This document shows positions 1 to 53,855 of a stretch of 53,855 nucleotides of DNA, piece after piece. The translations under genes and the position numbers were made by a program. The DNA comes from a virus (lineage: Duplodnaviria; Caudoviricetes). Position 1 is the first letter of the stretch. The number at the start of each line of letters is the position of its first letter. The notes beneath the pieces were generated by a model. That model saw nothing but the letters and a program-made list of their open reading frames with translations, had not been told where the DNA came from and made no database searches. The DNA lies in the IMG/VR virus record IMGVR_UViG_3300025617_000031, positions 1 to 53,855 of that record; one strand, written 5' to 3'.

Positions 1-1
1 A

Positions 2-2776
2 ACGACCAGTCGCAAGGTCAGGACCGACAGGCAAATAACCACTCGACAAATCTTCATCAAAGTGTGATAATGAACCATAACGAACGATTGCTTCGTCGGT
101 TCCTGCAACAGGAACTATGCCGTTCCATATATTGTTAACATAGTAATCTGTAGTATTGCTATAAGAAGGATTAGCACCAGTGAATCCAGTGATGCGAACA
201 CCATCACTCGTGTAGACGAATCCAAGATTATCGGAAACAGGTATAGCAGATTCGTTAATCACATCATTGCCAGTGAATGCTTGGATAATTGGTGAGGTGA
301 TTGTTTCGTTGTCATTTCCATTAACATTTTCAGCAGTAAAGGATATAGTGCCAGTAGAGTCAGCAGAACTAATGGATACAGTAATATCGTTTAGTGTAAC
401 GATGGAAATGTTTGCATTAGGTATCCCACTAGTTAAATTTCCTGCGGGCAATGCTTGAGTGTATGTATAAGATTGATTGTTTAAAACAGTTCCACTTACA
501 GTAAAAGGAGAACTGTCATTCTTATATGTTTGTCCTGTCAAGTCATTGACAACAATACCAGAAACTGTTAGAGTATCCCCACTGTCATAATATGGAACAC
601 CCGAGATATAGTTATAACTTACAGAACCTTCTGCTACAGTTGCACCGGAAACATCGACAGTTGGTGGGGTAGTCATGTCATCATAGACATAATATAATTC
701 ATTAGAATTTCCTTCGGTTGTAGACAATTCTGCTTTGTTTACACCGACCGATCCTGAAGTGATGTCATGAGAAATTCTTGCCTTGGTTCCCGTCTCATAT
801 AAATTTGGTGCATAGATTCTATTCACTGCACTGACAGATTGTCCACTTGAATTTAAATTGTAGTAGTCAACATCCGATTCATCGACAGTCGGTGTACCTG
901 TAGTGGTATCATTAATATGTTGTGATACACTTCCGGTTGTATGGAAGTATGTACTCATAGCAGACGATGAGATAGTGCCTGTTGTGTATCTGTTAACAGT
1001 ATCTCCTGCGGAAAGTCCAGTTGCATTTTCGACAAAACCTGCCGTTAGTTTAGGTGCCGATCCAACTGATGTTGTTGCCCACGCAATAGTCTTGCTTGTG
1101 ATATCATTCGGTGCTGAGATCGCAAGATCAAATACTTTAATTGACTCTGTTGCAGTCAACGGAAAGATCGATGGGTCTGCGGTTTCATGATTGACCATTG
1201 TAAGAGTAATGGTGTTACGACCCGTACCTGTTGAAGTGTTATACACATGCGGCAAACGATCTCCATCAACCCCGCCTTCAACCGTATTATTTGCATTAAC
1301 AATTGAACCGTCCCCCCAATTAATAGTGTATTCAGCATCAATACCAGTAGAATTATTAGTATTATTATCAAAATAAACAGTTTGCCCTGTGTTTGCTTCC
1401 GTGATCGCACTACCCCCTGTTTCAATATTGAAAATATTGAAAGAGGGCACGGGATCAGCAGTGTAAATAATAATATATTCAGTACGAGTAAATGATGCAC
1501 TCGATTGCGCACCATATCCATCGGTGTTTCGTGCAGTAACTGCTACTGTATAGGGTGAACCTGAGTTGTCTGTGTATGTATGTGAAGGTGACGAGTTAGA
1601 TGTTGTGTCGACAGTTCCGTCTCCCCAGTCGATTACGTATTGATTTGGTGTCCCAGTGATCGTAAATGTAAGTGTCACCTCTGTTCCGATACCACCTGAA
1701 GATGGATCTGCAATAAATGAAACATTACGAACATAAGTGCCATTGTGAACATTTAACATTGCTTCGTTCAGTTTATCAAGTGCGTCGTAAATTGTTGTAT
1801 TTGCTTCGATATCAGTTACCGCACCGTCTTGAATATTTTGATCTGTACCCATAACCAGACCGTTTGCAGTGAATACAAGATTGTCAATCGTATTTGCAAG
1901 TGATGCATTTACTGCCGCAATTTCACTATTAATAGTGACAAATTCTGCATCAACATATGCCTTATTAACTGCATCTTTATCGTTGATAGGGGGTGACAGA
2001 TTTGTTACGGTGTTCGCATAAACTGCCCTGTAGATACTGAGTGTCGATCCCAAATCATATGAGTCCGAATCGGTAGGAACAATGCTTGTATTGACTGTTG
2101 CTCCAAGTGAAATAACGTCCCCACCATCACCAAACTGTAATGAATCACCTCTGAGGATGATGTCACCGTTAACTTGAAGGTTTGAGTTTACATAGACATT
2201 GTTCGCATAGATATCACCATTACTTGCATTAATTATATTATTTTCAATGGTAATCAGATTTTCATTGTTACCAATATATGCCGCATTAAGGTTTGCAACA
2301 CCATCAACAAAAAGGTTAAAAATGTCTGCTTGTTCTGCAGTAATTGTTGAAAGTGAACCGATGAATGTGTTTGTCTGCGCATCGAATAGGTCAATCGATC
2401 CGTTGCCCGCATCTGAAATTGCGAGGTTACCCATGTATAGGGTCTCACCTGCAAGATATAAAGATCGGAATGGAGTGTCCGGTGTACCTAAGTCAAATGT
2501 TCCTTCTTCGTTGGGAACAATTGTACCTTCTACTTTATACTGGAAATCTTCATTAAGTTGAATAAAACCAGTGGACAGTCTGAAGGTTTGGGTGTCTGCT
2601 TCATACCGTAAAAGAGATCCATCCTTTAAAGCGTCAACATCCATGATGACATCATTGAGAGTCTTGATCTCTTTCTTGTCAGCAGGTTGGTTTTTTAGGG
2701 TGATCTTTTGTTGTGGATCTTCGAACTCGACAGAGAGTTTATTCTTTTTGCCCATCTTGATGTCAAAATCAGACAT
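2..2776 (-). CDS. Large virion structural/tail-fibre-like protein with two PKD-like domains (3' end outside window, >=925 aa)
   Basis: Not in the ORF track because it has no stop in the window. Manual translation from ATG at 2776 (SD GGAG upstream) gives MSDFDIKMGKKNKLSVEF..., open to the window edge. It contains IVPxxxxxF/YDLG fibre motifs, DAVNKAYVD, and PKD-type YVIDWGDG..SPSHTY and YTINWGDG..LPHVY motifs. Confidence 0.8.
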   Translation of the reverse strand, partial: MSDFDIKMGKKNKLSVEFEDPQQKITLKNQPADKKEIKTLNDVIMDVDALKDGSLLRYEADTQTFRLSTGFIQLNEDFQYKVEGTIVPNEEGTFDLGTPDTPFRSLYLAGETLYMGNLAISDAGNGSIDLFDAQTNTFIGSLSTITAEQADIFNLFVDGVANLNAAYIGNNENLITIENNIINASNGDIYANNVYVNSNLQVNGDIILRGDSLQFGDGGDVISLGATVNTSIVPTDSDSYDLGSTLSIYRAVYANTVTNLSPPINDKDAVNKAYVDAEFVTINSEIAAVNASLANTIDNLVFTANGLVMGTDQNIQDGAVTDIEANTTIYDALDKLNEAMLNVHNGTYVRNVSFIADPSSGGIGTEVTLTFTITGTPNQYVIDWGDGTVDTTSNSSPSHTYTDNSGSPYTVAVTARNTDGYGAQSSASFTRTEYIIIYTADPVPSFNIFNIETGGSAITEANTGQTVYFDNNTNNSTGIDAEYTINWGDGSIVNANNTVEGGVDGDRLPHVYNTSTGTGRNTITLTMVNHETADPSIFPLTATESIKVFDLAISAPNDITSKTIAWATTSVGSAPKLTAGFVENATGLSAGDTVNRYTTGTISSSAMSTYFHTTGSVSQHINDTTTGTPTVDESDVDYYNLNSSGQSVSAVNRIYAPNLYETGTKARISHDITSGSVGVNKAELSTTEGNSNELYYVYDDMTTPPTVDVSGATVAEGSVSYNYISGVPYYDSGDTLTVSGIVVNDLTGQTYKNDSSPFTVSGTVLNNQSYTYTQALPAGNLTSGIPNANISIVTLNDITVSISSADSTGTISFTAENVNGNDNETITSPIIQAFTGNDVINESAIPVSDNLGFVYTSDGVRITGFTGANPSYSNTTDYYVNNIWNGIVPVAGTDEAIVRYGSLSHFDEDLSSGYLPVGPDLATGR

Positions 2777-2786
2777 GTAAACTCCC

Positions 2787-3125
2787 TTAAGATGTAGTAA
2801 CTTGCGGTGTAACCGTGACGATACCTTCTACAAGTCTTGAACGAAAATTTGATGAGTCTGTAATCTCTACATCATAAACATATCGACCGGGTTCCATTGC
2901 CTCGGTTTGTGCTCTTGTCAAGGACAGTGTTAGTTGTCCAGCGGATCGAGGAGTTTCAAATGACATTGTAAAATCAATTGAGGTGAGAGAGGTGTAATGT
3001 TTTTTAATTGAACCAGATGCAGTATATCCAGTTAAATCTGTTACAGCACCATCATCCCCCCGAACCGTGATCGTAGTTTGAAAATCTGCACCCTGATCAA
3101 GTACAATGTTTGCCTTCGCTGCCAT
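2787..3125 (-). CDS. Small virion structural protein (Ig-like) typical of marine T4-like phages
   Basis: MAAKANIVLDQGADF...GRYVYDVEI...RLVEGIVTVTPQVT pattern; located between fibre genes. Confidence 0.75.
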   Translation of the reverse strand: MAAKANIVLDQGADFQTTITVRGDDGAVTDLTGYTASGSIKKHYTSLTSIDFTMSFETPRSAGQLTLSLTRAQTEAMEPGRYVYDVEITDSSNFRSRLVEGIVTVTPQVTTS

Positions 3126-3146
3126 GTCGTGTCCTCAACTTATACT

Positions 3147-6100
3147 CTATTTATTCTTTTTGAGTTCATCGATTTCTGCAGAAAGTTCTTTAACTGCTTC
3201 AATCAACACTGACACGAGTCTTTCATATTTGACTGCCTTAGTACCATCATCTCGTTCTGCAACGATTTCAGGGAAGACTTGTTCCACATCTTGTGCAATG
3301 ACACCAATATCATGCTTACGAACAAATGTGCCATCCTCACCACCTCTTCTTTCAATGTACTCATCCTTCCAATCATAAGTAACACCATTGATCGACTTAA
3401 CTTTATCCAAAGCATTTTCGATGGGTTGAATGTTTTCTTTGAGTGTGCGATCAGATGCGGCAAATGCAGTGATATCATTTGTTGCTCTAATTTCACCAAT
3501 GATTCCACTTCCAATGATTCCCACTCCAAGTGATCCAGTGCTAATTGTTCCATCTGTATCAACTTGAACAGTTAGGGTTTTGTTTTCACCACCGGGTGCC
3601 GATGCAACTGTTTCTAGTCCATTTGATCCAACAACAGACCAAATAGTATTACCATTAATAATAATTGTAGATTCATCTTGGTCTCTGATAGTTAAATCAG
3701 TGAAATCTGGAGGGGAATCTGCAATTTGTGAATAGTTAATTGAACCACGCAAATAGTCTGCTCTGACAGTTCCACTTACATCGAAATCGACACCCGGATC
3801 AGATTTACCAATACCAATTCTGTTTAACCCAGAATCCATAAAAAACATGAATTCTTTTCCATCCGAACTAATTTGAACATTACGGTCAAGTCCCTGAGCA
3901 TTAATTTTGTATGCTTCACCGGATGCTTCTAAAATAGTTTCATTAGTTTCATTTCGAGTTAGGTATAGGGTTGATGTGGAATCATATGTCCCATATGTCC
4001 CTGCTTTAATTGGGAGCTGTGTAACATTTCCCAGTCCTAAAACTTCATTTAATGTGTTGTTTAGTCCACCAAGGTTTACTTGAACATCTGTGCCACCACG
4101 ACTTAATGTTAGAACATCAGTTGAAGAATTGAAAGCAGAACCCGTGAAATAAGCATTTAAATCTGTTGCAACTTCTAGAGTCTTCGTTAAGACATCGAAA
4201 CTTGTTACCGTTCCTCCGGTGCCAGTAAATGTGATATCTCCTGAACCATTTGTAATACCATCTCCAATATTGGTAATCGTATCCGTTCCAGTAATCGTAA
4301 GGGTATTATTATCATTTGCCGTAATTTCAATGTTGTTGCCCTCACGCAATTCCATTGCATAGTTCTGATTTAGAGTGCCATCAATATATTCTGTGATATT
4401 AAAGTTAACACCCGCACCACCACTTATCCCACTAAATGAAGGAGTATAAGTTGTATCAGGAACATCAGTTGTGAATAGAACATTTGCATAATTTTCACCA
4501 TCGTTAGTAAATTGCCATCTATCGATAGTTTCATTCCAACGGATACTTACATCATTTTCAAACCCTCGATCAACCGTGATTCCTGCATCCAGAGTAGGCA
4601 ACCCTTGTCCTGATGCAATAGTTATAAATGGATCTTCTACTGAAAGATCCGTTGCTTCGATTGTTACCGTGTTACCTGCAACAGTCAAGTTTCCATCGAT
4701 AATAGTATTTCCACTAACCCTTGCAAAACCAGATACAAGCAAATTATTATCCACGGTTAGATCATTTTGAATTCTAACGTCTGAAGGAAGTCCAATTGTT
4801 ACCACACCTGCATCACGAGAAACCTCGATTTCTTGATACGTATCACTTATGCCGATTACCGCACCTTCTTCAGCAGATGCTAGTGTAACCACACCAGAGG
4901 CATCCACAGAAAATTGATCTGCAGAAAAGGATGCGACACCTCTGGATGTTGTTGTAGCACGAGCGATTGAAACGTCTTTATTTTGACCACTATGGGTATT
5001 AATTCTCAGTCTGTCATTTGTGGCATCATACTCTAATGTATCCACCGTATCGGGTGTCACTGTAGAGATGCTAGTAATCAAACCCTTATCATTAACAGAC
5101 AATGTGGGGATTGCAATCGTATTGCCATAATTATTTGGATTAATTGCTTCAATTGTGCTCAATAATGAATTTGGTAAAGAGTTCGCAGTGATCGTAGCAG
5201 TATATGTTACATTATTTTTCCCTACAATATTGAATATTCCTGCTCCGGAATATTCAAAAGCAGAAATAGCATTTACCACCACTTCTGAAATGTTTGTAAT
5301 TGCTCCTTGTCTGTTAACAGTGAACACAGGAATATTTGAAGTGTTTCCATATTCTTTGGCATCGAAAGAATCAATCAAGTATTCCATTTTACTGTAAGAA
5401 ATTGAACTATTTTCAATTGCATTATTCGAATGTATTTTACCATTTGATGAGATGATAATTTTTTCTGCTTCTTGTTGATTGTTCCATCTCAAACCATCAC
5501 TGAAGACATATGTGTTAGCATACACATTATCCCAGTATTTTCCTAGTCCTGTTCGTCCGAGGTTAAACCCGTTTGTTTTAGGTACAATATGACCATCTAC
5601 CAACGCATTGAATATAACAGTATTAGAATCCCCTATACCAAGTCTTGTGTCACCACGAGAGTCTAGTAAGTTACGGAATACACCATTTGCTTGAGAGATA
5701 ACAACATTTGAAGGCAGTTCGATATCTCCGTAAAATGAAGTTGTGCCAGTGATCTGCACGTCACCATCAATAACAACATTAGATGAAAAATATGAGTTCG
5801 AATAAAACTGCGCATGGAAATCAGGATTTTGCAGTCCAACTAGTTTAGTTTCAACGTCCGTTACAACAAGTCGATTGAACTGTGCAATACCTTTAGTTTG
5901 CTGATCGATAAAGTGTCCATAAGATCCCATTGTCGTGTTACCCGCAAGAGTAACTACATCATCAAAAACGACATTACTTACAACTGAACCTGCAACGTTT
6001 AAATTTTGAACAGTTGCGTCAATCAAATATGCATTTGCAAACTTGCCTTCAGTGGTGATTAAATCTGTATCAGAATCACCTAACTGAATTTGTCCACCAA

Positions 6101-8249
6101 CCGTAACTGTTCCGGAAATATTAACATCTCCAGACACAGACAAATTATCTTCCATTACAACATTAGCATTAAATGTGGTGGTGTTTGAAATTTCTACTGT
6201 TCCTGTAACAGTCGTATTCCCGACGAAAATTTCATTTGCAATGAAGTCTTTTTGAGAAATCAAATCTCCACGAGTAATGATTCTTCCCTTAACTTCTGAC
6301 TGTCCCATAACGGTCATGTTTGCATTTACTGTTGTGTTGGCACCAAAAAAGGGAACAGTTTTCGACGACAGATTAAAACGTCCGTCGACGACTGTGTTGC
6401 CTTGGAGTACTACGGGTCCGTCAGAAGTAAATCCTCCTACTACCCCCTCGATTGCTAGTCTTCCGTGAACAGTTTCATTTGTAACTGAGAGGTCATCAAC
6501 ATGAGCATTCGCAAACGATCCCTTAGTTGTAATTGTATTTCCAGACGAACCTAAGTTAATGTCAGAATTAATGGATACTAATCCATTTAAGTTTGTTACA
6601 CCATCAACATTGAGTGTGCCATCGGATCCGATATGCGCACCGGAAGTCGTATTGATACTATTTGCAAACATGTTTTTAGCATTGATATTGCTAGTAACAT
6701 TTAAATCATGGTTCACGTTTACGTTGTCAATATACGCAGATGCCCATGCCCTAGTTCCAGTACCAATGTTGTACTGTGATCCAACTTTGGGTGTAAAGTT
6801 TGATGCGACACCCTGACCACTAAGTGTGCCTAAAGAGAGTTCGTCAATTTCTGCTCTACCATCAATAAACAAATTTCTCCATTCAGCACCTTGTGCACCC
6901 AGATCATATTGATCGTCAGATGTTGGTGTAAATGAAGAAGAAATAGTTGTAGATCCATTAATTAAAATATTATCATTACCATCACCGAGAGTAACGTCAC
7001 CACTTACCGTCATAGATCCAACTATGTCGGTATTCGCACCGACAGTTAAATTATCACCGACAGAAAGATTGGAAGATAATACAGTGTTGCCTACAACACT
7101 TAATGCATCACCAACAGTTAAATAAGATCCTACAGTTAAATAAGATCCTACAGTCGAGTACGATCCAACAGTCGAATGCCCTTCTGTAGAACTATTTCCA
7201 CTGACACTAATGTTTTCGGTGATGTCAATATTTCCTAAGACATCTCCAACGACTCGCAAATCTCCGGGTAGTGTAAAATCTGATCCACCTGAATTTAAAT
7301 TGTTACCATTGATGATTAAATGACCGTTACCAGTAATGTTGCCAATTTCTACATTACCAGTAAGACGCATTGCATCAATATCTAAAGTTCCAATTAAAGT
7401 AGAGTTTCCTTTAACTACGATACCTGCGTTGGCTTCAACCGGACCGTTAAACAGAACTTCTTCAGAGTTGCCGTCAACAACCATGATAATTTTATTTTCA
7501 CCATTAACTACAAATGGAACCGCACCACCGTTTTCGTTAAAGAATACCGAACCATCCGTTTTAAAGGTATGAAGAACGGTATTTGCAGAGTTTCTGATTT
7601 CCATCTTCGACAGACCACCAGAGTCTGCCAACTTTAATACAAAATTTGTTTCTTCAAATGTGTCAGTATCTTCTAGATAAACGTATGAAGTATCACCCGT
7701 ACCTGTAATAAACTTAATAGGTGGTGTTGTGTTTGTAGATCCCTCAAATTCAAAATCTTGGTTTATACCGGAAAGAATTAAAGGAAGTGAGTTTGATTGC
7801 AACTCATCGAAATCGGAAAACTGAATGAAAGAGAAATCGAATCGTTCCCCATCCATTTTAATATATTGACCAGTCGTGCCCCCAGTCATGCGAATTCTTG
7901 ATGCGTCTGGAAGGAATAAACGATTAGTACCAGTAATCGTAGTCATATCAACATTACCATTAAATATGGTATTAGATGAAACGGTAAGAAGTGTTGAGTT
8001 AAATTCTGCATTTGAATTAATTTCTAATGGTGCAGAAACAATCGTATTACCACCAGACAATGATGTGGTTCTTAGATCAGATGAAGAAAAAATTCCTTCA
8101 ACATGCCCGTTGCCGACAGTATATCCCCCTAGACCCGAATTTAAAACAGTAATTGCGTTGTTCTTGAGAACAGTCGACGCAAAATTTGTGTTTATTCTCC
8201 AAGTATCTAGGTTATCTCCCAGACCTGTGTTAGAAACATTTACAGTCAT
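3147..8249 (-). CDS. Long tail fibre protein with C-terminal Peptidase S74 intramolecular chaperone
   Basis: 1700 aa, G/N/S/T/V-rich beta-helical repeats; C-terminal ASDRTLKENI...HDIGVIAQDVE..FPE...KAVKYERL..LIEAVKEL is the S74 autocleaving chaperone signature. Confidence 0.9.
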   Translation of the reverse strand: MTVNVSNTGLGDNLDTWRINTNFASTVLKNNAITVLNSGLGGYTVGNGHVEGIFSSSDLRTTSLSGGNTIVSAPLEINSNAEFNSTLLTVSSNTIFNGNVDMTTITGTNRLFLPDASRIRMTGGTTGQYIKMDGERFDFSFIQFSDFDELQSNSLPLILSGINQDFEFEGSTNTTPPIKFITGTGDTSYVYLEDTDTFEETNFVLKLADSGGLSKMEIRNSANTVLHTFKTDGSVFFNENGGAVPFVVNGENKIIMVVDGNSEEVLFNGPVEANAGIVVKGNSTLIGTLDIDAMRLTGNVEIGNITGNGHLIINGNNLNSGGSDFTLPGDLRVVGDVLGNIDITENISVSGNSSTEGHSTVGSYSTVGSYLTVGSYLTVGDALSVVGNTVLSSNLSVGDNLTVGANTDIVGSMTVSGDVTLGDGNDNILINGSTTISSSFTPTSDDQYDLGAQGAEWRNLFIDGRAEIDELSLGTLSGQGVASNFTPKVGSQYNIGTGTRAWASAYIDNVNVNHDLNVTSNINAKNMFANSINTTSGAHIGSDGTLNVDGVTNLNGLVSINSDINLGSSGNTITTKGSFANAHVDDLSVTNETVHGRLAIEGVVGGFTSDGPVVLQGNTVVDGRFNLSSKTVPFFGANTTVNANMTVMGQSEVKGRIITRGDLISQKDFIANEIFVGNTTVTGTVEISNTTTFNANVVMEDNLSVSGDVNISGTVTVGGQIQLGDSDTDLITTEGKFANAYLIDATVQNLNVAGSVVSNVVFDDVVTLAGNTTMGSYGHFIDQQTKGIAQFNRLVVTDVETKLVGLQNPDFHAQFYSNSYFSSNVVIDGDVQITGTTSFYGDIELPSNVVISQANGVFRNLLDSRGDTRLGIGDSNTVIFNALVDGHIVPKTNGFNLGRTGLGKYWDNVYANTYVFSDGLRWNNQQEAEKIIISSNGKIHSNNAIENSSISYSKMEYLIDSFDAKEYGNTSNIPVFTVNRQGAITNISEVVVNAISAFEYSGAGIFNIVGKNNVTYTATITANSLPNSLLSTIEAINPNNYGNTIAIPTLSVNDKGLITSISTVTPDTVDTLEYDATNDRLRINTHSGQNKDVSIARATTTSRGVASFSADQFSVDASGVVTLASAEEGAVIGISDTYQEIEVSRDAGVVTIGLPSDVRIQNDLTVDNNLLVSGFARVSGNTIIDGNLTVAGNTVTIEATDLSVEDPFITIASGQGLPTLDAGITVDRGFENDVSIRWNETIDRWQFTNDGENYANVLFTTDVPDTTYTPSFSGISGGAGVNFNITEYIDGTLNQNYAMELREGNNIEITANDNNTLTITGTDTITNIGDGITNGSGDITFTGTGGTVTSFDVLTKTLEVATDLNAYFTGSAFNSSTDVLTLSRGGTDVQVNLGGLNNTLNEVLGLGNVTQLPIKAGTYGTYDSTSTLYLTRNETNETILEASGEAYKINAQGLDRNVQISSDGKEFMFFMDSGLNRIGIGKSDPGVDFDVSGTVRADYLRGSINYSQIADSPPDFTDLTIRDQDESTIIINGNTIWSVVGSNGLETVASAPGGENKTLTVQVDTDGTISTGSLGVGIIGSGIIGEIRATNDITAFAASDRTLKENIQPIENALDKVKSINGVTYDWKDEYIERRGGEDGTFVRKHDIGVIAQDVEQVFPEIVAERDDGTKAVKYERLVSVLIEAVKELSAEIDELKKNK
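7114..7185. repeat. 18-bp in-frame tandem repeat (2 exact plus 2 diverged units) in the tail fibre gene
   Basis: acagttaaataagatcct x2, acagtcgagtacgatcca, acagtcgaatgcccttct; encodes (E)GHSTV-GSYSTV-GSYLTV-GSYLTV. Confidence 0.85.
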
Positions 8250-8285
8250 TTTTTACCTTCTATACTTAACTGGTACAATATGTTC

Positions 8286-8293
8286 TATTTATA
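8286..8293 (-). promoter_or_regulatory. T4-type late promoter TATAAATA upstream of the tail fibre gene
   Basis: Exact TATAAATA on the - strand in the intergenic gap 36 nt upstream of the ATG at 8249. Confidence 0.8.
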
Positions 8294-8296
8294 TTC

Positions 8297-8803
8297 CTAA
8301 ATCGAGAACATATACTTAAAAGCAATAGTGTAACGAGGTTCCATTACATATAATGCAAACGGTCTAGCACTGTGTAGAACATTTGCGGGGAACACTGAAA
8401 TGCGTCCCGGTTTTGGCATGACTGCTTTGACGAGTTCTTTATCCTCATCATAAAAAACAGTTTCACCACCCCATTCGTAATTATAATTTTTATTTACATA
8501 ATATAAGATGGTTGTGTCAGTTTCATATTTAGAGTCATAGTGAGACTGTGGTGTCTCATTATTCTTTATCTTATTACAATACCATCGATACGGATCACTG
8601 CGTTCTGGTATTAAATGCTTGAAGCAATCTTGCAATTCCAACAGCATAGGATCGTCAAATTTAAAGTCTGTAGAATGTCCTTGCGACAAATGGGTTTCCC
8701 CGATGTCCACCTCCACCCCTTTATATTCAAGAGAATTAACATACTCTTCCAGTCTTTCTTGAAGAACCTCACTCACCAATCCATCATATACGTCGATCAT
8801 CAA
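8297..8803 (-). CDS. 2OG-Fe(II) oxygenase (prolyl-hydroxylase-like)
   Basis: HYD...TILYYVN...WGGETVF...PKPGRISVFP..LH...RYTIAFK: HxD...H triad plus 2OG-binding Arg. Confidence 0.9.
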   Translation of the reverse strand: MMIDVYDGLVSEVLQERLEEYVNSLEYKGVEVDIGETHLSQGHSTDFKFDDPMLLELQDCFKHLIPERSDPYRWYCNKIKNNETPQSHYDSKYETDTTILYYVNKNYNYEWGGETVFYDEDKELVKAVMPKPGRISVFPANVLHSARPFALYVMEPRYTIAFKYMFSI

Positions 8804-9441
8804 TGATCCTTTTTATACATAATATTTTCGTAGTCAAATATACTACGCATCTCTTTAGATGCAAAATTAAATGCAATACTAATTCTTGTAGTGTCACTGG
8901 TATGCGACATCACACCGTGGTTTAACCATGACGGAAAAATCAAAATATCTCCAGTCTGCGGTTTAATTTTAATAACTTCTTGCGCATCGTCACTGTCAAA
9001 AAATATGTCATCATAGTTTGCTTTTAACGGAGTATAAAGCATAATTTCCATATTTTCTTCATCAGGAACCTCGATGTAAAATACTCCCGAGATTATACAT
9101 TCTCTGTGATCATGATACTCTTGATACTGATATTTTGTTTGGTAGTTTAAAAACATATTAGTCATGATCAGTTCATTTGGATCATGCTTCCACCCTCTTT
9201 CAATTGCGTATTCTTTTACTTGAGAAGAGATGTCCATTGCTACAGAATGAAATTGTTTTCTTTTAAAAAGTTGACTGTCGTATGCGTATGTAGACCAGAC
9301 ATGACAATTCCAAGGTAGGTTTGTCATGTCATCTGTTTCTTTTTTCACATCTTCGGCAACCTGCTTTAGATGTGCGACATGTCTTTTATTATCCACAAGT
9401 TTCCCATGGAACACAGGAACATTAAACAAATTTTTAATCAT
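8800..9441 (-). CDS. 2OG-Fe(II) oxygenase-like protein (TIGR02466-type)
   Basis: HDH..ISGVFYI...GDILIFPSWLNHGV...RISIAFN motifs. Confidence 0.88.
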   Translation of the reverse strand: MIKNLFNVPVFHGKLVDNKRHVAHLKQVAEDVKKETDDMTNLPWNCHVWSTYAYDSQLFKRKQFHSVAMDISSQVKEYAIERGWKHDPNELIMTNMFLNYQTKYQYQEYHDHRECIISGVFYIEVPDEENMEIMLYTPLKANYDDIFFDSDDAQEVIKIKPQTGDILIFPSWLNHGVMSHTSDTTRISIAFNFASKEMRSIFDYENIMYKKDH

Positions 9442-9661
9442 CCAACAACCTATCCAATTTATTCAATAACAAATCCATTTTATTTTCAAGTGACTCCACT
9501 CGATTTTCAATACTCTTATTCTTCTTGCGCATTTCTCTTTGTCTTCGATATGCTTCAAGTGCTTCTCTATCAGTATTGATTAATGCCTTTGAGTGTCTAT
9601 CTCTGAGAAGTCTCTCATCATCCTCAATATAAAAATATCCAGTATTTCTTTCGATGGTCAT
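9434..9661 (-). CDS. Small conserved phage protein with C-terminal coiled coil
   Basis: ATG at 9661 directly follows the upstream stop; LRDRHSKALINTD motif; heptad tail VESLENKMDLLLNKLDRLL. Confidence 0.7.
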   Translation of the reverse strand: MTIERNTGYFYIEDDERLLRDRHSKALINTDREALEAYRRQREMRKKNKSIENRVESLENKMDLLLNKLDRLLDD

Positions 9662-9662
9662 A

Positions 9663-11183
9663 TTAAATCTGTAGTGCAATTACTCGCACATCACCTATTC
9701 TAGGAACGTCTGAACTAACCGATGCAGTAATTACAATTTTAACAGAAAAAGTTAAATATCCAGTAAAAGTAGCACCCGCATTATTGGTGTATTGGACTTC
9801 ACCACTGTCTCCGGTCCGATCCGCAGTTGGAATCACATACTTATATTCTTTCTGATCATCAAAGTTACCAGAAATGGAATAGGTATCTTGAGAAGTTTCC
9901 TGCGTCATCAGTTTCCAATTTTTTTCTTCGAAAGTTTCATCATCAGAAGAATTGTGGATTTTGTAATAAACGTAAAGTTCACTTCCTGCGGGTTTATATG
10001 CGTCAAGATAGACATTCATATCTTCTGCATCTAACCCGTCCTCTAGTGTCACACGACGTGTAATATACTTTGCAAGAGCGTTGCCTCCACTCACTCCATC
10101 TTCACCTGTGACATCTGCGTTGACTAAATTTGTGATCTGATATGAACTAAATTTATCATCGTCAAACGCACACGAAACATTCTGTTGGGTTGAAGTTAAT
10201 GTAATTGTTGCAACTGAAGTTTTAGATCCACCAAAATTTGCTTGTTCGTTCGAATAACTATAAATCTTTTTAGGTGCCACAAAATTAATTGTGTCATTCA
10301 AATCGACTTCTTTTGCTAGAGGGTCAAGGACACCTGCAGTATTTCTTCCTCTAAGAGAGACAGAAAAATCTGCACCAATTTGCTCAAGTTGCTCTGACTT
10401 AAGGAATGATGAATCAACGACAATATCATCGATAGAAACAATTAAACCAGTAGCACCCGACTCTTCACCCCTAATATAAGATCCCGCAGTGAACGGTTCG
10501 TTAACAGGATTTAAAACGATTGATGTTGCGGCACCTTCGTAGTAGTCTTCAAAGATACCTGATCCCGCAGTGTTGCCATAGTTAGTATTCGAGGATACCA
10601 AGTTTGAAGTCAAGTTCGCAGAAACATTTTCTCCCTGAATAAAACGTCCAGAGGTATTTGCAACTGTGATCCAATCAGTATCACCATTTGTAAATTGGAT
10701 TGTGCCAAGAGTGTCAAAATTGGCAGTCTTGAGAGTATACTTCAAATCATACTCTTGAAATGGTGTGAATGTGCGACCGTCGGACGAAATGAAAAGAACA
10801 CCAACACCTGCTTGTTTAGAGATGATGCGATCTGATCCAATAACAGTATCACCGAGACGAGCAGTCCATACATTGTAATTCGGAGAATCTGAACCGGGGA
10901 TAATAACCACCGCATAATCAGTTTCACCTTGCAGAAATACAGGAGACTCAAACCAAAATGATGTTGCCGCAAGAGCATCCTCCGAGGTAAAAACCTCCTC
11001 CGGATAAAGAGTAGAACGAGAGAAAGGTAATACCTTTTGAGTAGGAATACCGTTTTGCATCTCATGTAACTGCACTGTTACAGGAAAAGAAGAATCCTTA
11101 GATTGAAAATATAAATCAATCCTTGTGGCATAACATCCACCAATCCTATCTACAAAAAATGATTGTGCTAAAGAATATGCCAT
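9663..11183 (-). CDS. C-terminal half of a DUF4815/VrlC-like virion structural protein
   Basis: Begins MAYSLAQSFFV...TRIDLYFQSKD...PVTVQL...G.P..KVLPFS...AT.F.FESPVFL...GVLFIS.DG.TF.P.QEYDLKY.L and ends VPRIGDVRVIAL; own SD (CAGGAG). Confidence 0.82.
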   Translation of the reverse strand: MAYSLAQSFFVDRIGGCYATRIDLYFQSKDSSFPVTVQLHEMQNGIPTQKVLPFSRSTLYPEEVFTSEDALAATSFWFESPVFLQGETDYAVVIIPGSDSPNYNVWTARLGDTVIGSDRIISKQAGVGVLFISSDGRTFTPFQEYDLKYTLKTANFDTLGTIQFTNGDTDWITVANTSGRFIQGENVSANLTSNLVSSNTNYGNTAGSGIFEDYYEGAATSIVLNPVNEPFTAGSYIRGEESGATGLIVSIDDIVVDSSFLKSEQLEQIGADFSVSLRGRNTAGVLDPLAKEVDLNDTINFVAPKKIYSYSNEQANFGGSKTSVATITLTSTQQNVSCAFDDDKFSSYQITNLVNADVTGEDGVSGGNALAKYITRRVTLEDGLDAEDMNVYLDAYKPAGSELYVYYKIHNSSDDETFEEKNWKLMTQETSQDTYSISGNFDDQKEYKYVIPTADRTGDSGEVQYTNNAGATFTGYLTFSVKIVITASVSSDVPRIGDVRVIALQI

Positions 11184-11663
11184 TTATAACTCCTGTTGAT
11201 TGAATTCTGGCAAATATTTATCTTGTATTACAGAGTCGAAAGATTCCCCATTTGCATCCAGTGGGAGGAGTAATCCTACAATCTCATCATCTGCCATATA
11301 CATACCGTGTCGTTTTTGATATCGTTTTGCAAGTGCGGGTGCTGATGTTGTTGCGTAAATAAAGTCACAACCCGACTCTCTTCCCATATCAATTAATCCT
11401 TGGATCATAACATCAAGTGCACGATCCCGTTGTCTGAGATTACTGTTTGGGTTTGATACAACTGGCCAAATATAACCCATTGGACTGGTAGAACCTAAAT
11501 TTATGAACCCCGCACATATATCATCAACAATCAAACCCTTAGCAAGGTATTTACTAGGGAATGGATCCCACCCAATGGCAGACCACCATTCCTCTAGTTG
11601 TTGATAATCCTCTTCTGGATTATACTCTCTCAAGAATTTTTTCGTTTCCTTTTTCTTGCTCAT
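11184..11663 (-). CDS. Hypothetical protein, probable GNAT-like fold
   Basis: LREYNPEEDYQQLEEWW...ICAGFI...GYIWPVVSNP...RDRALDVMIQGLIDMGRESGCDFIYATT..PALAKRY..HG matches the GNAT secondary-structure pattern. The start is uncertain (ATG 11663 or TTG 11633). Confidence 0.6.
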   Translation of the reverse strand: MSKKKETKKFLREYNPEEDYQQLEEWWSAIGWDPFPSKYLAKGLIVDDICAGFINLGSTSPMGYIWPVVSNPNSNLRQRDRALDVMIQGLIDMGRESGCDFIYATTSAPALAKRYQKRHGMYMADDEIVGLLLPLDANGESFDSVIQDKYLPEFNQQEL

Positions 11664-14600
11664 CAGCAAATTCTTCCCATTTATCAAAATATACTTCACC
11701 CATTTGCTTTACTGCCTCTTGCTCCACAACCTCAAAGTAGTCTGTGAACTCAATACCATTGATATCAATTCGACGGTTTTCACAACCGAATACATAAACG
11801 ACTACTCCTTTACCCACATCGACTTTTTCTGACTGTGGAATATCTCTTACACGAATCCACTCACCGTCGTGCTTGACCATATGTGATCCTGCGACTTTAA
11901 TTCCACGATACTCATATAAATCCGTATTCCAGAATTGTCCTAAAGCAAATACTCCACCACCTAGTTTAACACGATCTCCAAGTTTAATCAACTCTACTGG
12001 TACCTTGGTTCCGTCTTCCATTGTAATAAGAGTACCTGCCAAGAAACATCCACGACGACATGGTGGTGGAACATACTTCGAACTGATAAGGTTACGAGTT
12101 TTAGTGTTGGTCTTAGTATTAGTGACTGAAGTGACAACAGTACGAGAATCTTTAACATCAACCTTTTGGAAGTTAGCATTTCTTGTTGAGATAACTGTTT
12201 CTTGTTTAGTTTGATGCATGCCAGATGCTGAATATAATGCTTCTGCGGCAGTTGTATTATCGGTGCCGTTATCCGCAACATCAGTGACACGTAAAGGTTT
12301 CGTACCAACTCGGAACTTTAAAGAAGAATTGTTTGGTAGGAAATACTCAAACTTACAACGACCATTATCATCCGTAACAATCTCAGCACCATAGGCACCA
12401 GTTACACGGTAAGTGTATCTCCTTTTAAATCTTCTGTATAACCAACTACGAATCCAACGAGTTCTGGTCACTTCTTTGACGACAGGACGACAATATTGTG
12501 TGACATCCTCACCATCAAAATACACATACAGTCTGGTATTCGGACGTAATTTTTCACCTTCCACATAAATGAGTTTACTTCTCATATATGGGATAACATT
12601 CATATCAACGACTTTGGCACCCAAATGTGTCTTATTCACTTCTGGCACTGCTTCTAATTTAAATCCAGTACGGGATTGCTTTTTACCAAATACACGTTTT
12701 GTAGTATAATTCTTCTGGTTGTATGTGTTATTATAGTTACCTTCTTTTTTGGTGTATGAAGAATCTCTTAAACGAGTCGTTTTTGATGACAGTTGTCCAG
12801 AAAAATTCGTTTGCCAAGAATTCCATGAAGTTCCCCACGCATTTGAGAGCACTTCCCAATTATCGTAGTTACCTTGTTGGTTAACTTGCAAATCTGGTTT
12901 GGTTGTAGTATCGACCCATTGATCTCCATCTGGTGTCAATGTAAGTTCACCAATAAAATCGAAAAATTCAGCATCAGAAATTCTAAAGGCAGTGGAGGCA
13001 ACCTGTTGTTGAATTAGATCAGAGTGCAAATAATCCAATGTGATTAAAGGACCGGGTTCGGGTCTTCTGATCTCTGTGATAGTAGCGGTAATACCAGATA
13101 CTCCACCAGTAATTGTTTCACCGACAGAAAACTCTCCTTCAACACTTTCGACAAGAATCGAAACATTATTGTCTTCAGCAGTGACATAGAAAAGACTACC
13201 GGATGCACCTGAAGTCGCACCTGTAATCGTTTCTCCAAACTTGTTTCCTGCGGCGTTTGAAGCATTTGTAATTCTCAATAAGAAATCTCTGCAACGACGA
13301 GTAGTGTTACTCGATGAATCTTCATCATGGATGAAGTCGATGTTTCTCAGTTTAAATGTCGGACGACCCTCTTTTCTATCAGCATCTATTGCAATTTTAT
13401 AATCAGGGTTCGTAACATCACCAACATTATGACCAGTGAAAGGATCAACCAAAATGCCGTTTTTGAATCGTGTGTTGCCTTCTGCATCTTGAATTGTAAG
13501 ATCTGATGCGGATCTTTCTAACAACGAAAGTGATGTATAATATTCAAGTCCTCGGATTCTCTGATCCAATTCTCCAATATCTTTCATTGTGTAACGACGA
13601 GTGTTGAAAACTTTTGCGACGACTTGCAAATCTTGACGTGATATATTCTTACCGACGAATGGTGAAATTGATGGGTAAGGAGGAATGTCAATCGATGCAA
13701 TAGTCATCATGTTTTCATTATCAAGAGGTTCTGTTGGATCTGTGGATGGTACACCTCTTTTAACAACAATCTGTCCACCAGAATCGATCATCAACTTGTC
13801 AATACGACCAAAGTATGCGACCAAATCGGCAGAAAATACTTCGTTTGGATTTGATAAAAATTGACCTTCCGGTGAAACATTATATGTTGTTGCAGAAGTT
13901 GGGTTAGTCGACGCACTTCCAATCGTCGCAGAGATCGTCGCAGAATTTTCTTTAACTGGACGGATATCAATCGAGTTTCTTAAATTGATTCGATTACCGC
14001 TGGTAGGATCTTGGAACAACGGAATTTCATATGTTTTTATTGTTGTATCCGATATCAAATTATCATTTATAGGATAGGAGTCAACAGAGAAATAACCTGC
14101 ACCCTGAGAGTAATCTGGTTGAAAGAATTTCAATTTAACAAGTAATTGACCTGTTGGTGCTGAACCACCCACTACAGTAGATATTGAACCGTTTTGATAG
14201 AATCCTGCTCTCTGTCCATTATCCAAAAGGTATCTTGATTTTACATCAGTGTCAGATTCAGATGGAGTAACATTGAAGTTTGTAGATTGCCAAATGCCTT
14301 CAATAGAAAACACATCAGAGAAACCGAGACTCCAAGGACCGTTTGTGCCCGCACTATGAGTATTCGGATTAATGATAACATAAGAAGTTCTGAGAAGTTT
14401 ATTAGTTTCTCTGGCATTTATTTTACTGAGATTTATGATGACACGAGCAGTAATACCTGCAGTTAAATTTTCTTCTATGTCAATTTCTGCAGATGTACTG
14501 GAGTTGATGGAAATCGAACGAGTTCCTGTCAAACCTTCTTCAGACATATCGATGATTTCACCAGAAGAGATAATTTTGTCGATAGAATCTGAACTGTAAG

Positions 14601-16683
14601 TACTTGTCAAGTTATTAGTGAGTGTTAAGTGTGTAGCATCTTGAATACTTTCGATTTGATATACATCAGTTCCATCAAGACGAATCAAGGTGAAAGGTTT
14701 TAATTTATTAAAGTCTGTTCCGGAACCAACCAATTGATCGGTTCCAGAAGAACCACTGACAGAACCAGACATTGTAGAGTAACCAGTTGAAGTTGCTACC
14801 ACAGTAAACAGACGATCTTTCTGAGTATCGTTTAATGCACCAGTAGTTGTATAAATCTGTGACGCATCACCAGTAGAGATATTCTGCACTCTACCATTCT
14901 GGTCAATATTTACATCAAAACCCTTTTTAAAGGTAAATGAAGTTTCGACATTGTTTGTATCATCACGAACAGTTTTAACTGCTTCATATGGGAAAGAAAA
15001 TATCAAACTCGTGAAAGAAGGTTCTTTGATGGAAGCAACACCGTTTTCTAAAACTACATCACCAATGGCATTTTTTCCTACACCACCTGCATTCGCAATA
15101 AACACAGATCGAACATCTTGAATTGAACCCGATGTCATCTTAATATCTTGTAAGTAAGCACGGAACTCACCCGATGGTTGATCGGAATCATTATCATCAT
15201 AGACAAAGTTTCTTAATACCGCAGTACCAATTTCTGAACCGGGTGCACCCGTCAGATCATATGTTCCATTTGTAATAGCATCACCTTCAGCATTCCTCAA
15301 AGAAACAATGGGGAGCAAAGTGCTATCAAAAACTCCGGCAGCGTCTCTGATCATCAAATACTGACCATAGTTAGATGCAACTGATTGTTGTTCAAATAAT
15401 TCTGTGTCTACACCCTTATCTACATCACGATAAATTGATGCTTTTTGTTCGAATTCAAAACGGAAACCCTGAACATAACCAACACCACCTTCGATGCCTA
15501 TCCCTAGTTTGGTTGACAACCCACCTTTTTCTGCAGTGTATAAACCCTGATTGTCATCCCCTTTCAAATGTTCTTTGATGTTTATCATGAACGGACGAAT
15601 GTTAAAGTCACCATTAATCTCTGAAACATTTGTCGCAATTGCATCACCAAGAATATTATAATCTTTCTGTTCGGCAACCGCAGCTTCAGTGCCTTGGTCA
15701 ATTGTAATAAGTTCAGTAAATCCTGTTGTATCCGTTGGTTCACCAGTTGTTTCGATTTGTGGAGGTGAAACAACAACTTCTTCTCTAGTTTCTTCATCGA
15801 TTGTTGTTGTCGGTTCAATAACAGTAGTTGCTTCTTCTAGAGGAGCAATTGGTTCTGGATCTGGTGCCGCCGCATTTGCACCTCCACCATTATTATCTTC
15901 GGTGTTGGTAGATACAACAATTGATTCGGAAATAGGAGTTATTCTTAGATATGTTGATAATTTAAGACGATCAGCACCCGGTGCGGAAAAGTTAGATGCT
16001 CCTTGCGCAGGGTCTAACAAAGTCGCATCAGTTTCAGATCCAATTAGTTCTTCTCTTATCCCAAAACCAATTTTAACTGAAGGAAGGGTTGTATACCTAC
16101 CTGCAACAATAGACTGATCATGATGACGAATAAAGTGCCCTTTAGCATAGATGATACCATCACCCAAACGGAACACAATACCTTTGCCAGTTGGGGTGTC
16201 TTCAGAATTGACTACAACTGCAGTGGTACCATCAGAAAATGTCAGTACTTCTTCAGGTCCGACAACTGCGGTTCCTCCAGTAGTACCCGAGTTAGTATAG
16301 GCAACATAAAGAGTCTTTTTATCTGCAGACACCTGAGAACCATCAAGAACTTTACGAACAACCCCTGTCATTCCTGATGTTCCCGCAGTAAAACTCAATC
16401 CTTCTTTGGAGTTTACATCTACGGGGAATCCTGTGGTGTCATCATCTAAAATTTTAATGAAATTGACTTCTGTCCTTGTTTTAGGGCAACCTGTGACAAT
16501 GGCTCCTTCTGCAAATATATGATTACCAAATCTCTCAATCTGATTTTGAAGGATACTTTGCGTCTGCGATAATTCTCTTGCCTGTACTGCAAATCCGGGA
16601 CGGAATAAAACTCGATGAAAATTCTTGCTTTCGTCGTAGTCGTCATAGTAAGGACTTTGATTGAGGTTAGTATCTAATGCCAT
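11620..16683 (-). CDS. DUF4815/VrlC-like large virion structural protein (N-terminal part) fused to a C-terminal Hint domain
   Basis: N-terminus NLNQSPYYDDYDESKNFHRVLFRPGFAVQARELSQTQSILQNQIERFG; RRYTMKDIG.LDQRI.GLEYYTSLSLLE; RFKNGILVDPF; C-terminal GCFLAGTLITM Hint block A. Confidence 0.88.
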   Translation of the reverse strand: MALDTNLNQSPYYDDYDESKNFHRVLFRPGFAVQARELSQTQSILQNQIERFGNHIFAEGAIVTGCPKTRTEVNFIKILDDDTTGFPVDVNSKEGLSFTAGTSGMTGVVRKVLDGSQVSADKKTLYVAYTNSGTTGGTAVVGPEEVLTFSDGTTAVVVNSEDTPTGKGIVFRLGDGIIYAKGHFIRHHDQSIVAGRYTTLPSVKIGFGIREELIGSETDATLLDPAQGASNFSAPGADRLKLSTYLRITPISESIVVSTNTEDNNGGGANAAAPDPEPIAPLEEATTVIEPTTTIDEETREEVVVSPPQIETTGEPTDTTGFTELITIDQGTEAAVAEQKDYNILGDAIATNVSEINGDFNIRPFMINIKEHLKGDDNQGLYTAEKGGLSTKLGIGIEGGVGYVQGFRFEFEQKASIYRDVDKGVDTELFEQQSVASNYGQYLMIRDAAGVFDSTLLPIVSLRNAEGDAITNGTYDLTGAPGSEIGTAVLRNFVYDDNDSDQPSGEFRAYLQDIKMTSGSIQDVRSVFIANAGGVGKNAIGDVVLENGVASIKEPSFTSLIFSFPYEAVKTVRDDTNNVETSFTFKKGFDVNIDQNGRVQNISTGDASQIYTTTGALNDTQKDRLFTVVATSTGYSTMSGSVSGSSGTDQLVGSGTDFNKLKPFTLIRLDGTDVYQIESIQDATHLTLTNNLTSTYSSDSIDKIISSGEIIDMSEEGLTGTRSISINSSTSAEIDIEENLTAGITARVIINLSKINARETNKLLRTSYVIINPNTHSAGTNGPWSLGFSDVFSIEGIWQSTNFNVTPSESDTDVKSRYLLDNGQRAGFYQNGSISTVVGGSAPTGQLLVKLKFFQPDYSQGAGYFSVDSYPINDNLISDTTIKTYEIPLFQDPTSGNRINLRNSIDIRPVKENSATISATIGSASTNPTSATTYNVSPEGQFLSNPNEVFSADLVAYFGRIDKLMIDSGGQIVVKRGVPSTDPTEPLDNENMMTIASIDIPPYPSISPFVGKNISRQDLQVVAKVFNTRRYTMKDIGELDQRIRGLEYYTSLSLLERSASDLTIQDAEGNTRFKNGILVDPFTGHNVGDVTNPDYKIAIDADRKEGRPTFKLRNIDFIHDEDSSSNTTRRCRDFLLRITNASNAAGNKFGETITGATSGASGSLFYVTAEDNNVSILVESVEGEFSVGETITGGVSGITATITEIRRPEPGPLITLDYLHSDLIQQQVASTAFRISDAEFFDFIGELTLTPDGDQWVDTTTKPDLQVNQQGNYDNWEVLSNAWGTSWNSWQTNFSGQLSSKTTRLRDSSYTKKEGNYNNTYNQKNYTTKRVFGKKQSRTGFKLEAVPEVNKTHLGAKVVDMNVIPYMRSKLIYVEGEKLRPNTRLYVYFDGEDVTQYCRPVVKEVTRTRWIRSWLYRRFKRRYTYRVTGAYGAEIVTDDNGRCKFEYFLPNNSSLKFRVGTKPLRVTDVADNGTDNTTAAEALYSASGMHQTKQETVISTRNANFQKVDVKDSRTVVTSVTNTKTNTKTRNLISSKYVPPPCRRGCFLAGTLITMEDGTKVPVELIKLGDRVKLGGGVFALGQFWNTDLYEYRGIKVAGSHMVKHDGEWIRVRDIPQSEKVDVGKGVVVYVFGCENRRIDINGIEFTDYFEVVEQEAVKQMGEVYFDKWEEFADEQEKGNEKILERV
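11623..12048 (-). other. Hint autoprocessing domain (non-splicing, Hedgehog/BIL-like) plus short helical tail
   Basis: Block A CFLAGTLITMEDG...VELIKLGDRV; block B VAGSHMV; block F VYVFGCENRRIDING; ends FTDYFE instead of HN[CST]. Confidence 0.82.
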
Positions 16684-16694
16684 TTAAGTTGCCT

Positions 16695-18473
16695 TTAAAA
16701 ATCTAAAATAATTTTAATGTCTTCGGTCTGTTCACTGTCTCGAACAATTTTTTGTACATTCGATGTATATAGTATCTCTCCCGAAAAAATTTCTGCTTCC
16801 GGTTCAGTAATTCCTTTAATTGTTGCAATTTTCGTTTCAAAATCATTTGCCATGATGACATCATCAACTGCAAAAGGAACATAATCAGAATAACTATTTA
16901 CATCGTTAGTGTAGAGAACATAAAAGGATGTATCCGTTTCCGTTTCATCATCTTCTATTGTCACTACATTAGCATTAGCTGCTTTATATGCGTTTGCTAA
17001 TGATTTAGCAATTCGATCTGAAGAGTTCAGATCCGTAATAAATTCTAATGTGCCTTCTTCTGCTCTAAAACGCAACCTTTCATTTGTAATCTTATCTCCA
17101 ACCTGCAGAGGGTTAACAGGGGTGTTGTTATCCATTTGATTATAAGATATCTTATATTTATGCGTCAATCTCAATGTGACAGGAGAATTTGATGTATTTG
17201 CGATATTTGTATTTGTTGTAAAATTATTATTAGCATTTACTTTTAAAATCGGATCTTTAAGGAGACTAATAGATCTGTAGTTAATATCAGTTGACACATA
17301 ACCATTTCCATTAGATGATAACCCCTCTTCACCTACAAGTTTAGCATTTAACATCACTTGATCTGCACCAAGTTCTCTTACGGGATTTGATCCATGTCCA
17401 CCAACTGGAGAAATGATCGGTTCAGCAAATGCCCCACGTCCATGTACAGTATTTGCAGAAATAATAACTTCTGCCTGAGTATATTTCTCCCCACCATCAA
17501 TAACAATAACATCAGATAATTTTGTTAAAGAATTGATTTTAGAATATGCTTGGGCATTCTTTCCGTCACCAATAATTGTAACTGACGGACCTATGTCAAC
17601 TCTTGATGTTTGATCTGGCACTGTGGAAAACGCACTATTGACAGTCAAAATTTTAGAAGCACCAGAATACTGCACAATTCGTCTTAATTGACCTGCACCC
17701 TGACCAGAGGTAATGTACAAAGAAGATCCATTATAAAAATTATTAATTGGTGATGGTGGGTTAGCACCTGCCGCACTGAGTTTCACAAAAGTCAAGTCTG
17801 CATTTTCAACAACTGCATTTTCTACTTTTGAATATTCCAATCCACTTTCAATAAGTTTAATTATTTCTATGGAACCATCAACTGAATTGTTTTGCACATC
17901 AAGTTGTCTTGATGATTCTGTTGTCCCATCCGTAACTTCTATTTTTTTAACAGGCATGTGATTTGCTGTAAGAAACTTTTCCGACTCACCTAGAGTGATT
18001 GAGTACAAATACTTCCAAGTGTACCCATCAGAAGTTGTAAATGGTTGCAAACTATATCCAGTAGGTTTCACCGTCGACGCAGAGGAATTATTATTGAAAA
18101 GGCATTTGTATACATTTAATTCATCAGTCAAAACATAAAAATCTTTACTATACAATTCAGTGTCTTTATCATCATACATTGCATAATAATTTCCGTTTGC
18201 CCAATTCACACGACGGACAACGTGTGACACGTCGTCACCAGTAATCTTCTTTGCGGCGATTGCTTTTCTCCACACGTCAACATACTTATCTCTAGGAGAT
18301 TCTACAGGTATTTCTGGGACAGGTTCGTTAACATATTCTTTATTGTTACCGATCATAGCATAAAGAATTACTGAATTTTTTTCCTGTGAAGTATCATCAG
18401 CACGAATTGCTTCGATAAACGATTCTGCCGCAGTAATAGAAAGTTCTTTTGTTGCGTACTTATAATCAGTCAT
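16695..18473 (-). CDS. gp8: Baseplate wedge subunit gp8
   Basis: AAKKI...VVRRVNW..G.YYAMYDD...FYVLTDELNVYKCLFNN...KPT...TSDGYTWKYLY; ends R..EQTEDIKIILDF; synteny gp6-gp7-gp8. Confidence 0.88.
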   Translation of the reverse strand: MTDYKYATKELSITAAESFIEAIRADDTSQEKNSVILYAMIGNNKEYVNEPVPEIPVESPRDKYVDVWRKAIAAKKITGDDVSHVVRRVNWANGNYYAMYDDKDTELYSKDFYVLTDELNVYKCLFNNNSSASTVKPTGYSLQPFTTSDGYTWKYLYSITLGESEKFLTANHMPVKKIEVTDGTTESSRQLDVQNNSVDGSIEIIKLIESGLEYSKVENAVVENADLTFVKLSAAGANPPSPINNFYNGSSLYITSGQGAGQLRRIVQYSGASKILTVNSAFSTVPDQTSRVDIGPSVTIIGDGKNAQAYSKINSLTKLSDVIVIDGGEKYTQAEVIISANTVHGRGAFAEPIISPVGGHGSNPVRELGADQVMLNAKLVGEEGLSSNGNGYVSTDINYRSISLLKDPILKVNANNNFTTNTNIANTSNSPVTLRLTHKYKISYNQMDNNTPVNPLQVGDKITNERLRFRAEEGTLEFITDLNSSDRIAKSLANAYKAANANVVTIEDDETETDTSFYVLYTNDVNSYSDYVPFAVDDVIMANDFETKIATIKGITEPEAEIFSGEILYTSNVQKIVRDSEQTEDIKIILDF

Positions 18474-21277
18474 TATAAAATGCTTCCTGTTGTATAGTAT
18501 ACATTTGCATCAGAAATACTATCTTCGTTCCAAGTAGTTGTTATATTTGCAAATGTTCCGTTTGCGTTCACTATATTTAGTAGTGCTTTTCTGAATACTT
18601 TTGGTTCTGTCTCAACAATAATATATTCACCATTAGAAAATAAAGAAAACACATTAGAGGTGAAATGCATGTCGGACGAACTGTTGCTGATCGAAACATT
18701 AGCATCAGACAAAACTCTTTTCTCATTAGAAACTGAGGTTTCTATTGTCAAGTCGACTTCAGAATGCGACAAATAACGACCGAATAGTGCTTGTCCTGAA
18801 GGATGTACAAGAAGTTTAGCAATATCTCGATATCTTTCAAGGGCAAGTGGAGCAAGAACTTCATATGAAAATTCTTGATAAAAACGAGAATCTTGAATAA
18901 ATCCAGACTTACTTGAAATATGCGAACGTGATGTTGCATAGTAACCTTCTGCGTTTGCTACACCCAAAAGTGATACATCAATTAATGCTCTCTGTGATGT
19001 GAAAGTGTCACTTTCTTGAATTTCAAGAACCTCACCATCTTCATACGAAACACCAGAATCAATAACTTTCAGTGAAGTCATTGATCCATTAGCACCAAGA
19101 GTAACATCAATATCTGCATTATCACCAAGGATTCCTTTGTCCTCTAATCCGACTATTATACCAGAACCGACCGTAACAAGATTGGTTTGATCTGCAGAAT
19201 CATAAAATTCAATCTGAATTGGTTCCCCATTTACATAATTGATATTACTTGGAAATCTTTGGGATTGATCTTGCCAGATTCTTACGACTAACTCCAGAGT
19301 TCCTGTATTAGAACTTGCTACCTCTTTTGCCGATACTCTGACTTTAACATCACCACTAGCACCACTTGATGATTGCCGAACTCTATCGTTAGAGTCGATT
19401 GTAGTGATTTCCGAATTGCCCGTTGACCAATTTGGTGCAGTATTCTGAACCGTAAGATATACTTCACCAATACCAAGAGCTTTGATAGACGGTTCCACAA
19501 CAGAAACAGTCGGTCTGATTCGATATCCTGATCCACCAACTTCTTCTGATATTGAATCTATAGACCCAATTGTTGTAGAAATAAAATTAAGTAAATCTCT
19601 CAATGGAGTAAACTTATTTTGATGTGCAGTGTTTGCAGAAAATGTTGCAACATTACCAATCGGTGTCAAGGGATCAGTTACTTTTGCCAGTCCTTCATCT
19701 GGAATAAAGTGTTTCATTGGTCCTGTCCCAAAGTAACTAGTTGTGTTTGATGTGGTATTAGATGTTACTGTTAAAAATAATAGATCTCTAACATCACCTT
19801 GATCGTCGTTATACCCACCAGTATTAATCGTAATAATTTTTTTAACCACACCATAGGCACCAGATTTTGCACCGATTAACTCATCTTCCTCTTGAATAAA
19901 CACACCCGCATTATTTCCAATAGTGACGATGTGATGTCCGATAGTGTTCCCATAAAATTGTGATGCAGTTCCTATCACATCACCGTTCGCATATCCGACT
20001 CTGACATCTTCTCCAATTTGAAAGTTTTTGTAACCATCAATAATGAAAACACCCGCACCATCATCATCTTCTCGTATCAATTTTATAATACCATTTGCAC
20101 CACTATCGTCACCATAAATAGATGCACCAGTACCCAAATAAATAGTGTTTGCTATTTCGATCACTGCATTAGAATGTTCTCTATAATCTAGATAAGATGA
20201 CACTTCTTGATTATCTAAAGGAATACCAAGATCACTCGTACCGAGAATGATATCTTTAATCTGATCCATTTTAACTAATTGACCATTCGCAGAAGCAACA
20301 AATGGAGATGCTGTTCCAAAAATAGTATTAGAATTAAATAAAGTTGTGCAAAGAGTGATTGCAAATTTATCACTAAGGTCACTTTCATAAATTTCAAAAC
20401 TCGCAGGTTGAACACTATCCGCACCTTCAATTCTAATCAATGATTTCGCACTAAAATCAGAAGTTGTTGACGTGTATCCAGAACCACCTGTTCTGACAGT
20501 AAAGTTGATAATGCCTTTTTTATCTTCTATACCAGTGACAATTATCTTTCCATAAAGTCCTTTCTTTTCTGAGATAATATCAAACTTATCACCAATAGCA
20601 TAGTCCGCACCACCAGAAAGAATATTGAAAGAATGAATACCTGCTTCAACCGGAACAGGAACATATTCCTCATCCAATTCATCTGCAGAAACAAACTCAC
20701 TGTTTATAAAAAAACCGTTGATATTAGACAATAAAAGCAAATCGACATCTCGACCACGTACTACTCGTCGCACAACATCTTCCACAAGTGCAAACGCACC
20801 AGATTCCAATCCAGTTATAGTTTGACCAATTAGATTATAGTTTTGATCTCGGTGAACAGTGACAAGGTATCTGTCAATTCTCCAGTTTCCATCAGAAACT
20901 TTTAAAATCTGATCGGAAGGATAGTTGATCTCGACATCTTCGTTAAAAAGGATTCTAAAAAGAAGTTTGTATGCGGAAAGAGTTCCCCGAGATTGATAGA
21001 AGTCTTTAATGTGCTTTGCAAGTAATCTTTTATTAGCAACGATTGAATCTGGAATCGATGGAATGATATCTTTTCTGAAATACTCAATAAAGCTTTCTAA
21101 TGATTCATCAATATTATGATTTTGCAATAGAGTATTTGTTTGCGATATGATGCCTCTCTCTTGTTCAAGGAAGTTATAGTATGCTTCCATGAAAGAAAGA
21201 AAATTCTTCCCTTCCTCTTCGTAGAAAGAAGGGAATTGATTTCTTACCAATGCTGATATGAAATTTTCATTTTTCAT
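18473..21277 (-). CDS. gp7: Baseplate wedge initiator gp7-like protein
   Basis: QFPSFY.EEG..F..FMEAYY; KDFYQSRGT..YKLLFRILF; IQDSRFYQEFSY...LVHPSG..LFG; lies between gp6 and gp8. Confidence 0.75.
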   Translation of the reverse strand: MKNENFISALVRNQFPSFYEEEGKNFLSFMEAYYNFLEQERGIISQTNTLLQNHNIDESLESFIEYFRKDIIPSIPDSIVANKRLLAKHIKDFYQSRGTLSAYKLLFRILFNEDVEINYPSDQILKVSDGNWRIDRYLVTVHRDQNYNLIGQTITGLESGAFALVEDVVRRVVRGRDVDLLLLSNINGFFINSEFVSADELDEEYVPVPVEAGIHSFNILSGGADYAIGDKFDIISEKKGLYGKIIVTGIEDKKGIINFTVRTGGSGYTSTTSDFSAKSLIRIEGADSVQPASFEIYESDLSDKFAITLCTTLFNSNTIFGTASPFVASANGQLVKMDQIKDIILGTSDLGIPLDNQEVSSYLDYREHSNAVIEIANTIYLGTGASIYGDDSGANGIIKLIREDDDGAGVFIIDGYKNFQIGEDVRVGYANGDVIGTASQFYGNTIGHHIVTIGNNAGVFIQEEDELIGAKSGAYGVVKKIITINTGGYNDDQGDVRDLLFLTVTSNTTSNTTSYFGTGPMKHFIPDEGLAKVTDPLTPIGNVATFSANTAHQNKFTPLRDLLNFISTTIGSIDSISEEVGGSGYRIRPTVSVVEPSIKALGIGEVYLTVQNTAPNWSTGNSEITTIDSNDRVRQSSSGASGDVKVRVSAKEVASSNTGTLELVVRIWQDQSQRFPSNINYVNGEPIQIEFYDSADQTNLVTVGSGIIVGLEDKGILGDNADIDVTLGANGSMTSLKVIDSGVSYEDGEVLEIQESDTFTSQRALIDVSLLGVANAEGYYATSRSHISSKSGFIQDSRFYQEFSYEVLAPLALERYRDIAKLLVHPSGQALFGRYLSHSEVDLTIETSVSNEKRVLSDANVSISNSSSDMHFTSNVFSLFSNGEYIIVETEPKVFRKALLNIVNANGTFANITTTWNEDSISDANVYYTTGSIL

Positions 21278-23040
21278 TATTCAGAGAGTTCCCCGACAAC
21301 ACCGATAGATGTGTTATTATGATCCATTAAAAGTATTTGTTCTCTTTTAGGAATAATGTCTAATCTATCGGGCAAAGCACTAATGTTGATTGTTGCTCCT
21401 TCATATGCAGTTGGTGCAAAATCATTAATTTCTACAACTCCATCAATATAGTTGATAGTGCCAAGGTTTTTTTCAACAAACAATTTATTTTTATTCGCAT
21501 CAAACCGATACACACTGATATTTCCGATCCTATCGTCATCAATATAACATGTAGCATATCCACTATGCGAAAATGCCGTCGATTCTAAGGAACCGGGTCT
21601 TAACGGGTTATTGAACTTGAGAAAAACTCTTTGTTTATTACTAGTGTCTGGTGCAAATCTTTTTGCTAAAGAAATATTCACATCGTTGTTTAAAATTGAT
21701 GAATCTGCTCTATCGAGAAAATCTACAAATCGAGAAAATCTCAGACGGTTACCAAACCTTTCAAGGTTAAGCTCAGAAAATTCACGAACTTTTGAACGGA
21801 TAAGAGATACTAACGACGATGTAGGAATTTTAAGTGATTTCGAGTCATAGATAGTCGAAATGGTAGGAATAATGTACATATAATCTCCATCAATAATGAC
21901 GGGATCAATCGCAAGAGGAACCCTATCGAGAATAGATTCACGTAAGACAGTTTTTCTGTTTTGTGTAATAAACTGCTCACCAAAAGGTTTGACTGCAATG
22001 TAAACCTTACCATATGCAGGACGATCTGCATCCTCACCACCAAAAGCAACTACTGATTGTAGATCGGAATTTTCATTAAGAAGAATTCGTTTATAGTCAC
22101 TATTGACAACCGCACGGTTCTGGGTTTCGAAAAACCGAGGAGCATTAAATTTAATTGATTCGACCGATTCGATTCCTCGTCCACCCAGTGCCTTTTTATC
22201 AACAGTAATAGAAACTCTAGTATAAAGTTCTGATGTCAAAAGATCATCAACAGTAAATGAGTTTGCACCATTTGTCGCATTTGCATTGCATACGACGTAA
22301 TCTACTATAACAACATTACCGTTTTTTAGTGCTTTACCTAAAACACCATCACCAAATTCTAATTCAAATTTCTGATCCGGACCTTCTTGGATGAAATAAA
22401 CATTGGAATTGTTATTAACTTCTCGTACATTAGATGCTCGGACAAACTCAGTTGTTGTCGAGTCGTTCTCAGATTCTTGGACTCTTACAACGATTGATGA
22501 TGTATCCACATTTTGGTTAGGTAAAACATATCTCTGACGATTCGCACCAACATTAAAACGATGAGTCAATGGTTCACCTTCGACAATTTCGATTTGCTGA
22601 GAAAACCCAAATGCTGTACGAGTAACAAGATATGCATCTGGTGTAACGAATGTATATTGGATATCGTCGATAGTCGCAGTAAATTTAGAATTTCTTTCGA
22701 TAGTAAACTGCGTTACAGCAGGGTCAACACCTTCAAAAGAAATAGTCAATTGAGCAGTTGCACCTTTTGCGGATGTAGGAGTGTATCCGATTTCTTTTGC
22801 ACGAGATACAATAGAGTCACGAATCTGTGCAGTGTCCATGAACATTTCGTTCGCAATCATATTTAAGTAGTATGAATTATAATGTGTATTGTAAGAAAGA
22901 ACATCTAACAGGACTGCCATTGCAGAACCCTCAAAGTCATAATCTTTGAACTGAGATTGAGAACTAAGGAAATTTTTTAGATTGTCTCTGATCGAGTTGA
23001 AATCTAAATCGGAAACTTGTAAATATGTATTTGCTGACAT
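21277..23040 (-). CDS. gp6: Baseplate wedge subunit gp6
   Basis: LDFNSIRDNLKNFL..Q.QFKDYDFEGSAM.VLLDVLSYNTHY; ESIKFNAP..FETQNRAV..SDY. Confidence 0.95.
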   Translation of the reverse strand: MSANTYLQVSDLDFNSIRDNLKNFLSSQSQFKDYDFEGSAMAVLLDVLSYNTHYNSYYLNMIANEMFMDTAQIRDSIVSRAKEIGYTPTSAKGATAQLTISFEGVDPAVTQFTIERNSKFTATIDDIQYTFVTPDAYLVTRTAFGFSQQIEIVEGEPLTHRFNVGANRQRYVLPNQNVDTSSIVVRVQESENDSTTTEFVRASNVREVNNNSNVYFIQEGPDQKFELEFGDGVLGKALKNGNVVIVDYVVCNANATNGANSFTVDDLLTSELYTRVSITVDKKALGGRGIESVESIKFNAPRFFETQNRAVVNSDYKRILLNENSDLQSVVAFGGEDADRPAYGKVYIAVKPFGEQFITQNRKTVLRESILDRVPLAIDPVIIDGDYMYIIPTISTIYDSKSLKIPTSSLVSLIRSKVREFSELNLERFGNRLRFSRFVDFLDRADSSILNNDVNISLAKRFAPDTSNKQRVFLKFNNPLRPGSLESTAFSHSGYATCYIDDDRIGNISVYRFDANKNKLFVEKNLGTINYIDGVVEINDFAPTAYEGATINISALPDRLDIIPKREQILLMDHNNTSIGVVGELSE

Positions 23041-23435
23041 TATCGGACTCTTTCTAAGATTACATCTAACACAATTGGTTCTGGATCGTGCTTAATTCGA
23101 AATGCGACGGATAGTAACAATTCATTTCCATCTGGGTTATCTTCTACTAGTACTAGGATAACTTCTGCACGAGGTTCATGATTTGATATTGTTTCTTTGA
23201 CTGCGTTTTCAATTCTCTGTTTAACATCTGGTGTAAAGAGTTCGAACATAAATGCACGAATGTTGCAACCAATATTAGGTTTGTACGGTCTTTCATAAAA
23301 ATCTGTCAAGATCAAAGACTTCACGGACTGACGAACAGCATCTCTATTTATTTTGCGAGTCAATCTACTTGTGACAGGATGAGAAATAAATCCCAAGTCC
23401 AAATCACTGAAAACCTCTGAGTTTGTTTCTCTCAT
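23040..23435 (-). CDS. gp25: Baseplate wedge subunit gp25
   Basis: FSDLDLGF..HPVT...AVRQSVKSLILT..YERPY.P.IG...I.NHEPR; immediately precedes gp6. Confidence 0.93.
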   Translation of the reverse strand: MRETNSEVFSDLDLGFISHPVTSRLTRKINRDAVRQSVKSLILTDFYERPYKPNIGCNIRAFMFELFTPDVKQRIENAVKETISNHEPRAEVILVLVEDNPDGNELLLSVAFRIKHDPEPIVLDVILERVR

Positions 23436-23439
23436 CTAT

Positions 23440-23613
23440 TTATTCCGTGTTTTTTTGATTCTGAATTTCTGCACGCCTTTCTTTACATAATTTCGAAATC
23501 TCTGCAAGTGCTTTACGTGCCCTAGTACCTGCTGATTTATTACCTTCTTCAAACTTCTCACTTTCAGACTGATACGTCTCAAATAAAGAAATCAAACTCT
23601 CATGAAAATTCAT
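23440..23613 (-). CDS. Small Hc1 (histone H1-like) family protein, 57 aa
   Basis: Manual translation: MNFHESLISLFETYQSESEKFEEGNKSAGTRARKALAEISKLCKERRAEIQNQKNTE, with GNKSAGTRARK motif; SD GAGG upstream; below the ORF-track cutoff. Confidence 0.8.
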   Translation of the reverse strand: MNFHESLISLFETYQSESEKFEEGNKSAGTRARKALAEISKLCKERRAEIQNQKNTE

Positions 23614-23622
23614 AAAAACCTC

Positions 23623-23651
23623 TTGACATAATTTAGAGCACTATGTATAAT
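23623..23651 (+). promoter_or_regulatory. Perfect-consensus sigma70 promoter, antisense to the surrounding late genes
   Basis: TTGACA-17 nt-TATAAT in an intergenic gap. Confidence 0.75.
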
Positions 23652-23673
23652 AACAATGTGCCATTTGAAATAC

Positions 23674-23681
23674 TATTTATG
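23674..23681 (-). promoter_or_regulatory. Possible late promoter variant CATAAATA upstream of the Hc1-like/gp25/gp6 genes
   Basis: 7/8 match to TATAAATA, overlapping the upstream stop codon. Confidence 0.5.
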
Positions 23682-24636
23682 CTACTTGTGTTGATGGTTC
23701 TGTATATTGTTTCTGCCATGCCTTAACAACTTCTTCAAACGATAGATTAACACCCCACACACCTTTATTGAATTCGTATCGTTCCTTGACCTTATCAACA
23801 TAATTTGTTTTAGAGACACCTGTAGCATCTGCCTGTTCTCGTGTAAGAACAACTCCCTTCGTTGCCATATGTACATTCATCAGAGGAACACCCAAGATCT
23901 CTGACAATGCAACATAATAGTAAAATGTTTCTGCTTTCAACTTCTGCTTATTCTCAGGACTCAATACCTTCTTCGTGGTATACCAGTTTCCTTTCTTTGC
24001 TTTAGTTCTAACTTCTTCGATATACGATTCTTTAATCTCCTTAAATATATCTTTCGAACTACCAGTAAACACCCACACTGCTTTCCTTGTAGGATTAGAT
24101 TCTGCAGATGTCTCTGGTGCTTTAAAGTTTGCCATCAACGGACCTACTTTAGGCAACAATGGTTGTGCAGGTGTCTTGGTTGCTTTACCATCAGGTGTTA
24201 GTTCAACCTTTGGAACCTCACAGATTGCAGAAGTATTGACATTGGGTTTGAGTTTTGAAAGTTCTTCGATTCCCATATTGAGAATCTCATCGAGTGTAGG
24301 AATCTTATCTAACTCGACACCAACCTTTTCCATTGCTTCATTGATATCAACACCGATTTCATTCATTGCCTCACCGAATTCATCATTCAGTTCCGCAATT
24401 GCTTTAGAGAACTCTGCACCAGACTTGTTTAATGCTTCATTTAATTTTGTCTGAAAGTCATTAATCTCTGTCGTTGCGGATGCGAGTTCTGCATTGATTG
24501 CCGCACCCATCTCACCGATTTTACTACCGACACTACCAAGTGCATCGAGACCACCGCCCATTAATTGGGTGAGTTCATCTCCTGCCTTACCAAGGGCATC
24601 CGTTAAACTATCGGGTTTTTCGCATGGACTTGACAT
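23677..24636 (-). CDS. Hypothetical protein downstream of gp5 (helical N-terminal half)
   Basis: 319-aa ORF with SD AGGAG, co-oriented within the baseplate operon. Confidence 0.7.
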   Translation of the reverse strand: MSSPCEKPDSLTDALGKAGDELTQLMGGGLDALGSVGSKIGEMGAAINAELASATTEINDFQTKLNEALNKSGAEFSKAIAELNDEFGEAMNEIGVDINEAMEKVGVELDKIPTLDEILNMGIEELSKLKPNVNTSAICEVPKVELTPDGKATKTPAQPLLPKVGPLMANFKAPETSAESNPTRKAVWVFTGSSKDIFKEIKESYIEEVRTKAKKGNWYTTKKVLSPENKQKLKAETFYYYVALSEILGVPLMNVHMATKGVVLTREQADATGVSKTNYVDKVKERYEFNKGVWGVNLSFEEVVKAWQKQYTEPSTQVA

Positions 24637-24645
24637 CTATACTCC

Positions 24646-26031
24646 TTAACCTACTGGAGGACCGTCACCTTCAGGATCGATACCTGCGGTGTATGGGTGT
24701 GTATGTTGAGTATGTGTAATAGTTCCAACAGTAATTTCTCCACCACCATATGTCACATTACCAGTCGATGATGTTTCTGTGAGGTTAGTAGACGATTGAT
24801 TAATTGTTGTCGCAGATTCAGTCTTCGTTGTCTGCGTGGTAACATTAAACACATTCTGACCAAGTGTATATGTATTCTGAATCGTTGATGTGAAGTTCCC
24901 TGTAACAGTGTGTACCATATCACCACCAGAGAATATAGTACTCTCTTTGTATGCGATACTTGCGTGTGTTCCTGAAATAACTTCTGAGTGATTACCACCA
25001 ACTGTTTCGGCACGATTGCCAACGATGTTATGGGTTTGATTGCCCATCACACCGAGGTTGTCATCCACACCAATATTAGTTGAACGAGACTTTCCGACTT
25101 CTGTTTCTTGGTTCTGGTTCACTTTTGTTTGCCACGATGACTTAAGGTTAAAACTGGTTTCACCATCGACTTCTAAGTGATAGTTGCCCTTGATCAATTC
25201 TCTTTTGTTTCCAGTGACTGTGACATTTAAATCACCGTCGATGTAGATATTCTTTCCGTCGAGTACAAGTTCGTAATCTTTACCTACGATTTTAACTGTT
25301 CGGTCACCACCGTCAACAATCTCCTCAAAAGAACCCGATGGATGATACCGATGATATCTTCTCTGACCTTCTGTATCGTCAAACTCTACGACATGACCAG
25401 ACTCTGATTCATATACATGGTTGTATGGATACATAGGCATTGCAGACTCATCACCACCAACGAACATTTCTGTCCAAGTAGGTTCCTCATAGTATGCATC
25501 TTCTTTGTCTGGTGCAACTGTAGAAATCTTTGGAGGTGTTGCAACATTGTATTCTACCTCTGTCTCACCGTCACCTTTCAGTCTTCCTGCAACACGATTC
25601 ATCCACCATGATGTTTCATCAAAAGTAGATTCTCTTGCACCAAAATTGACATCAGAGTCGTCGATATATTTTGGGTATGCACCGAGAGGATCATTGAACC
25701 CTACATTTGTATCAGGAAGATCTGTCGGTGCACCATAGATAGTGCCGAGGATCATTGGTTCCTGTGCTCTTTCACCATCGATAAAGAACCCAATGACCCA
25801 AGAACCTTCGACAATTCCTGTCGGGGATCGACCTATACCACTAACTGATGCGGATGTGATTGAATTGACTGGAATTGCCCAAGGCAACTCTTCGGTAGGA
25901 ATCTGATCTTTATCTTCGGTGTGCCACCCAAAGCATCGCACCTTTACCCGCCCTAACTGTACAGGGTCATCACGATCTTCAACGACTCCAACAAACCATG
26001 TGAAGTCTTTCCTACCAAAGAAATCTCTCAT
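24646..26031 (-). CDS. gp5: Baseplate hub/central spike gp5 (no lysozyme domain)
   Basis: WFVGVVEDRDDP.QLGRVKVRC.G.H...LPWA; GSWVIGFFIDGE.AQEP OB fold; YPYNHVYESESGH..EFDDT; VxGN beta-helix repeats. Confidence 0.93.
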   Translation of the reverse strand: MRDFFGRKDFTWFVGVVEDRDDPVQLGRVKVRCFGWHTEDKDQIPTEELPWAIPVNSITSASVSGIGRSPTGIVEGSWVIGFFIDGERAQEPMILGTIYGAPTDLPDTNVGFNDPLGAYPKYIDDSDVNFGARESTFDETSWWMNRVAGRLKGDGETEVEYNVATPPKISTVAPDKEDAYYEEPTWTEMFVGGDESAMPMYPYNHVYESESGHVVEFDDTEGQRRYHRYHPSGSFEEIVDGGDRTVKIVGKDYELVLDGKNIYIDGDLNVTVTGNKRELIKGNYHLEVDGETSFNLKSSWQTKVNQNQETEVGKSRSTNIGVDDNLGVMGNQTHNIVGNRAETVGGNHSEVISGTHASIAYKESTIFSGGDMVHTVTGNFTSTIQNTYTLGQNVFNVTTQTTKTESATTINQSSTNLTETSSTGNVTYGGGEITVGTITHTQHTHPYTAGIDPEGDGPPVG

Positions 26032-26217
26032 TTAAAAAATGCCTAAAGTCTTCTTCTTACGACCTTTCTTCTTTGATTCTGCTAGAACTTCTTCGTGAAC
26101 AGGTTCTTTGATTTCCTGCAGGAACTCAGGTTCTGGTTGAACCTCTTGCTCCAACACTGGTTCTACAATTTCTTGTAGTACTTCTGCTTGTGATTGTCCT
26201 TTTCTTGGTAATGCCAT
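26032..26217 (-). CDS. Small hypothetical protein (acidic core, basic C-terminus)
   Basis: Fills the gap exactly between neighbouring genes; SD GGAG upstream. Confidence 0.65.
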   Translation of the reverse strand: MALPRKGQSQAEVLQEIVEPVLEQEVQPEPEFLQEIKEPVHEEVLAESKKKGRKKKTLGIF

Positions 26218-26218
26218 A

Positions 26219-27067
26219 TTACATCTCCGGTTTCTTAATGATTTTCATTGCGTCATTTGGAACATTGTCACTGATCCAATTCCAAATTTGTTTCTCGATT
26301 GCCGAGTCTTTTTCGAATCGTTTGCCTCTCTTTTTCAGAGTGACATAAGTAAAGTCCTTGATGACTGCCTTACCATTGCCACTTGTCTTGAGAGGTTTAC
26401 CATTTTCGTCTTTATAGAATACTGTCTGATCACGGTTGTTCAGAATAACTCGAACTTCACCGTCGACACCACGAGGCAGTTTTCCTTTGATGATCTCCGA
26501 CATTGTTTCTGCCGCACCGACATGAGTCTGAAGTAGAATCTTATCTGGGACAACTCGATCACGTTCTTGGTTTGCTTGTACTGCAACATAGTAATCTGTT
26601 AAAACCCAAGTGACATGGATGTTCTTCGGATCATAACCTAATGCGTTGAGCATCGGCATAATCTCTTTGATGTCTTCGATTTCTTTGAGAGTCACATCGA
26701 ACATCAGATTAGGCAGGGTACCTTTCTTTGCGGAATCAGAAACAGAACGTGCGAGTAGATTTAATCGTGCGTCTTTAACACCAGACTTCTTAACCATCAT
26801 ATGAAGGTCAAATACATCTTGAGGTTTCTTGAGATCCATTTTCAAACCACGAACCTTGATGAACAACTTCTTCAGTTCATCGACATCGAATACCTTGAAC
26901 TTATCTGCTTCCATAAACTGTGATTGTGCAAATCCTTTACCAGAACCTGCACCCCCCGCAAGGAATACGACCTGTCCGTAACGAGCACCGTTGGAATACA
27001 TGATGAGTTTCTCATCTAACTGTTCGTATTCCTTCATTTCTTTGTGTTCTTTGAAACTTAAAATCAT
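26219..27067 (-). CDS. P-loop NTPase/kinase-like protein
   Basis: VVFLAGGAGSGKG Walker A; LMFDVT Walker-B-like; NQERDRVVP lid. The ATG at 27067 overlaps the upstream TGA. Confidence 0.75.
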   Translation of the reverse strand: MILSFKEHKEMKEYEQLDEKLIMYSNGARYGQVVFLAGGAGSGKGFAQSQFMEADKFKVFDVDELKKLFIKVRGLKMDLKKPQDVFDLHMMVKKSGVKDARLNLLARSVSDSAKKGTLPNLMFDVTLKEIEDIKEIMPMLNALGYDPKNIHVTWVLTDYYVAVQANQERDRVVPDKILLQTHVGAAETMSEIIKGKLPRGVDGEVRVILNNRDQTVFYKDENGKPLKTSGNGKAVIKDFTYVTLKKRGKRFEKDSAIEKQIWNWISDNVPNDAMKIIKKPEM

Positions 27068-28365
27068 AGTTGATCCCCTGCGTCCCTCACGCAATCTATT
27101 TCTGTTGTATATGTTTCGTTCTGCATCTTGTGTCGAACTCTCGCAACAAGAAACTTTCCACTAAGATATTTATCTGCTTTTTTATCTTGCTCTTTATCAT
27201 CTTTTATAGTAGCAGGAGGAATCTCCACCTCGATAACTTGACCTACATTGATATTTGAATCACCGGGAATAACTATGGATACCATTTGATTAAAAATAAT
27301 TTCACGATATGCGTTCCTTAATGATTTTGTCTCATTGATCTTTTTAGGAACATGCGATTCTGATGCCATTATCAAATCATTGTCATGACCTGTTCTGGAA
27401 GACATCATAATGTAACGAGCATCGTTTGATACATCTGTAGATAGAAATTTTTTTTTCGAAAATGTATTGATGTTTTTGAAGTTCTTTTCATAATCAAAAT
27501 TGACAACTCTTGTGTTCTTTCGCAAGAGGTCTATATTTAGGGTTTTTGATTTAAAGTGACCATTTTCAATTTTTGATAAGTAATCTTTACCAGTTTTGAT
27601 AGAGAAACTCATAATACTCACCGCATCTGACTCGTTATTGTCTTTATCAACCACCTCATAGTTAAATGGTAGATACTTATATTTTTCCGTCACATCACTA
27701 CGAACCAAGTTATTAAGGTCTTTAAACTTAAACCCTTCGAATGTTTCGTAGAAAAAGTAATATGGAGTACGGCTGTCCGATACTGCTTCGATTCTCATCA
27801 ATTCGATTGTATCATCTACTGACATATAAGGAATAACATATTTGTGCAATCCTTTTGTTGAATCGACCTCGATTGGTTTCTTTGTATTAAAAAACTCTTT
27901 GTGAATACCAGTGATCATATTGGAAATGAGACCACCACCATTCTTACCGTATGCCCGAGAAATTTTTCGACTCTTTGTTGCGTATGCTTCTTGAGATATT
28001 CCGTGCAGAGTATATGTTTCTTCTTTTTCTTTTAATCGAGCACGGTTTGTGACTTTGTATATTGCGAATACTAACTCAATCGGTTTGTGATTCTTTCCTT
28101 CTTCATCTGTTGTTCCAAATCTCATCACAATAATACCGACACCATTGATGCCACCGATGTACTCATCTTGCGATAATCCACCGATAATATTCGATGCATC
28201 GTCAACAACAATCGCACATGTCATATAATGACTTGACAGTTCTTGGAATATGTTGATCTCAGGTGCAATCCCTTTCATATCAACATTAGTGCCATCACTC
28301 AAAATGAGAGTACAATACTCTAGATTGTAATCACCTGCGTGACGATAACCTGTTGGTGAAGACAT
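27064..28365 (-). CDS. Tail/baseplate hub protein (gp27-like)
   Basis: Located between gp53 and gp5; YFFYETFEGFKF; VIPGDSNINVGQVIEV...DKYLSGKFLVARVRH motifs. Confidence 0.65.
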   Translation of the reverse strand: MSSPTGYRHAGDYNLEYCTLILSDGTNVDMKGIAPEINIFQELSSHYMTCAIVVDDASNIIGGLSQDEYIGGINGVGIIVMRFGTTDEEGKNHKPIELVFAIYKVTNRARLKEKEETYTLHGISQEAYATKSRKISRAYGKNGGGLISNMITGIHKEFFNTKKPIEVDSTKGLHKYVIPYMSVDDTIELMRIEAVSDSRTPYYFFYETFEGFKFKDLNNLVRSDVTEKYKYLPFNYEVVDKDNNESDAVSIMSFSIKTGKDYLSKIENGHFKSKTLNIDLLRKNTRVVNFDYEKNFKNINTFSKKKFLSTDVSNDARYIMMSSRTGHDNDLIMASESHVPKKINETKSLRNAYREIIFNQMVSIVIPGDSNINVGQVIEVEIPPATIKDDKEQDKKADKYLSGKFLVARVRHKMQNETYTTEIDCVRDAGDQL

Positions 28366-28940
28366 TAGTAGATGTCCTCTCTAAGGATATTTTCCACTTC
28401 CGATAAAAGGGTATCAAGATATGATGAGTCTAGTAATTTTATTTCCGTGCGTTCATCGTTTTGAATAACTTCCCATTCATATGCACTATATGATCTTCTC
28501 TTATTTTCTGTAAGAGTGTTATAGGTAGTTTCATCAATTTCTAAAATTTTCTCTGGAATATCGATATATGAGGTTTTCTGTCTTTCCCGAACGATTTTAA
28601 AATATTTTTCAGTGGTCTCATATGCTGTTTGAAGAGACCCATATTTTTTAATAATATATCGATTAAAATCTTCACCAAAAAGAGGCCAATCAAATGTTGG
28701 GTGTAAAATTTTATTGTATAATAAAACAATCCAATCATACTTAGAACTACCATAGTATTTTTCTGCGATGGTATCGGGACGATCTCCGTGCTGAATGGTG
28801 TAACTATAATATGTATCCAGTTTATTCTGAGTGTCTTTGTCAAACGCAAATCTTCTAAGAATGTTTGTTAGTTGGACTTTATTATTCGTTTTTTCTAAAT
28901 CGTAACCAATCTTTGGAAAAAATGTAAAGTAATTCGACAT
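28365..28940 (-). CDS. gp53: Baseplate wedge subunit gp53
   Basis: YF.FFPKI.Y; YTIQHGDRPDTIAEKYYGSSKYDWIVLLYN...DWP (LysM-like); YEWE...ND.R..IKLL. Confidence 0.92.
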   Translation of the reverse strand: MSNYFTFFPKIGYDLEKTNNKVQLTNILRRFAFDKDTQNKLDTYYSYTIQHGDRPDTIAEKYYGSSKYDWIVLLYNKILHPTFDWPLFGEDFNRYIIKKYGSLQTAYETTEKYFKIVRERQKTSYIDIPEKILEIDETTYNTLTENKRRSYSAYEWEVIQNDERTEIKLLDSSYLDTLLSEVENILREDIY

Positions 28941-30038
28941 TTAGTAATCCCTTCTGTGCACAGTTTCTCTTGTCACAATCTTAGTTTCTTGGAAATTTAA
29001 CTGTATTTCTATAGAAACAGGTTCATTTGTATTTTCAAAAAATATTGGAAATCCTTCACCATTATAGTTTACCGACATGCCTTTAAGAACACAATCACCG
29101 ATCCGATATAAACTGTATTCCAAGTCTTTTGAGAACCGGATCCGGAATTCATTTGGATACTCTAACAAGAGTCCTTGTCCTGCATATGATGGCAACATGT
29201 AAGTCTCAAACCGTTTGATTATTCTTTTTAATGTGTCTGACTCCGATTGATTCCGTGCGATGAACTTGTATGTGAATTGATGTTCTCTGAAGTTAGAACC
29301 TTGGAATACAACTGCCATATGAGGATTAACTGCTAAACCTGTCGCAATAGATAAACCACCTGCGACCCCAGAACCAACTCCCCCTGCGGCAAGCAAACCT
29401 GCAACAGCACCACCTGCTCTTGCGGCAATTGCAGTAGCACCACCTGCAAGTGCTCCACCTGTTGCGACCTCTTTATACTTTTCTATTGATGTTGTATTAC
29501 CAGTTCCAATTGCCTCGACAAAATCACCAAGAACATTACCTGCCGCATCAATAGCAGCGGCACCTGCATTCATAAGATCTTGTCCGGTCACCATACCTGC
29601 CATCGCACCACCTGCAAGTCCAAGATTTTCATTTTGATAGTTCAATGAATGTGAATGAACTAGATTCGCAGGGATGGGTAATACGATTGATTTGAGAGTT
29701 TTTCTCTCGACATTGGATCTTCTTGCTTGCCTATTTCTCTGCAAAATATCAATGATGATGTATTGAGTACCATCAAGATCCTCGGGGAATTTTAAATCTG
29801 TTGCTTTTTCTTTTTGATACAATTCTCTGAGAGGACCGTCTGCTTCAGATTGCTCGACTTCTTTTTGTAGAAGGTTATTGAAGTTTGCATTAATCGATAA
29901 TCCATTTCTGCCAAAACCTACGGCAAACGCACCCTTACCACCAGCTTCGTTGATAGAATTATTAAGCAATCCTTTTGCTTCAGTAACTGTCGACTTAATA
30001 CTGTTACCAAATTGTTTTTTTAGATTTATTTTCGGCAT
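28941..30038 (-). CDS. gp48: Baseplate tail-tube cap gp48
   Basis: IVLPIP...; NPHM.VVFQG.NFREHQF.YKF.ARN..ES..LK.II; YPNEF; CVL..MSVNY; I.LNFQE. Confidence 0.85.
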   Translation of the reverse strand: MPKINLKKQFGNSIKSTVTEAKGLLNNSINEAGGKGAFAVGFGRNGLSINANFNNLLQKEVEQSEADGPLRELYQKEKATDLKFPEDLDGTQYIIIDILQRNRQARRSNVERKTLKSIVLPIPANLVHSHSLNYQNENLGLAGGAMAGMVTGQDLMNAGAAAIDAAGNVLGDFVEAIGTGNTTSIEKYKEVATGGALAGGATAIAARAGGAVAGLLAAGGVGSGVAGGLSIATGLAVNPHMAVVFQGSNFREHQFTYKFIARNQSESDTLKRIIKRFETYMLPSYAGQGLLLEYPNEFRIRFSKDLEYSLYRIGDCVLKGMSVNYNGEGFPIFFENTNEPVSIEIQLNFQETKIVTRETVHRRDY

Positions 30039-30045
30039 ATAAATA
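30038..30045 (+). promoter_or_regulatory. Late promoter for gp4
   Basis: Exact TATAAATA 5 nt upstream of the gp4 ATG. Confidence 0.75.
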
Positions 30046-30050
30046 TCCGT

Positions 30051-30497
30051 ATGGCATATCGTGGTAAGTTCGTCCCAAGGTTTCCTGAGAAATACAAAGG
30101 TGACCCTAAAAATATCGTATACCGTTCTCTATGGGAACGGGACTGCATGCGTTACTTCGACGGTAATCCTAATGTCATCTATTGGGCATCAGAAGAAGTC
30201 CAAGTCCCCTATTTATCTCCCATCGACGGAAGATGGCACCGTTACTTTCCAGATTTCTTAATACGAGTCCGCAAAAAGAATGGTGAGACCGAGACCGTTA
30301 TGATCGAGGTCAAACCTCAGAAAGAGACACGAGAACCAAAAGTAAGACAACGCATCACTAAGAACTATTTATACGAGGTAAAAACATGGGGCACAAATCA
30401 GGCAAAATGGAAACACGCAGAAGAATATTGTAAGGATCGAAATTGGAAATTTGTTATCTGGACTGAACAAGAGATCTACGGAAAGTCTTATAAATAG
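30051..30497 (+). CDS. gp4: Head completion nuclease gp4
   Basis: MAYRGKF.P..PEKYKGDP.NIVYRSLWE; WASEE..VPY.SP.DGR.HRYFPDF; IEVKP; NQAKW..A. Confidence 0.95.
   Translation: MAYRGKFVPRFPEKYKGDPKNIVYRSLWERDCMRYFDGNPNVIYWASEEVQVPYLSPIDGRWHRYFPDFLIRVRKKNGETETVMIEVKPQKETREPKVRQRITKNYLYEVKTWGTNQAKWKHAEEYCKDRNWKFVIWTEQEIYGKSYK
30366..30373 (-). promoter_or_regulatory. Candidate late promoter for the gp48-gp53 operon, embedded in gp4
   Basis: Exact TATAAATA on the - strand about 330 nt upstream of gp48; the gp48/gp4 intergenic gap is only 12 bp. Confidence 0.55.
30489..30496 (+). promoter_or_regulatory. Late promoter for gp2
   Basis: Exact TATAAATA 4 nt upstream of the gp2 ATG. Confidence 0.75.
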
Positions 30498-30500
30498 GGT

Positions 30501-31091
30501 ATGGCACAAATATTCGATGAAATCCTCGCACGAGGTGTCCGTCAGGGACAGATCCCTGCACGATCTCAAGAAGCAAGAGACTGGTTCCGTCAAAAAGCAC
30601 GGCAATCACGGTCTAACGCTGCGTACCCCAAAAACATCATCGATAGTTCAGATAAAAGAAAACCCCGTCTCGGTCCGGGACGAATGCTCACGTTTTTCTA
30701 CGATCCAAAGACAAAAGCAGATCTGCCGTACTACGATAGATTTCCATTGATATTTTTCGTCCAACCTGCAAAAGGTGGATTCCACGGTATCAACTTACAC
30801 TATCTACCACCAAGACTTCGTGCAGTGTTAATGGATCGTTTGTATGAGTTAGCATCAGACAAAAAGTATAATGAAGATACACGACTAGAAATGTCATATA
30901 AGATCTTAAATGGTGCGTCTAAATATAACTACTTTAAACCCACATTTAAACATTACCTATTTAATCATGTACAGTCACGGGTTGTGGAGGTTTCGTCTGC
31001 TGAGTGGGATATCGCATTGTTCTTGCCAACAGAACGATTCGAAAAGGCAAGCAAGTCGACCGTATGGAAAGATAGTAGGAAAATGATCTAA
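30501..31091 (+). CDS. gp2: DNA end protector protein gp2
   Basis: FFYDPKTK..LPYYDRFPL...GINLHYLPP.LR; KP.FKHYL..HV.S; WDIALFLPTE.F...VW.DSR. Confidence 0.95.
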   Translation: MAQIFDEILARGVRQGQIPARSQEARDWFRQKARQSRSNAAYPKNIIDSSDKRKPRLGPGRMLTFFYDPKTKADLPYYDRFPLIFFVQPAKGGFHGINLHYLPPRLRAVLMDRLYELASDKKYNEDTRLEMSYKILNGASKYNYFKPTFKHYLFNHVQSRVVEVSSAEWDIALFLPTERFEKASKSTVWKDSRKMI

Positions 31092-31834
31092 TGCCATTCA
31101 ATATACAAAACATAGTATCAGAATTAACAAAGAGTGGAACAGCAAAGACATCGCACTTTGAAGTACAGATCACGGGTGTCGATGGTGACGAAAGAGCAAT
31201 GATTCATCGTTGCGACACTGCGGAACTTCCGGGAAGAACTATTACTACCGCAGAGACACGATTCGGTAACTATGGTCCGGTTGCAAAAGTTGCATACAAT
31301 CAAGTGTATACTGATGTTACAATGTCTTTCCTTCTGAGTGAAGATATGAGGGAAAAGGAATACTTTGAAAAATGGCATCAGGCAATTTTGGGAACTGGTG
31401 CTTTTGAGGGAGGAAGCACTTCCAGTGACTTTAATGGTTTTGGTGGTATGACAAAGTTCGCAGTAGGATATTACGACGACTATGTTGGTACAGTTGAAAT
31501 ACGACAGTTCGGTGAAGGAGGTGATTTAAGATCAATTCACACATTAAATCAAGCATACCCTATGATTCTTGGTGGGGTTGCTATGAATTGGGCAGATGAG
31601 TCTGTCGCAAAACTTACTGTTACCTTTGCATATAGAAATTATAAATGCGTATTCAAAAAACAAGACCAACCGGGACTTGGATCAGGATTCTCACTACGTC
31701 TTGATAAGACAGGAATCTCTGCCAGCTTTAGAAATTCACTAGGTAATATCGGATTTGATAGTGCAATCGGCACAAGTGCTAACATCGATCTAGGTAGAGT
31801 CGGCAAAATAGCAAAATCAGCAAACCTTATATAA
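31091..31834 (+). CDS. Tail-tube-family protein, probable baseplate tail-tube initiator (gp54-like)
   Basis: CDTAELPGRTI.T; Y.DVTMSF..SED..EKEYFEKW; YYDDYVG.VEIRQ; AYP...W....KLTVTFAYR; lies between gp2 and gp26. Confidence 0.75.
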   Translation: MPFNIQNIVSELTKSGTAKTSHFEVQITGVDGDERAMIHRCDTAELPGRTITTAETRFGNYGPVAKVAYNQVYTDVTMSFLLSEDMREKEYFEKWHQAILGTGAFEGGSTSSDFNGFGGMTKFAVGYYDDYVGTVEIRQFGEGGDLRSIHTLNQAYPMILGGVAMNWADESVAKLTVTFAYRNYKCVFKKQDQPGLGSGFSLRLDKTGISASFRNSLGNIGFDSAIGTSANIDLGRVGKIAKSANLI

Positions 31835-31857
31835 TTAATATTGATTAGGAGATTATC

Positions 31858-32553
31858 ATGACATTACCATCACTAGGAACTCCGGAGTTCCATACAACAA
31901 TTCCTTCAACAGGACAGGAAATTGCATACCGTCCATTCTTAGTCAAAGAAGAAAAGATTCTTCTTATGGCAATGGAAGGAGAAGAAGATAAAGAAATTCA
32001 ACATGCAATTCTTACTATCCTAGAGGATTGCATTATTACAGATGTCGATGTTAATAAACTCGCAGTGTTTGACATCGAGTATCTGTTTTTAAAACTTCGT
32101 GGTAAATCTGTCGGTGAAATGATCGATCTTAAAATATCTCATACAGATTCAGATTGCGACCACAAAACAGAAATTAGAATTAATCTCGATGATATCAATG
32201 TAAAAGGTGATATCACAGATGGTAAGGTGCAATTGACCGATGATATCGGTGCCAAACTTCGTTATCCAACAATTGCCGATGCGACCAGATATGACTCAGG
32301 TTCTCCGGAAGGAATGTTTAAAATGATCGCATCATGTGTAGAATTTATTTATGATCAAAATAATGTATATCAAGACTTTACAGTAGATGAAATGGTTGAG
32401 TGGTTAGGTGGGTTAAATCAAAGTGCTTTCCAAAAAGTAACTTCTTTCTTTGAAAATCTTCCGAAACTTACTCACGACATCAAATGGACATGTAAAAAGT
32501 GTGGAGAAAATGATACCGTGAAACTGGAGGGACTCAACAGTTTTTTTATGTAG
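31858..32553 (+). CDS. gp26: Baseplate hub assembly protein gp26
   Basis: LP.L.TP....IPSTG..I.YRPFLVKEEKILLMA; FDIEYLFLKLRGKSVGE; CxxC; ends LEGLNSFFM. Confidence 0.93.
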   Translation: MTLPSLGTPEFHTTIPSTGQEIAYRPFLVKEEKILLMAMEGEEDKEIQHAILTILEDCIITDVDVNKLAVFDIEYLFLKLRGKSVGEMIDLKISHTDSDCDHKTEIRINLDDINVKGDITDGKVQLTDDIGAKLRYPTIADATRYDSGSPEGMFKMIASCVEFIYDQNNVYQDFTVDEMVEWLGGLNQSAFQKVTSFFENLPKLTHDIKWTCKKCGENDTVKLEGLNSFFM

Positions 32554-32726
32554 CACTTAGTCATGATTCGTTGGGCAATTTTTATCAATTGAACTTCGCA
32601 TTGATGCAACATCATAAATATAGTTTGACAGAACTAGATAATATGATACCGTTTGAACGTGACATTTATGTCACTCTGTTGAAAAACTACCTTGAAGAAG
32701 AAGAAGAAAAACTAAAACAGAGGTAA
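32547..32726 (+). CDS. gp51: Baseplate hub assembly catalyst gp51-like reading frame (no ATG at its 5' end; -1 frame relative to gp26)
   Basis: Manual translation YVALSHDSLGNFYQLNFALMQHHKYSLTELDNMIPFERDIYVTLLKNYLEEEEEKLKQR; first in-frame ATG only at 32604. Confidence 0.85.
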   Translation, partial: YVALSHDSLGNFYQLNFALMQHHKYSLTELDNMIPFERDIYVTLLKNYLEEEEEKLKQR

Positions 32727-32728
32727 AC

Positions 32729-33061
32729 ATGACAGAAGAAATCGAAAAGGCAGGATACCATCCTGCAGATACTAACGGTGATGGTGTTGTTACTGAACAA
32801 GAACATGAAATGTATATGGAATTTAAAAGAAAAGAACTGGAAGACAAAGACGCACAACGTGACGCTATTCGCAAGATGGCATGGTTTGCATTGATTGGAT
32901 TACTTATCTATCCAATCGGTATTGCGTTAACATCACTGCTCGGATTGGAGACAGCAAGTCAGTTGATTGCAGATATCGCTCCAACTTACTTTGCATCAAT
33001 CGCTGTGCTAGTATCGGCTTTCTTTGGTGCGGACGCTATTGCGCAGAAAGGCAAAAAGTAA
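32729..33061 (+). CDS. Small membrane protein with an N-terminal EF-hand-like loop and two TM segments
   Basis: DTNGDGVVTEQE loop; hydrophobic MAWFALIGLLIYPIGIALTSLLG and YFASIAVLVSAFFG; SD GAGG. Confidence 0.8.
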   Translation: MTEEIEKAGYHPADTNGDGVVTEQEHEMYMEFKRKELEDKDAQRDAIRKMAWFALIGLLIYPIGIALTSLLGLETASQLIADIAPTYFASIAVLVSAFFGADAIAQKGKK

Positions 33062-34984
33062 ATGGCAAATCTACCAACAGTCCCACAATCTGATGTTGAA
33101 GATGCAATCAATAAGTTGAATAATCAGACTCTTGCAGTCGGTGAAAACACTTTTCAGCAACTAAAAATCAATACTGGATTGTTACAGTCTATCAGTGAAA
33201 CTCTCTTGCAAGGGTTGGCATTGGAAGAAACACGGCAAGCATTAGAAAAGCAACGTGAGGGACTGTTGATAGAAGCACTGCGTGAGAAGAAAGATGATAA
33301 GGGCAGTGGACTCGATGACAACAAAAACAAAAAACTTTCTCTAAAAGATTTATTAGGTTTTGATCCAAAAGGATTAGAACTCGCACTTCTAGCAGCGGCA
33401 CTTGGTGCCGCGGCAATCGCACTTAAAACACAATTAGAAGAAGTCGCAACAGCAATTCAAGGATTCGTTGCATTCAAACTTGGTTCTAAAGCAATGGACT
33501 TGTTCAAAGGGTTGGGTAGAATGATACTCAAACCATTTGAAATGGTTGCTAATGCCGCAAGAGGTGTGCGCAATTCTGTACAACAATCTAAATTAGCAGG
33601 ACGACTCGCATCACTCGCAGACGATTTCAAGAAGATGAAGTTCCCTATTACGATGGGATTAATTACTTCTGGATTCATGGCATTACGGGATGCAATCTTA
33701 GTTAAGTTTGGTATCAATCCAAATGGACGACAGATGCGAGATCCTGTCACAGGGAAATTTATCAAGGGCAAAATGACGATCACTCAACAGATCGCAGAAG
33801 ACTTTGGTAAATTATTTAAACGCATTACTGCACCATTGACTACACTGTTTGATGATGCACTAAAAGCAGTTAAATCTCGTATCCCTGCACCAATTACTTT
33901 TATGATGGATAGTGTTGTGGTGTTCTTCACCAAAACAGCATCTTTTGTCAGAGGATTATTTACTACAACTGACGATGTATCAAAGGTAACAAAAGAAGCA
34001 GGTATTATTGGCAAGTTCTTTAGTGGAGTTGCAACAGTCTTAAAGACTACGGGTGGTATACTTGGTGAATTGCTACAACCAGTAAAAGCAGTTCTAGGAT
34101 TCCTAGGAGGAGTAGTATTTGATACAATTGGTGGATTCTTTAAAACAACTGGATCCGTAATCTCTGGTTTGTTTGATTTTATACAACCAGTTTTAAAACC
34201 ATTGAAATCTGTGTTGGGTATCGTAGGTAAGTTTTCAATTATCCTCACACCATTTTTCGCATTGTATGATTTCATCGTAGGATTTTGGGAAGGTTATACA
34301 TCAAGCGAAGGTTCTGTACTTGCAGGACTTGAAGGAGGTTTGCTTGAAGTCTTCCGAGGATTCTTTACGAAACCACTCGACTTGTTGCGTGAATACATCG
34401 TCGCACCGTTCGTTGGTCTGTTCAGTAAAGACGCAGAGAAAGCAGTCAAAGACTTTAGTATTACTGAACTATTCAATAGTGCTTACAACGGTATTAAGAC
34501 ATTCGTTAAAGAGTTGATTGGTAATCCGGGAGGAACAATCAAAGGTATTGTTGCGAACCTACCGAACCCCATTGACTTTATCGGTGAGAAGCTGTATGCA
34601 ATCTTCGCAGGAGTTTCGGAGTGGATTCAAGGAAAATCTTTCCTTCCGGATTTCCTTGCATCACCATTTGATTTTCTTGCCGAACAAATTGCATCGGTAT
34701 TTAATATTGATGCAAAATCTGGTACTGCGATCAAACCACAGATCGAGGGTAATGCGCAAATGGGTGCGGGAGGAACTTCTGCATCAACAGTATCACAGAA
34801 GACTGCATCAGTACAAGAATCACAATCAAGCAAACCTGTCATTGCAACAGTCAACGCACCACAGACAACAATGCAGACGACGAATAACAATAGTCGTTCT
34901 CAGCATATTAATATGGGTGGCGGTGCAACTAACAACAGTGCACCTAAGACAGTTGTCGATGATCCGATGAACGGATTCTCATAA
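33062..34984 (+). CDS. Probable tail tape-measure/hub protein (gp29-like)
   Basis: 640 aa of amphipathic helical G/F/L/K-rich sequence; RDPVTGKFIK motif; S/T/N/Q-rich C-terminus (NAPQTT..NNN); follows gp26-gp51. Confidence 0.65.
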   Translation: MANLPTVPQSDVEDAINKLNNQTLAVGENTFQQLKINTGLLQSISETLLQGLALEETRQALEKQREGLLIEALREKKDDKGSGLDDNKNKKLSLKDLLGFDPKGLELALLAAALGAAAIALKTQLEEVATAIQGFVAFKLGSKAMDLFKGLGRMILKPFEMVANAARGVRNSVQQSKLAGRLASLADDFKKMKFPITMGLITSGFMALRDAILVKFGINPNGRQMRDPVTGKFIKGKMTITQQIAEDFGKLFKRITAPLTTLFDDALKAVKSRIPAPITFMMDSVVVFFTKTASFVRGLFTTTDDVSKVTKEAGIIGKFFSGVATVLKTTGGILGELLQPVKAVLGFLGGVVFDTIGGFFKTTGSVISGLFDFIQPVLKPLKSVLGIVGKFSIILTPFFALYDFIVGFWEGYTSSEGSVLAGLEGGLLEVFRGFFTKPLDLLREYIVAPFVGLFSKDAEKAVKDFSITELFNSAYNGIKTFVKELIGNPGGTIKGIVANLPNPIDFIGEKLYAIFAGVSEWIQGKSFLPDFLASPFDFLAEQIASVFNIDAKSGTAIKPQIEGNAQMGAGGTSASTVSQKTASVQESQSSKPVIATVNAPQTTMQTTNNNSRSQHINMGGGATNNSAPKTVVDDPMNGFS

Positions 34985-35007
34985 AAAAGGGGGACATTGC
35001 GTCCCCC
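34983..35007 (-). terminator. Rho-independent terminator after gp32
   Basis: - strand GGGGGACG-CAA-TGTCCCCC-TTTTTT (GC stem, GCAA-type loop, U-tract) between convergent genes. Confidence 0.88.
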
Positions 35008-35028
35008 GTGCTACAATGGCATTGTAAC

Positions 35029-35940
35029 TTATTCGTTTGCTAACTTTTCAAAGAATGACAAACTGTCGTCATCATCGTCAGTAGTACCTGTATCCCAAGG
35101 GATCTCATCGGTCTTAGGAGCAGAAGCAGTCTTTGCGACTGGTGCTTCTACTACGTTTTCCGCATAAGCAGAACGAGGTGCAGGAGCAGAAACTCCGAGA
35201 GCACGATCTAACTTCTGTGAAAGTTCATCAAACGACTTGAACTTCTCAGGTGCAACGATATCCTGAAGAGGATTGAGAGAGTTGTATACTTCTTCAAGTT
35301 TCTCATCATCACCGTCGAATAGTTCTGATGGTGCATCGAACTCAGACTTATCGTAGTTACGATAACCGTCGACTTGACGGATCTTGAGTTTAAAGTCAGC
35401 ACCTTCCCAGAAATCAAATGGATTTACTGGACTTTCGTCTTCGAACTCTGGTTGCATAAGATCATTGATCTTATCCCAGATCTTCTTACCATACTTGTAC
35501 AAGAACACCTTACCTTCGTTCTGAGGGTTTGATGGATCCTTGACAACAAGAATGTTAGAGTAGTAAGACAAACGACGCTTCTGCTTACGAGCAATGTCTT
35601 TGTTAGAATCTAGACCAGAGTTCCAGAGTTCGTTGTTCTTCTTACAGAGAGGGCATTCACCACCTAATGTGGTAGGGCAATTCTCAATGTACCATCCACC
35701 CGGACCTTGGAACCCGTGATCGAACATGCGTACCCAAGGCAATTCTTCACCTTGTGCTTCTGGTAAGAAACGGATAACTGCATAACCATTACCTGCCTTG
35801 TCGACAGTTGGTTTCCATACGAGGTCTTCAGTACCACTACCTTGAGGTGCACCACCTTCAGATAGTTTTGCTGATTCAGAGATGAGTTTGTTCAATGAAG
35901 ATGAACGGGACTTTTTGAGGTTTGCAAATGAATTTGCCAT
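35029..35940 (-). CDS. gp32: Single-stranded DNA-binding protein gp32
   Basis: WKPTVDKAGNGYAVIRFLP; HGFQGPGGWYIENCPTTLG..CPLC; GKVFLYKYGKKI; NPFDFWEGADFKLKIR..GYRNYDKSEF; acidic tail SFFEKLA. Confidence 0.97.
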   Translation of the reverse strand: MANSFANLKKSRSSSLNKLISESAKLSEGGAPQGSGTEDLVWKPTVDKAGNGYAVIRFLPEAQGEELPWVRMFDHGFQGPGGWYIENCPTTLGGECPLCKKNNELWNSGLDSNKDIARKQKRRLSYYSNILVVKDPSNPQNEGKVFLYKYGKKIWDKINDLMQPEFEDESPVNPFDFWEGADFKLKIRQVDGYRNYDKSEFDAPSELFDGDDEKLEEVYNSLNPLQDIVAPEKFKSFDELSQKLDRALGVSAPAPRSAYAENVVEAPVAKTASAPKTDEIPWDTGTTDDDDDSLSFFEKLANE

Positions 35941-36005
35941 AATCGTATTTCCTTGTATTGCGATGTATTAACTTCGTATCCACTTTATACATAATGTATT
36001 TCTAT

Positions 36006-36034
36006 ATATTACACCAATTAGGGGATGGTGTCAA
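36006..36034 (-). promoter_or_regulatory. Sigma70-type promoter upstream of gp32
   Basis: TTGACA-17-TAATAT in the intergenic region. Confidence 0.65.
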
Positions 36035-36047
36035 CCCTTATATTTAG

Positions 36048-36263
36048 TTATTTTCCGTCGTCATTAAATTTTCTGAGTTCAGAAACTGCATACGACCAGT
36101 TGACTTCAAGTTCTTTGATTCTTGTTTTGAGTTCTTGGTTCTCCTTTTTCAATGTCGAGATCTCATTCTGTAAGTCGAAAAGTTCGCAATTGAGATTCTT
36201 GCGCAACTCACGGAACATGCGTGAACGAACATCACCTAGATTTGTTAGTGCTTCTCTAATCAT
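36048..36263 (-). CDS. Small coiled-coil hypothetical protein
   Basis: Overlaps the gp59 stop; heptad pattern LQNEISTLKKENQELKTRIKEL. Confidence 0.65.
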   Translation of the reverse strand: MIREALTNLGDVRSRMFRELRKNLNCELFDLQNEISTLKKENQELKTRIKELEVNWSYAVSELRKFNDDGK

Positions 36264-36870
36264 TGAAAGTCTCCAATATTATTTGTTTCCATTTATCACT
36301 TGACGCATCAGTAAAATGGTACAGGAAAGGACGGTACTTATGAATCAGTTCTACCACATCATCCATAATAATATCATTCTTGCCTGACCAATACTTGGTA
36401 AAGTGTACCAGATCATCAATGATGATCAAAGTCTCTAGTGACACCTTACCCCTTTGATAGAGACGAAAAATCAGTGGGTGCTTCCCATCTCTATACACAA
36501 GCAGGTTATCAAACTTCTCCTCTTTCTCACTGAGATATTGCATCTCTTCTTTGAAGATATATGACATCGACTCAATTTTCATTTTCCACTTCTTGTATGC
36601 AATTTCATTCTTTGCATTCAACATATCACCTAACCATCCATTTTCGGTTGATCGGTCAGTAATCAGTGCGACGATGTACTTGATGAAGTCATCTCTTTTA
36701 AAACGACGAGATGCCTTCTCAAAAATATATTTATCTTTCCTTGCCTCGTAAGATTCAGGTTTTGTTCTCATTTTTCCACGGTACTTAAAAAAATCATACC
36801 GTCCTTTGAAATGCGCATTCACCGCATTCCAAGTTTCATAACATTGAAATCCACTCATCTCATCACTCAT
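36256..36870 (-). CDS. gp59: Helicase loader gp59
   Basis: GFQCY....AV..HF..YDFFKYRGK...Y..RKDKYIFEK; HPLI..LY..GKVSLETL..ID; KYRPFL; synteny gp33-gp59-gp32. Confidence 0.9.
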   Translation of the reverse strand: MSDEMSGFQCYETWNAVNAHFKGRYDFFKYRGKMRTKPESYEARKDKYIFEKASRRFKRDDFIKYIVALITDRSTENGWLGDMLNAKNEIAYKKWKMKIESMSYIFKEEMQYLSEKEEKFDNLLVYRDGKHPLIFRLYQRGKVSLETLIIIDDLVHFTKYWSGKNDIIMDDVVELIHKYRPFLYHFTDASSDKWKQIILETFND

Positions 36871-37088
36871 AAAGGTAGTCGTGCAGGTTTCTCCAAAAAG
36901 TTCAGTTCTTCTGCTTCATATCTTAGTTTTTCTTTGATCACATTATTACATAATTTTGCCGCAACTTCAATCTCCATTTCATTTTTTTCACAATACCAAA
37001 CTATTGCATCCATATAAGGTATTCTTTTTTCTTGGACTACTTTTTCTATCAATAAAGAAAATTTTTGAGTAGTCATTAGGTCTAACAT
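36867..37088 (-). CDS. gp33: Late transcription coactivator gp33
   Basis: KFSLLIEKVV.EK.IPYMDAIVWYCE.NE.EIE.AAKL....IKEKL..EAEELNFL. Confidence 0.93.
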   Translation of the reverse strand: MLDLMTTQKFSLLIEKVVQEKRIPYMDAIVWYCEKNEMEIEVAAKLCNNVIKEKLRYEAEELNFLEKPARLPL

Positions 37089-37120
37089 TTATTACTCCTA
37101 TGTAATACTACTGTTTAATT

Positions 37121-37149
37121 AATATACCACATAGTAATGGTTTAGTCAA
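37121..37149 (-). promoter_or_regulatory. Sigma70-type promoter upstream of gp33
   Basis: TTGACT-17-TATATT with TG extension. Confidence 0.65.
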
Positions 37150-37155
37150 GTTCGA

Positions 37156-37167
37156 TATTTATAAATA
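37156..37167. promoter_or_regulatory. Palindromic, potentially bidirectional late promoter
   Basis: TATTTATAAATA contains an exact TATAAATA on both strands, in a divergent intergenic region. Confidence 0.7.
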
Positions 37168-37236
37168 GTATCTCTAATCATTTGATTGAAATCCCCTTCA
37201 TTATTTTTATATCATGAGTCACAGAAGGAAGAACTC

Positions 37237-37680
37237 ATGATTTTCGAAGCTATCGCCGCAATTCAAATCGCAAACGAGGCAATCGGTGCCATTAAAGAGT
37301 TTGCGGGCCACGTCGAGTCCGTCGGTCAGATGGGCAAAGATCTTACTAAACTTGCAGATGCAAAAGACGAACTTCAAAAAAATGCCGCAGATGGTGACAT
37401 GGAGGCGTTTTGGGCTCTAGAAGACATCAAACGCCATGAAGCTGAAGTCAAGCAAATGTTTATCTATAATGGACGACCCGGACTTTGGGATGATTACTGC
37501 AAGTTCATTGAAAACAGAAAAATGATGCGTGAAAACGAACGCAAACGTCAAGAAGAAAAAGCAAAAGCAAAGAAGAAACTCATTAAAGACACTTTAGTAT
37601 ATGGAAGTGCGGGACTCGCATGTCTTGCTGTTGTCGGTGGTGCAATTTGGTTACTACTATGGTTAATTTCACTCAAGTGA
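37237..37680 (+). CDS. Hypothetical helical protein with a C-terminal TM anchor
   Basis: ATG 37237 with purine-rich SD; C-terminal LACLAVVGGAIWLLLWLI. Confidence 0.75.
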   Translation: MIFEAIAAIQIANEAIGAIKEFAGHVESVGQMGKDLTKLADAKDELQKNAADGDMEAFWALEDIKRHEAEVKQMFIYNGRPGLWDDYCKFIENRKMMRENERKRQEEKAKAKKKLIKDTLVYGSAGLACLAVVGGAIWLLLWLISLK

Positions 37681-37811
37681 TAAGATCAAGAAGAATTAAA
37701 GAACCGAAATACGATTATCGGCATCAACTGTTATTTGAGAGAATACAGAAGGTGCGTGATGACTTTGAAGAAAAGAAAAAAATAATAAAACAAAAATGGA
37801 GAAGTCTATGA
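37677..37811 (+). CDS. Small basic hypothetical protein
   Basis: GTGA and ATGA overlaps with both neighbours. Confidence 0.45.
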   Translation: MIRSRRIKEPKYDYRHQLLFERIQKVRDDFEEKKKIIKQKWRSL

Positions 37812-38389
37812 TAGAATTTGTAGTAGATCAACTAGTAACTTGGTGGCAGTTCACTGTCGTTGGTGTTGTCATTCTTATCGGATGGGTTGCTAATCTGTTT
37901 GGTGTAGACAACAAAAAAGAACTCATTGGATTCTCATATAAAGAGATGCCGCATATGCAACCGATTAAGATTGACACTGCAGGTAAAGGATTCTGGGGTG
38001 CGATTTGGTTGTGGTTTATGGGTGTACGTCAGTGGAGAATTGCAAAGGATTTTGAATATACTATTCATGGAGACAAGTATGTTATCCCTGCAGGTTTTGA
38101 ATTTGACGGTGCGTCGGTACCCAAGTTTCTTGCCGCATGGTTGTCACCAACTGGTGTTTTGTTGATGGGTGGTTTGATTCATGATTATGCATATAAATAT
38201 CAAACACTACTAAGAAGAGACGGATTGACACTAGGCACTCTGTCACAAAGACAAGCAGATGTTATCTTTAGAGATATCAACATCGAACAGAACGGATTTC
38301 ATCTATTAAACTATCTTGCATATTGGGCATTGCGTATTGGTGGTTTTGTTGCATGGAACGGTCACAGAAAACGGAATGCAAGAATATGA
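37808..38389 (+). CDS. DUF1353-family protein with N-terminal TM helix
   Basis: VIPAGFEFDGASVP...GGLIHDYAY...ADVIF...Y.ALRIGG..AW. Confidence 0.82.
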   Translation: MIEFVVDQLVTWWQFTVVGVVILIGWVANLFGVDNKKELIGFSYKEMPHMQPIKIDTAGKGFWGAIWLWFMGVRQWRIAKDFEYTIHGDKYVIPAGFEFDGASVPKFLAAWLSPTGVLLMGGLIHDYAYKYQTLLRRDGLTLGTLSQRQADVIFRDINIEQNGFHLLNYLAYWALRIGGFVAWNGHRKRNARI

Positions 38390-38616
38390 TTGAAGTTTTA
38401 TTAGTATTTTCGATTAACGGTGGACTTGAAGATATATCGGATCGAGTGTTTACATCTTATGAAGAATGTTCTGCATTTGTAAACACTGTTGCGAATATGG
38501 ATGTTGTGAACTCAGACTATGGATTTAAATTCGTCGCATCCGACGGTATGCTCTTTGAAGGGCAATGCATCGAGATGCGAGAATGGTTTCTCAAGAAAGG
38601 TGACTTTAAAAGTTAA
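38386..38616 (+). CDS. Small two-Cys hypothetical protein
   Basis: ATGA overlap with the upstream stop; MIEVLLVFSING...FTSYEEC...QCIE. Confidence 0.65.
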   Translation: MIEVLLVFSINGGLEDISDRVFTSYEECSAFVNTVANMDVVNSDYGFKFVASDGMLFEGQCIEMREWFLKKGDFKS

Positions 38617-38936
38617 ATCCCCGGTGGTAACATCATTCTCATATTATCCCCACTTGCAATAATGCAGGTGACACCAACTTGTTTGTTCACTACAATGAAT
38701 GACCAAGTGGTTGATCCTGCATTAATCCACAAAGAGTGAAACAGATCATGTCCTTGACCATTTTGACTTGGTGCCATCATAACAACTTCTTCTGAATATT
38801 TATCTCTGATACCTTCAAGAACATGTTCAGTATCACCACAATACATAGGTAATTGTTTTTCGTCAAATGAAATGCCATTGTGATCTGCGAGTGATGCTGT
38901 CGTCCATAACAACATGAGTGCAATTAGATATCTCAT
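38613..38936 (-). CDS. Secreted/periplasmic hypothetical protein
   Basis: Signal peptide MRYLIALMLLWTTASLA; two Cys; WINAGSTTWSF..C.IASG. Confidence 0.75.
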   Translation of the reverse strand: MRYLIALMLLWTTASLADHNGISFDEKQLPMYCGDTEHVLEGIRDKYSEEVVMMAPSQNGQGHDLFHSLWINAGSTTWSFIVVNKQVGVTCIIASGDNMRMMLPPGI

Positions 38937-38955
38937 GTTTTTGCCTTTTTTGAAT

Positions 38956-38993
38956 GGGTGGGGACTTCTGTTGCCGAGTGTCCTCGAAACTCC
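38956..38993 (-). ncRNA. Candidate structured RNA element in a late leader
   Basis: GC-rich intergenic GGAGTTTCGAGGACACTCGGCAACAGAAGTCCCCACCC; can fold a GGAC/GTCC stem, an internal loop and a GCAA tetraloop; starts just downstream of TATAAATA. Confidence 0.4.
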
Positions 38994-39004
38994 AAGTTAT
39001 TTAC

Positions 39005-39012
39005 TATTTATA
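39005..39012 (-). promoter_or_regulatory. Late promoter TATAAATA
   Basis: Exact match on the - strand at a gene end, upstream of the structured leader and ORF 38613-38936. Confidence 0.65.
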
Positions 39013-39199
39013 CATATTTTGCGGTCATATAGTCTATCCATAGAACTGCCTCATATTCTGAATCAAACCAATCAATTGCCGATTCACATATTATTGGGTT
39101 CCATACGAATGCCATAACCTGACCATCCAACTTGGATACTTTGACTAACCACTCTCCAATCTGCGCAGTTTCGTAGGACTCAAAGAACTTGTTGCTCAT
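39008..39199 (-). CDS. Hypothetical protein
   Basis: ORF MSNKFFESY... coupled to the exonuclease 3' end. Confidence 0.65.
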   Translation of the reverse strand: MSNKFFESYETAQIGEWLVKVSKLDGQVMAFVWNPIICESAIDWFDSEYEAVLWIDYMTAKYV

Positions 39200-39842
39200 C
39201 TTTGTATCTCGCAATTGTCTGTATACACTCTTTTATATAGTTGTCTCGTTTTTCCACAAAAACCTGTGGAGGACAGTCATCTACTGCAATTGCGATTACA
39301 ATTTGGTCAATAGGTATACCAGTACGTTCTTCCCACATCACACAGTATGCGGATGCCTGTTGGAAATAGTTACTGATCCATTCTTTCTTCTTCTCTTTAC
39401 GTGATGTCTTGAAGTCGATTACTGATAATCGTCCATCCCACTCAGCAATACAGTCAACACGCCCTGCGACTCCGAGATACTCAGACCAGAGAGGAACTTC
39501 TTGTGCGTATACATTGTTGAGGTGTGTATCAAGAACAGGTTTGATATTCTGGAAGGTTTCTCTGTCGACTGGTTGAAACTTCTTGATATCCAATTCGTTG
39601 TTGATGTAGTCTTCGCACATTTTGTGTACCGAGGTGCCCCGACGGGACGCACGAGTCGATATCTTATTTGCTTCTTCTTCACCGACTCTCTTTCTCCATG
39701 CCTTGATAGAATCTCTCGACAAGATCGACAAGACCGTTGTAATAGAGGGCAAGTTGCCTTTCGGTGTTTTGTAGAATCGTTTTCCATTAACGGTCTCCGT
39801 CTTCAACTCTTCGATTGCGAATTCTTTGTGATTAAATATCAT
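39180..39842 (-). CDS. PD-(D/E)XK exonuclease (RecB/Cas4-like) of marine T4-like phages
   Basis: PSITTVLS...WRKRVGEEEANKI...RGTSVH..CE; AGRVDCIAEWDGRLSVIDFKTS; YFQQ..AY. Confidence 0.93.
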   Translation of the reverse strand: MIFNHKEFAIEELKTETVNGKRFYKTPKGNLPSITTVLSILSRDSIKAWRKRVGEEEANKISTRASRRGTSVHKMCEDYINNELDIKKFQPVDRETFQNIKPVLDTHLNNVYAQEVPLWSEYLGVAGRVDCIAEWDGRLSVIDFKTSRKEKKKEWISNYFQQASAYCVMWEERTGIPIDQIVIAIAVDDCPPQVFVEKRDNYIKECIQTIARYKDEQQVL

Positions 39843-40570
39843 AATTTTAAGAAGGTCTTTTGTTTTGGTTTTTTGTTTGAGTGTATTAGTTTAGTTTTTT
39901 CTGGAAACCACATGTAGCATAATGGTTGTTTTTCTCTTATAGAAATTTCTGCGACACCATCTTTAAACTCAAGATCTTTGAGATTTATCAAGGTGTTTAC
40001 ATTAAGTTGAATATCTTTATTCCAAGGAGAGTCAACAACACCGGGCATTACATCCCATATGTTATTACAATGATAAGTTGGATTAAGAAATACATAAGGC
40101 AAATCTGATGTTATCAATATCGGAATCATAAATTTTATATTAATTCTTTCTGCAAACATATTGTAAGAAGATTTTAGTTGACTGAATGGATGTGTTTGTA
40201 TACTTACCCCTGCGGCAGATGGTGAGTATGATTCCATTCTCATATCTTCTGTAATGCAAATAGAAAGATCGTGGGGACACTTTACTATATACGATTTCTT
40301 AAATATCTCTAAAATTCCCGGACATGATTTGACAGTAGAGGGTTTTTCTGATACATTATTCGATACCGTAAATGGAGGTTCCGCAATGTTGATGTGTTTT
40401 TCTCTTGTTCTATTAATCCATATATTTTTTACATTTTCAGTAAACTTTGGAAGTCCTAACCACCAAGCAGAGGATTGGGGAGTACATGGTTGAATAAAAT
40501 CTTCAACATTCATATCATAATTTTCAATAGGAGAATGGATAGTATCCCATTTCCAATATAGTTTTTTCAC
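39839..40570 (-). CDS. Hypothetical AT-rich protein (TVKSCPG motif; possibly dUTPase-like beta fold)
   Basis: STVKSCPGILE..Y...P.D; KF..P; VMPGVVD; I....PL pattern; ATGA/GTGA overlaps with neighbours. Confidence 0.65.
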   Translation of the reverse strand: MKKLYWKWDTIHSPIENYDMNVEDFIQPCTPQSSAWWLGLPKFTENVKNIWINRTREKHINIAEPPFTVSNNVSEKPSTVKSCPGILEIFKKSYIVKCPHDLSICITEDMRMESYSPSAAGVSIQTHPFSQLKSSYNMFAERINIKFMIPILITSDLPYVFLNPTYHCNNIWDVMPGVVDSPWNKDIQLNVNTLINLKDLEFKDGVAEISIREKQPLCYMWFPEKTKLIHSNKKPKQKTFLKL

Positions 40571-40869
40571 TTATCTATTCCAAAGTTGTGTTTTTTAAGG
40601 ATCTGTTCTGTTTTGATTGTGCTTGTTGATTTTCTTCCGTGCTCTTTTGCAACCTCAGAGTTCGGATGTGCTTCCGAGATGCGCGCAAGATTTTCTTTCC
40701 AACCGTCATCCATTTTACTCCCATAGTTAGTTCCACGCACCAGTGTCGGTGCACTTAGGATTTGTCTGATGTGGGGATTTTCTTCTAAGTATTCAGTTCG
40801 TTTTGAAATACTGAGTTCAAGACTGAACCTTTTTCCAGTATCAGTATCTTCAAAGTCATACATCGGCAT
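40567..40869 (-). CDS. FmdB-like small regulatory protein (no Cys ligands)
   Basis: MPMYDF.D..TG..F...YL.ENP.I.Q.LSAP...DDGWKENL.RI.EAHP.S. Confidence 0.7.
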   Translation of the reverse strand: MPMYDFEDTDTGKRFSLELSISKRTEYLEENPHIRQILSAPTLVRGTNYGSKMDDGWKENLARISEAHPNSEVAKEHGRKSTSTIKTEQILKKHNFGIDK

Positions 40870-41398
40870 ATCTAAACCACTCCGGTATCATTCTATTAGT
40901 CCACTTACAGAAACTTGCTTTCTCTATTATATAGTAGTTACGATAAGCATCAATAACACGATCTAGTTTACAACTTGGAGGCATTGCTTGTGGTGGTTCC
41001 TCAAAGAACCCATTAGGAATGTTTTTTGGAGGTGTAGTAAGCACACCATATAACTTCTCTGCAGTTGCGTGTACACGACCGTAACGGTGCCTGTACTCAT
41101 CACACAGAGCATGGAACAGTTGAGATAACCATAGATAGTTGTTGTGGTTCTGTCGAACCCACACTGCTGATGGGTGATTCACATGAGTTGCTTTGTATAA
41201 AGCATCTTCACGAAAATCTTGAAGACGATATCGTTGAATACGACGAGAACCAGTCGAATCGATATAAGGTTCGCCATCAAGTACACGATGCGCAGTAGAC
41301 AGCAACTGTGCGTACTCAATGATCATTTTGACTACGTGTTTGTCGCAGTGCATCTCTGCACAGACTTTAGGATCTTTGTCTAAATAAAATACGTTCAT
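40856..41398 (-). CDS. Pyrimidine-dimer DNA glycosylase-like protein
   Basis: MNVFYLD.DP..CAEMHCDKHVVKMI.EYAQLLSTAH; LYKATH.NHPS.VWVR; EY..RYG.VH; PPQAMP; AYR.YY. Confidence 0.8.
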   Translation of the reverse strand: MNVFYLDKDPKVCAEMHCDKHVVKMIIEYAQLLSTAHRVLDGEPYIDSTGSRRIQRYRLQDFREDALYKATHVNHPSAVWVRQNHNNYLWLSQLFHALCDEYRHRYGRVHATAEKLYGVLTTPPKNIPNGFFEEPPQAMPPSCKLDRVIDAYRNYYIIEKASFCKWTNRMIPEWFRYADV

Positions 41399-41604
41399 GC
41401 GAAATAATCTACCATCTGTGATTTATTAATTACAGTCTTTAGATTACCACTTCTATCATAGGTTGTCAACACTGTTTCGTCAATTATTTGTTTATCGTTG
41501 AACACTCGATAAGATTTGTTTGAACTGACTTCTGTTCTAGGTATGGGATCGTATCGAGTATTGACTCTTGCCGATTCATAGATTGGTGGAAATAGATCTG
41601 ACAT
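41395..41604 (-). CDS. Hypothetical protein
   Basis: ATG 41604 with SD AGGAG; co-oriented and tightly packed. Confidence 0.6.
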   Translation of the reverse strand: MSDLFPPIYESARVNTRYDPIPRTEVSSNKSYRVFNDKQIIDETVLTTYDRSGNLKTVINKSQMVDYFA

Positions 41605-41794
41605 GATCGGATACCCACTCCTTCTGTAATGTTTTGTACTCAGCACGATACAACCGTCTTAACCACCATTTATGTTTCGCAATATATTCAGGCCACTCTA
41701 GGCACTCATGATTGTATCCTTTGCCTCTCATAAACTCGCAAGTCTCTTCTTGATACTGTAACCACTTTTCATAACAATATGATTTAAACGTCAA
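41576..41794 (-). CDS. Hypothetical protein
   Basis: FKSYCYEKW...EYI.KHKWWLRR.YR; overlaps the upstream stop. Confidence 0.65.
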   Translation of the reverse strand: MTFKSYCYEKWLQYQEETCEFMRGKGYNHECLEWPEYIAKHKWWLRRLYRAEYKTLQKEWVSDHVRSISTNL

Positions 41795-42051
41795 AACAAA
41801 TTACTCCACTTCTTTAATTTTTCATGCTTCATTCCTGCATACTCATCCAACTTGGTGTATGAGATCATATCCTCACCGTGTAAAAGATCAACTAAGCAAT
41901 ATAAATCACCGAGTTCTTTTTCTAGACGATCCATTGCAGTCTCTCCATTATAGACTGCGGACTCCCCAAACCGTTTGATCTTTGAGCATTCAACAATTAC
42001 TTCCGCACACTCTTCCATTAAAATAGTTAATAACTCTTCTCTACGTGTCAT
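41791..42051 (-). CDS. MazG-like/all-alpha NTP pyrophosphatase-like small protein
   Basis: LMEECAEVI.ECSK..RFG...LEKELGDL motif. Confidence 0.65.
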   Translation of the reverse strand: MTRREELLTILMEECAEVIVECSKIKRFGESAVYNGETAMDRLEKELGDLYCLVDLLHGEDMISYTKLDEYAGMKHEKLKKWSNLF

Positions 42052-42464
42052 ACTCTAATCCATACTGAATCTGTTGCTAAACGGTAACTGCCTACAAACT
42101 CGTGATAGTATCCGTTAAATTTTTCCGGTTCAACCATACTTACCCATTCTTCACCATTCTCTCGTTGATACAGATAATACACTTGACCAACGATAGGCAC
42201 GAAACTAATTGACGCATTGTACATACGCTGTGTATCATCAGAGGTTTCGACAAGTTTACGAAACTCTTCTTGCAGTTCCTCATATCGACTACGCAACTTA
42301 TGTGATGCTTCTTGTGTCTTAGGCAACTTATAAGTTGACTCAGTGTCGATTACCGTAATCGCAGGAGCAGACACACTATCCCCATAAGGCATCGTTGATT
42401 TGTTATCTGCGACTCGATCAGGTTTTCTCACCAACTCCACCACACATATTCTCTGCCTGTTCAT
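42048..42464 (-). CDS. DUF2452-like protein
   Basis: MPYG.SVSAPAI; Y.A..SF.PIVGQVYYLY....E.W.S.VEP...GSYRL..D..W. Confidence 0.7.
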   Translation of the reverse strand: MNRQRICVVELVRKPDRVADNKSTMPYGDSVSAPAITVIDTESTYKLPKTQEASHKLRSRYEELQEEFRKLVETSDDTQRMYNASISFVPIVGQVYYLYQRENGEEWVSMVEPEKFNGYYHEFVGSYRLATDSVWIRV

Positions 42465-42666
42465 CTTCTATTTCGTACGGATACAATCTATAATACTGAA
42501 AACTATCCTCTGGATATCCAAAACTACAAACCCATTCAGTCAAATCAAAATCCGTTTTGATTGTGAAGTTTTCATCGACTGCTTCATCTGGCAGTGGTCG
42601 AGGAAATCCATATGCCCAACCCTGAGGGGTCGGATCAATCATCAATTGATACTTCTTCTCGCTCAC
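42418..42666 (-). CDS. Hypothetical protein
   Basis: MIDP..GW.YGFP..LP...EW....GYP motif; overlaps neighbours. Confidence 0.7.
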   Translation of the reverse strand: MSEKKYQLMIDPTPQGWAYGFPRPLPDEAVDENFTIKTDFDLTEWVCSFGYPEDSFQYYRLYPYEIEDEQAENMCGGVGEKT

Positions 42667-42974
42667 TTTGGTTCACCTGTCACTACATAATCGGTCAAGT
42701 CACCGTTCTTTTCCATTTCTTTAAGGTTATGTAAAGCATCTGGATTGCCTTTAAAGGCACACTGTCTAAGGTACTTCACAGCAAGTTTCATATTTTTTCT
42801 CACCTTAAACATACCTTTTCTGTGATGTAATACACCTAACAGATACGCACACCCAACATGAAGTTCTGCTTGCTCGTATCCTTCATCGGCAAGTTGCTTT
42901 AGAATCTTGAATCCCAAAGTTCCCGAACCAGATTCAATCTCTTCAATCGCACCATTAAAACATAAAATACTCAT
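42663..42974 (-). CDS. Sel1-like repeat protein
   Basis: LADEGYEQAELHVG.AY..G...VRKNMKLAVKYLRQCAFKGNPDALHNL. Confidence 0.7.
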   Translation of the reverse strand: MSILCFNGAIEEIESGSGTLGFKILKQLADEGYEQAELHVGCAYLLGVLHHRKGMFKVRKNMKLAVKYLRQCAFKGNPDALHNLKEMEKNGDLTDYVVTGEPK

Positions 42975-43402
42975 AACTCTACTATCTCCACCATGTCACC
43001 AAACTTTTTTTTGAGTTTGTTGTAAATATCACCATTGCTCTTACGCAAACCTTGACGACTCTTCCATAAAGTATAACACGAACCACTGTCAGTTGCAACC
43101 GTGAAGAAGTCTTGATTGACTTTGATGTTGAGTTCTTTCATTGGACTGCTCATACGCCAACTGTCTCCATAGAGATAACCACCAGTCCAACCAGAAAGAA
43201 TCTTCTGAAACTGTCCTGCGGGAGTCTTGACTTCGATGATTACCCATGCGTCTGGCGTAATGCCTTGTTCTGGAGGTACTCCTTCTAATGCGGAACTTGC
43301 CTCAAACATTTCCATCTTCACCTTATCATAGAGTTCATCGCGGATTTGCTTCTTCTTTGCTTGGAGTTCTTCGATCTCTGCGTCTGTTAGTTTGTCGATC
43401 AT
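42971..43402 (-). CDS. Conserved phage hypothetical protein
   Basis: TPDAWVII...KILSGW.GGYL.GDSWRMSS...SGS.Y motif. Confidence 0.75.
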   Translation of the reverse strand: MIDKLTDAEIEELQAKKKQIRDELYDKVKMEMFEASSALEGVPPEQGITPDAWVIIEVKTPAGQFQKILSGWTGGYLYGDSWRMSSPMKELNIKVNQDFFTVATDSGSCYTLWKSRQGLRKSNGDIYNKLKKKFGDMVEIVEL

Positions 43403-43407
43403 TCTCT

Positions 43408-43650
43408 TTACACCTTATCAATAAAAATTTTCAATGTGCGGTCATCATCTTGTAAATCCCAATCCATAAACTCACCCTTATTGAAGTATCGAACATACTC
43501 ACGACTTTCTGATCCAATCACTTCAAGACGAGATACCTTTGAGAACTTTCGCTCACGCTCCAACTCACCCACTCTCTTGAATAACCACCAAGCATACTCT
43601 TGAAGTGTCTCGTGCTCCATGTTCTTGATAGTTCCTGGTATTTCACTCAT
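43408..43650 (-). CDS. Hypothetical protein
   Basis: KVSRLEVI....REYV...LQDDDRTLKIFI; SD GAGG. Confidence 0.7.
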   Translation of the reverse strand: MSEIPGTIKNMEHETLQEYAWWLFKRVGELERERKFSKVSRLEVIGSESREYVRYFNKGEFMDWDLQDDDRTLKIFIDKV

Positions 43651-43654
43651 CCTC

Positions 43655-44131
43655 TCATTTCCTTGTGCAATCCATTTTGTGGATATGCTCTTTGGTTACT
43701 CGTAAGTCAGTTACCAATCCACACTCATAGCACTTATACCAAATGTCATCTGCCCAGCGAATCTTTCTACCGCTGTCTTGTTCATACTTTGCGATGATGT
43801 CGTCGAACTCCCAAAGTTCTTCTGTTTCAAAGTCGTCTAACCAATCACCAAAGTCATTCCAATCTTCGGTTCGCATAGGTGCAAGACTATACTCATACCA
43901 ACCGTTCCAATAATCATCGCCTGGAACATTCCGAATGTCAATACGACCTGTCGAATAATCTTCGGCGACTTCCTGTCGTTCAAAAGTATCACCGACTTTA
44001 TACCTGCCCATATCGACAAGCATACTGTCCTCTTGAACAACATGTGTCACTGTTTTGGTCAGTCCACGCTCCTCGTACCACTGAATATTAGCAACACCCA
44101 TCCAGTTAGTTGAATATGAGATCACTTCCAA
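43655..44131 (-). CDS. Hypothetical acidic, Trp-rich protein with a C-terminal CxxC
   Basis: 158-aa ORF in the packed - strand array. Confidence 0.7.
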   Translation of the reverse strand: MEVISYSTNWMGVANIQWYEERGLTKTVTHVVQEDSMLVDMGRYKVGDTFERQEVAEDYSTGRIDIRNVPGDDYWNGWYEYSLAPMRTEDWNDFGDWLDDFETEELWEFDDIIAKYEQDSGRKIRWADDIWYKCYECGLVTDLRVTKEHIHKMDCTRK

Positions 44132-44322
44132 CCTCCAAACACATCAGGTGCTTGTTCTGCCGCCATTTCCATATAAAGGTCTGTAGGATAATGTCTCAAT
44201 AAACTACGTGCACGATCACGAATTTCTTTAGGTATTCTTTTAGTAATTCTCGGATTACTCAAGTCTAATAAAAACCGTTCAGTATTTACTACTGCGTTCT
44301 TTCGTTCATATGGTAACGTCAT
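44122..44322 (-). CDS. Conserved phage hypothetical protein
   Basis: MTLPYER..AV...RFL.DL..P..T.RIPKEIR..AR.LLRHYP. Confidence 0.8.
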   Translation of the reverse strand: MTLPYERKNAVVNTERFLLDLSNPRITKRIPKEIRDRARSLLRHYPTDLYMEMAAEQAPDVFGGWK

Positions 44323-44417
44323 AATATAAAGTCCCGTACGAAACCAACAATGCCTAATGCAACCATGCCAAGGATAAACCCATAGGCGATTGGTATGAGA
44401 ATATCAGAATCTTTCAT
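44319..44417 (-). CDS. 32-aa single-TM peptide
   Basis: Manual: MKDSDILIPIAYGFILGMVALGIVGFVRDFIL; fills the gap with an ATGA overlap. Confidence 0.55.
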   Translation of the reverse strand: MKDSDILIPIAYGFILGMVALGIVGFVRDFIL

Positions 44418-44727
44418 TTTCAATCTTCTCTCGTTCACTATGTCCGATAGGAGTTATTGAGTTTTTGATAATAATCTCATCATCCCATGCTTCACCAAGT
44501 ACAGGTTCATCCTTACGATACTGTGCGAGTGCTTCTTCAAGTGTCACTTCACGGGTTGACACAATTACCTCATCTAGGTGATCTTGTGTGAACTCCTTTG
44601 CGTCTTCACAGGTCACAGTATCCTTTGCATACTCTTCGGAAGTGCAGTTCTCTAAATCATCAGGAACTTCCACACAATACCGCATACGAAACATCGATAC
44701 AGTATCTACCATTATATATTTACTCAT
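44404..44727 (-). CDS. Hypothetical protein
   Basis: MSKYIMVDTVSMFRMRYCVEVP...A.DTVT.E.AKEF.Q.HL.E.IVS.RE. Confidence 0.75.
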   Translation of the reverse strand: MSKYIMVDTVSMFRMRYCVEVPDDLENCTSEEYAKDTVTCEDAKEFTQDHLDEVIVSTREVTLEEALAQYRKDEPVLGEAWDDEIIIKNSITPIGHSEREKIENERF

Positions 44728-45865
44728 ACATTTTTTCCTCAATACTATACAGTGTATTAGACTCCAAGTTTTCTCTAAGGACGTTAAAATACTCTCTATC
44801 CGCATTAATCGGAACTAACAATGAATGGTACGAATCCTCCGATGCCAAAAAGAAAAGAAGTCCATAGTTGTTTACTACAGTATAACCACATTTTTCAATG
44901 GTGTCAATTGCAGTCTTTACTAGTTTTTCGTGGTTGTCTAACAAACCATTTTCTATGATATCTATATATTTCAATGCGGATGCAATACCTGCATAGTAGA
45001 AACTATAAGTGAACCCGTGATTCCATTCGAATTTTTCTGGTAACGTGTTCTTAACATTATCAGAATACAAAACCATACTAAGAGGGAAGAATCCACCAGT
45101 GATTGCTTTCCCCATTGTGCAGATGTCTGGACTAACTGGCAAACTTTTCCAACCACAATATGTTCCCGTCTTCCCACCCCCAAAGAACATATCATCAACG
45201 ATTAAAAGTACACCGTGCTCTTTTTGAATTTTTGATATCTTTTCCCAATGACTTCCATCAGATGGTTCCGGAAGTTCTTTATAGGAATAAGTTTCTGCAA
45301 CAATACATGCAACATTCGACCAATCAATACTGTCAACATCAAAGTCTTTTGGGATATTAACCACATTATGATATCTTTCCATTCCATAAAAAGGATCATT
45401 CATTAATGAAGAGTACCCTAAATTGTGATTGAGAAATGTACTGCCGTGATAGCTGTCATCAAACGAAACAATTAGTTTCCTTTCATCACCTTTACTTTGG
45501 TGATATGCGAATGCAAGTTTTATCGCACCCTCATTTGCATCACTACCACTTAATGAATAGAAAGTGTTGTATCCACCACTGATATCATATACCTTCTTTT
45601 GCAATTCAAAAGCAATGTCGTTAAGTCGAATAGGTTCTTCTTTAAAGATTGTCTCTGCGATATCTGGTTTAGTGTATTTCATTTTTGAATACACATAATC
45701 AACTATTTGATCACAATAGAAACCTAAAGTAAAGCACCCCCAATTTAGTAAAGGGTCAACTTGTCTTTTACCTTTCTCTACCGTACCATACTTCCAAGAC
45801 TCGACTGATAGTTCTACAGGTTTTTGAATATCAGGTATTAGACCATTATATTCACTCGTCATCAC
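44720..45865 (-). CDS. PLP-dependent aminotransferase, class III
   Basis: SGSDANEGAIK; SYHGST; LLIVDDMFFGGGKTG; PDICTMGKAITGGFFPLS (Schiff-base Lys); HGFTYS. Confidence 0.92.
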   Translation of the reverse strand: MMTSEYNGLIPDIQKPVELSVESWKYGTVEKGKRQVDPLLNWGCFTLGFYCDQIVDYVYSKMKYTKPDIAETIFKEEPIRLNDIAFELQKKVYDISGGYNTFYSLSGSDANEGAIKLAFAYHQSKGDERKLIVSFDDSYHGSTFLNHNLGYSSLMNDPFYGMERYHNVVNIPKDFDVDSIDWSNVACIVAETYSYKELPEPSDGSHWEKISKIQKEHGVLLIVDDMFFGGGKTGTYCGWKSLPVSPDICTMGKAITGGFFPLSMVLYSDNVKNTLPEKFEWNHGFTYSFYYAGIASALKYIDIIENGLLDNHEKLVKTAIDTIEKCGYTVVNNYGLLFFLASEDSYHSLLVPINADREYFNVLRENLESNTLYSIEEKMYE

Positions 45866-45932
45866 TTTCCTCAGATTTCACCATCATCCATAAAAAAAAT
45901 AAACAACAGATTAATCCTGCTACAAATTCCAT
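45852..45932 (-). CDS. 26-aa hydrophobic peptide
   Basis: Manual: MEFVAGLICCLFFLWMMVKSEESDDE; fills the gap. Confidence 0.4.
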   Translation of the reverse strand: MEFVAGLICCLFFLWMMVKSEESDDE

Positions 45933-45933
45933 T

Positions 45934-46089
45934 CTACCACTCCACACATGTTGCTCTATAAGCACTACCTAACTCTTCAATCAATGCTTTCTTATAAGAA
46001 TGGCATTCATTCCACGAATCATATATACCTTGTTCGTATGTAACCAATTGTCCTTTACTAGTTAGTACTATTAGAATCAGAATCCACAT
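45934..46089 (-). CDS. Small two-Cys hypothetical protein
   Basis: MWILILIVL...YDSWNEC...ATCVEW. Confidence 0.6.
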   Translation of the reverse strand: MWILILIVLTSKGQLVTYEQGIYDSWNECHSYKKALIEELGSAYRATCVEW

Positions 46090-46261
46090 CTTTATAGTCC
46101 TCATAAACCAGACGTAGTGTCTGACACAAAGTCTGTTTTTCAATTCGTTCGATACGATCTAGATATGGATCATATCTTCTTTCTGGTGCATAAAGATTGT
46201 CGTCGAGTCTATCAAACAACTCGTATATCAACTTCTCTGTATCTATATCTTTTAATCCCAT
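46058..46261 (-). CDS. Hypothetical protein
   Basis: Packed co-oriented ORF. Confidence 0.55.
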   Translation of the reverse strand: MGLKDIDTEKLIYELFDRLDDNLYAPERRYDPYLDRIERIEKQTLCQTLRLVYEDYKDVDSDSNSTN

Positions 46262-46788
46262 AATGACCTGTAATACTTTCCAAATAATGTTAATCCATTT
46301 CCAATTCGTGCGTTATGCTTTGCCAAACCTTCACGGTCAACCTTAAACGTATCGTTTGATCCCCACTTCATTTCTGACATTCCATTCTCTAACTCTTCCC
46401 AGTATATGTCAGATACGCCTGAGAAGAATTGTTTGTCGTTATCGTCGTCAAGAATTTGCTCAAATGCCCAGATCATCTCATTCATCATCCAATCCCAAAC
46501 TTCTGTTTGACGGTTAAATTCCTGCTCATTGTAATATTCACCGGGTTCAGAAAATAAATCTCCGATTGCTCTTGGATCCCATTCACGACGAATGTATTGT
46601 AAATGTTCTGGCATATCCTCATAGTCTATATAGGGAACACCATGCTTAGTTTCTTTGAGTTGCTTGAGCATTGGAAGTACGATCAACGCAAGGGTATGAT
46701 CCATGTTCCAAGTATCGTAATTATGAATGACGACATTGACATCTCGTTCTTCGTCGTCATCCTTATACCTACCGATTTGAACGAACAT
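46252..46788 (-). CDS. Conserved phage hypothetical protein
   Basis: YDTWNMDHTLALIVLPMLKQLKETKHG.P; WDW...EMIWAFE; NG..LFGKYY..LWD. Confidence 0.85.
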   Translation of the reverse strand: MFVQIGRYKDDDEERDVNVVIHNYDTWNMDHTLALIVLPMLKQLKETKHGVPYIDYEDMPEHLQYIRREWDPRAIGDLFSEPGEYYNEQEFNRQTEVWDWMMNEMIWAFEQILDDDNDKQFFSGVSDIYWEELENGMSEMKWGSNDTFKVDREGLAKHNARIGNGLTLFGKYYRSLWD

Positions 46789-47113
46789 AGTCCAAGATCT
46801 CTTCTAGGTTCTTAGATAGTTGAATGCGTTTCAGAAACTCTAGTCGTGTCTCTGTTTTCTCAAACTGTAGTGCAAGGTTACGAATATCCATACAGTCTCG
46901 TGGAGTGACACCATCGATTACCACTTCGTCGTCGCAAGTCACATCGTCACGTGGGAATAGATTGTCCTGACTGTCAAGGATCTTACCCAACTGATCCCAC
47001 ATGGGCAACTTTTCGTATTCTGGATCATAGTCACGAACTTCGTGTGAACGTGCATAGTACGCATTATCTACGGTATTCTCACCCATTGCGGTACGAATGT
47101 TTGTATAACTCAT
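46769..47113 (-). CDS. Hypothetical protein
   Basis: Packed co-oriented ORF with an ATGA overlap. Confidence 0.65.
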   Translation of the reverse strand: MSYTNIRTAMGENTVDNAYYARSHEVRDYDPEYEKLPMWDQLGKILDSQDNLFPRDDVTCDDEVVIDGVTPRDCMDIRNLALQFEKTETRLEFLKRIQLSKNLEEILDYVRSNR

Positions 47114-47244
47114 AACTGCTCAACTCCAACAATATCCAATCCTTTAGCATAACACACTTCTATGATGTGGTCAAGTCTACCATAATCGCAAACCCAATCG
47201 TGTGTCTGCCCATTCTTCGTTCTATAATGTAATACTACTTTCAT
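47110..47244 (-). CDS. Small hypothetical protein
   Basis: MKVVLHYRTKNG...; ATGA overlaps at both ends. Confidence 0.55.
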   Translation of the reverse strand: MKVVLHYRTKNGQTHDWVCDYGRLDHIIEVCYAKGLDIVGVEQL

Positions 47245-47474
47245 TCCACGACCTGTGATTTGATTGTTTTTGATAATATATTTCGGCATATACCGTTGTC
47301 GCATACCGTTTTCTCCTCAGTCTCCACGAGGAAATAATTCTCTGGAAGAACTGTTGCTACAATGTATTTTGGTTCCCAATCTTTATCAATGCGATCTTCA
47401 AAGTCGTTGGTACCTTCCATAGGAAGAAACACATACAACATCCAACCACAGATAAAGATTAGTAAATTCCACAT
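47241..47474 (-). CDS. Hypothetical protein with N-terminal TM/signal segment
   Basis: MWNLLIFICGWMLYVFLP. Confidence 0.6.
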   Translation of the reverse strand: MWNLLIFICGWMLYVFLPMEGTNDFEDRIDKDWEPKYIVATVLPENYFLVETEEKTVCDNGICRNILSKTIKSQVVE

Positions 47475-47929
47475 TAGATATTTTCCATATCAGGGACTAC
47501 TGCGTCCGAACGTTTTAACTTCAACTGGATGTATACACGATACACACCCTTCTCTGTATAGACTTCTTTGTTGACTACACGATACTTCGAAACATCGACA
47601 TTTGCGTAACCAGACTTTGATGTCTTCTGCATCTCTGCATTACTGTCTGTAGTATACCCTTTCATTTCAGAAGATACAACAGTTTTTAACTTATCACCAA
47701 GAGAAATTTTTGCTTGGTGCATTGCCTTATCAATCGCAAACTGCAGATCAAGTGCTGAACCTGTTCCCGTTCCGAACACGACTTCTTCAGTATCTTCGTT
47801 CGATTCGATATACCACTCAGGAATACCTTCACTTTCTTCAATCTCTACGACCCCTCCGTTGCCTATCATAGGCAAAGACGAGCAACCGCCTAGTGCGAGC
47901 AACCCCGCAAACAACATTACCTTTTTCAT
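47474..47929 (-). CDS. Lipoprotein (LPP20-like)
   Basis: Lipobox MKKVMLFAGLLALGG|C; IPEWY; FGTGTG...DLQFAIDKA...AK. Confidence 0.85.
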   Translation of the reverse strand: MKKVMLFAGLLALGGCSSLPMIGNGGVVEIEESEGIPEWYIESNEDTEEVVFGTGTGSALDLQFAIDKAMHQAKISLGDKLKTVVSSEMKGYTTDSNAEMQKTSKSGYANVDVSKYRVVNKEVYTEKGVYRVYIQLKLKRSDAVVPDMENI

Positions 47930-48087
47930 ACTTTAACCACTGTAACTAATCGTCTTGCTTTACCAGAGTACGCAGATGCAGATACTCCAACGAATTGTGC
48001 AATCTTGTCTATTGCACTTTGCTCAGACAGTGCGGCAACCCTTGCGACGAACTGCCCATCATAATAACCCAAATAATAATCAAACAC
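47926..48087 (-). CDS. Small hypothetical protein, 53 aa
   Basis: Manual: GTG start with SD AAGGAG; MFDYYLGYYDGQFVARVAALSEQSAIDK...; ATGA overlap. Confidence 0.6.
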   Translation of the reverse strand: MFDYYLGYYDGQFVARVAALSEQSAIDKIAQFVGVSASAYSGKARRLVTVVKV

Positions 48088-48307
48088 ACAAATCTCCTTC
48101 TGGTTCTACCCAACCATACCCCCAATACATGTTGGGGCAATCTTTGTTTGAGTTTCTCAACTCAATCGCATCCTTTGGAAGTTCGACACGATAGAGTTGT
48201 CTAACATCAAGAAACTCAAGCAGACTGACTGTATGCGGTTTGTAGTAGAGAACCTCTCCATCATCAAACTCGCAATACATCATTGAAATATAATCTTTAG
48301 GCAACAT
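48080..48307 (-). CDS. Hypothetical protein
   Basis: TAATG overlap with the upstream gene; SD AGGAG. Confidence 0.65.
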   Translation of the reverse strand: MLPKDYISMMYCEFDDGEVLYYKPHTVSLLEFLDVRQLYRVELPKDAIELRNSNKDCPNMYWGYGWVEPEGDLCV

Positions 48308-48618
48308 TACGCACACTCCTTCATCATCTGAACTGCCAAGTCATACTCAGCATCATTATCGCAAGTGTCGATCAACTCGACACGACCATCGTAGTCCATG
48401 CTAGTCTCAAACGGGATGTATGCTTCTTCACCCTCACGTCCAAACTCTGCACCGTCTTTCTCAACGATGATGGTGTAACCGTCAAAGTGGTAACGACCGT
48501 TAACAACGATTTCCCCCTTTGCGATCACTTTACCTTCGATGTAAGCACCCTTAGAACCACAGAAGTCATAACCACGGATAACCATACCAACTTCTGCAAG
48601 ATTTTCATATTTCAACAT
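48307..48618 (-). CDS. Early hypothetical protein
   Basis: First gene after a strong promoter; MLKYENLAEVG.VIRGYDF... Confidence 0.75.
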   Translation of the reverse strand: MLKYENLAEVGMVIRGYDFCGSKGAYIEGKVIAKGEIVVNGRYHFDGYTIIVEKDGAEFGREGEEAYIPFETSMDYDGRVELIDTCDNDAEYDLAVQMMKECA

Positions 48619-48647
48619 AATATTCTCTCTTCTCAATCAACACAGGT

Positions 48648-48696
48648 AGTATAGCAAACTGGACGCAAAGGTCAACAACTTTTTTCACTTTTTTTC
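48648..48696 (-). promoter_or_regulatory. Strong early (sigma70-type) promoter with an A-tract UP element
   Basis: AAAAAAAGTGAAAAAAG upstream of TTGACC-16-TATACT with TG extension. Confidence 0.75.
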
Positions 48697-48843
48697 ATTG
48701 TATTTGTTTATCGTTAATAACGGAAGGATAGACATCATTGATTCAACCTCATCCCAATAATACTCGACGCATTCTTCCTTAGTGATTTTATAATACTCAC
48801 ATACCCAAGTGATTGCATCTGCGTAGGGGTCTTTACCATTCAT
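48685..48843 (-). CDS. Small hypothetical protein, 52 aa
   Basis: Manual: MNGKDPYADAITWVCEYYKITKEECVEYYWDEVE... Confidence 0.6.
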   Translation of the reverse strand: MNGKDPYADAITWVCEYYKITKEECVEYYWDEVESMMSILPLLTINKYNEKK

Positions 48844-48845
48844 AA

Positions 48846-49058
48846 TCAAAGTCCATTAGTTACAGCAATCGTCTCAAACTTGCGACGAGTCTTGAAAAAC
48901 TTCATAGGTTTCTTGTAGATGACGAAACCGTCTGGGTTGCCTTCTGGATAGTACGCAACGAGTTTGCCTGTCTTCTTATCCACATAGTACATGTTCTCAG
49001 GATAACGGAACCCATCAACGGTTCCAGTAACTTCTTTCAATTGTTCGATCATGACCAT
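48846..49058 (-). CDS. Hypothetical protein
   Basis: LKEVT...YP...Y.V.K..KLVAY...YKKPM.F.KTRRKF. Confidence 0.7.
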   Translation of the reverse strand: MVMIEQLKEVTGTVDGFRYPENMYYVDKKTGKLVAYYPEGNPDGFVIYKKPMKFFKTRRKFETIAVTNGL

Positions 49059-49267
49059 ACCTGCTTATCTAAATCTCTACCACTCTTGCTCACCACTACA
49101 AACTGGTGAACTCCAATACAACGATCAACCCACTGGGACAGAATACAAACTTGATCTGCCGTGGTGTGGGCAATCATAGGAAACTTGTCGTTAAAGAAAA
49201 ACATAGTGTGACGAACCTGCTTTCGAGGTTTGTGCCACAGTTTAACTAGACCACTTGAGATTACCAT
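49049..49267 (-). CDS. Hypothetical protein
   Basis: Packed co-oriented ORF. Confidence 0.55.
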   Translation of the reverse strand: MVISSGLVKLWHKPRKQVRHTMFFFNDKFPMIAHTTADQVCILSQWVDRCIGVHQFVVVSKSGRDLDKQVWS

Positions 49268-49362
49268 TTTTTTAAATCACCCTTCACTGCTAAGTAAATA
49301 ATAGCGGCAACAACAATGCCACCCATCAAAATCACATCGTAGTAGTTCTGTGTGTATTCCAT
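49261..49362 (-). CDS. 33-aa single-TM peptide
   Basis: Manual: MEYTQNYYDVILMGGIVVAAIIYLAVKGDLKKW; SD GAGAGGGG; first ORF after the promoter. Confidence 0.6.
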   Translation of the reverse strand: MEYTQNYYDVILMGGIVVAAIIYLAVKGDLKKW

Positions 49363-49413
49363 AAAAAACCCCTCTCAATCAATATGGTAATAATACCACA
49401 CTGGTTGGAGGGG
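49363..49413 (-). terminator. Long hairpin plus U6 (terminator-like) overlapping a promoter and RBS
   Basis: CCCCTC-CAA-C-CA-GTGTGGTA[TTAT]TACCATAT-TG-A-TTG-A-GAGGGG-TTTTTT. Confidence 0.6.
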
Positions 49414-49417
49414 TCAA
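49390..49417 (-). promoter_or_regulatory. Early (sigma70-type) promoter
   Basis: TTGACC-16-TATTAT with TG extension; similar to the promoter at 48648-48675. Confidence 0.7.
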
Positions 49418-49440
49418 GAACTTTCGTATTAGACATTAGT

Positions 49441-49713
49441 CTAATATAGTTGTCGTGCGACTTCTTCCATTTGTTTTGTCATATCATCTAACTCTTCTAC
49501 GGTACGAGGTTCATATCCGAGAACGGATTCTTCCTGTCCATTCTCTTTTACCCAGATTAAGTCTTTGACGTATAAGAATGAGCATCCATTTAAAAAGTAA
49601 ATGAAATCTTCTAATACTTCACCGAGACCTTCTGGTTCTAATGTATGCTCGATCACACGGGTCTTTCCATACATATCAGTAAACTCTCGACGGAAGGTAT
49701 ATTTTTCACCCAT
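49441..49713 (-). CDS. Hypothetical protein
   Basis: L.EVLEDF..FL.GC.F motif; SD GAGG. Confidence 0.7.
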   Translation of the reverse strand: MGEKYTFRREFTDMYGKTRVIEHTLEPEGLGEVLEDFIYFLNGCSFLYVKDLIWVKENGQEESVLGYEPRTVEELDDMTKQMEEVARQLY

Positions 49714-49715
49714 AA

Positions 49716-49871
49716 TTATTCCTCATACATCTCGTGTAATAGATCACCGACACGAGATCTCCAAGACTCACCGTGCATCTCTGCAATAATATCTTCGATT
49801 TCATCTATATCTTTCTTTTGACTCAAAAGAGACACGATATCCTGATCGATATCTAATTGTTCATCACTCAT
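49716..49871 (-). CDS. Small acidic hypothetical protein, 51 aa
   Basis: Manual: MSDEQLDIDQDIVSLL...; SD GAGG. Confidence 0.6.
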   Translation of the reverse strand: MSDEQLDIDQDIVSLLSQKKDIDEIEDIIAEMHGESWRSRVGDLLHEMYEE

Positions 49872-49883
49872 AATATACCTCTA

Positions 49884-50063
49884 CTATTTTTTTACTGGTT
49901 GAATATTTCCATTCTTATCAAATTCGATGATCTTACTTTGCTCTAAATGTGCAAGGGTAAGTTCGGTTGCAACTACGACACCTTCTTTCAGACCAGACTG
50001 ATAAGAAAAGTAAACACACGCAACAATAGTACCTAAAAAGATAATTGCCCATTCAATCGGCAT
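49884..50063 (-). CDS. Small membrane protein
   Basis: MPIEWAIIFLGTIVACVYFSY.SG.KEG; SD AGGAG. Confidence 0.7.
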   Translation of the reverse strand: MPIEWAIIFLGTIVACVYFSYQSGLKEGVVVATELTLAHLEQSKIIEFDKNGNIQPVKK

Positions 50064-50094
50064 ATCATTCTCCTGACGAGGATTGTAAAAGTAT

Positions 50095-50676
50095 TTAGCA
50101 ATCAAAGTCTTTCTTGAAGTCTTCTACAAAGATTCCAGAGACATTCGATGCATCTAGTGTAGCAAATTCACTAGCATTTGGCAACACAAAAGTGAATTGA
50201 ACTTGAGCATTGTCTCTCATAAACCACTCTAAGTACTTGATACGATAGTAGTTATCACTTTCTACTGCGTGTGTTTCTATGCCGTAGTTAGGAGTATTCT
50301 TAAACACATTGTCAGTTGAGATGCTACCCTTGAGCAAAAAGTCAAATCCAAGACAATACAGTTTAGTATTATCACGACGGATTGCTTCGAGCATTGCATT
50401 CATACCTGCATTCGAACGACGACGACGAGAATTGTACTTCGCAGACTCCCATCGTTCATCTTCTGGTGGAATGATTATCTGACTGCGAGGATGTATCTCT
50501 TCAGTCAATTCTTTAATCATTCCATCATCAATTGCGACAATATAATCACAGTCACTAAACTCTCGATGGATTGCATTGCAACCATAAATCTCACCGCGGG
50601 TCTTGAGTCCATGTAGGTCTATAGGTTTTCGACTTACACCATTACCGACGATGAATGCCGTTGTCTTTGAGCTCAT
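50095..50676 (-). CDS. MptE/DUF115-like (Maf glycosyltransferase-related) protein
   Basis: AFIVGNGVSR; IYGCNAI; VAIDD; NAG..A..EAI; LY.LGFDF. Confidence 0.6.
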   Translation of the reverse strand: MSSKTTAFIVGNGVSRKPIDLHGLKTRGEIYGCNAIHREFSDCDYIVAIDDGMIKELTEEIHPRSQIIIPPEDERWESAKYNSRRRRSNAGMNAMLEAIRRDNTKLYCLGFDFLLKGSISTDNVFKNTPNYGIETHAVESDNYYRIKYLEWFMRDNAQVQFTFVLPNASEFATLDASNVSGIFVEDFKKDFDC

Positions 50677-50830
50677 CTTCTAGTTCATCCCAATCTTCAT
50701 TATCAATATTTTCCGCAACATCCATTAGGTGTTTTTTGAAGTGATGTCTCGATTCCTTTTTAAGGGGTCTCTTGCGAATTCCTTCATTTTCTTCAGTATA
50801 CTCTTTGAACGATTTTTTGATTCTACCCAT
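50642..50830 (-). CDS. Small charged hypothetical protein
   Basis: Basic N-half and acidic C-half; packed ORF. Confidence 0.6.
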   Translation of the reverse strand: MGRIKKSFKEYTEENEGIRKRPLKKESRHHFKKHLMDVAENIDNEDWDELEDELKDNGIHRR

Positions 50831-50850
50831 ATTAGTTTTTTATCTGACTT

Positions 50851-51285
50851 TCACCAATCTTTAGTTTGCTCAGGAAATGCTTCCATCGTGAGTTTCTTAG
50901 TGATACCCTTGAATGGCAACTTCCCGTCCTTCATACCGATCAAAAGTTTTGCGTCTTTAGGATCGATGCTCTCTAACAGACCGATGAAGAGTTGCTCCCT
51001 ACGAGTCTGTTTGAGATTTCTTTGCGCAGGTTGATCTCCCTGCACGAATAAGTATAACCTACGGAGTTCTGCATAAAACTGTCCTTCAACATCTGATCCC
51101 TCTACGAGAGGTTTGTACGGAGGTGTTCCTTCTGGCAATAACCACTTTGCAAGAGGACTATAGGTATATGCCAATACAATAATTGCGGGATGTCCGATCT
51201 CTTGTAATTTAGCAATCTTCTCTTTTCGAGTTTCTAATTTCTCGACTTCTTTAAATAATTCGTACATACTTTTCTTTGCCATCAA
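50851..51285 (-). CDS. Conserved T4-like phage protein found next to RNase H
   Basis: WLLPEGTPPYKP; E.RRLYLFV.G; RREQLFIGLLESIDP.DA.LL..MKD.KL..KGIT...EAFP. Confidence 0.85.
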   Translation of the reverse strand: MMAKKSMYELFKEVEKLETRKEKIAKLQEIGHPAIIVLAYTYSPLAKWLLPEGTPPYKPLVEGSDVEGQFYAELRRLYLFVQGDQPAQRNLKQTRREQLFIGLLESIDPKDAKLLIGMKDGKLPFKGITKKLTMEAFPEQTKDW

Positions 51286-52142
51286 AATTCTCCGACATGC
51301 TCAATCAATAGTTTTAATCGTTTCTTGATAAAATAATTCAAGAGACCTTTCCTTTCCGGTACTTCATATTTATCATACATCTGTATTACTTGATTGCAAA
51401 TATCATTCGGTACGCAGGATAAGTCTACGAGTTCTTCATTGCGTTTATAATTGCGGAGCATTATTTCGTCACAGAACTTCTCTGGTTCCAGATCAATCCA
51501 CGACTCTATCTTTTTACTGGATAGTGGTTTCTGTCTTTCCTTTGCAATAATGCACGAATCGTTGGATAGGAAGTTTGGAATACCGTCACCACGATCACCT
51601 TTCATAATATGTTCCTTCAGGAATCGAAAAGGATCTGTGATACGAATCCACTTCTTAGTGATAGGGCTGAACTGATCAACATTCACATACTTCTGCAACT
51701 GACCAAAGTCTTTGTCACCAGAAAGAATGAGAATCTTCTCAGAATCATCATTTCTTAAATGTACACCGTATCGTTCAGTAAGAACACCGATGATGTCATC
51801 TGCCTCGGCACGAGGTACTTGGATTACACGATAAGGGAAGTACTGCTTGAGTTCTTCACGGATGTTATTGAGTGCATCAAAGATAGCACCCCAATCCAGA
51901 TCAGACTTCTCACGGTCTTCCTTACGATGTGCCTTGTAATATGGGAAGAGATCTTTTCTCCAATAGTTCTTATCATCACAACAGATGACAAGTTCTCCAT
52001 AGTCTTTGACGAATTTCTGACGATACATACGGATACTATTCAGTACCATGTGTCTCACCAAATCTTCATTGAGATCAGACTTACCTTTAATTTGAATCAT
52101 CAAGTTGCTGATCATTACTTGATTCAAGTCTAACAAAATCAT
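51282..52142 (-). CDS. rnh: T4-type RNase H (5'-3' exonuclease, FEN family)
   Basis: MILLDLNQVMISN; YWRKDLFPYYKA.RK; AEADDIIG; LILSGDKDF.QLQ; GDRGDGIPN. Confidence 0.96.
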   Translation of the reverse strand: MILLDLNQVMISNLMIQIKGKSDLNEDLVRHMVLNSIRMYRQKFVKDYGELVICCDDKNYWRKDLFPYYKAHRKEDREKSDLDWGAIFDALNNIREELKQYFPYRVIQVPRAEADDIIGVLTERYGVHLRNDDSEKILILSGDKDFGQLQKYVNVDQFSPITKKWIRITDPFRFLKEHIMKGDRGDGIPNFLSNDSCIIAKERQKPLSSKKIESWIDLEPEKFCDEIMLRNYKRNEELVDLSCVPNDICNQVIQMYDKYEVPERKGLLNYFIKKRLKLLIEHVGEF

Positions 52143-52182
52143 GATATGTGCTCACATATAATCTATCTACTCTTATATAGTC

Positions 52183-52662
52183 TCATAGATCTGTGTTTGT
52201 GTCAACCCCCCAAATTTTATTAATGTCTGGATAAAAAACACCATGCTGACGTTTGGGTTCACCATTGGCATCATATGCCATATGTTTACACACATAACCA
52301 ATTTTGTTCTGCCCAAACTCACCCCAATACATATCTAACCATGTGCCGTTTTCAAGATAGTTCTGCATATTACGTGCATAGTTTTCGCAACGAATTTGTT
52401 TTGCTTCAGCATCTTTGATTCCTTGCTTTGCTTCACGTTTATATCGTGACGCAAGTTCACGTTGAGTCTTAATCCACTTCCTAACATTGTTCATACAAAG
52501 TTCATCTTCGTCTGATAATGCTAAAACCTTTGGAGCAATGTTTTTGTATTGAGGAGGATTTTCCTTCATACGTTTTTCACGTGCGACACGCAACCGTTCT
52601 GCCGCTGCTTGTTTTTGCTCTTCGGTCATTACCCGTTTTTTGCGAAACTTCTTGACTGCCAT
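52183..52662 (-). CDS. Conserved basic hypothetical protein upstream of rnh
   Basis: MTEEQK.AAAERL..AREKR; V.KWIK.Q; Y.RNMQ.YL..G.W.D.YWGE. Confidence 0.8.
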   Translation of the reverse strand: MAVKKFRKKRVMTEEQKQAAAERLRVAREKRMKENPPQYKNIAPKVLALSDEDELCMNNVRKWIKTQRELASRYKREAKQGIKDAEAKQIRCENYARNMQNYLENGTWLDMYWGEFGQNKIGYVCKHMAYDANGEPKRQHGVFYPDINKIWGVDTNTDL

Positions 52663-52664
52663 AA

Positions 52665-53621
52665 CTATTTCCTAGATAAAGATTTTAAAAGTGCTTTCCA
52701 CTCTTCTGATCTTACATTCCAATTGTAGTTGTTGTCAACCCAATTTTTTTGGAAAAGCATTTTTTGTTTAAAATTCTTATCCTCAATCTGCATACGAATC
52801 GCATGGTTCAGTATGTTTGCAAAGTAGTTTGCGTGTGCCTGTACATCTTCATTGTACTGATACATTGTTGCAAACCCACTAGTCGTTTCTGGCAATGCAC
52901 CAAGGTTAGGACATACAACTTGGCATCCTGCAGACATTGCCTCGATTGCGGCAATACAAGATGTCTCGATCCAAGTATTAGGATATGCAAAAATGTGCGA
53001 CTCTTGCAATGCCTTGCGGACAGTATCATTCGGTTGGTAACCGTGGTAAGTCATGTGTGGGTGTTTTTCAATCTGATCAAATAAATCATAATATGGTTCA
53101 TCTCTTTCAATCCACCCATATGCCTCAAATGAAGAATATACATCTAGATGAATTTTATCCTTATAATCTTCCGCAAGTGCTTCGAATGCGGCAACAAGAA
53201 TGTTAAGACCACGATGCGGTGTTGTATGATAGATCAAACGAATGACATCATCTTTCTTGTCTTTGTACTCGATTGGTTCGATTGCATTCTTCAGTACAAC
53301 AGACTCACTATAAGGGACACCTAAACCCATACTATAAGTAGACAACTGGTAGTTAGAAACAAATACCAATTTCTCAAATCGTTTCCTTGATGCTTCGTCT
53401 TTCAGATGCTGTGCTTCTGGATCGTTCCAGAGATCGTGCAACCATAGGATACGAGGTTTATCGTCCAACTCACGAACACGAGAACAAATAATTTGGAATT
53501 GCTCTAATAGATCAGAAGAGACTCGATCTTTGAGTCCCTTCATCATCATCTCTGTTCCACCCATTGCACCTTTGTAAGTTCCATCCTTACTCGGTCCTTT
53601 ACTCATTGTAAATTCACTCAT
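52665..53621 (-). CDS. Glycosyltransferase (GT-B, family 4-like)
   Basis: GGTE; LWLHD; VFVS; LIYHTTPHRGL; FAYP..W.ETSCIAAIEAM.AG...GALPET (EX7E motif). Confidence 0.9.
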   Translation of the reverse strand: MSEFTMSKGPSKDGTYKGAMGGTEMMMKGLKDRVSSDLLEQFQIICSRVRELDDKPRILWLHDLWNDPEAQHLKDEASRKRFEKLVFVSNYQLSTYSMGLGVPYSESVVLKNAIEPIEYKDKKDDVIRLIYHTTPHRGLNILVAAFEALAEDYKDKIHLDVYSSFEAYGWIERDEPYYDLFDQIEKHPHMTYHGYQPNDTVRKALQESHIFAYPNTWIETSCIAAIEAMSAGCQVVCPNLGALPETTSGFATMYQYNEDVQAHANYFANILNHAIRMQIEDKNFKQKMLFQKNWVDNNYNWNVRSEEWKALLKSLSRK

Positions 53622-53853
53622 ACTTTCCACTTAAATATTCCATTACACTTTCTGGTGACGATACACCATATGGATCTGGATCGTCTTCAGTTGCATCTGG
53701 TTCTGCAAACATTTTTTCAATGACACCATTATCCACAATCATTGCATATCGACGAGATCGTGTTCCAAAACCAACTACAGACATGTCTAGATCCATGCCC
53801 ATACCTTTAGTAAACTCAGCATTGCCATCAGGAATGAAGTCAATCTTTCCTGC
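53614..53853 (-). CDS. Peroxiredoxin (Prx5/redoxin family), 5' end outside window
   Basis: IPDGNAEFTKGMGM.LD....GFGTRSRRYAMIVDNGVIEKMF.EP....DPYGVSSPE. Confidence 0.9.
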   Translation of the reverse strand, partial: AGKIDFIPDGNAEFTKGMGMDLDMSVVGFGTRSRRYAMIVDNGVIEKMFAEPDATEDDPDPYGVSSPESVMEYLSGKYE

Positions 53854-53855
53854 AC

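What the first reader, a model, noticed from the sequence alone, without database searches (positions are those of the whole stretch)
9663..16683. Split virion structural gene: N-half ends in a non-splicing Hint domain, then a GNAT-like ORF, then a re-initiated C-half
Seen: three abutting - strand ORFs (16683-11620, 11663-11184, 11183-9663). The first ends ...SKYVPPPCRRG|CFLAGT (Hint, about 142 aa). The third starts MAYSLAQSFFV with its own SD, and its ATG abuts the GNAT-like stop. Knowledge (from memory): DUF4815/VrlC-type proteins are usually single polypeptides in which a Pro-rich linker runs into a DPLAQ(S/T)F motif, so the Hint+GNAT block sits at that junction. All frames are intact and translationally coupled, which argues for a maintained system rather than a broken gene. 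Inference: a post-translational virion-maturation module in which Hint autoprocessing at Gly-Cys activates the new C-terminus. The acceptor could be a small molecule or lipid (perhaps made or modified by the GNAT), or the N-terminus of the C-half (trans-ligation).
Basis: partly seen in the sequence, partly recalled or inferred. Interest (0 to 1): 0.88.

Follow-up and report, generated by a model that had tools for sequence, protein, structure and literature searches.

The report
Hint plus GNAT cassette splits VrlC
A large tail-associated virion gene of an uncultured marine T4-like phage is made in two pieces because a conserved two-gene cassette, a self-cleaving Hint domain plus a small acetyltransferase-fold protein, sits in its linker, and the same cassette caps other virion proteins in many marine phages.

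Summary
Three minus-strand ORFs lie at the stated coordinates. ORF1 is the N part of a VrlC/DUF4815 virion protein and ends in a 142-aa Hint-plus-tail. ORF2 has a GNAT fold (AF2 pLDDT 93; Z 12-13 to acetyltransferases). ORF3 is the colinear VrlC C part with its own AGGAG and an ATG that abuts the ORF2 stop.

It is not an assembly artefact. Contigs from three other studies bridge the junctions. Thirteen of 13 sufficiently long IMG/VR loci with VrlC-N-Hint repeat the order Hint, ORF2, C half.

The Hint has Cys1, the block-B His and an invariant FTDYF end. It has no terminal Asn and no +1 nucleophile, so it resembles B-type BIL or Hedgehog-type domains and is neither an intein nor a split intein.

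Hint and ORF2 travel together: 73 of 80 loci in each seeding direction, and every miss is a truncated contig. Of 74 complete cassettes, 59 end non-VrlC proteins that have no C half. In an unbiased sample of 80 VrlC loci, 76 are intact and 2 are split at the same linker without any Hint.

Best reading: a self-removing Hint autoprocessing cassette with a dedicated GNAT partner, with the VrlC halves assembling non-covalently. Trans-ligation of the halves is unlikely. GNAT-assisted transfer from the thioester remains open.

The parts
12049..16683 (-). VrlC/DUF4815 N part (ORF1 residues 1-1545), ending ...SSKYVPPPCRRG
   Evidence: Pfam PF16075 at 128.6 bits and phrog_358 at E 4e-246. It is colinear with Mosig VrlC up to residue 1518.
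11740..12048 (-). Hint core (ORF1 residues 1546-1648): CFLAGT (block A), AGSHMV (block B His), VYVFGCENRRIDINGIEFTD (block F/G-like, ending in Asp rather than His-Asn)
   Evidence: A 7-sequence profile hits the PI-SceI/VMA intein N-terminus at E 1.7e-4 and the NEQ068 split-intein N fragment at E 0.004. Pfam Vint (E 0.0045) and Hint_2 (E 0.014) are below cut-off. Atlas feature neighbours are Vint, Hint_2 and Hint clusters. C1, the block-B His and FTDYF are invariant in 32 of 32 sequences. The block F/G assignment was made by eye against a recalled consensus; the fold was not modelled.
11623..11739 (-). Conserved acidic tail after the Hint (residues 1649-1687, YFEVVEQEAV...), followed by the stop at 11622-11620
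   Evidence: YF-E, a Gly and an F..W pattern are conserved across 32 cassettes whatever the host protein. The net charge of about -7 was counted from the sequence. Its role as an ARR-like or docking segment is inferred.
11184..11663 (-). ORF2, a small GNAT-fold protein (159 aa; phrog_17252)
   Evidence: AF2 on a 109-sequence alignment gave pLDDT 93.1 and pTM 0.86. Foldseek top hits are all GNAT acetyltransferases (E 1e-4, probability 1.00). VIA gave Z 12-13 over 117-128 aligned residues. Pfam Acetyltransf_1 matched 5 of 109 relatives and none for the window protein itself.
9663..11183 (-). VrlC C part (ORF3, 506 aa), starting MAYSLAQSF
   Evidence: phrog_358 positions 1424 onward, E 2e-92. 30% identity to Mosig VrlC residues 1531-2045, E 1e-61.
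11190..11194 (-). AGGAG ribosome-binding site for ORF3, 6 nt before its ATG
   Evidence: Read directly from the sequence.

Best explanation
The window is part of an uncultured marine or estuarine T4-like myovirus. Its VrlC/DUF4815 virion protein is normally one polypeptide of about 2000 aa. Here it is made as two polypeptides because a conserved cassette sits in the linker just before the [LI]AQ[ST]F motif.

The cassette has two parts:
- A small Hint autoprocessing domain fused in frame to the N part. It carries Cys1, the block-B His and an invariant FTDYF end, and lacks both a terminal Asn and a +1 Cys/Ser/Thr. A conserved acidic tail of about 39 aa follows it.
- A separately translated GNAT-fold protein (ORF2).

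Most likely mechanism:
1. The Hint performs an N-to-S acyl shift at Gly1545-Cys1546.
2. The resulting thioester is resolved so that the Hint and its tail leave the VrlC N part.
3. The C part, translated from its own AGGAG/ATG, joins the N part non-covalently in the virion.
4. ORF2 is an obligate partner of this Hint type and acts on the thioester step or its products. It might trap or cap an exposed amine, or hand the acyl group to an acceptor.

In some lineages the cassette also carries an Asp/Asn-hydroxylase-like oxygenase and a short-chain dehydrogenase, so it looks like a virion-protein modification module.

Shown here: the anatomy, the conservation, the Hint-ORF2 linkage and the recurrence in other phages. 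Inferred: all of the chemistry.
For: Split and colinearity.

The norm is a single ORF. 6 of 6 cultured-phage relatives inspected have one ORF. So do 76 of 80 IMG/VR VrlC loci seeded with the C part.

Hint identity. C1, the block-B His and FTDYF are invariant in 32 of 32 diverged cassettes.

Linkage between Hint and ORF2:
- Seeded with ORF2, 73 of 80 metagenome loci have this Hint at the end of an upstream same-strand ORF, in most loci the adjacent one. The other 7 have 592 nt or less upstream.
- Seeded with Hint, 73 of 80 IMG/VR loci have ORF2 downstream. The other 7 end less than 750 nt after the Hint ORF.

Recurrence of the split form:
- 17 IMG/VR loci have VrlC-N-Hint.
- In 13 of the 13 that reach far enough, a C-half ORF follows ORF2 and starts 2-14 aa before [LI]AQ[ST]F.
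- 12 further DUF4815 proteins carry this Hint at 50-76% identity. These partly overlap the same contigs.

Not a chimera: a 1561-nt contig of run X2 spans 10783-12343 with 4 differences. Runs X3, X4 and X5 bridge one or both junctions, with no joints or indels.

The halves need no ligation: L255 and L256 are split at the same place without Hint or ORF2.

GNAT fold.

The cassette behaves as a unit. Host classes cluster on the Hint tree (5 changes against a shuffled mean of 21). The oxygenase and the SDR are 46% and 49% identical between the VrlC-type and the Gly-rich-type cassettes.
Against: - No cleavage has been observed. The chemistry rests entirely on motif conservation.
- On the window protein alone, the Pfam Hint families stay below their cut-offs (17.2 bits against 27).
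- hhalign aligned this Hint to the canonical first Hint of the double-Hint proteins over block A only, 28 columns.
- The core I mapped is only about 103 aa, which is short for a Hint.
- The strict invariance of FTDYF suggests the C-terminal junction is also reactive, which a pure N-cleavage model does not explain.
- ORF2 lacks a clean Q/RxxGxG/A CoA motif (it reads RDRALD), so it may not be an acetyl-CoA enzyme at all.
- Relatives of ORF2 occur without any Hint in Flavobacterium, Cellulophaga and Tenacibaculum phages. Its ancestral role is therefore not tied to Hint.
Confidence: 0.55

Rival explanations
1. Hedgehog-like adduct or acyl transfer. The Hint thioester at the C-terminal Gly of the virion protein is not simply hydrolysed. 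It is passed to a nucleophile chosen by the tail and the GNAT-fold partner, and in expanded cassettes made or tailored by the hydroxylase-like oxygenase and the SDR. The mature virion protein would then carry a C-terminal adduct or an amide cross-link.
For: - The junction reads G|CF, as in Hedgehog; Gly is at -1 in 27 of 32 sequences.
- A conserved tail follows the Hint, as SRR/ARR does in Hog proteins (passages in PMC2362128).
- The obligate Hint-ORF2 linkage is hard to explain if water is the only nucleophile.
- GNAT enzymes normally take an acyl group from a thioester (general knowledge).
- Cys50 of ORF2 is Cys in 119 of 120 unique Hint-linked ORF2s. In 149 wider-family representatives of unknown context it is Cys 77, Ala 41, Val 10.
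- Oxygenase and SDR are co-inherited with the cassette.
Against: - There is no direct evidence for any adduct.
- ORF2 relatives work without Hint in other phages.
- No Hint-GNAT fusion was found (weak evidence).
- The minimal cassette in the window has no oxygenase or SDR, and the window holds no homologue of them, although the window covers only about 31% of the genome.
Confidence: 0.2
2. Trans-ligation. The thioester is attacked by the N-terminus of the C half, with or without GNAT catalysis, restoring a full-length VrlC.
For: - The cassette sits exactly at the junction.
- All 13 C halves start with Met-Ala, so they would expose an alpha-amine after Met removal.
- Structural neighbours of ORF2 include N-alpha-acetyltransferases such as RimI and Ard1/Naa10, though these tie with other GNATs within 1 Z.
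Against: - The C half carries no IntC segment and no Cys/Ser/Thr at its start.
- 59 of 74 complete cassettes end proteins with no C half.
- L111, L113 and L118 have an intact VrlC and carry the cassette on another protein.
- L255 and L256 are split at the same site with no Hint, so the halves can evidently function unjoined.
- 'MA' starts are common in these phages' proteins generally.
Confidence: 0.06
3. BIL-type double processing. The Hint also cuts at its C-terminal FTD|Y junction by Asp cyclisation. That would either release the ~39-aa acidic tail peptide or splice the tail onto the N part by aminolysis.
For: - FTDYF is invariant in 32 of 32 sequences.
- By eye, Asp lies where inteins have Asn.
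- B-type BILs are described as cleaving their C-terminus by an atypical reaction (passage in PMC7765530).
- Splicing of BILs that lack a +1 nucleophile is known from a 2004 JBC paper. I saw it only as reference 69 in that review; its content is recalled.
Against: The alignment of Asp to the intein Asn was done by eye only. There is no structure, and no experimental precedent for this exact motif.
Confidence: 0.12
4. Selfish or decaying insertion. The cassette is a mobile element or the remnant of a fractured-gene or intein event. It is tolerated because the VrlC linker accepts insertions, and it brings no benefit to the phage.
For: - The linker is an insertion hotspot: SET-domain gene in L255, and oxygenase and SDR genes within some cassettes.
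- On the Hint tree, association with VrlC needs 3 changes, and a non-VrlC clade nests among the VrlC ones, so the cassette has moved between host genes.
- The arrangement resembles 'fractured genes' (abstract of PMC2677866).
Against: - No endonuclease or recombinase lies in or beside the cassette.
- The Hint is complete, not an N fragment.
- Active-site-type residues and ORF2 are kept across about 50% sequence divergence and several phage types.
- Host classes are strongly clustered on the tree, so inheritance is mostly vertical.
Confidence: 0.07

Closest known systems
B-type bacterial intein-like (BIL) domains (Amitai et al. 2003; Dassa et al. 2004, as summarised in PMC7765530, passages read)
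   Same: A Hint domain with the intein N-terminal motifs but without the His-Asn/+1-nucleophile C-terminal motif. It lies in variable, non-enzymatic proteins and is expected to autocleave rather than splice. In the double-Hint proteins, an A-type-like copy (...VVHN, then Lys) precedes it.
   Different: It is found in phage virion proteins rather than bacterial ones. It has its own invariant FTDYF end and a conserved acidic tail. It is always paired with a GNAT-fold gene. Membership of the curated BIL families was not tested against their profiles.
Hedgehog/Hog autoprocessing domain (Hint + SRR/ARR)
   Same: It is a C-terminal Hint after a G|CF junction, followed by a short conserved region, and it frees the N-terminal 'cargo' through a thioester. 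Pfam's nearest family is Vint, a Hog-type Hint.
   Different: The tail is about 39 aa and acidic, not a sterol-recognition region. No cholesterol-type nucleophile is known here. The possible adduct machinery is encoded in trans (GNAT, with or without oxygenase and SDR).
[quoted passage not shown] 2009, PMC2677866, abstract read)
   Same: A phage gene broken in two, with a Hint-family element at the end of the N piece and an unrelated ORF between the pieces. Both are known mainly from marine metagenomes.
   Different: Here the Hint is whole and on the N piece, the C piece carries no IntC, the intervening ORF has a GNAT fold and is not an endonuclease, and the host is a virion protein rather than a DNA-metabolism enzyme.
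C-terminal intramolecular chaperone/autopeptidase domains of phage fibres (Peptidase_S74, Peptidase_G2 IMC)
   Same: A self-removing C-terminal module on fibre-like virion proteins. The window's own 1700-aa fibre ends in S74, and fibres next to the Gly-rich Hint proteins carry a G2-IMC-like end.
   Different: The fold and chemistry differ entirely (Ser-Lys peptidase against a Cys thioester), and those modules have no partner enzyme.
GNAT N-acetyltransferases (e.g. RimI, Ard1/Naa10, polyamine and aminoglycoside acetyltransferases)
   Same: ORF2 shares the fold: Z 12-13, rmsd 1.9-3.5 A over 117-128 residues.
   Different: Sequence identity is 6-19%. The window protein has no Pfam match. The CoA pyrophosphate-loop motif is degenerate. 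No regular beta6/beta7 strands appear in the model. The substrate is unknown.

Membership tests
HINT superfamily | N-terminal Cys/Ser nucleophile in a block-A motif | tested here: met
   CFLAGT at residue 1546. Cys, Phe, Gly and Thr are invariant in 32 of 32 sequences. The profile matches PI-SceI/VMA block A at E 1.7e-4.
HINT superfamily | Block-B His (TxxH) | tested here: met
   In AGSHMV the His is invariant in 32 of 32 sequences. The segment aligns to block B of the NEQ068 N-intein. The Thr position is Ala/Val here.
HINT superfamily | Curated profile score above threshold, and the horseshoe fold | tested here: inconclusive
   On the window protein, Vint scores 17.2 bits (cut-off 27) and Hint_2 16.2 bits (cut-off 28.4). 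Atlas feature neighbours are Vint, Hint_2 and Hint clusters at 0.90-0.96.
Class 1 intein | C-terminal (His-)Asn and a +1 Cys/Ser/Thr | tested here: not met
   The end is F-T-D followed by Tyr, invariant in 32 of 32 sequences.
Split intein / fractured gene | An IntC segment (~35 aa ending HN) at the start of the C piece | tested here: not met
   ORF3 starts MAYS and then LAQSF, which already aligns to the host protein at residue 5. The 13 other C halves start 2-14 aa before that motif.
Split intein / fractured gene | A free-standing homing endonuclease between the halves | tested here: not met
   The intervening ORF has a GNAT fold.
B-type BIL domain | Intein N-terminal motifs present and the C-terminal splicing motif absent, in a variable non-conserved protein | tested here: met
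   Motifs as described above. The hosts are VrlC, Gly-rich and other virion-type proteins. The definition was taken from passages in PMC7765530.
B-type BIL domain | Match to the family's own sequence profile / bacterial host protein | not tested
   No BIL-specific profile was available. Pfam Hint_2 is below cut-off. The host here is a phage.
Hog (Hedgehog-type) domain | G|CF junction and a C-terminal adduct-recognition region | tested here: inconclusive
   The window has G|CF, and Gly is at -1 in 27 of 32 sequences. A conserved tail exists, but its function is unknown.
GNAT superfamily (ORF2) | GNAT fold | tested here: met
   pLDDT 93.1. Foldseek gave 15 hits at E<=0.001, all acetyltransferases among those listed. 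VIA gave Z 12-13.
GNAT superfamily (ORF2) | Pfam profile above threshold and the Q/RxxGxG/A CoA loop | tested here: not met
   The window protein matches 0 Pfam families even at E 10. 5 of 109 relatives reach Acetyltransf_1 at E<=0.01. The loop reads R-D-R-A-L-D (read from the sequence; the motif is recalled).
DUF4815 / VrlC | PF16075 above threshold and colinearity with single-ORF VrlC | tested here: met
   128.6 bits against a cut-off of 30 for ORF1. ORF1 plus ORF3 cover Mosig VrlC residues 1-1518 and 1531-2045.

The most novel reading that the evidence does not exclude
The Hint-GNAT cassette, with hydroxylase-like oxygenase and SDR in its expanded forms, is a phage-encoded protein-thioester transfer system. 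The Hint turns the C-terminal Gly of a virion protein into a thioester. The GNAT-fold partner then uses that protein thioester in place of acyl-CoA to make an amide or ester with a chosen acceptor: a small molecule, a Lys or N-terminus of another virion protein, or, in the VrlC phages, the Ala N-terminus of the C half. This would be a viral counterpart of Hedgehog cholesteroylation, and an enzyme-assisted protein ligation that uses neither sortase nor intein splicing.
Probability: 0.2. Interest if true: 0.95.

Novelty: new variant of a known kind. Interest (0 to 1): 0.72.

Why it matters
Hint domains are the chemical engine of inteins and of Hedgehog signalling, and they are workhorses of protein engineering. 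Here a compact (~100 aa), non-splicing Hint type is always paired with a GNAT-fold protein. It occurs in at least 150 marine phage contigs, on at least three kinds of virion protein and in more than one phage morphotype.

If the pair only self-cleaves, it is a new self-removing C-terminal module for phage fibres and a clean natural example of a structural gene living as two pieces. If the GNAT partner handles the thioester, it would be a new route to C-terminal protein modification or ligation, with obvious use as a tool.

The finding also marks the VrlC linker as a hotspot where protein-modifying enzyme genes (GNAT, SET, 2OG oxygenases, SDR) nest inside structural operons of marine T4-like phages. 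That points to virion protein modification as an under-studied layer of phage biology.

Tried and rejected
- **Assembly chimera: rejected.** Independent contigs bridge both junctions, and the arrangement recurs in diverged phages.
- **Canonical or split intein: rejected** on the C-terminal motif, the +1 residue and the absence of IntC.
- **Homing endonuclease between the halves: rejected.** ORF2 has a GNAT fold.
- **Binding of ORF2 to Hint+tail.** Complex prediction (collected) gave no verdict (score 0.00, mark 0.32). I count it neither for nor against.
- **First structure job wasted.** The single-sequence fold of ORF2 gave pLDDT 52.9 and was superseded.
- **hhalign of this Hint against the canonical first Hint** of the double-Hint proteins aligned block A only. 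My block F/G mapping is therefore by eye.
- **PDB sequence searches with ORF2** gave only chance-level hits (SHV beta-lactamase at 0.03, WTAP at 0.14).
- **tblastn of the Hint against 50,697 phage records:** no match at E<=0.01. No cultured phage in that collection carries this Hint type at that sensitivity.
- **Close relatives of ORF2 and ORF3 in IMG/VR by exact peptide words:** none.
- **Fused Hint-GNAT or longer forms of ORF2**. The only hit was P0168, a single-contig fusion to a Peptidase_M13 fragment, which is probably an artefact. P0072 is a tandem duplication. This is weak evidence.
- **Cassette oxygenase and SDR in the window:** no homologue at E<0.1. The window is about 31% of the genome.
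- **RNA evidence:** no RNA holder was listed, so nothing can be said about expression.
- **Promoter and terminator scan of 9300-12300:** counts were at shuffle level.
- **Literature.** Searches returned no paper that joins VrlC/DUF4815 with Hint or intein, or Hint with GNAT in phage virions.
- **Sampling limits.** Of 1646 phage records that matched ORF3, I opened 6. The IMG/VR surveys kept the best 80 of 178 and of at least 586 relatives. The metagenome survey kept 80 of 125.

Full report
**What is there**

The window is an IMG/VR viral contig of 53,855 bases, estimated at about 31% of a genome. Its genes mark it as a marine T4-like myovirus:
- Baseplate wedge proteins lie directly upstream at 16695-21277.
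- A 1700-aa fibre ending in a Peptidase_S74 chaperone lies downstream.

- ORF1 (16683-11620, 1687 aa) matches DUF4815 (128.6 bits) and phrog_358 (E 4e-246).
- ORF3 (11183-9663, 506 aa) matches the later part of phrog_358, from profile position 1424 (E 2e-92).

Against the single 2045-aa VrlC of Pelagibacter phage Mosig, ORF1 aligns to residue 1518 and ORF3 from residue 1531. The two ORFs are therefore the colinear halves of one gene, separated at a linker of about 12 aa.

The junction details also hold. ORF2's ATG (11663) overlaps the end of ORF1 by 44 nt. ORF2's TAA abuts ORF3's ATG. An AGGAG lies 6 nt upstream of that ATG.

**Is it real DNA?**

Yes. Contigs from runs other than the probable source cover the junctions:
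- X2 has one 1561-nt contig over 10783-12343 with 4 differences.
- X3 covers 11058-12343.
- X4 covers 11114-11523.
- X5 covers 11538-11978.
- No joints or indels were reported.

Three studies besides the likely source therefore carry the arrangement.

**The Hint**

The last 142 residues of ORF1 begin G|CFLAGT. On the single sequence, the Pfam Hint families are only sub-threshold (Vint E 0.0045, Hint_2 E 0.014).

Further evidence places it in the superfamily:
- A 7-sequence profile hits the N-terminus of the PI-SceI/VMA intein at E 1.7e-4 and block B of the Nanoarchaeum split-intein N fragment at E 0.004.
- Language-model neighbours are Vint, Hint_2 and Hint clusters.

In 32 non-redundant relatives sharing 41-50% identity with the window, these are invariant: Cys1, Phe2, Gly5, Thr6, the block-B His, and the C-terminal F-T-D-Y-F. 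There is no His-Asn, and the residue after Asp is Tyr. Canonical splicing is therefore excluded.

By eye, VYVFGCENRRIDINGIEFTD matches the intein F/G blocks with Asp in place of Asn. That consensus is recalled, and the fold was not modelled.

After FTD comes a conserved acidic tail of about 39 aa. The features fit the published description of B-type BIL domains and, in the G|CF junction plus tail, Hedgehog-type Hog domains (passages in PMC7765530 and PMC2362128).

**ORF2**

ORF2 has no Pfam or PDB sequence match, but it belongs to a large family. A profile search found 2557 representative clusters at E<=1e-3 and 763 at E<=1e-10, mostly proteins of 125-145 aa.

With a 109-sequence alignment, AlphaFold2 gave pLDDT 93.1. 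The fold comparisons were:
- Foldseek's top hits are GNAT acetyltransferases (E 1e-4, probability 1.00, TM 0.5-0.58).
- VIA-align gives Z 12-13 over 117-128 residues. Tied hits include RimI, Ard1/Naa10, and polyamine and aminoglycoside acetyltransferases.
- Five of 109 relatives reach Pfam Acetyltransf_1.

The usual CoA loop motif is degenerate, and the model shows no regular beta6/beta7 strands. 'GNAT-like' is therefore right as a fold. The substrate is unknown.

**The two form a cassette**

Seeding with ORF2 in metagenome contigs gave 80 loci. In 73 of them an upstream same-strand ORF, in most loci the adjacent one, ends in this Hint type. The other 7 have at most 592 nt upstream.

Seeding with the Hint in IMG/VR gave 178 relatives, of which 80 were kept. 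Of those, 73 have an ORF2 homologue downstream, and the other 7 end less than 750 nt after the Hint ORF.

The 74 complete cassettes, including the window, divide by host protein as follows:

| Host class | Number |
|---|---|
| Gly-rich proteins of about 475 aa, one Hint | 40 |
| Gly-rich proteins of about 685 aa, two tandem Hints | 15 |
| VrlC N parts | 15 |
| Other large proteins | 4 |

In the double-Hint proteins the first Hint ends VVHN, followed by Lys. The ~475-aa Gly-rich proteins match Gly_rich_2 only weakly.

In 45 cassettes, an Asp/Asn-beta-hydroxylase-like oxygenase (PF05118, E 1e-9 to 1e-11) and a short-chain dehydrogenase lie between the Hint ORF and ORF2. In L168 and L170 there is also a second oxygenase. 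These two genes are 46% and 49% identical between VrlC-type and Gly-rich-type cassettes. That is about as diverged as the Hint itself, so the set is inherited together.

On a Hint tree the host classes are tightly clustered (5 changes against a shuffled mean of 21). However, VrlC association needs 3 changes, and a non-VrlC clade (L111, L113, L118, which also carry an intact VrlC) nests among the VrlC ones. The cassette has therefore moved between host genes on occasion.

**The split VrlC as a lineage feature**

Seventeen IMG/VR loci have VrlC-N-Hint. In all 13 that extend far enough, a C-half ORF follows ORF2 and begins 2-14 residues before [LI]AQ[ST]F. A protein search found 12 more DUF4815 proteins of 1054-1700 aa ending in this Hint at 50-76% identity. 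Some of them are on the same contigs as those loci.

**How unusual is the split, and does it need the Hint?**

All 6 cultured-phage relatives that I opened have one ORF.

In a survey seeded with the C part, and so blind to Hint, I kept the best 80 of at least 586 IMG/VR relatives:
- 76 are intact.
- 1 is split with Hint+ORF2 (L178).
- 1 could not be judged.
- 2 are split at the very same place with neither Hint nor ORF2.

The two Hint-free splits are L255 and L256:
- In L255, the N part ends in poly-Gly/Ser, a SET-domain gene follows (PF00856, 56 bits), and then a C part starts MEIRSPLAQSF.
- In L256, there is a 68-nt gap and the C part starts MKLVDPLAQSF.

The linker is thus a permissive break-point, and the halves can evidently work as separate chains.

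**Mechanism**

Putting this together, I think the Hint makes a Gly-Cys thioester and removes itself and its tail from the N part, while the two VrlC pieces assemble non-covalently.

The strict pairing with ORF2 says the GNAT-fold protein is part of that step. Chemically sensible roles are:
- Acetylating the alpha-amine of Cys1 that is exposed in the thioester state, which would trap the shift.
- Capping a new terminus.
- Using the protein thioester as an acyl donor for an acceptor.

Cys50 of ORF2 is Cys in 119 of 120 unique Hint-linked copies but variable in the wider family. This is a lead, not a proof, because the linked copies are also kin.

ORF2 relatives without a Hint lie inside structural modules of Flavobacterium, Cellulophaga and Tenacibaculum phages. 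In phi18:3, the neighbouring proteins were seen in virions by MS and the ORF2 relative was not annotated as such. That fits an assembly-time enzyme. None of the chemistry has been observed.

Four observations count against it:
- There is no IntC and no nucleophilic first residue on the C half.
- Most cassettes end proteins without a C half.
- Some phages have an intact VrlC together with the cassette elsewhere.
- Hint-free splits occur at the same site.

I leave it at about 6%.

**Novelty**

I found no paper linking VrlC/DUF4815 with Hint or intein, or Hint with a GNAT partner in phage virions.

The parts are of known kinds: Hint/BIL, GNAT and fractured genes. The obligate Hint-GNAT cassette on virion proteins, and its role in splitting VrlC, form a new variant. 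It would become a new kind of system if the GNAT handles the thioester.

Noticed in passing
L255:2821-3500 and L256:1400-1700: Two IMG/VR VrlC genes are split at the same linker without Hint or GNAT. L255 carries a SET-domain gene (PF00856, 56 bits) in the gap, after a long poly-Gly/Ser tail. L256 has only a 68-nt gap.
   Followed up: partly
L112:9416-10637; L162:9435-10605; L168:9384-11276: Expanded cassettes hold an Asp/Asn-beta-hydroxylase-like oxygenase and a short-chain dehydrogenase between the Hint ORF and ORF2 (plus a second oxygenase in L168 and L170). They are 46-49% identical across different host-protein classes.
   Followed up: partly
L007:5249-7435 (and L095, L106, L109, L110, L155): Gly-rich proteins of 685-733 aa carry two tandem Hint domains. 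The first is canonical-looking and ends VVHN followed by Lys-Gly. The second, of the window's type, follows immediately.
   Followed up: partly
L111, L113, L118 (e.g. L113:3-4607 and 6040-9887): These phages have an intact single-ORF VrlC and carry the Hint+ORF2 cassette on a different protein of 1002-1275 aa with no family match. Tail-sheath-like genes follow it.
   Followed up: no
window 12049-12075 (ORF1 residues ~1537-1545); also P0165, P0167, L158, L162, L168-L172: A Cys/Arg motif lies just before the Hint: PPPCRRG|C in the window and CRRGCRR(G)|C in a sister group. A Cys 4 residues before Cys1 could form a redox-sensitive disulfide, as in some inteins (recalled). Other VrlC-Hint lineages have Gly-rich junctions instead.
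   Followed up: no
window 8297-9441 (- strand): Two adjacent 2OG-Fe(II) oxygenase genes (PF13759 at E 2e-21; PF13640 at E 1e-10) lie just downstream of the VrlC C half and its 81-aa companion ORF.
   Followed up: partly
window 3147-8249 (- strand): A 1700-aa repeat-rich fibre protein ends in a Peptidase_S74 intramolecular chaperone (E 4e-19). It is a second, classical self-cleaving C-terminal module in the same phage.
   Followed up: no
window 9434-9679 (- strand): An 81-aa coiled-coil ORF (phrog_473, virion structural protein) overlaps the end of ORF3. A small ORF of 67-78 aa follows VrlC in Mosig, S-B64, S-RIM4, vB_OspM_OC and RSP15 as well.
   Followed up: no
L157:4229-9441 versus L159:4228-9441: In L157 the VrlC N part is itself in two ORFs (1072 + 657 aa), where the near-identical L159 has one ORF of 1737 aa. 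This is either a further break or a sequencing error.
   Followed up: no
window 11019-11060 and 11731-11763: Contigs of runs X2/X3 and X4/X5 diverge from the window at these places (loose ends). This probably reflects co-occurring strain variants within ORF3 and within the Hint tail.
   Followed up: no
L175:6001-6411 (Cellulophaga phage phi18:3 gp116): An ORF2-family member lies among proteins annotated as structural by MS/MS but is not itself so annotated. The wider family occurs in Bacteroidota-infecting marine phages without any Hint.
   Followed up: partly
P0072; P0168: P0072 is a tandem duplication of the ORF2-type domain (295 aa). P0168 fuses an ORF2-type N part to a Peptidase_M13 fragment on a single 2210-nt contig and is probably a chimera.
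   Followed up: no
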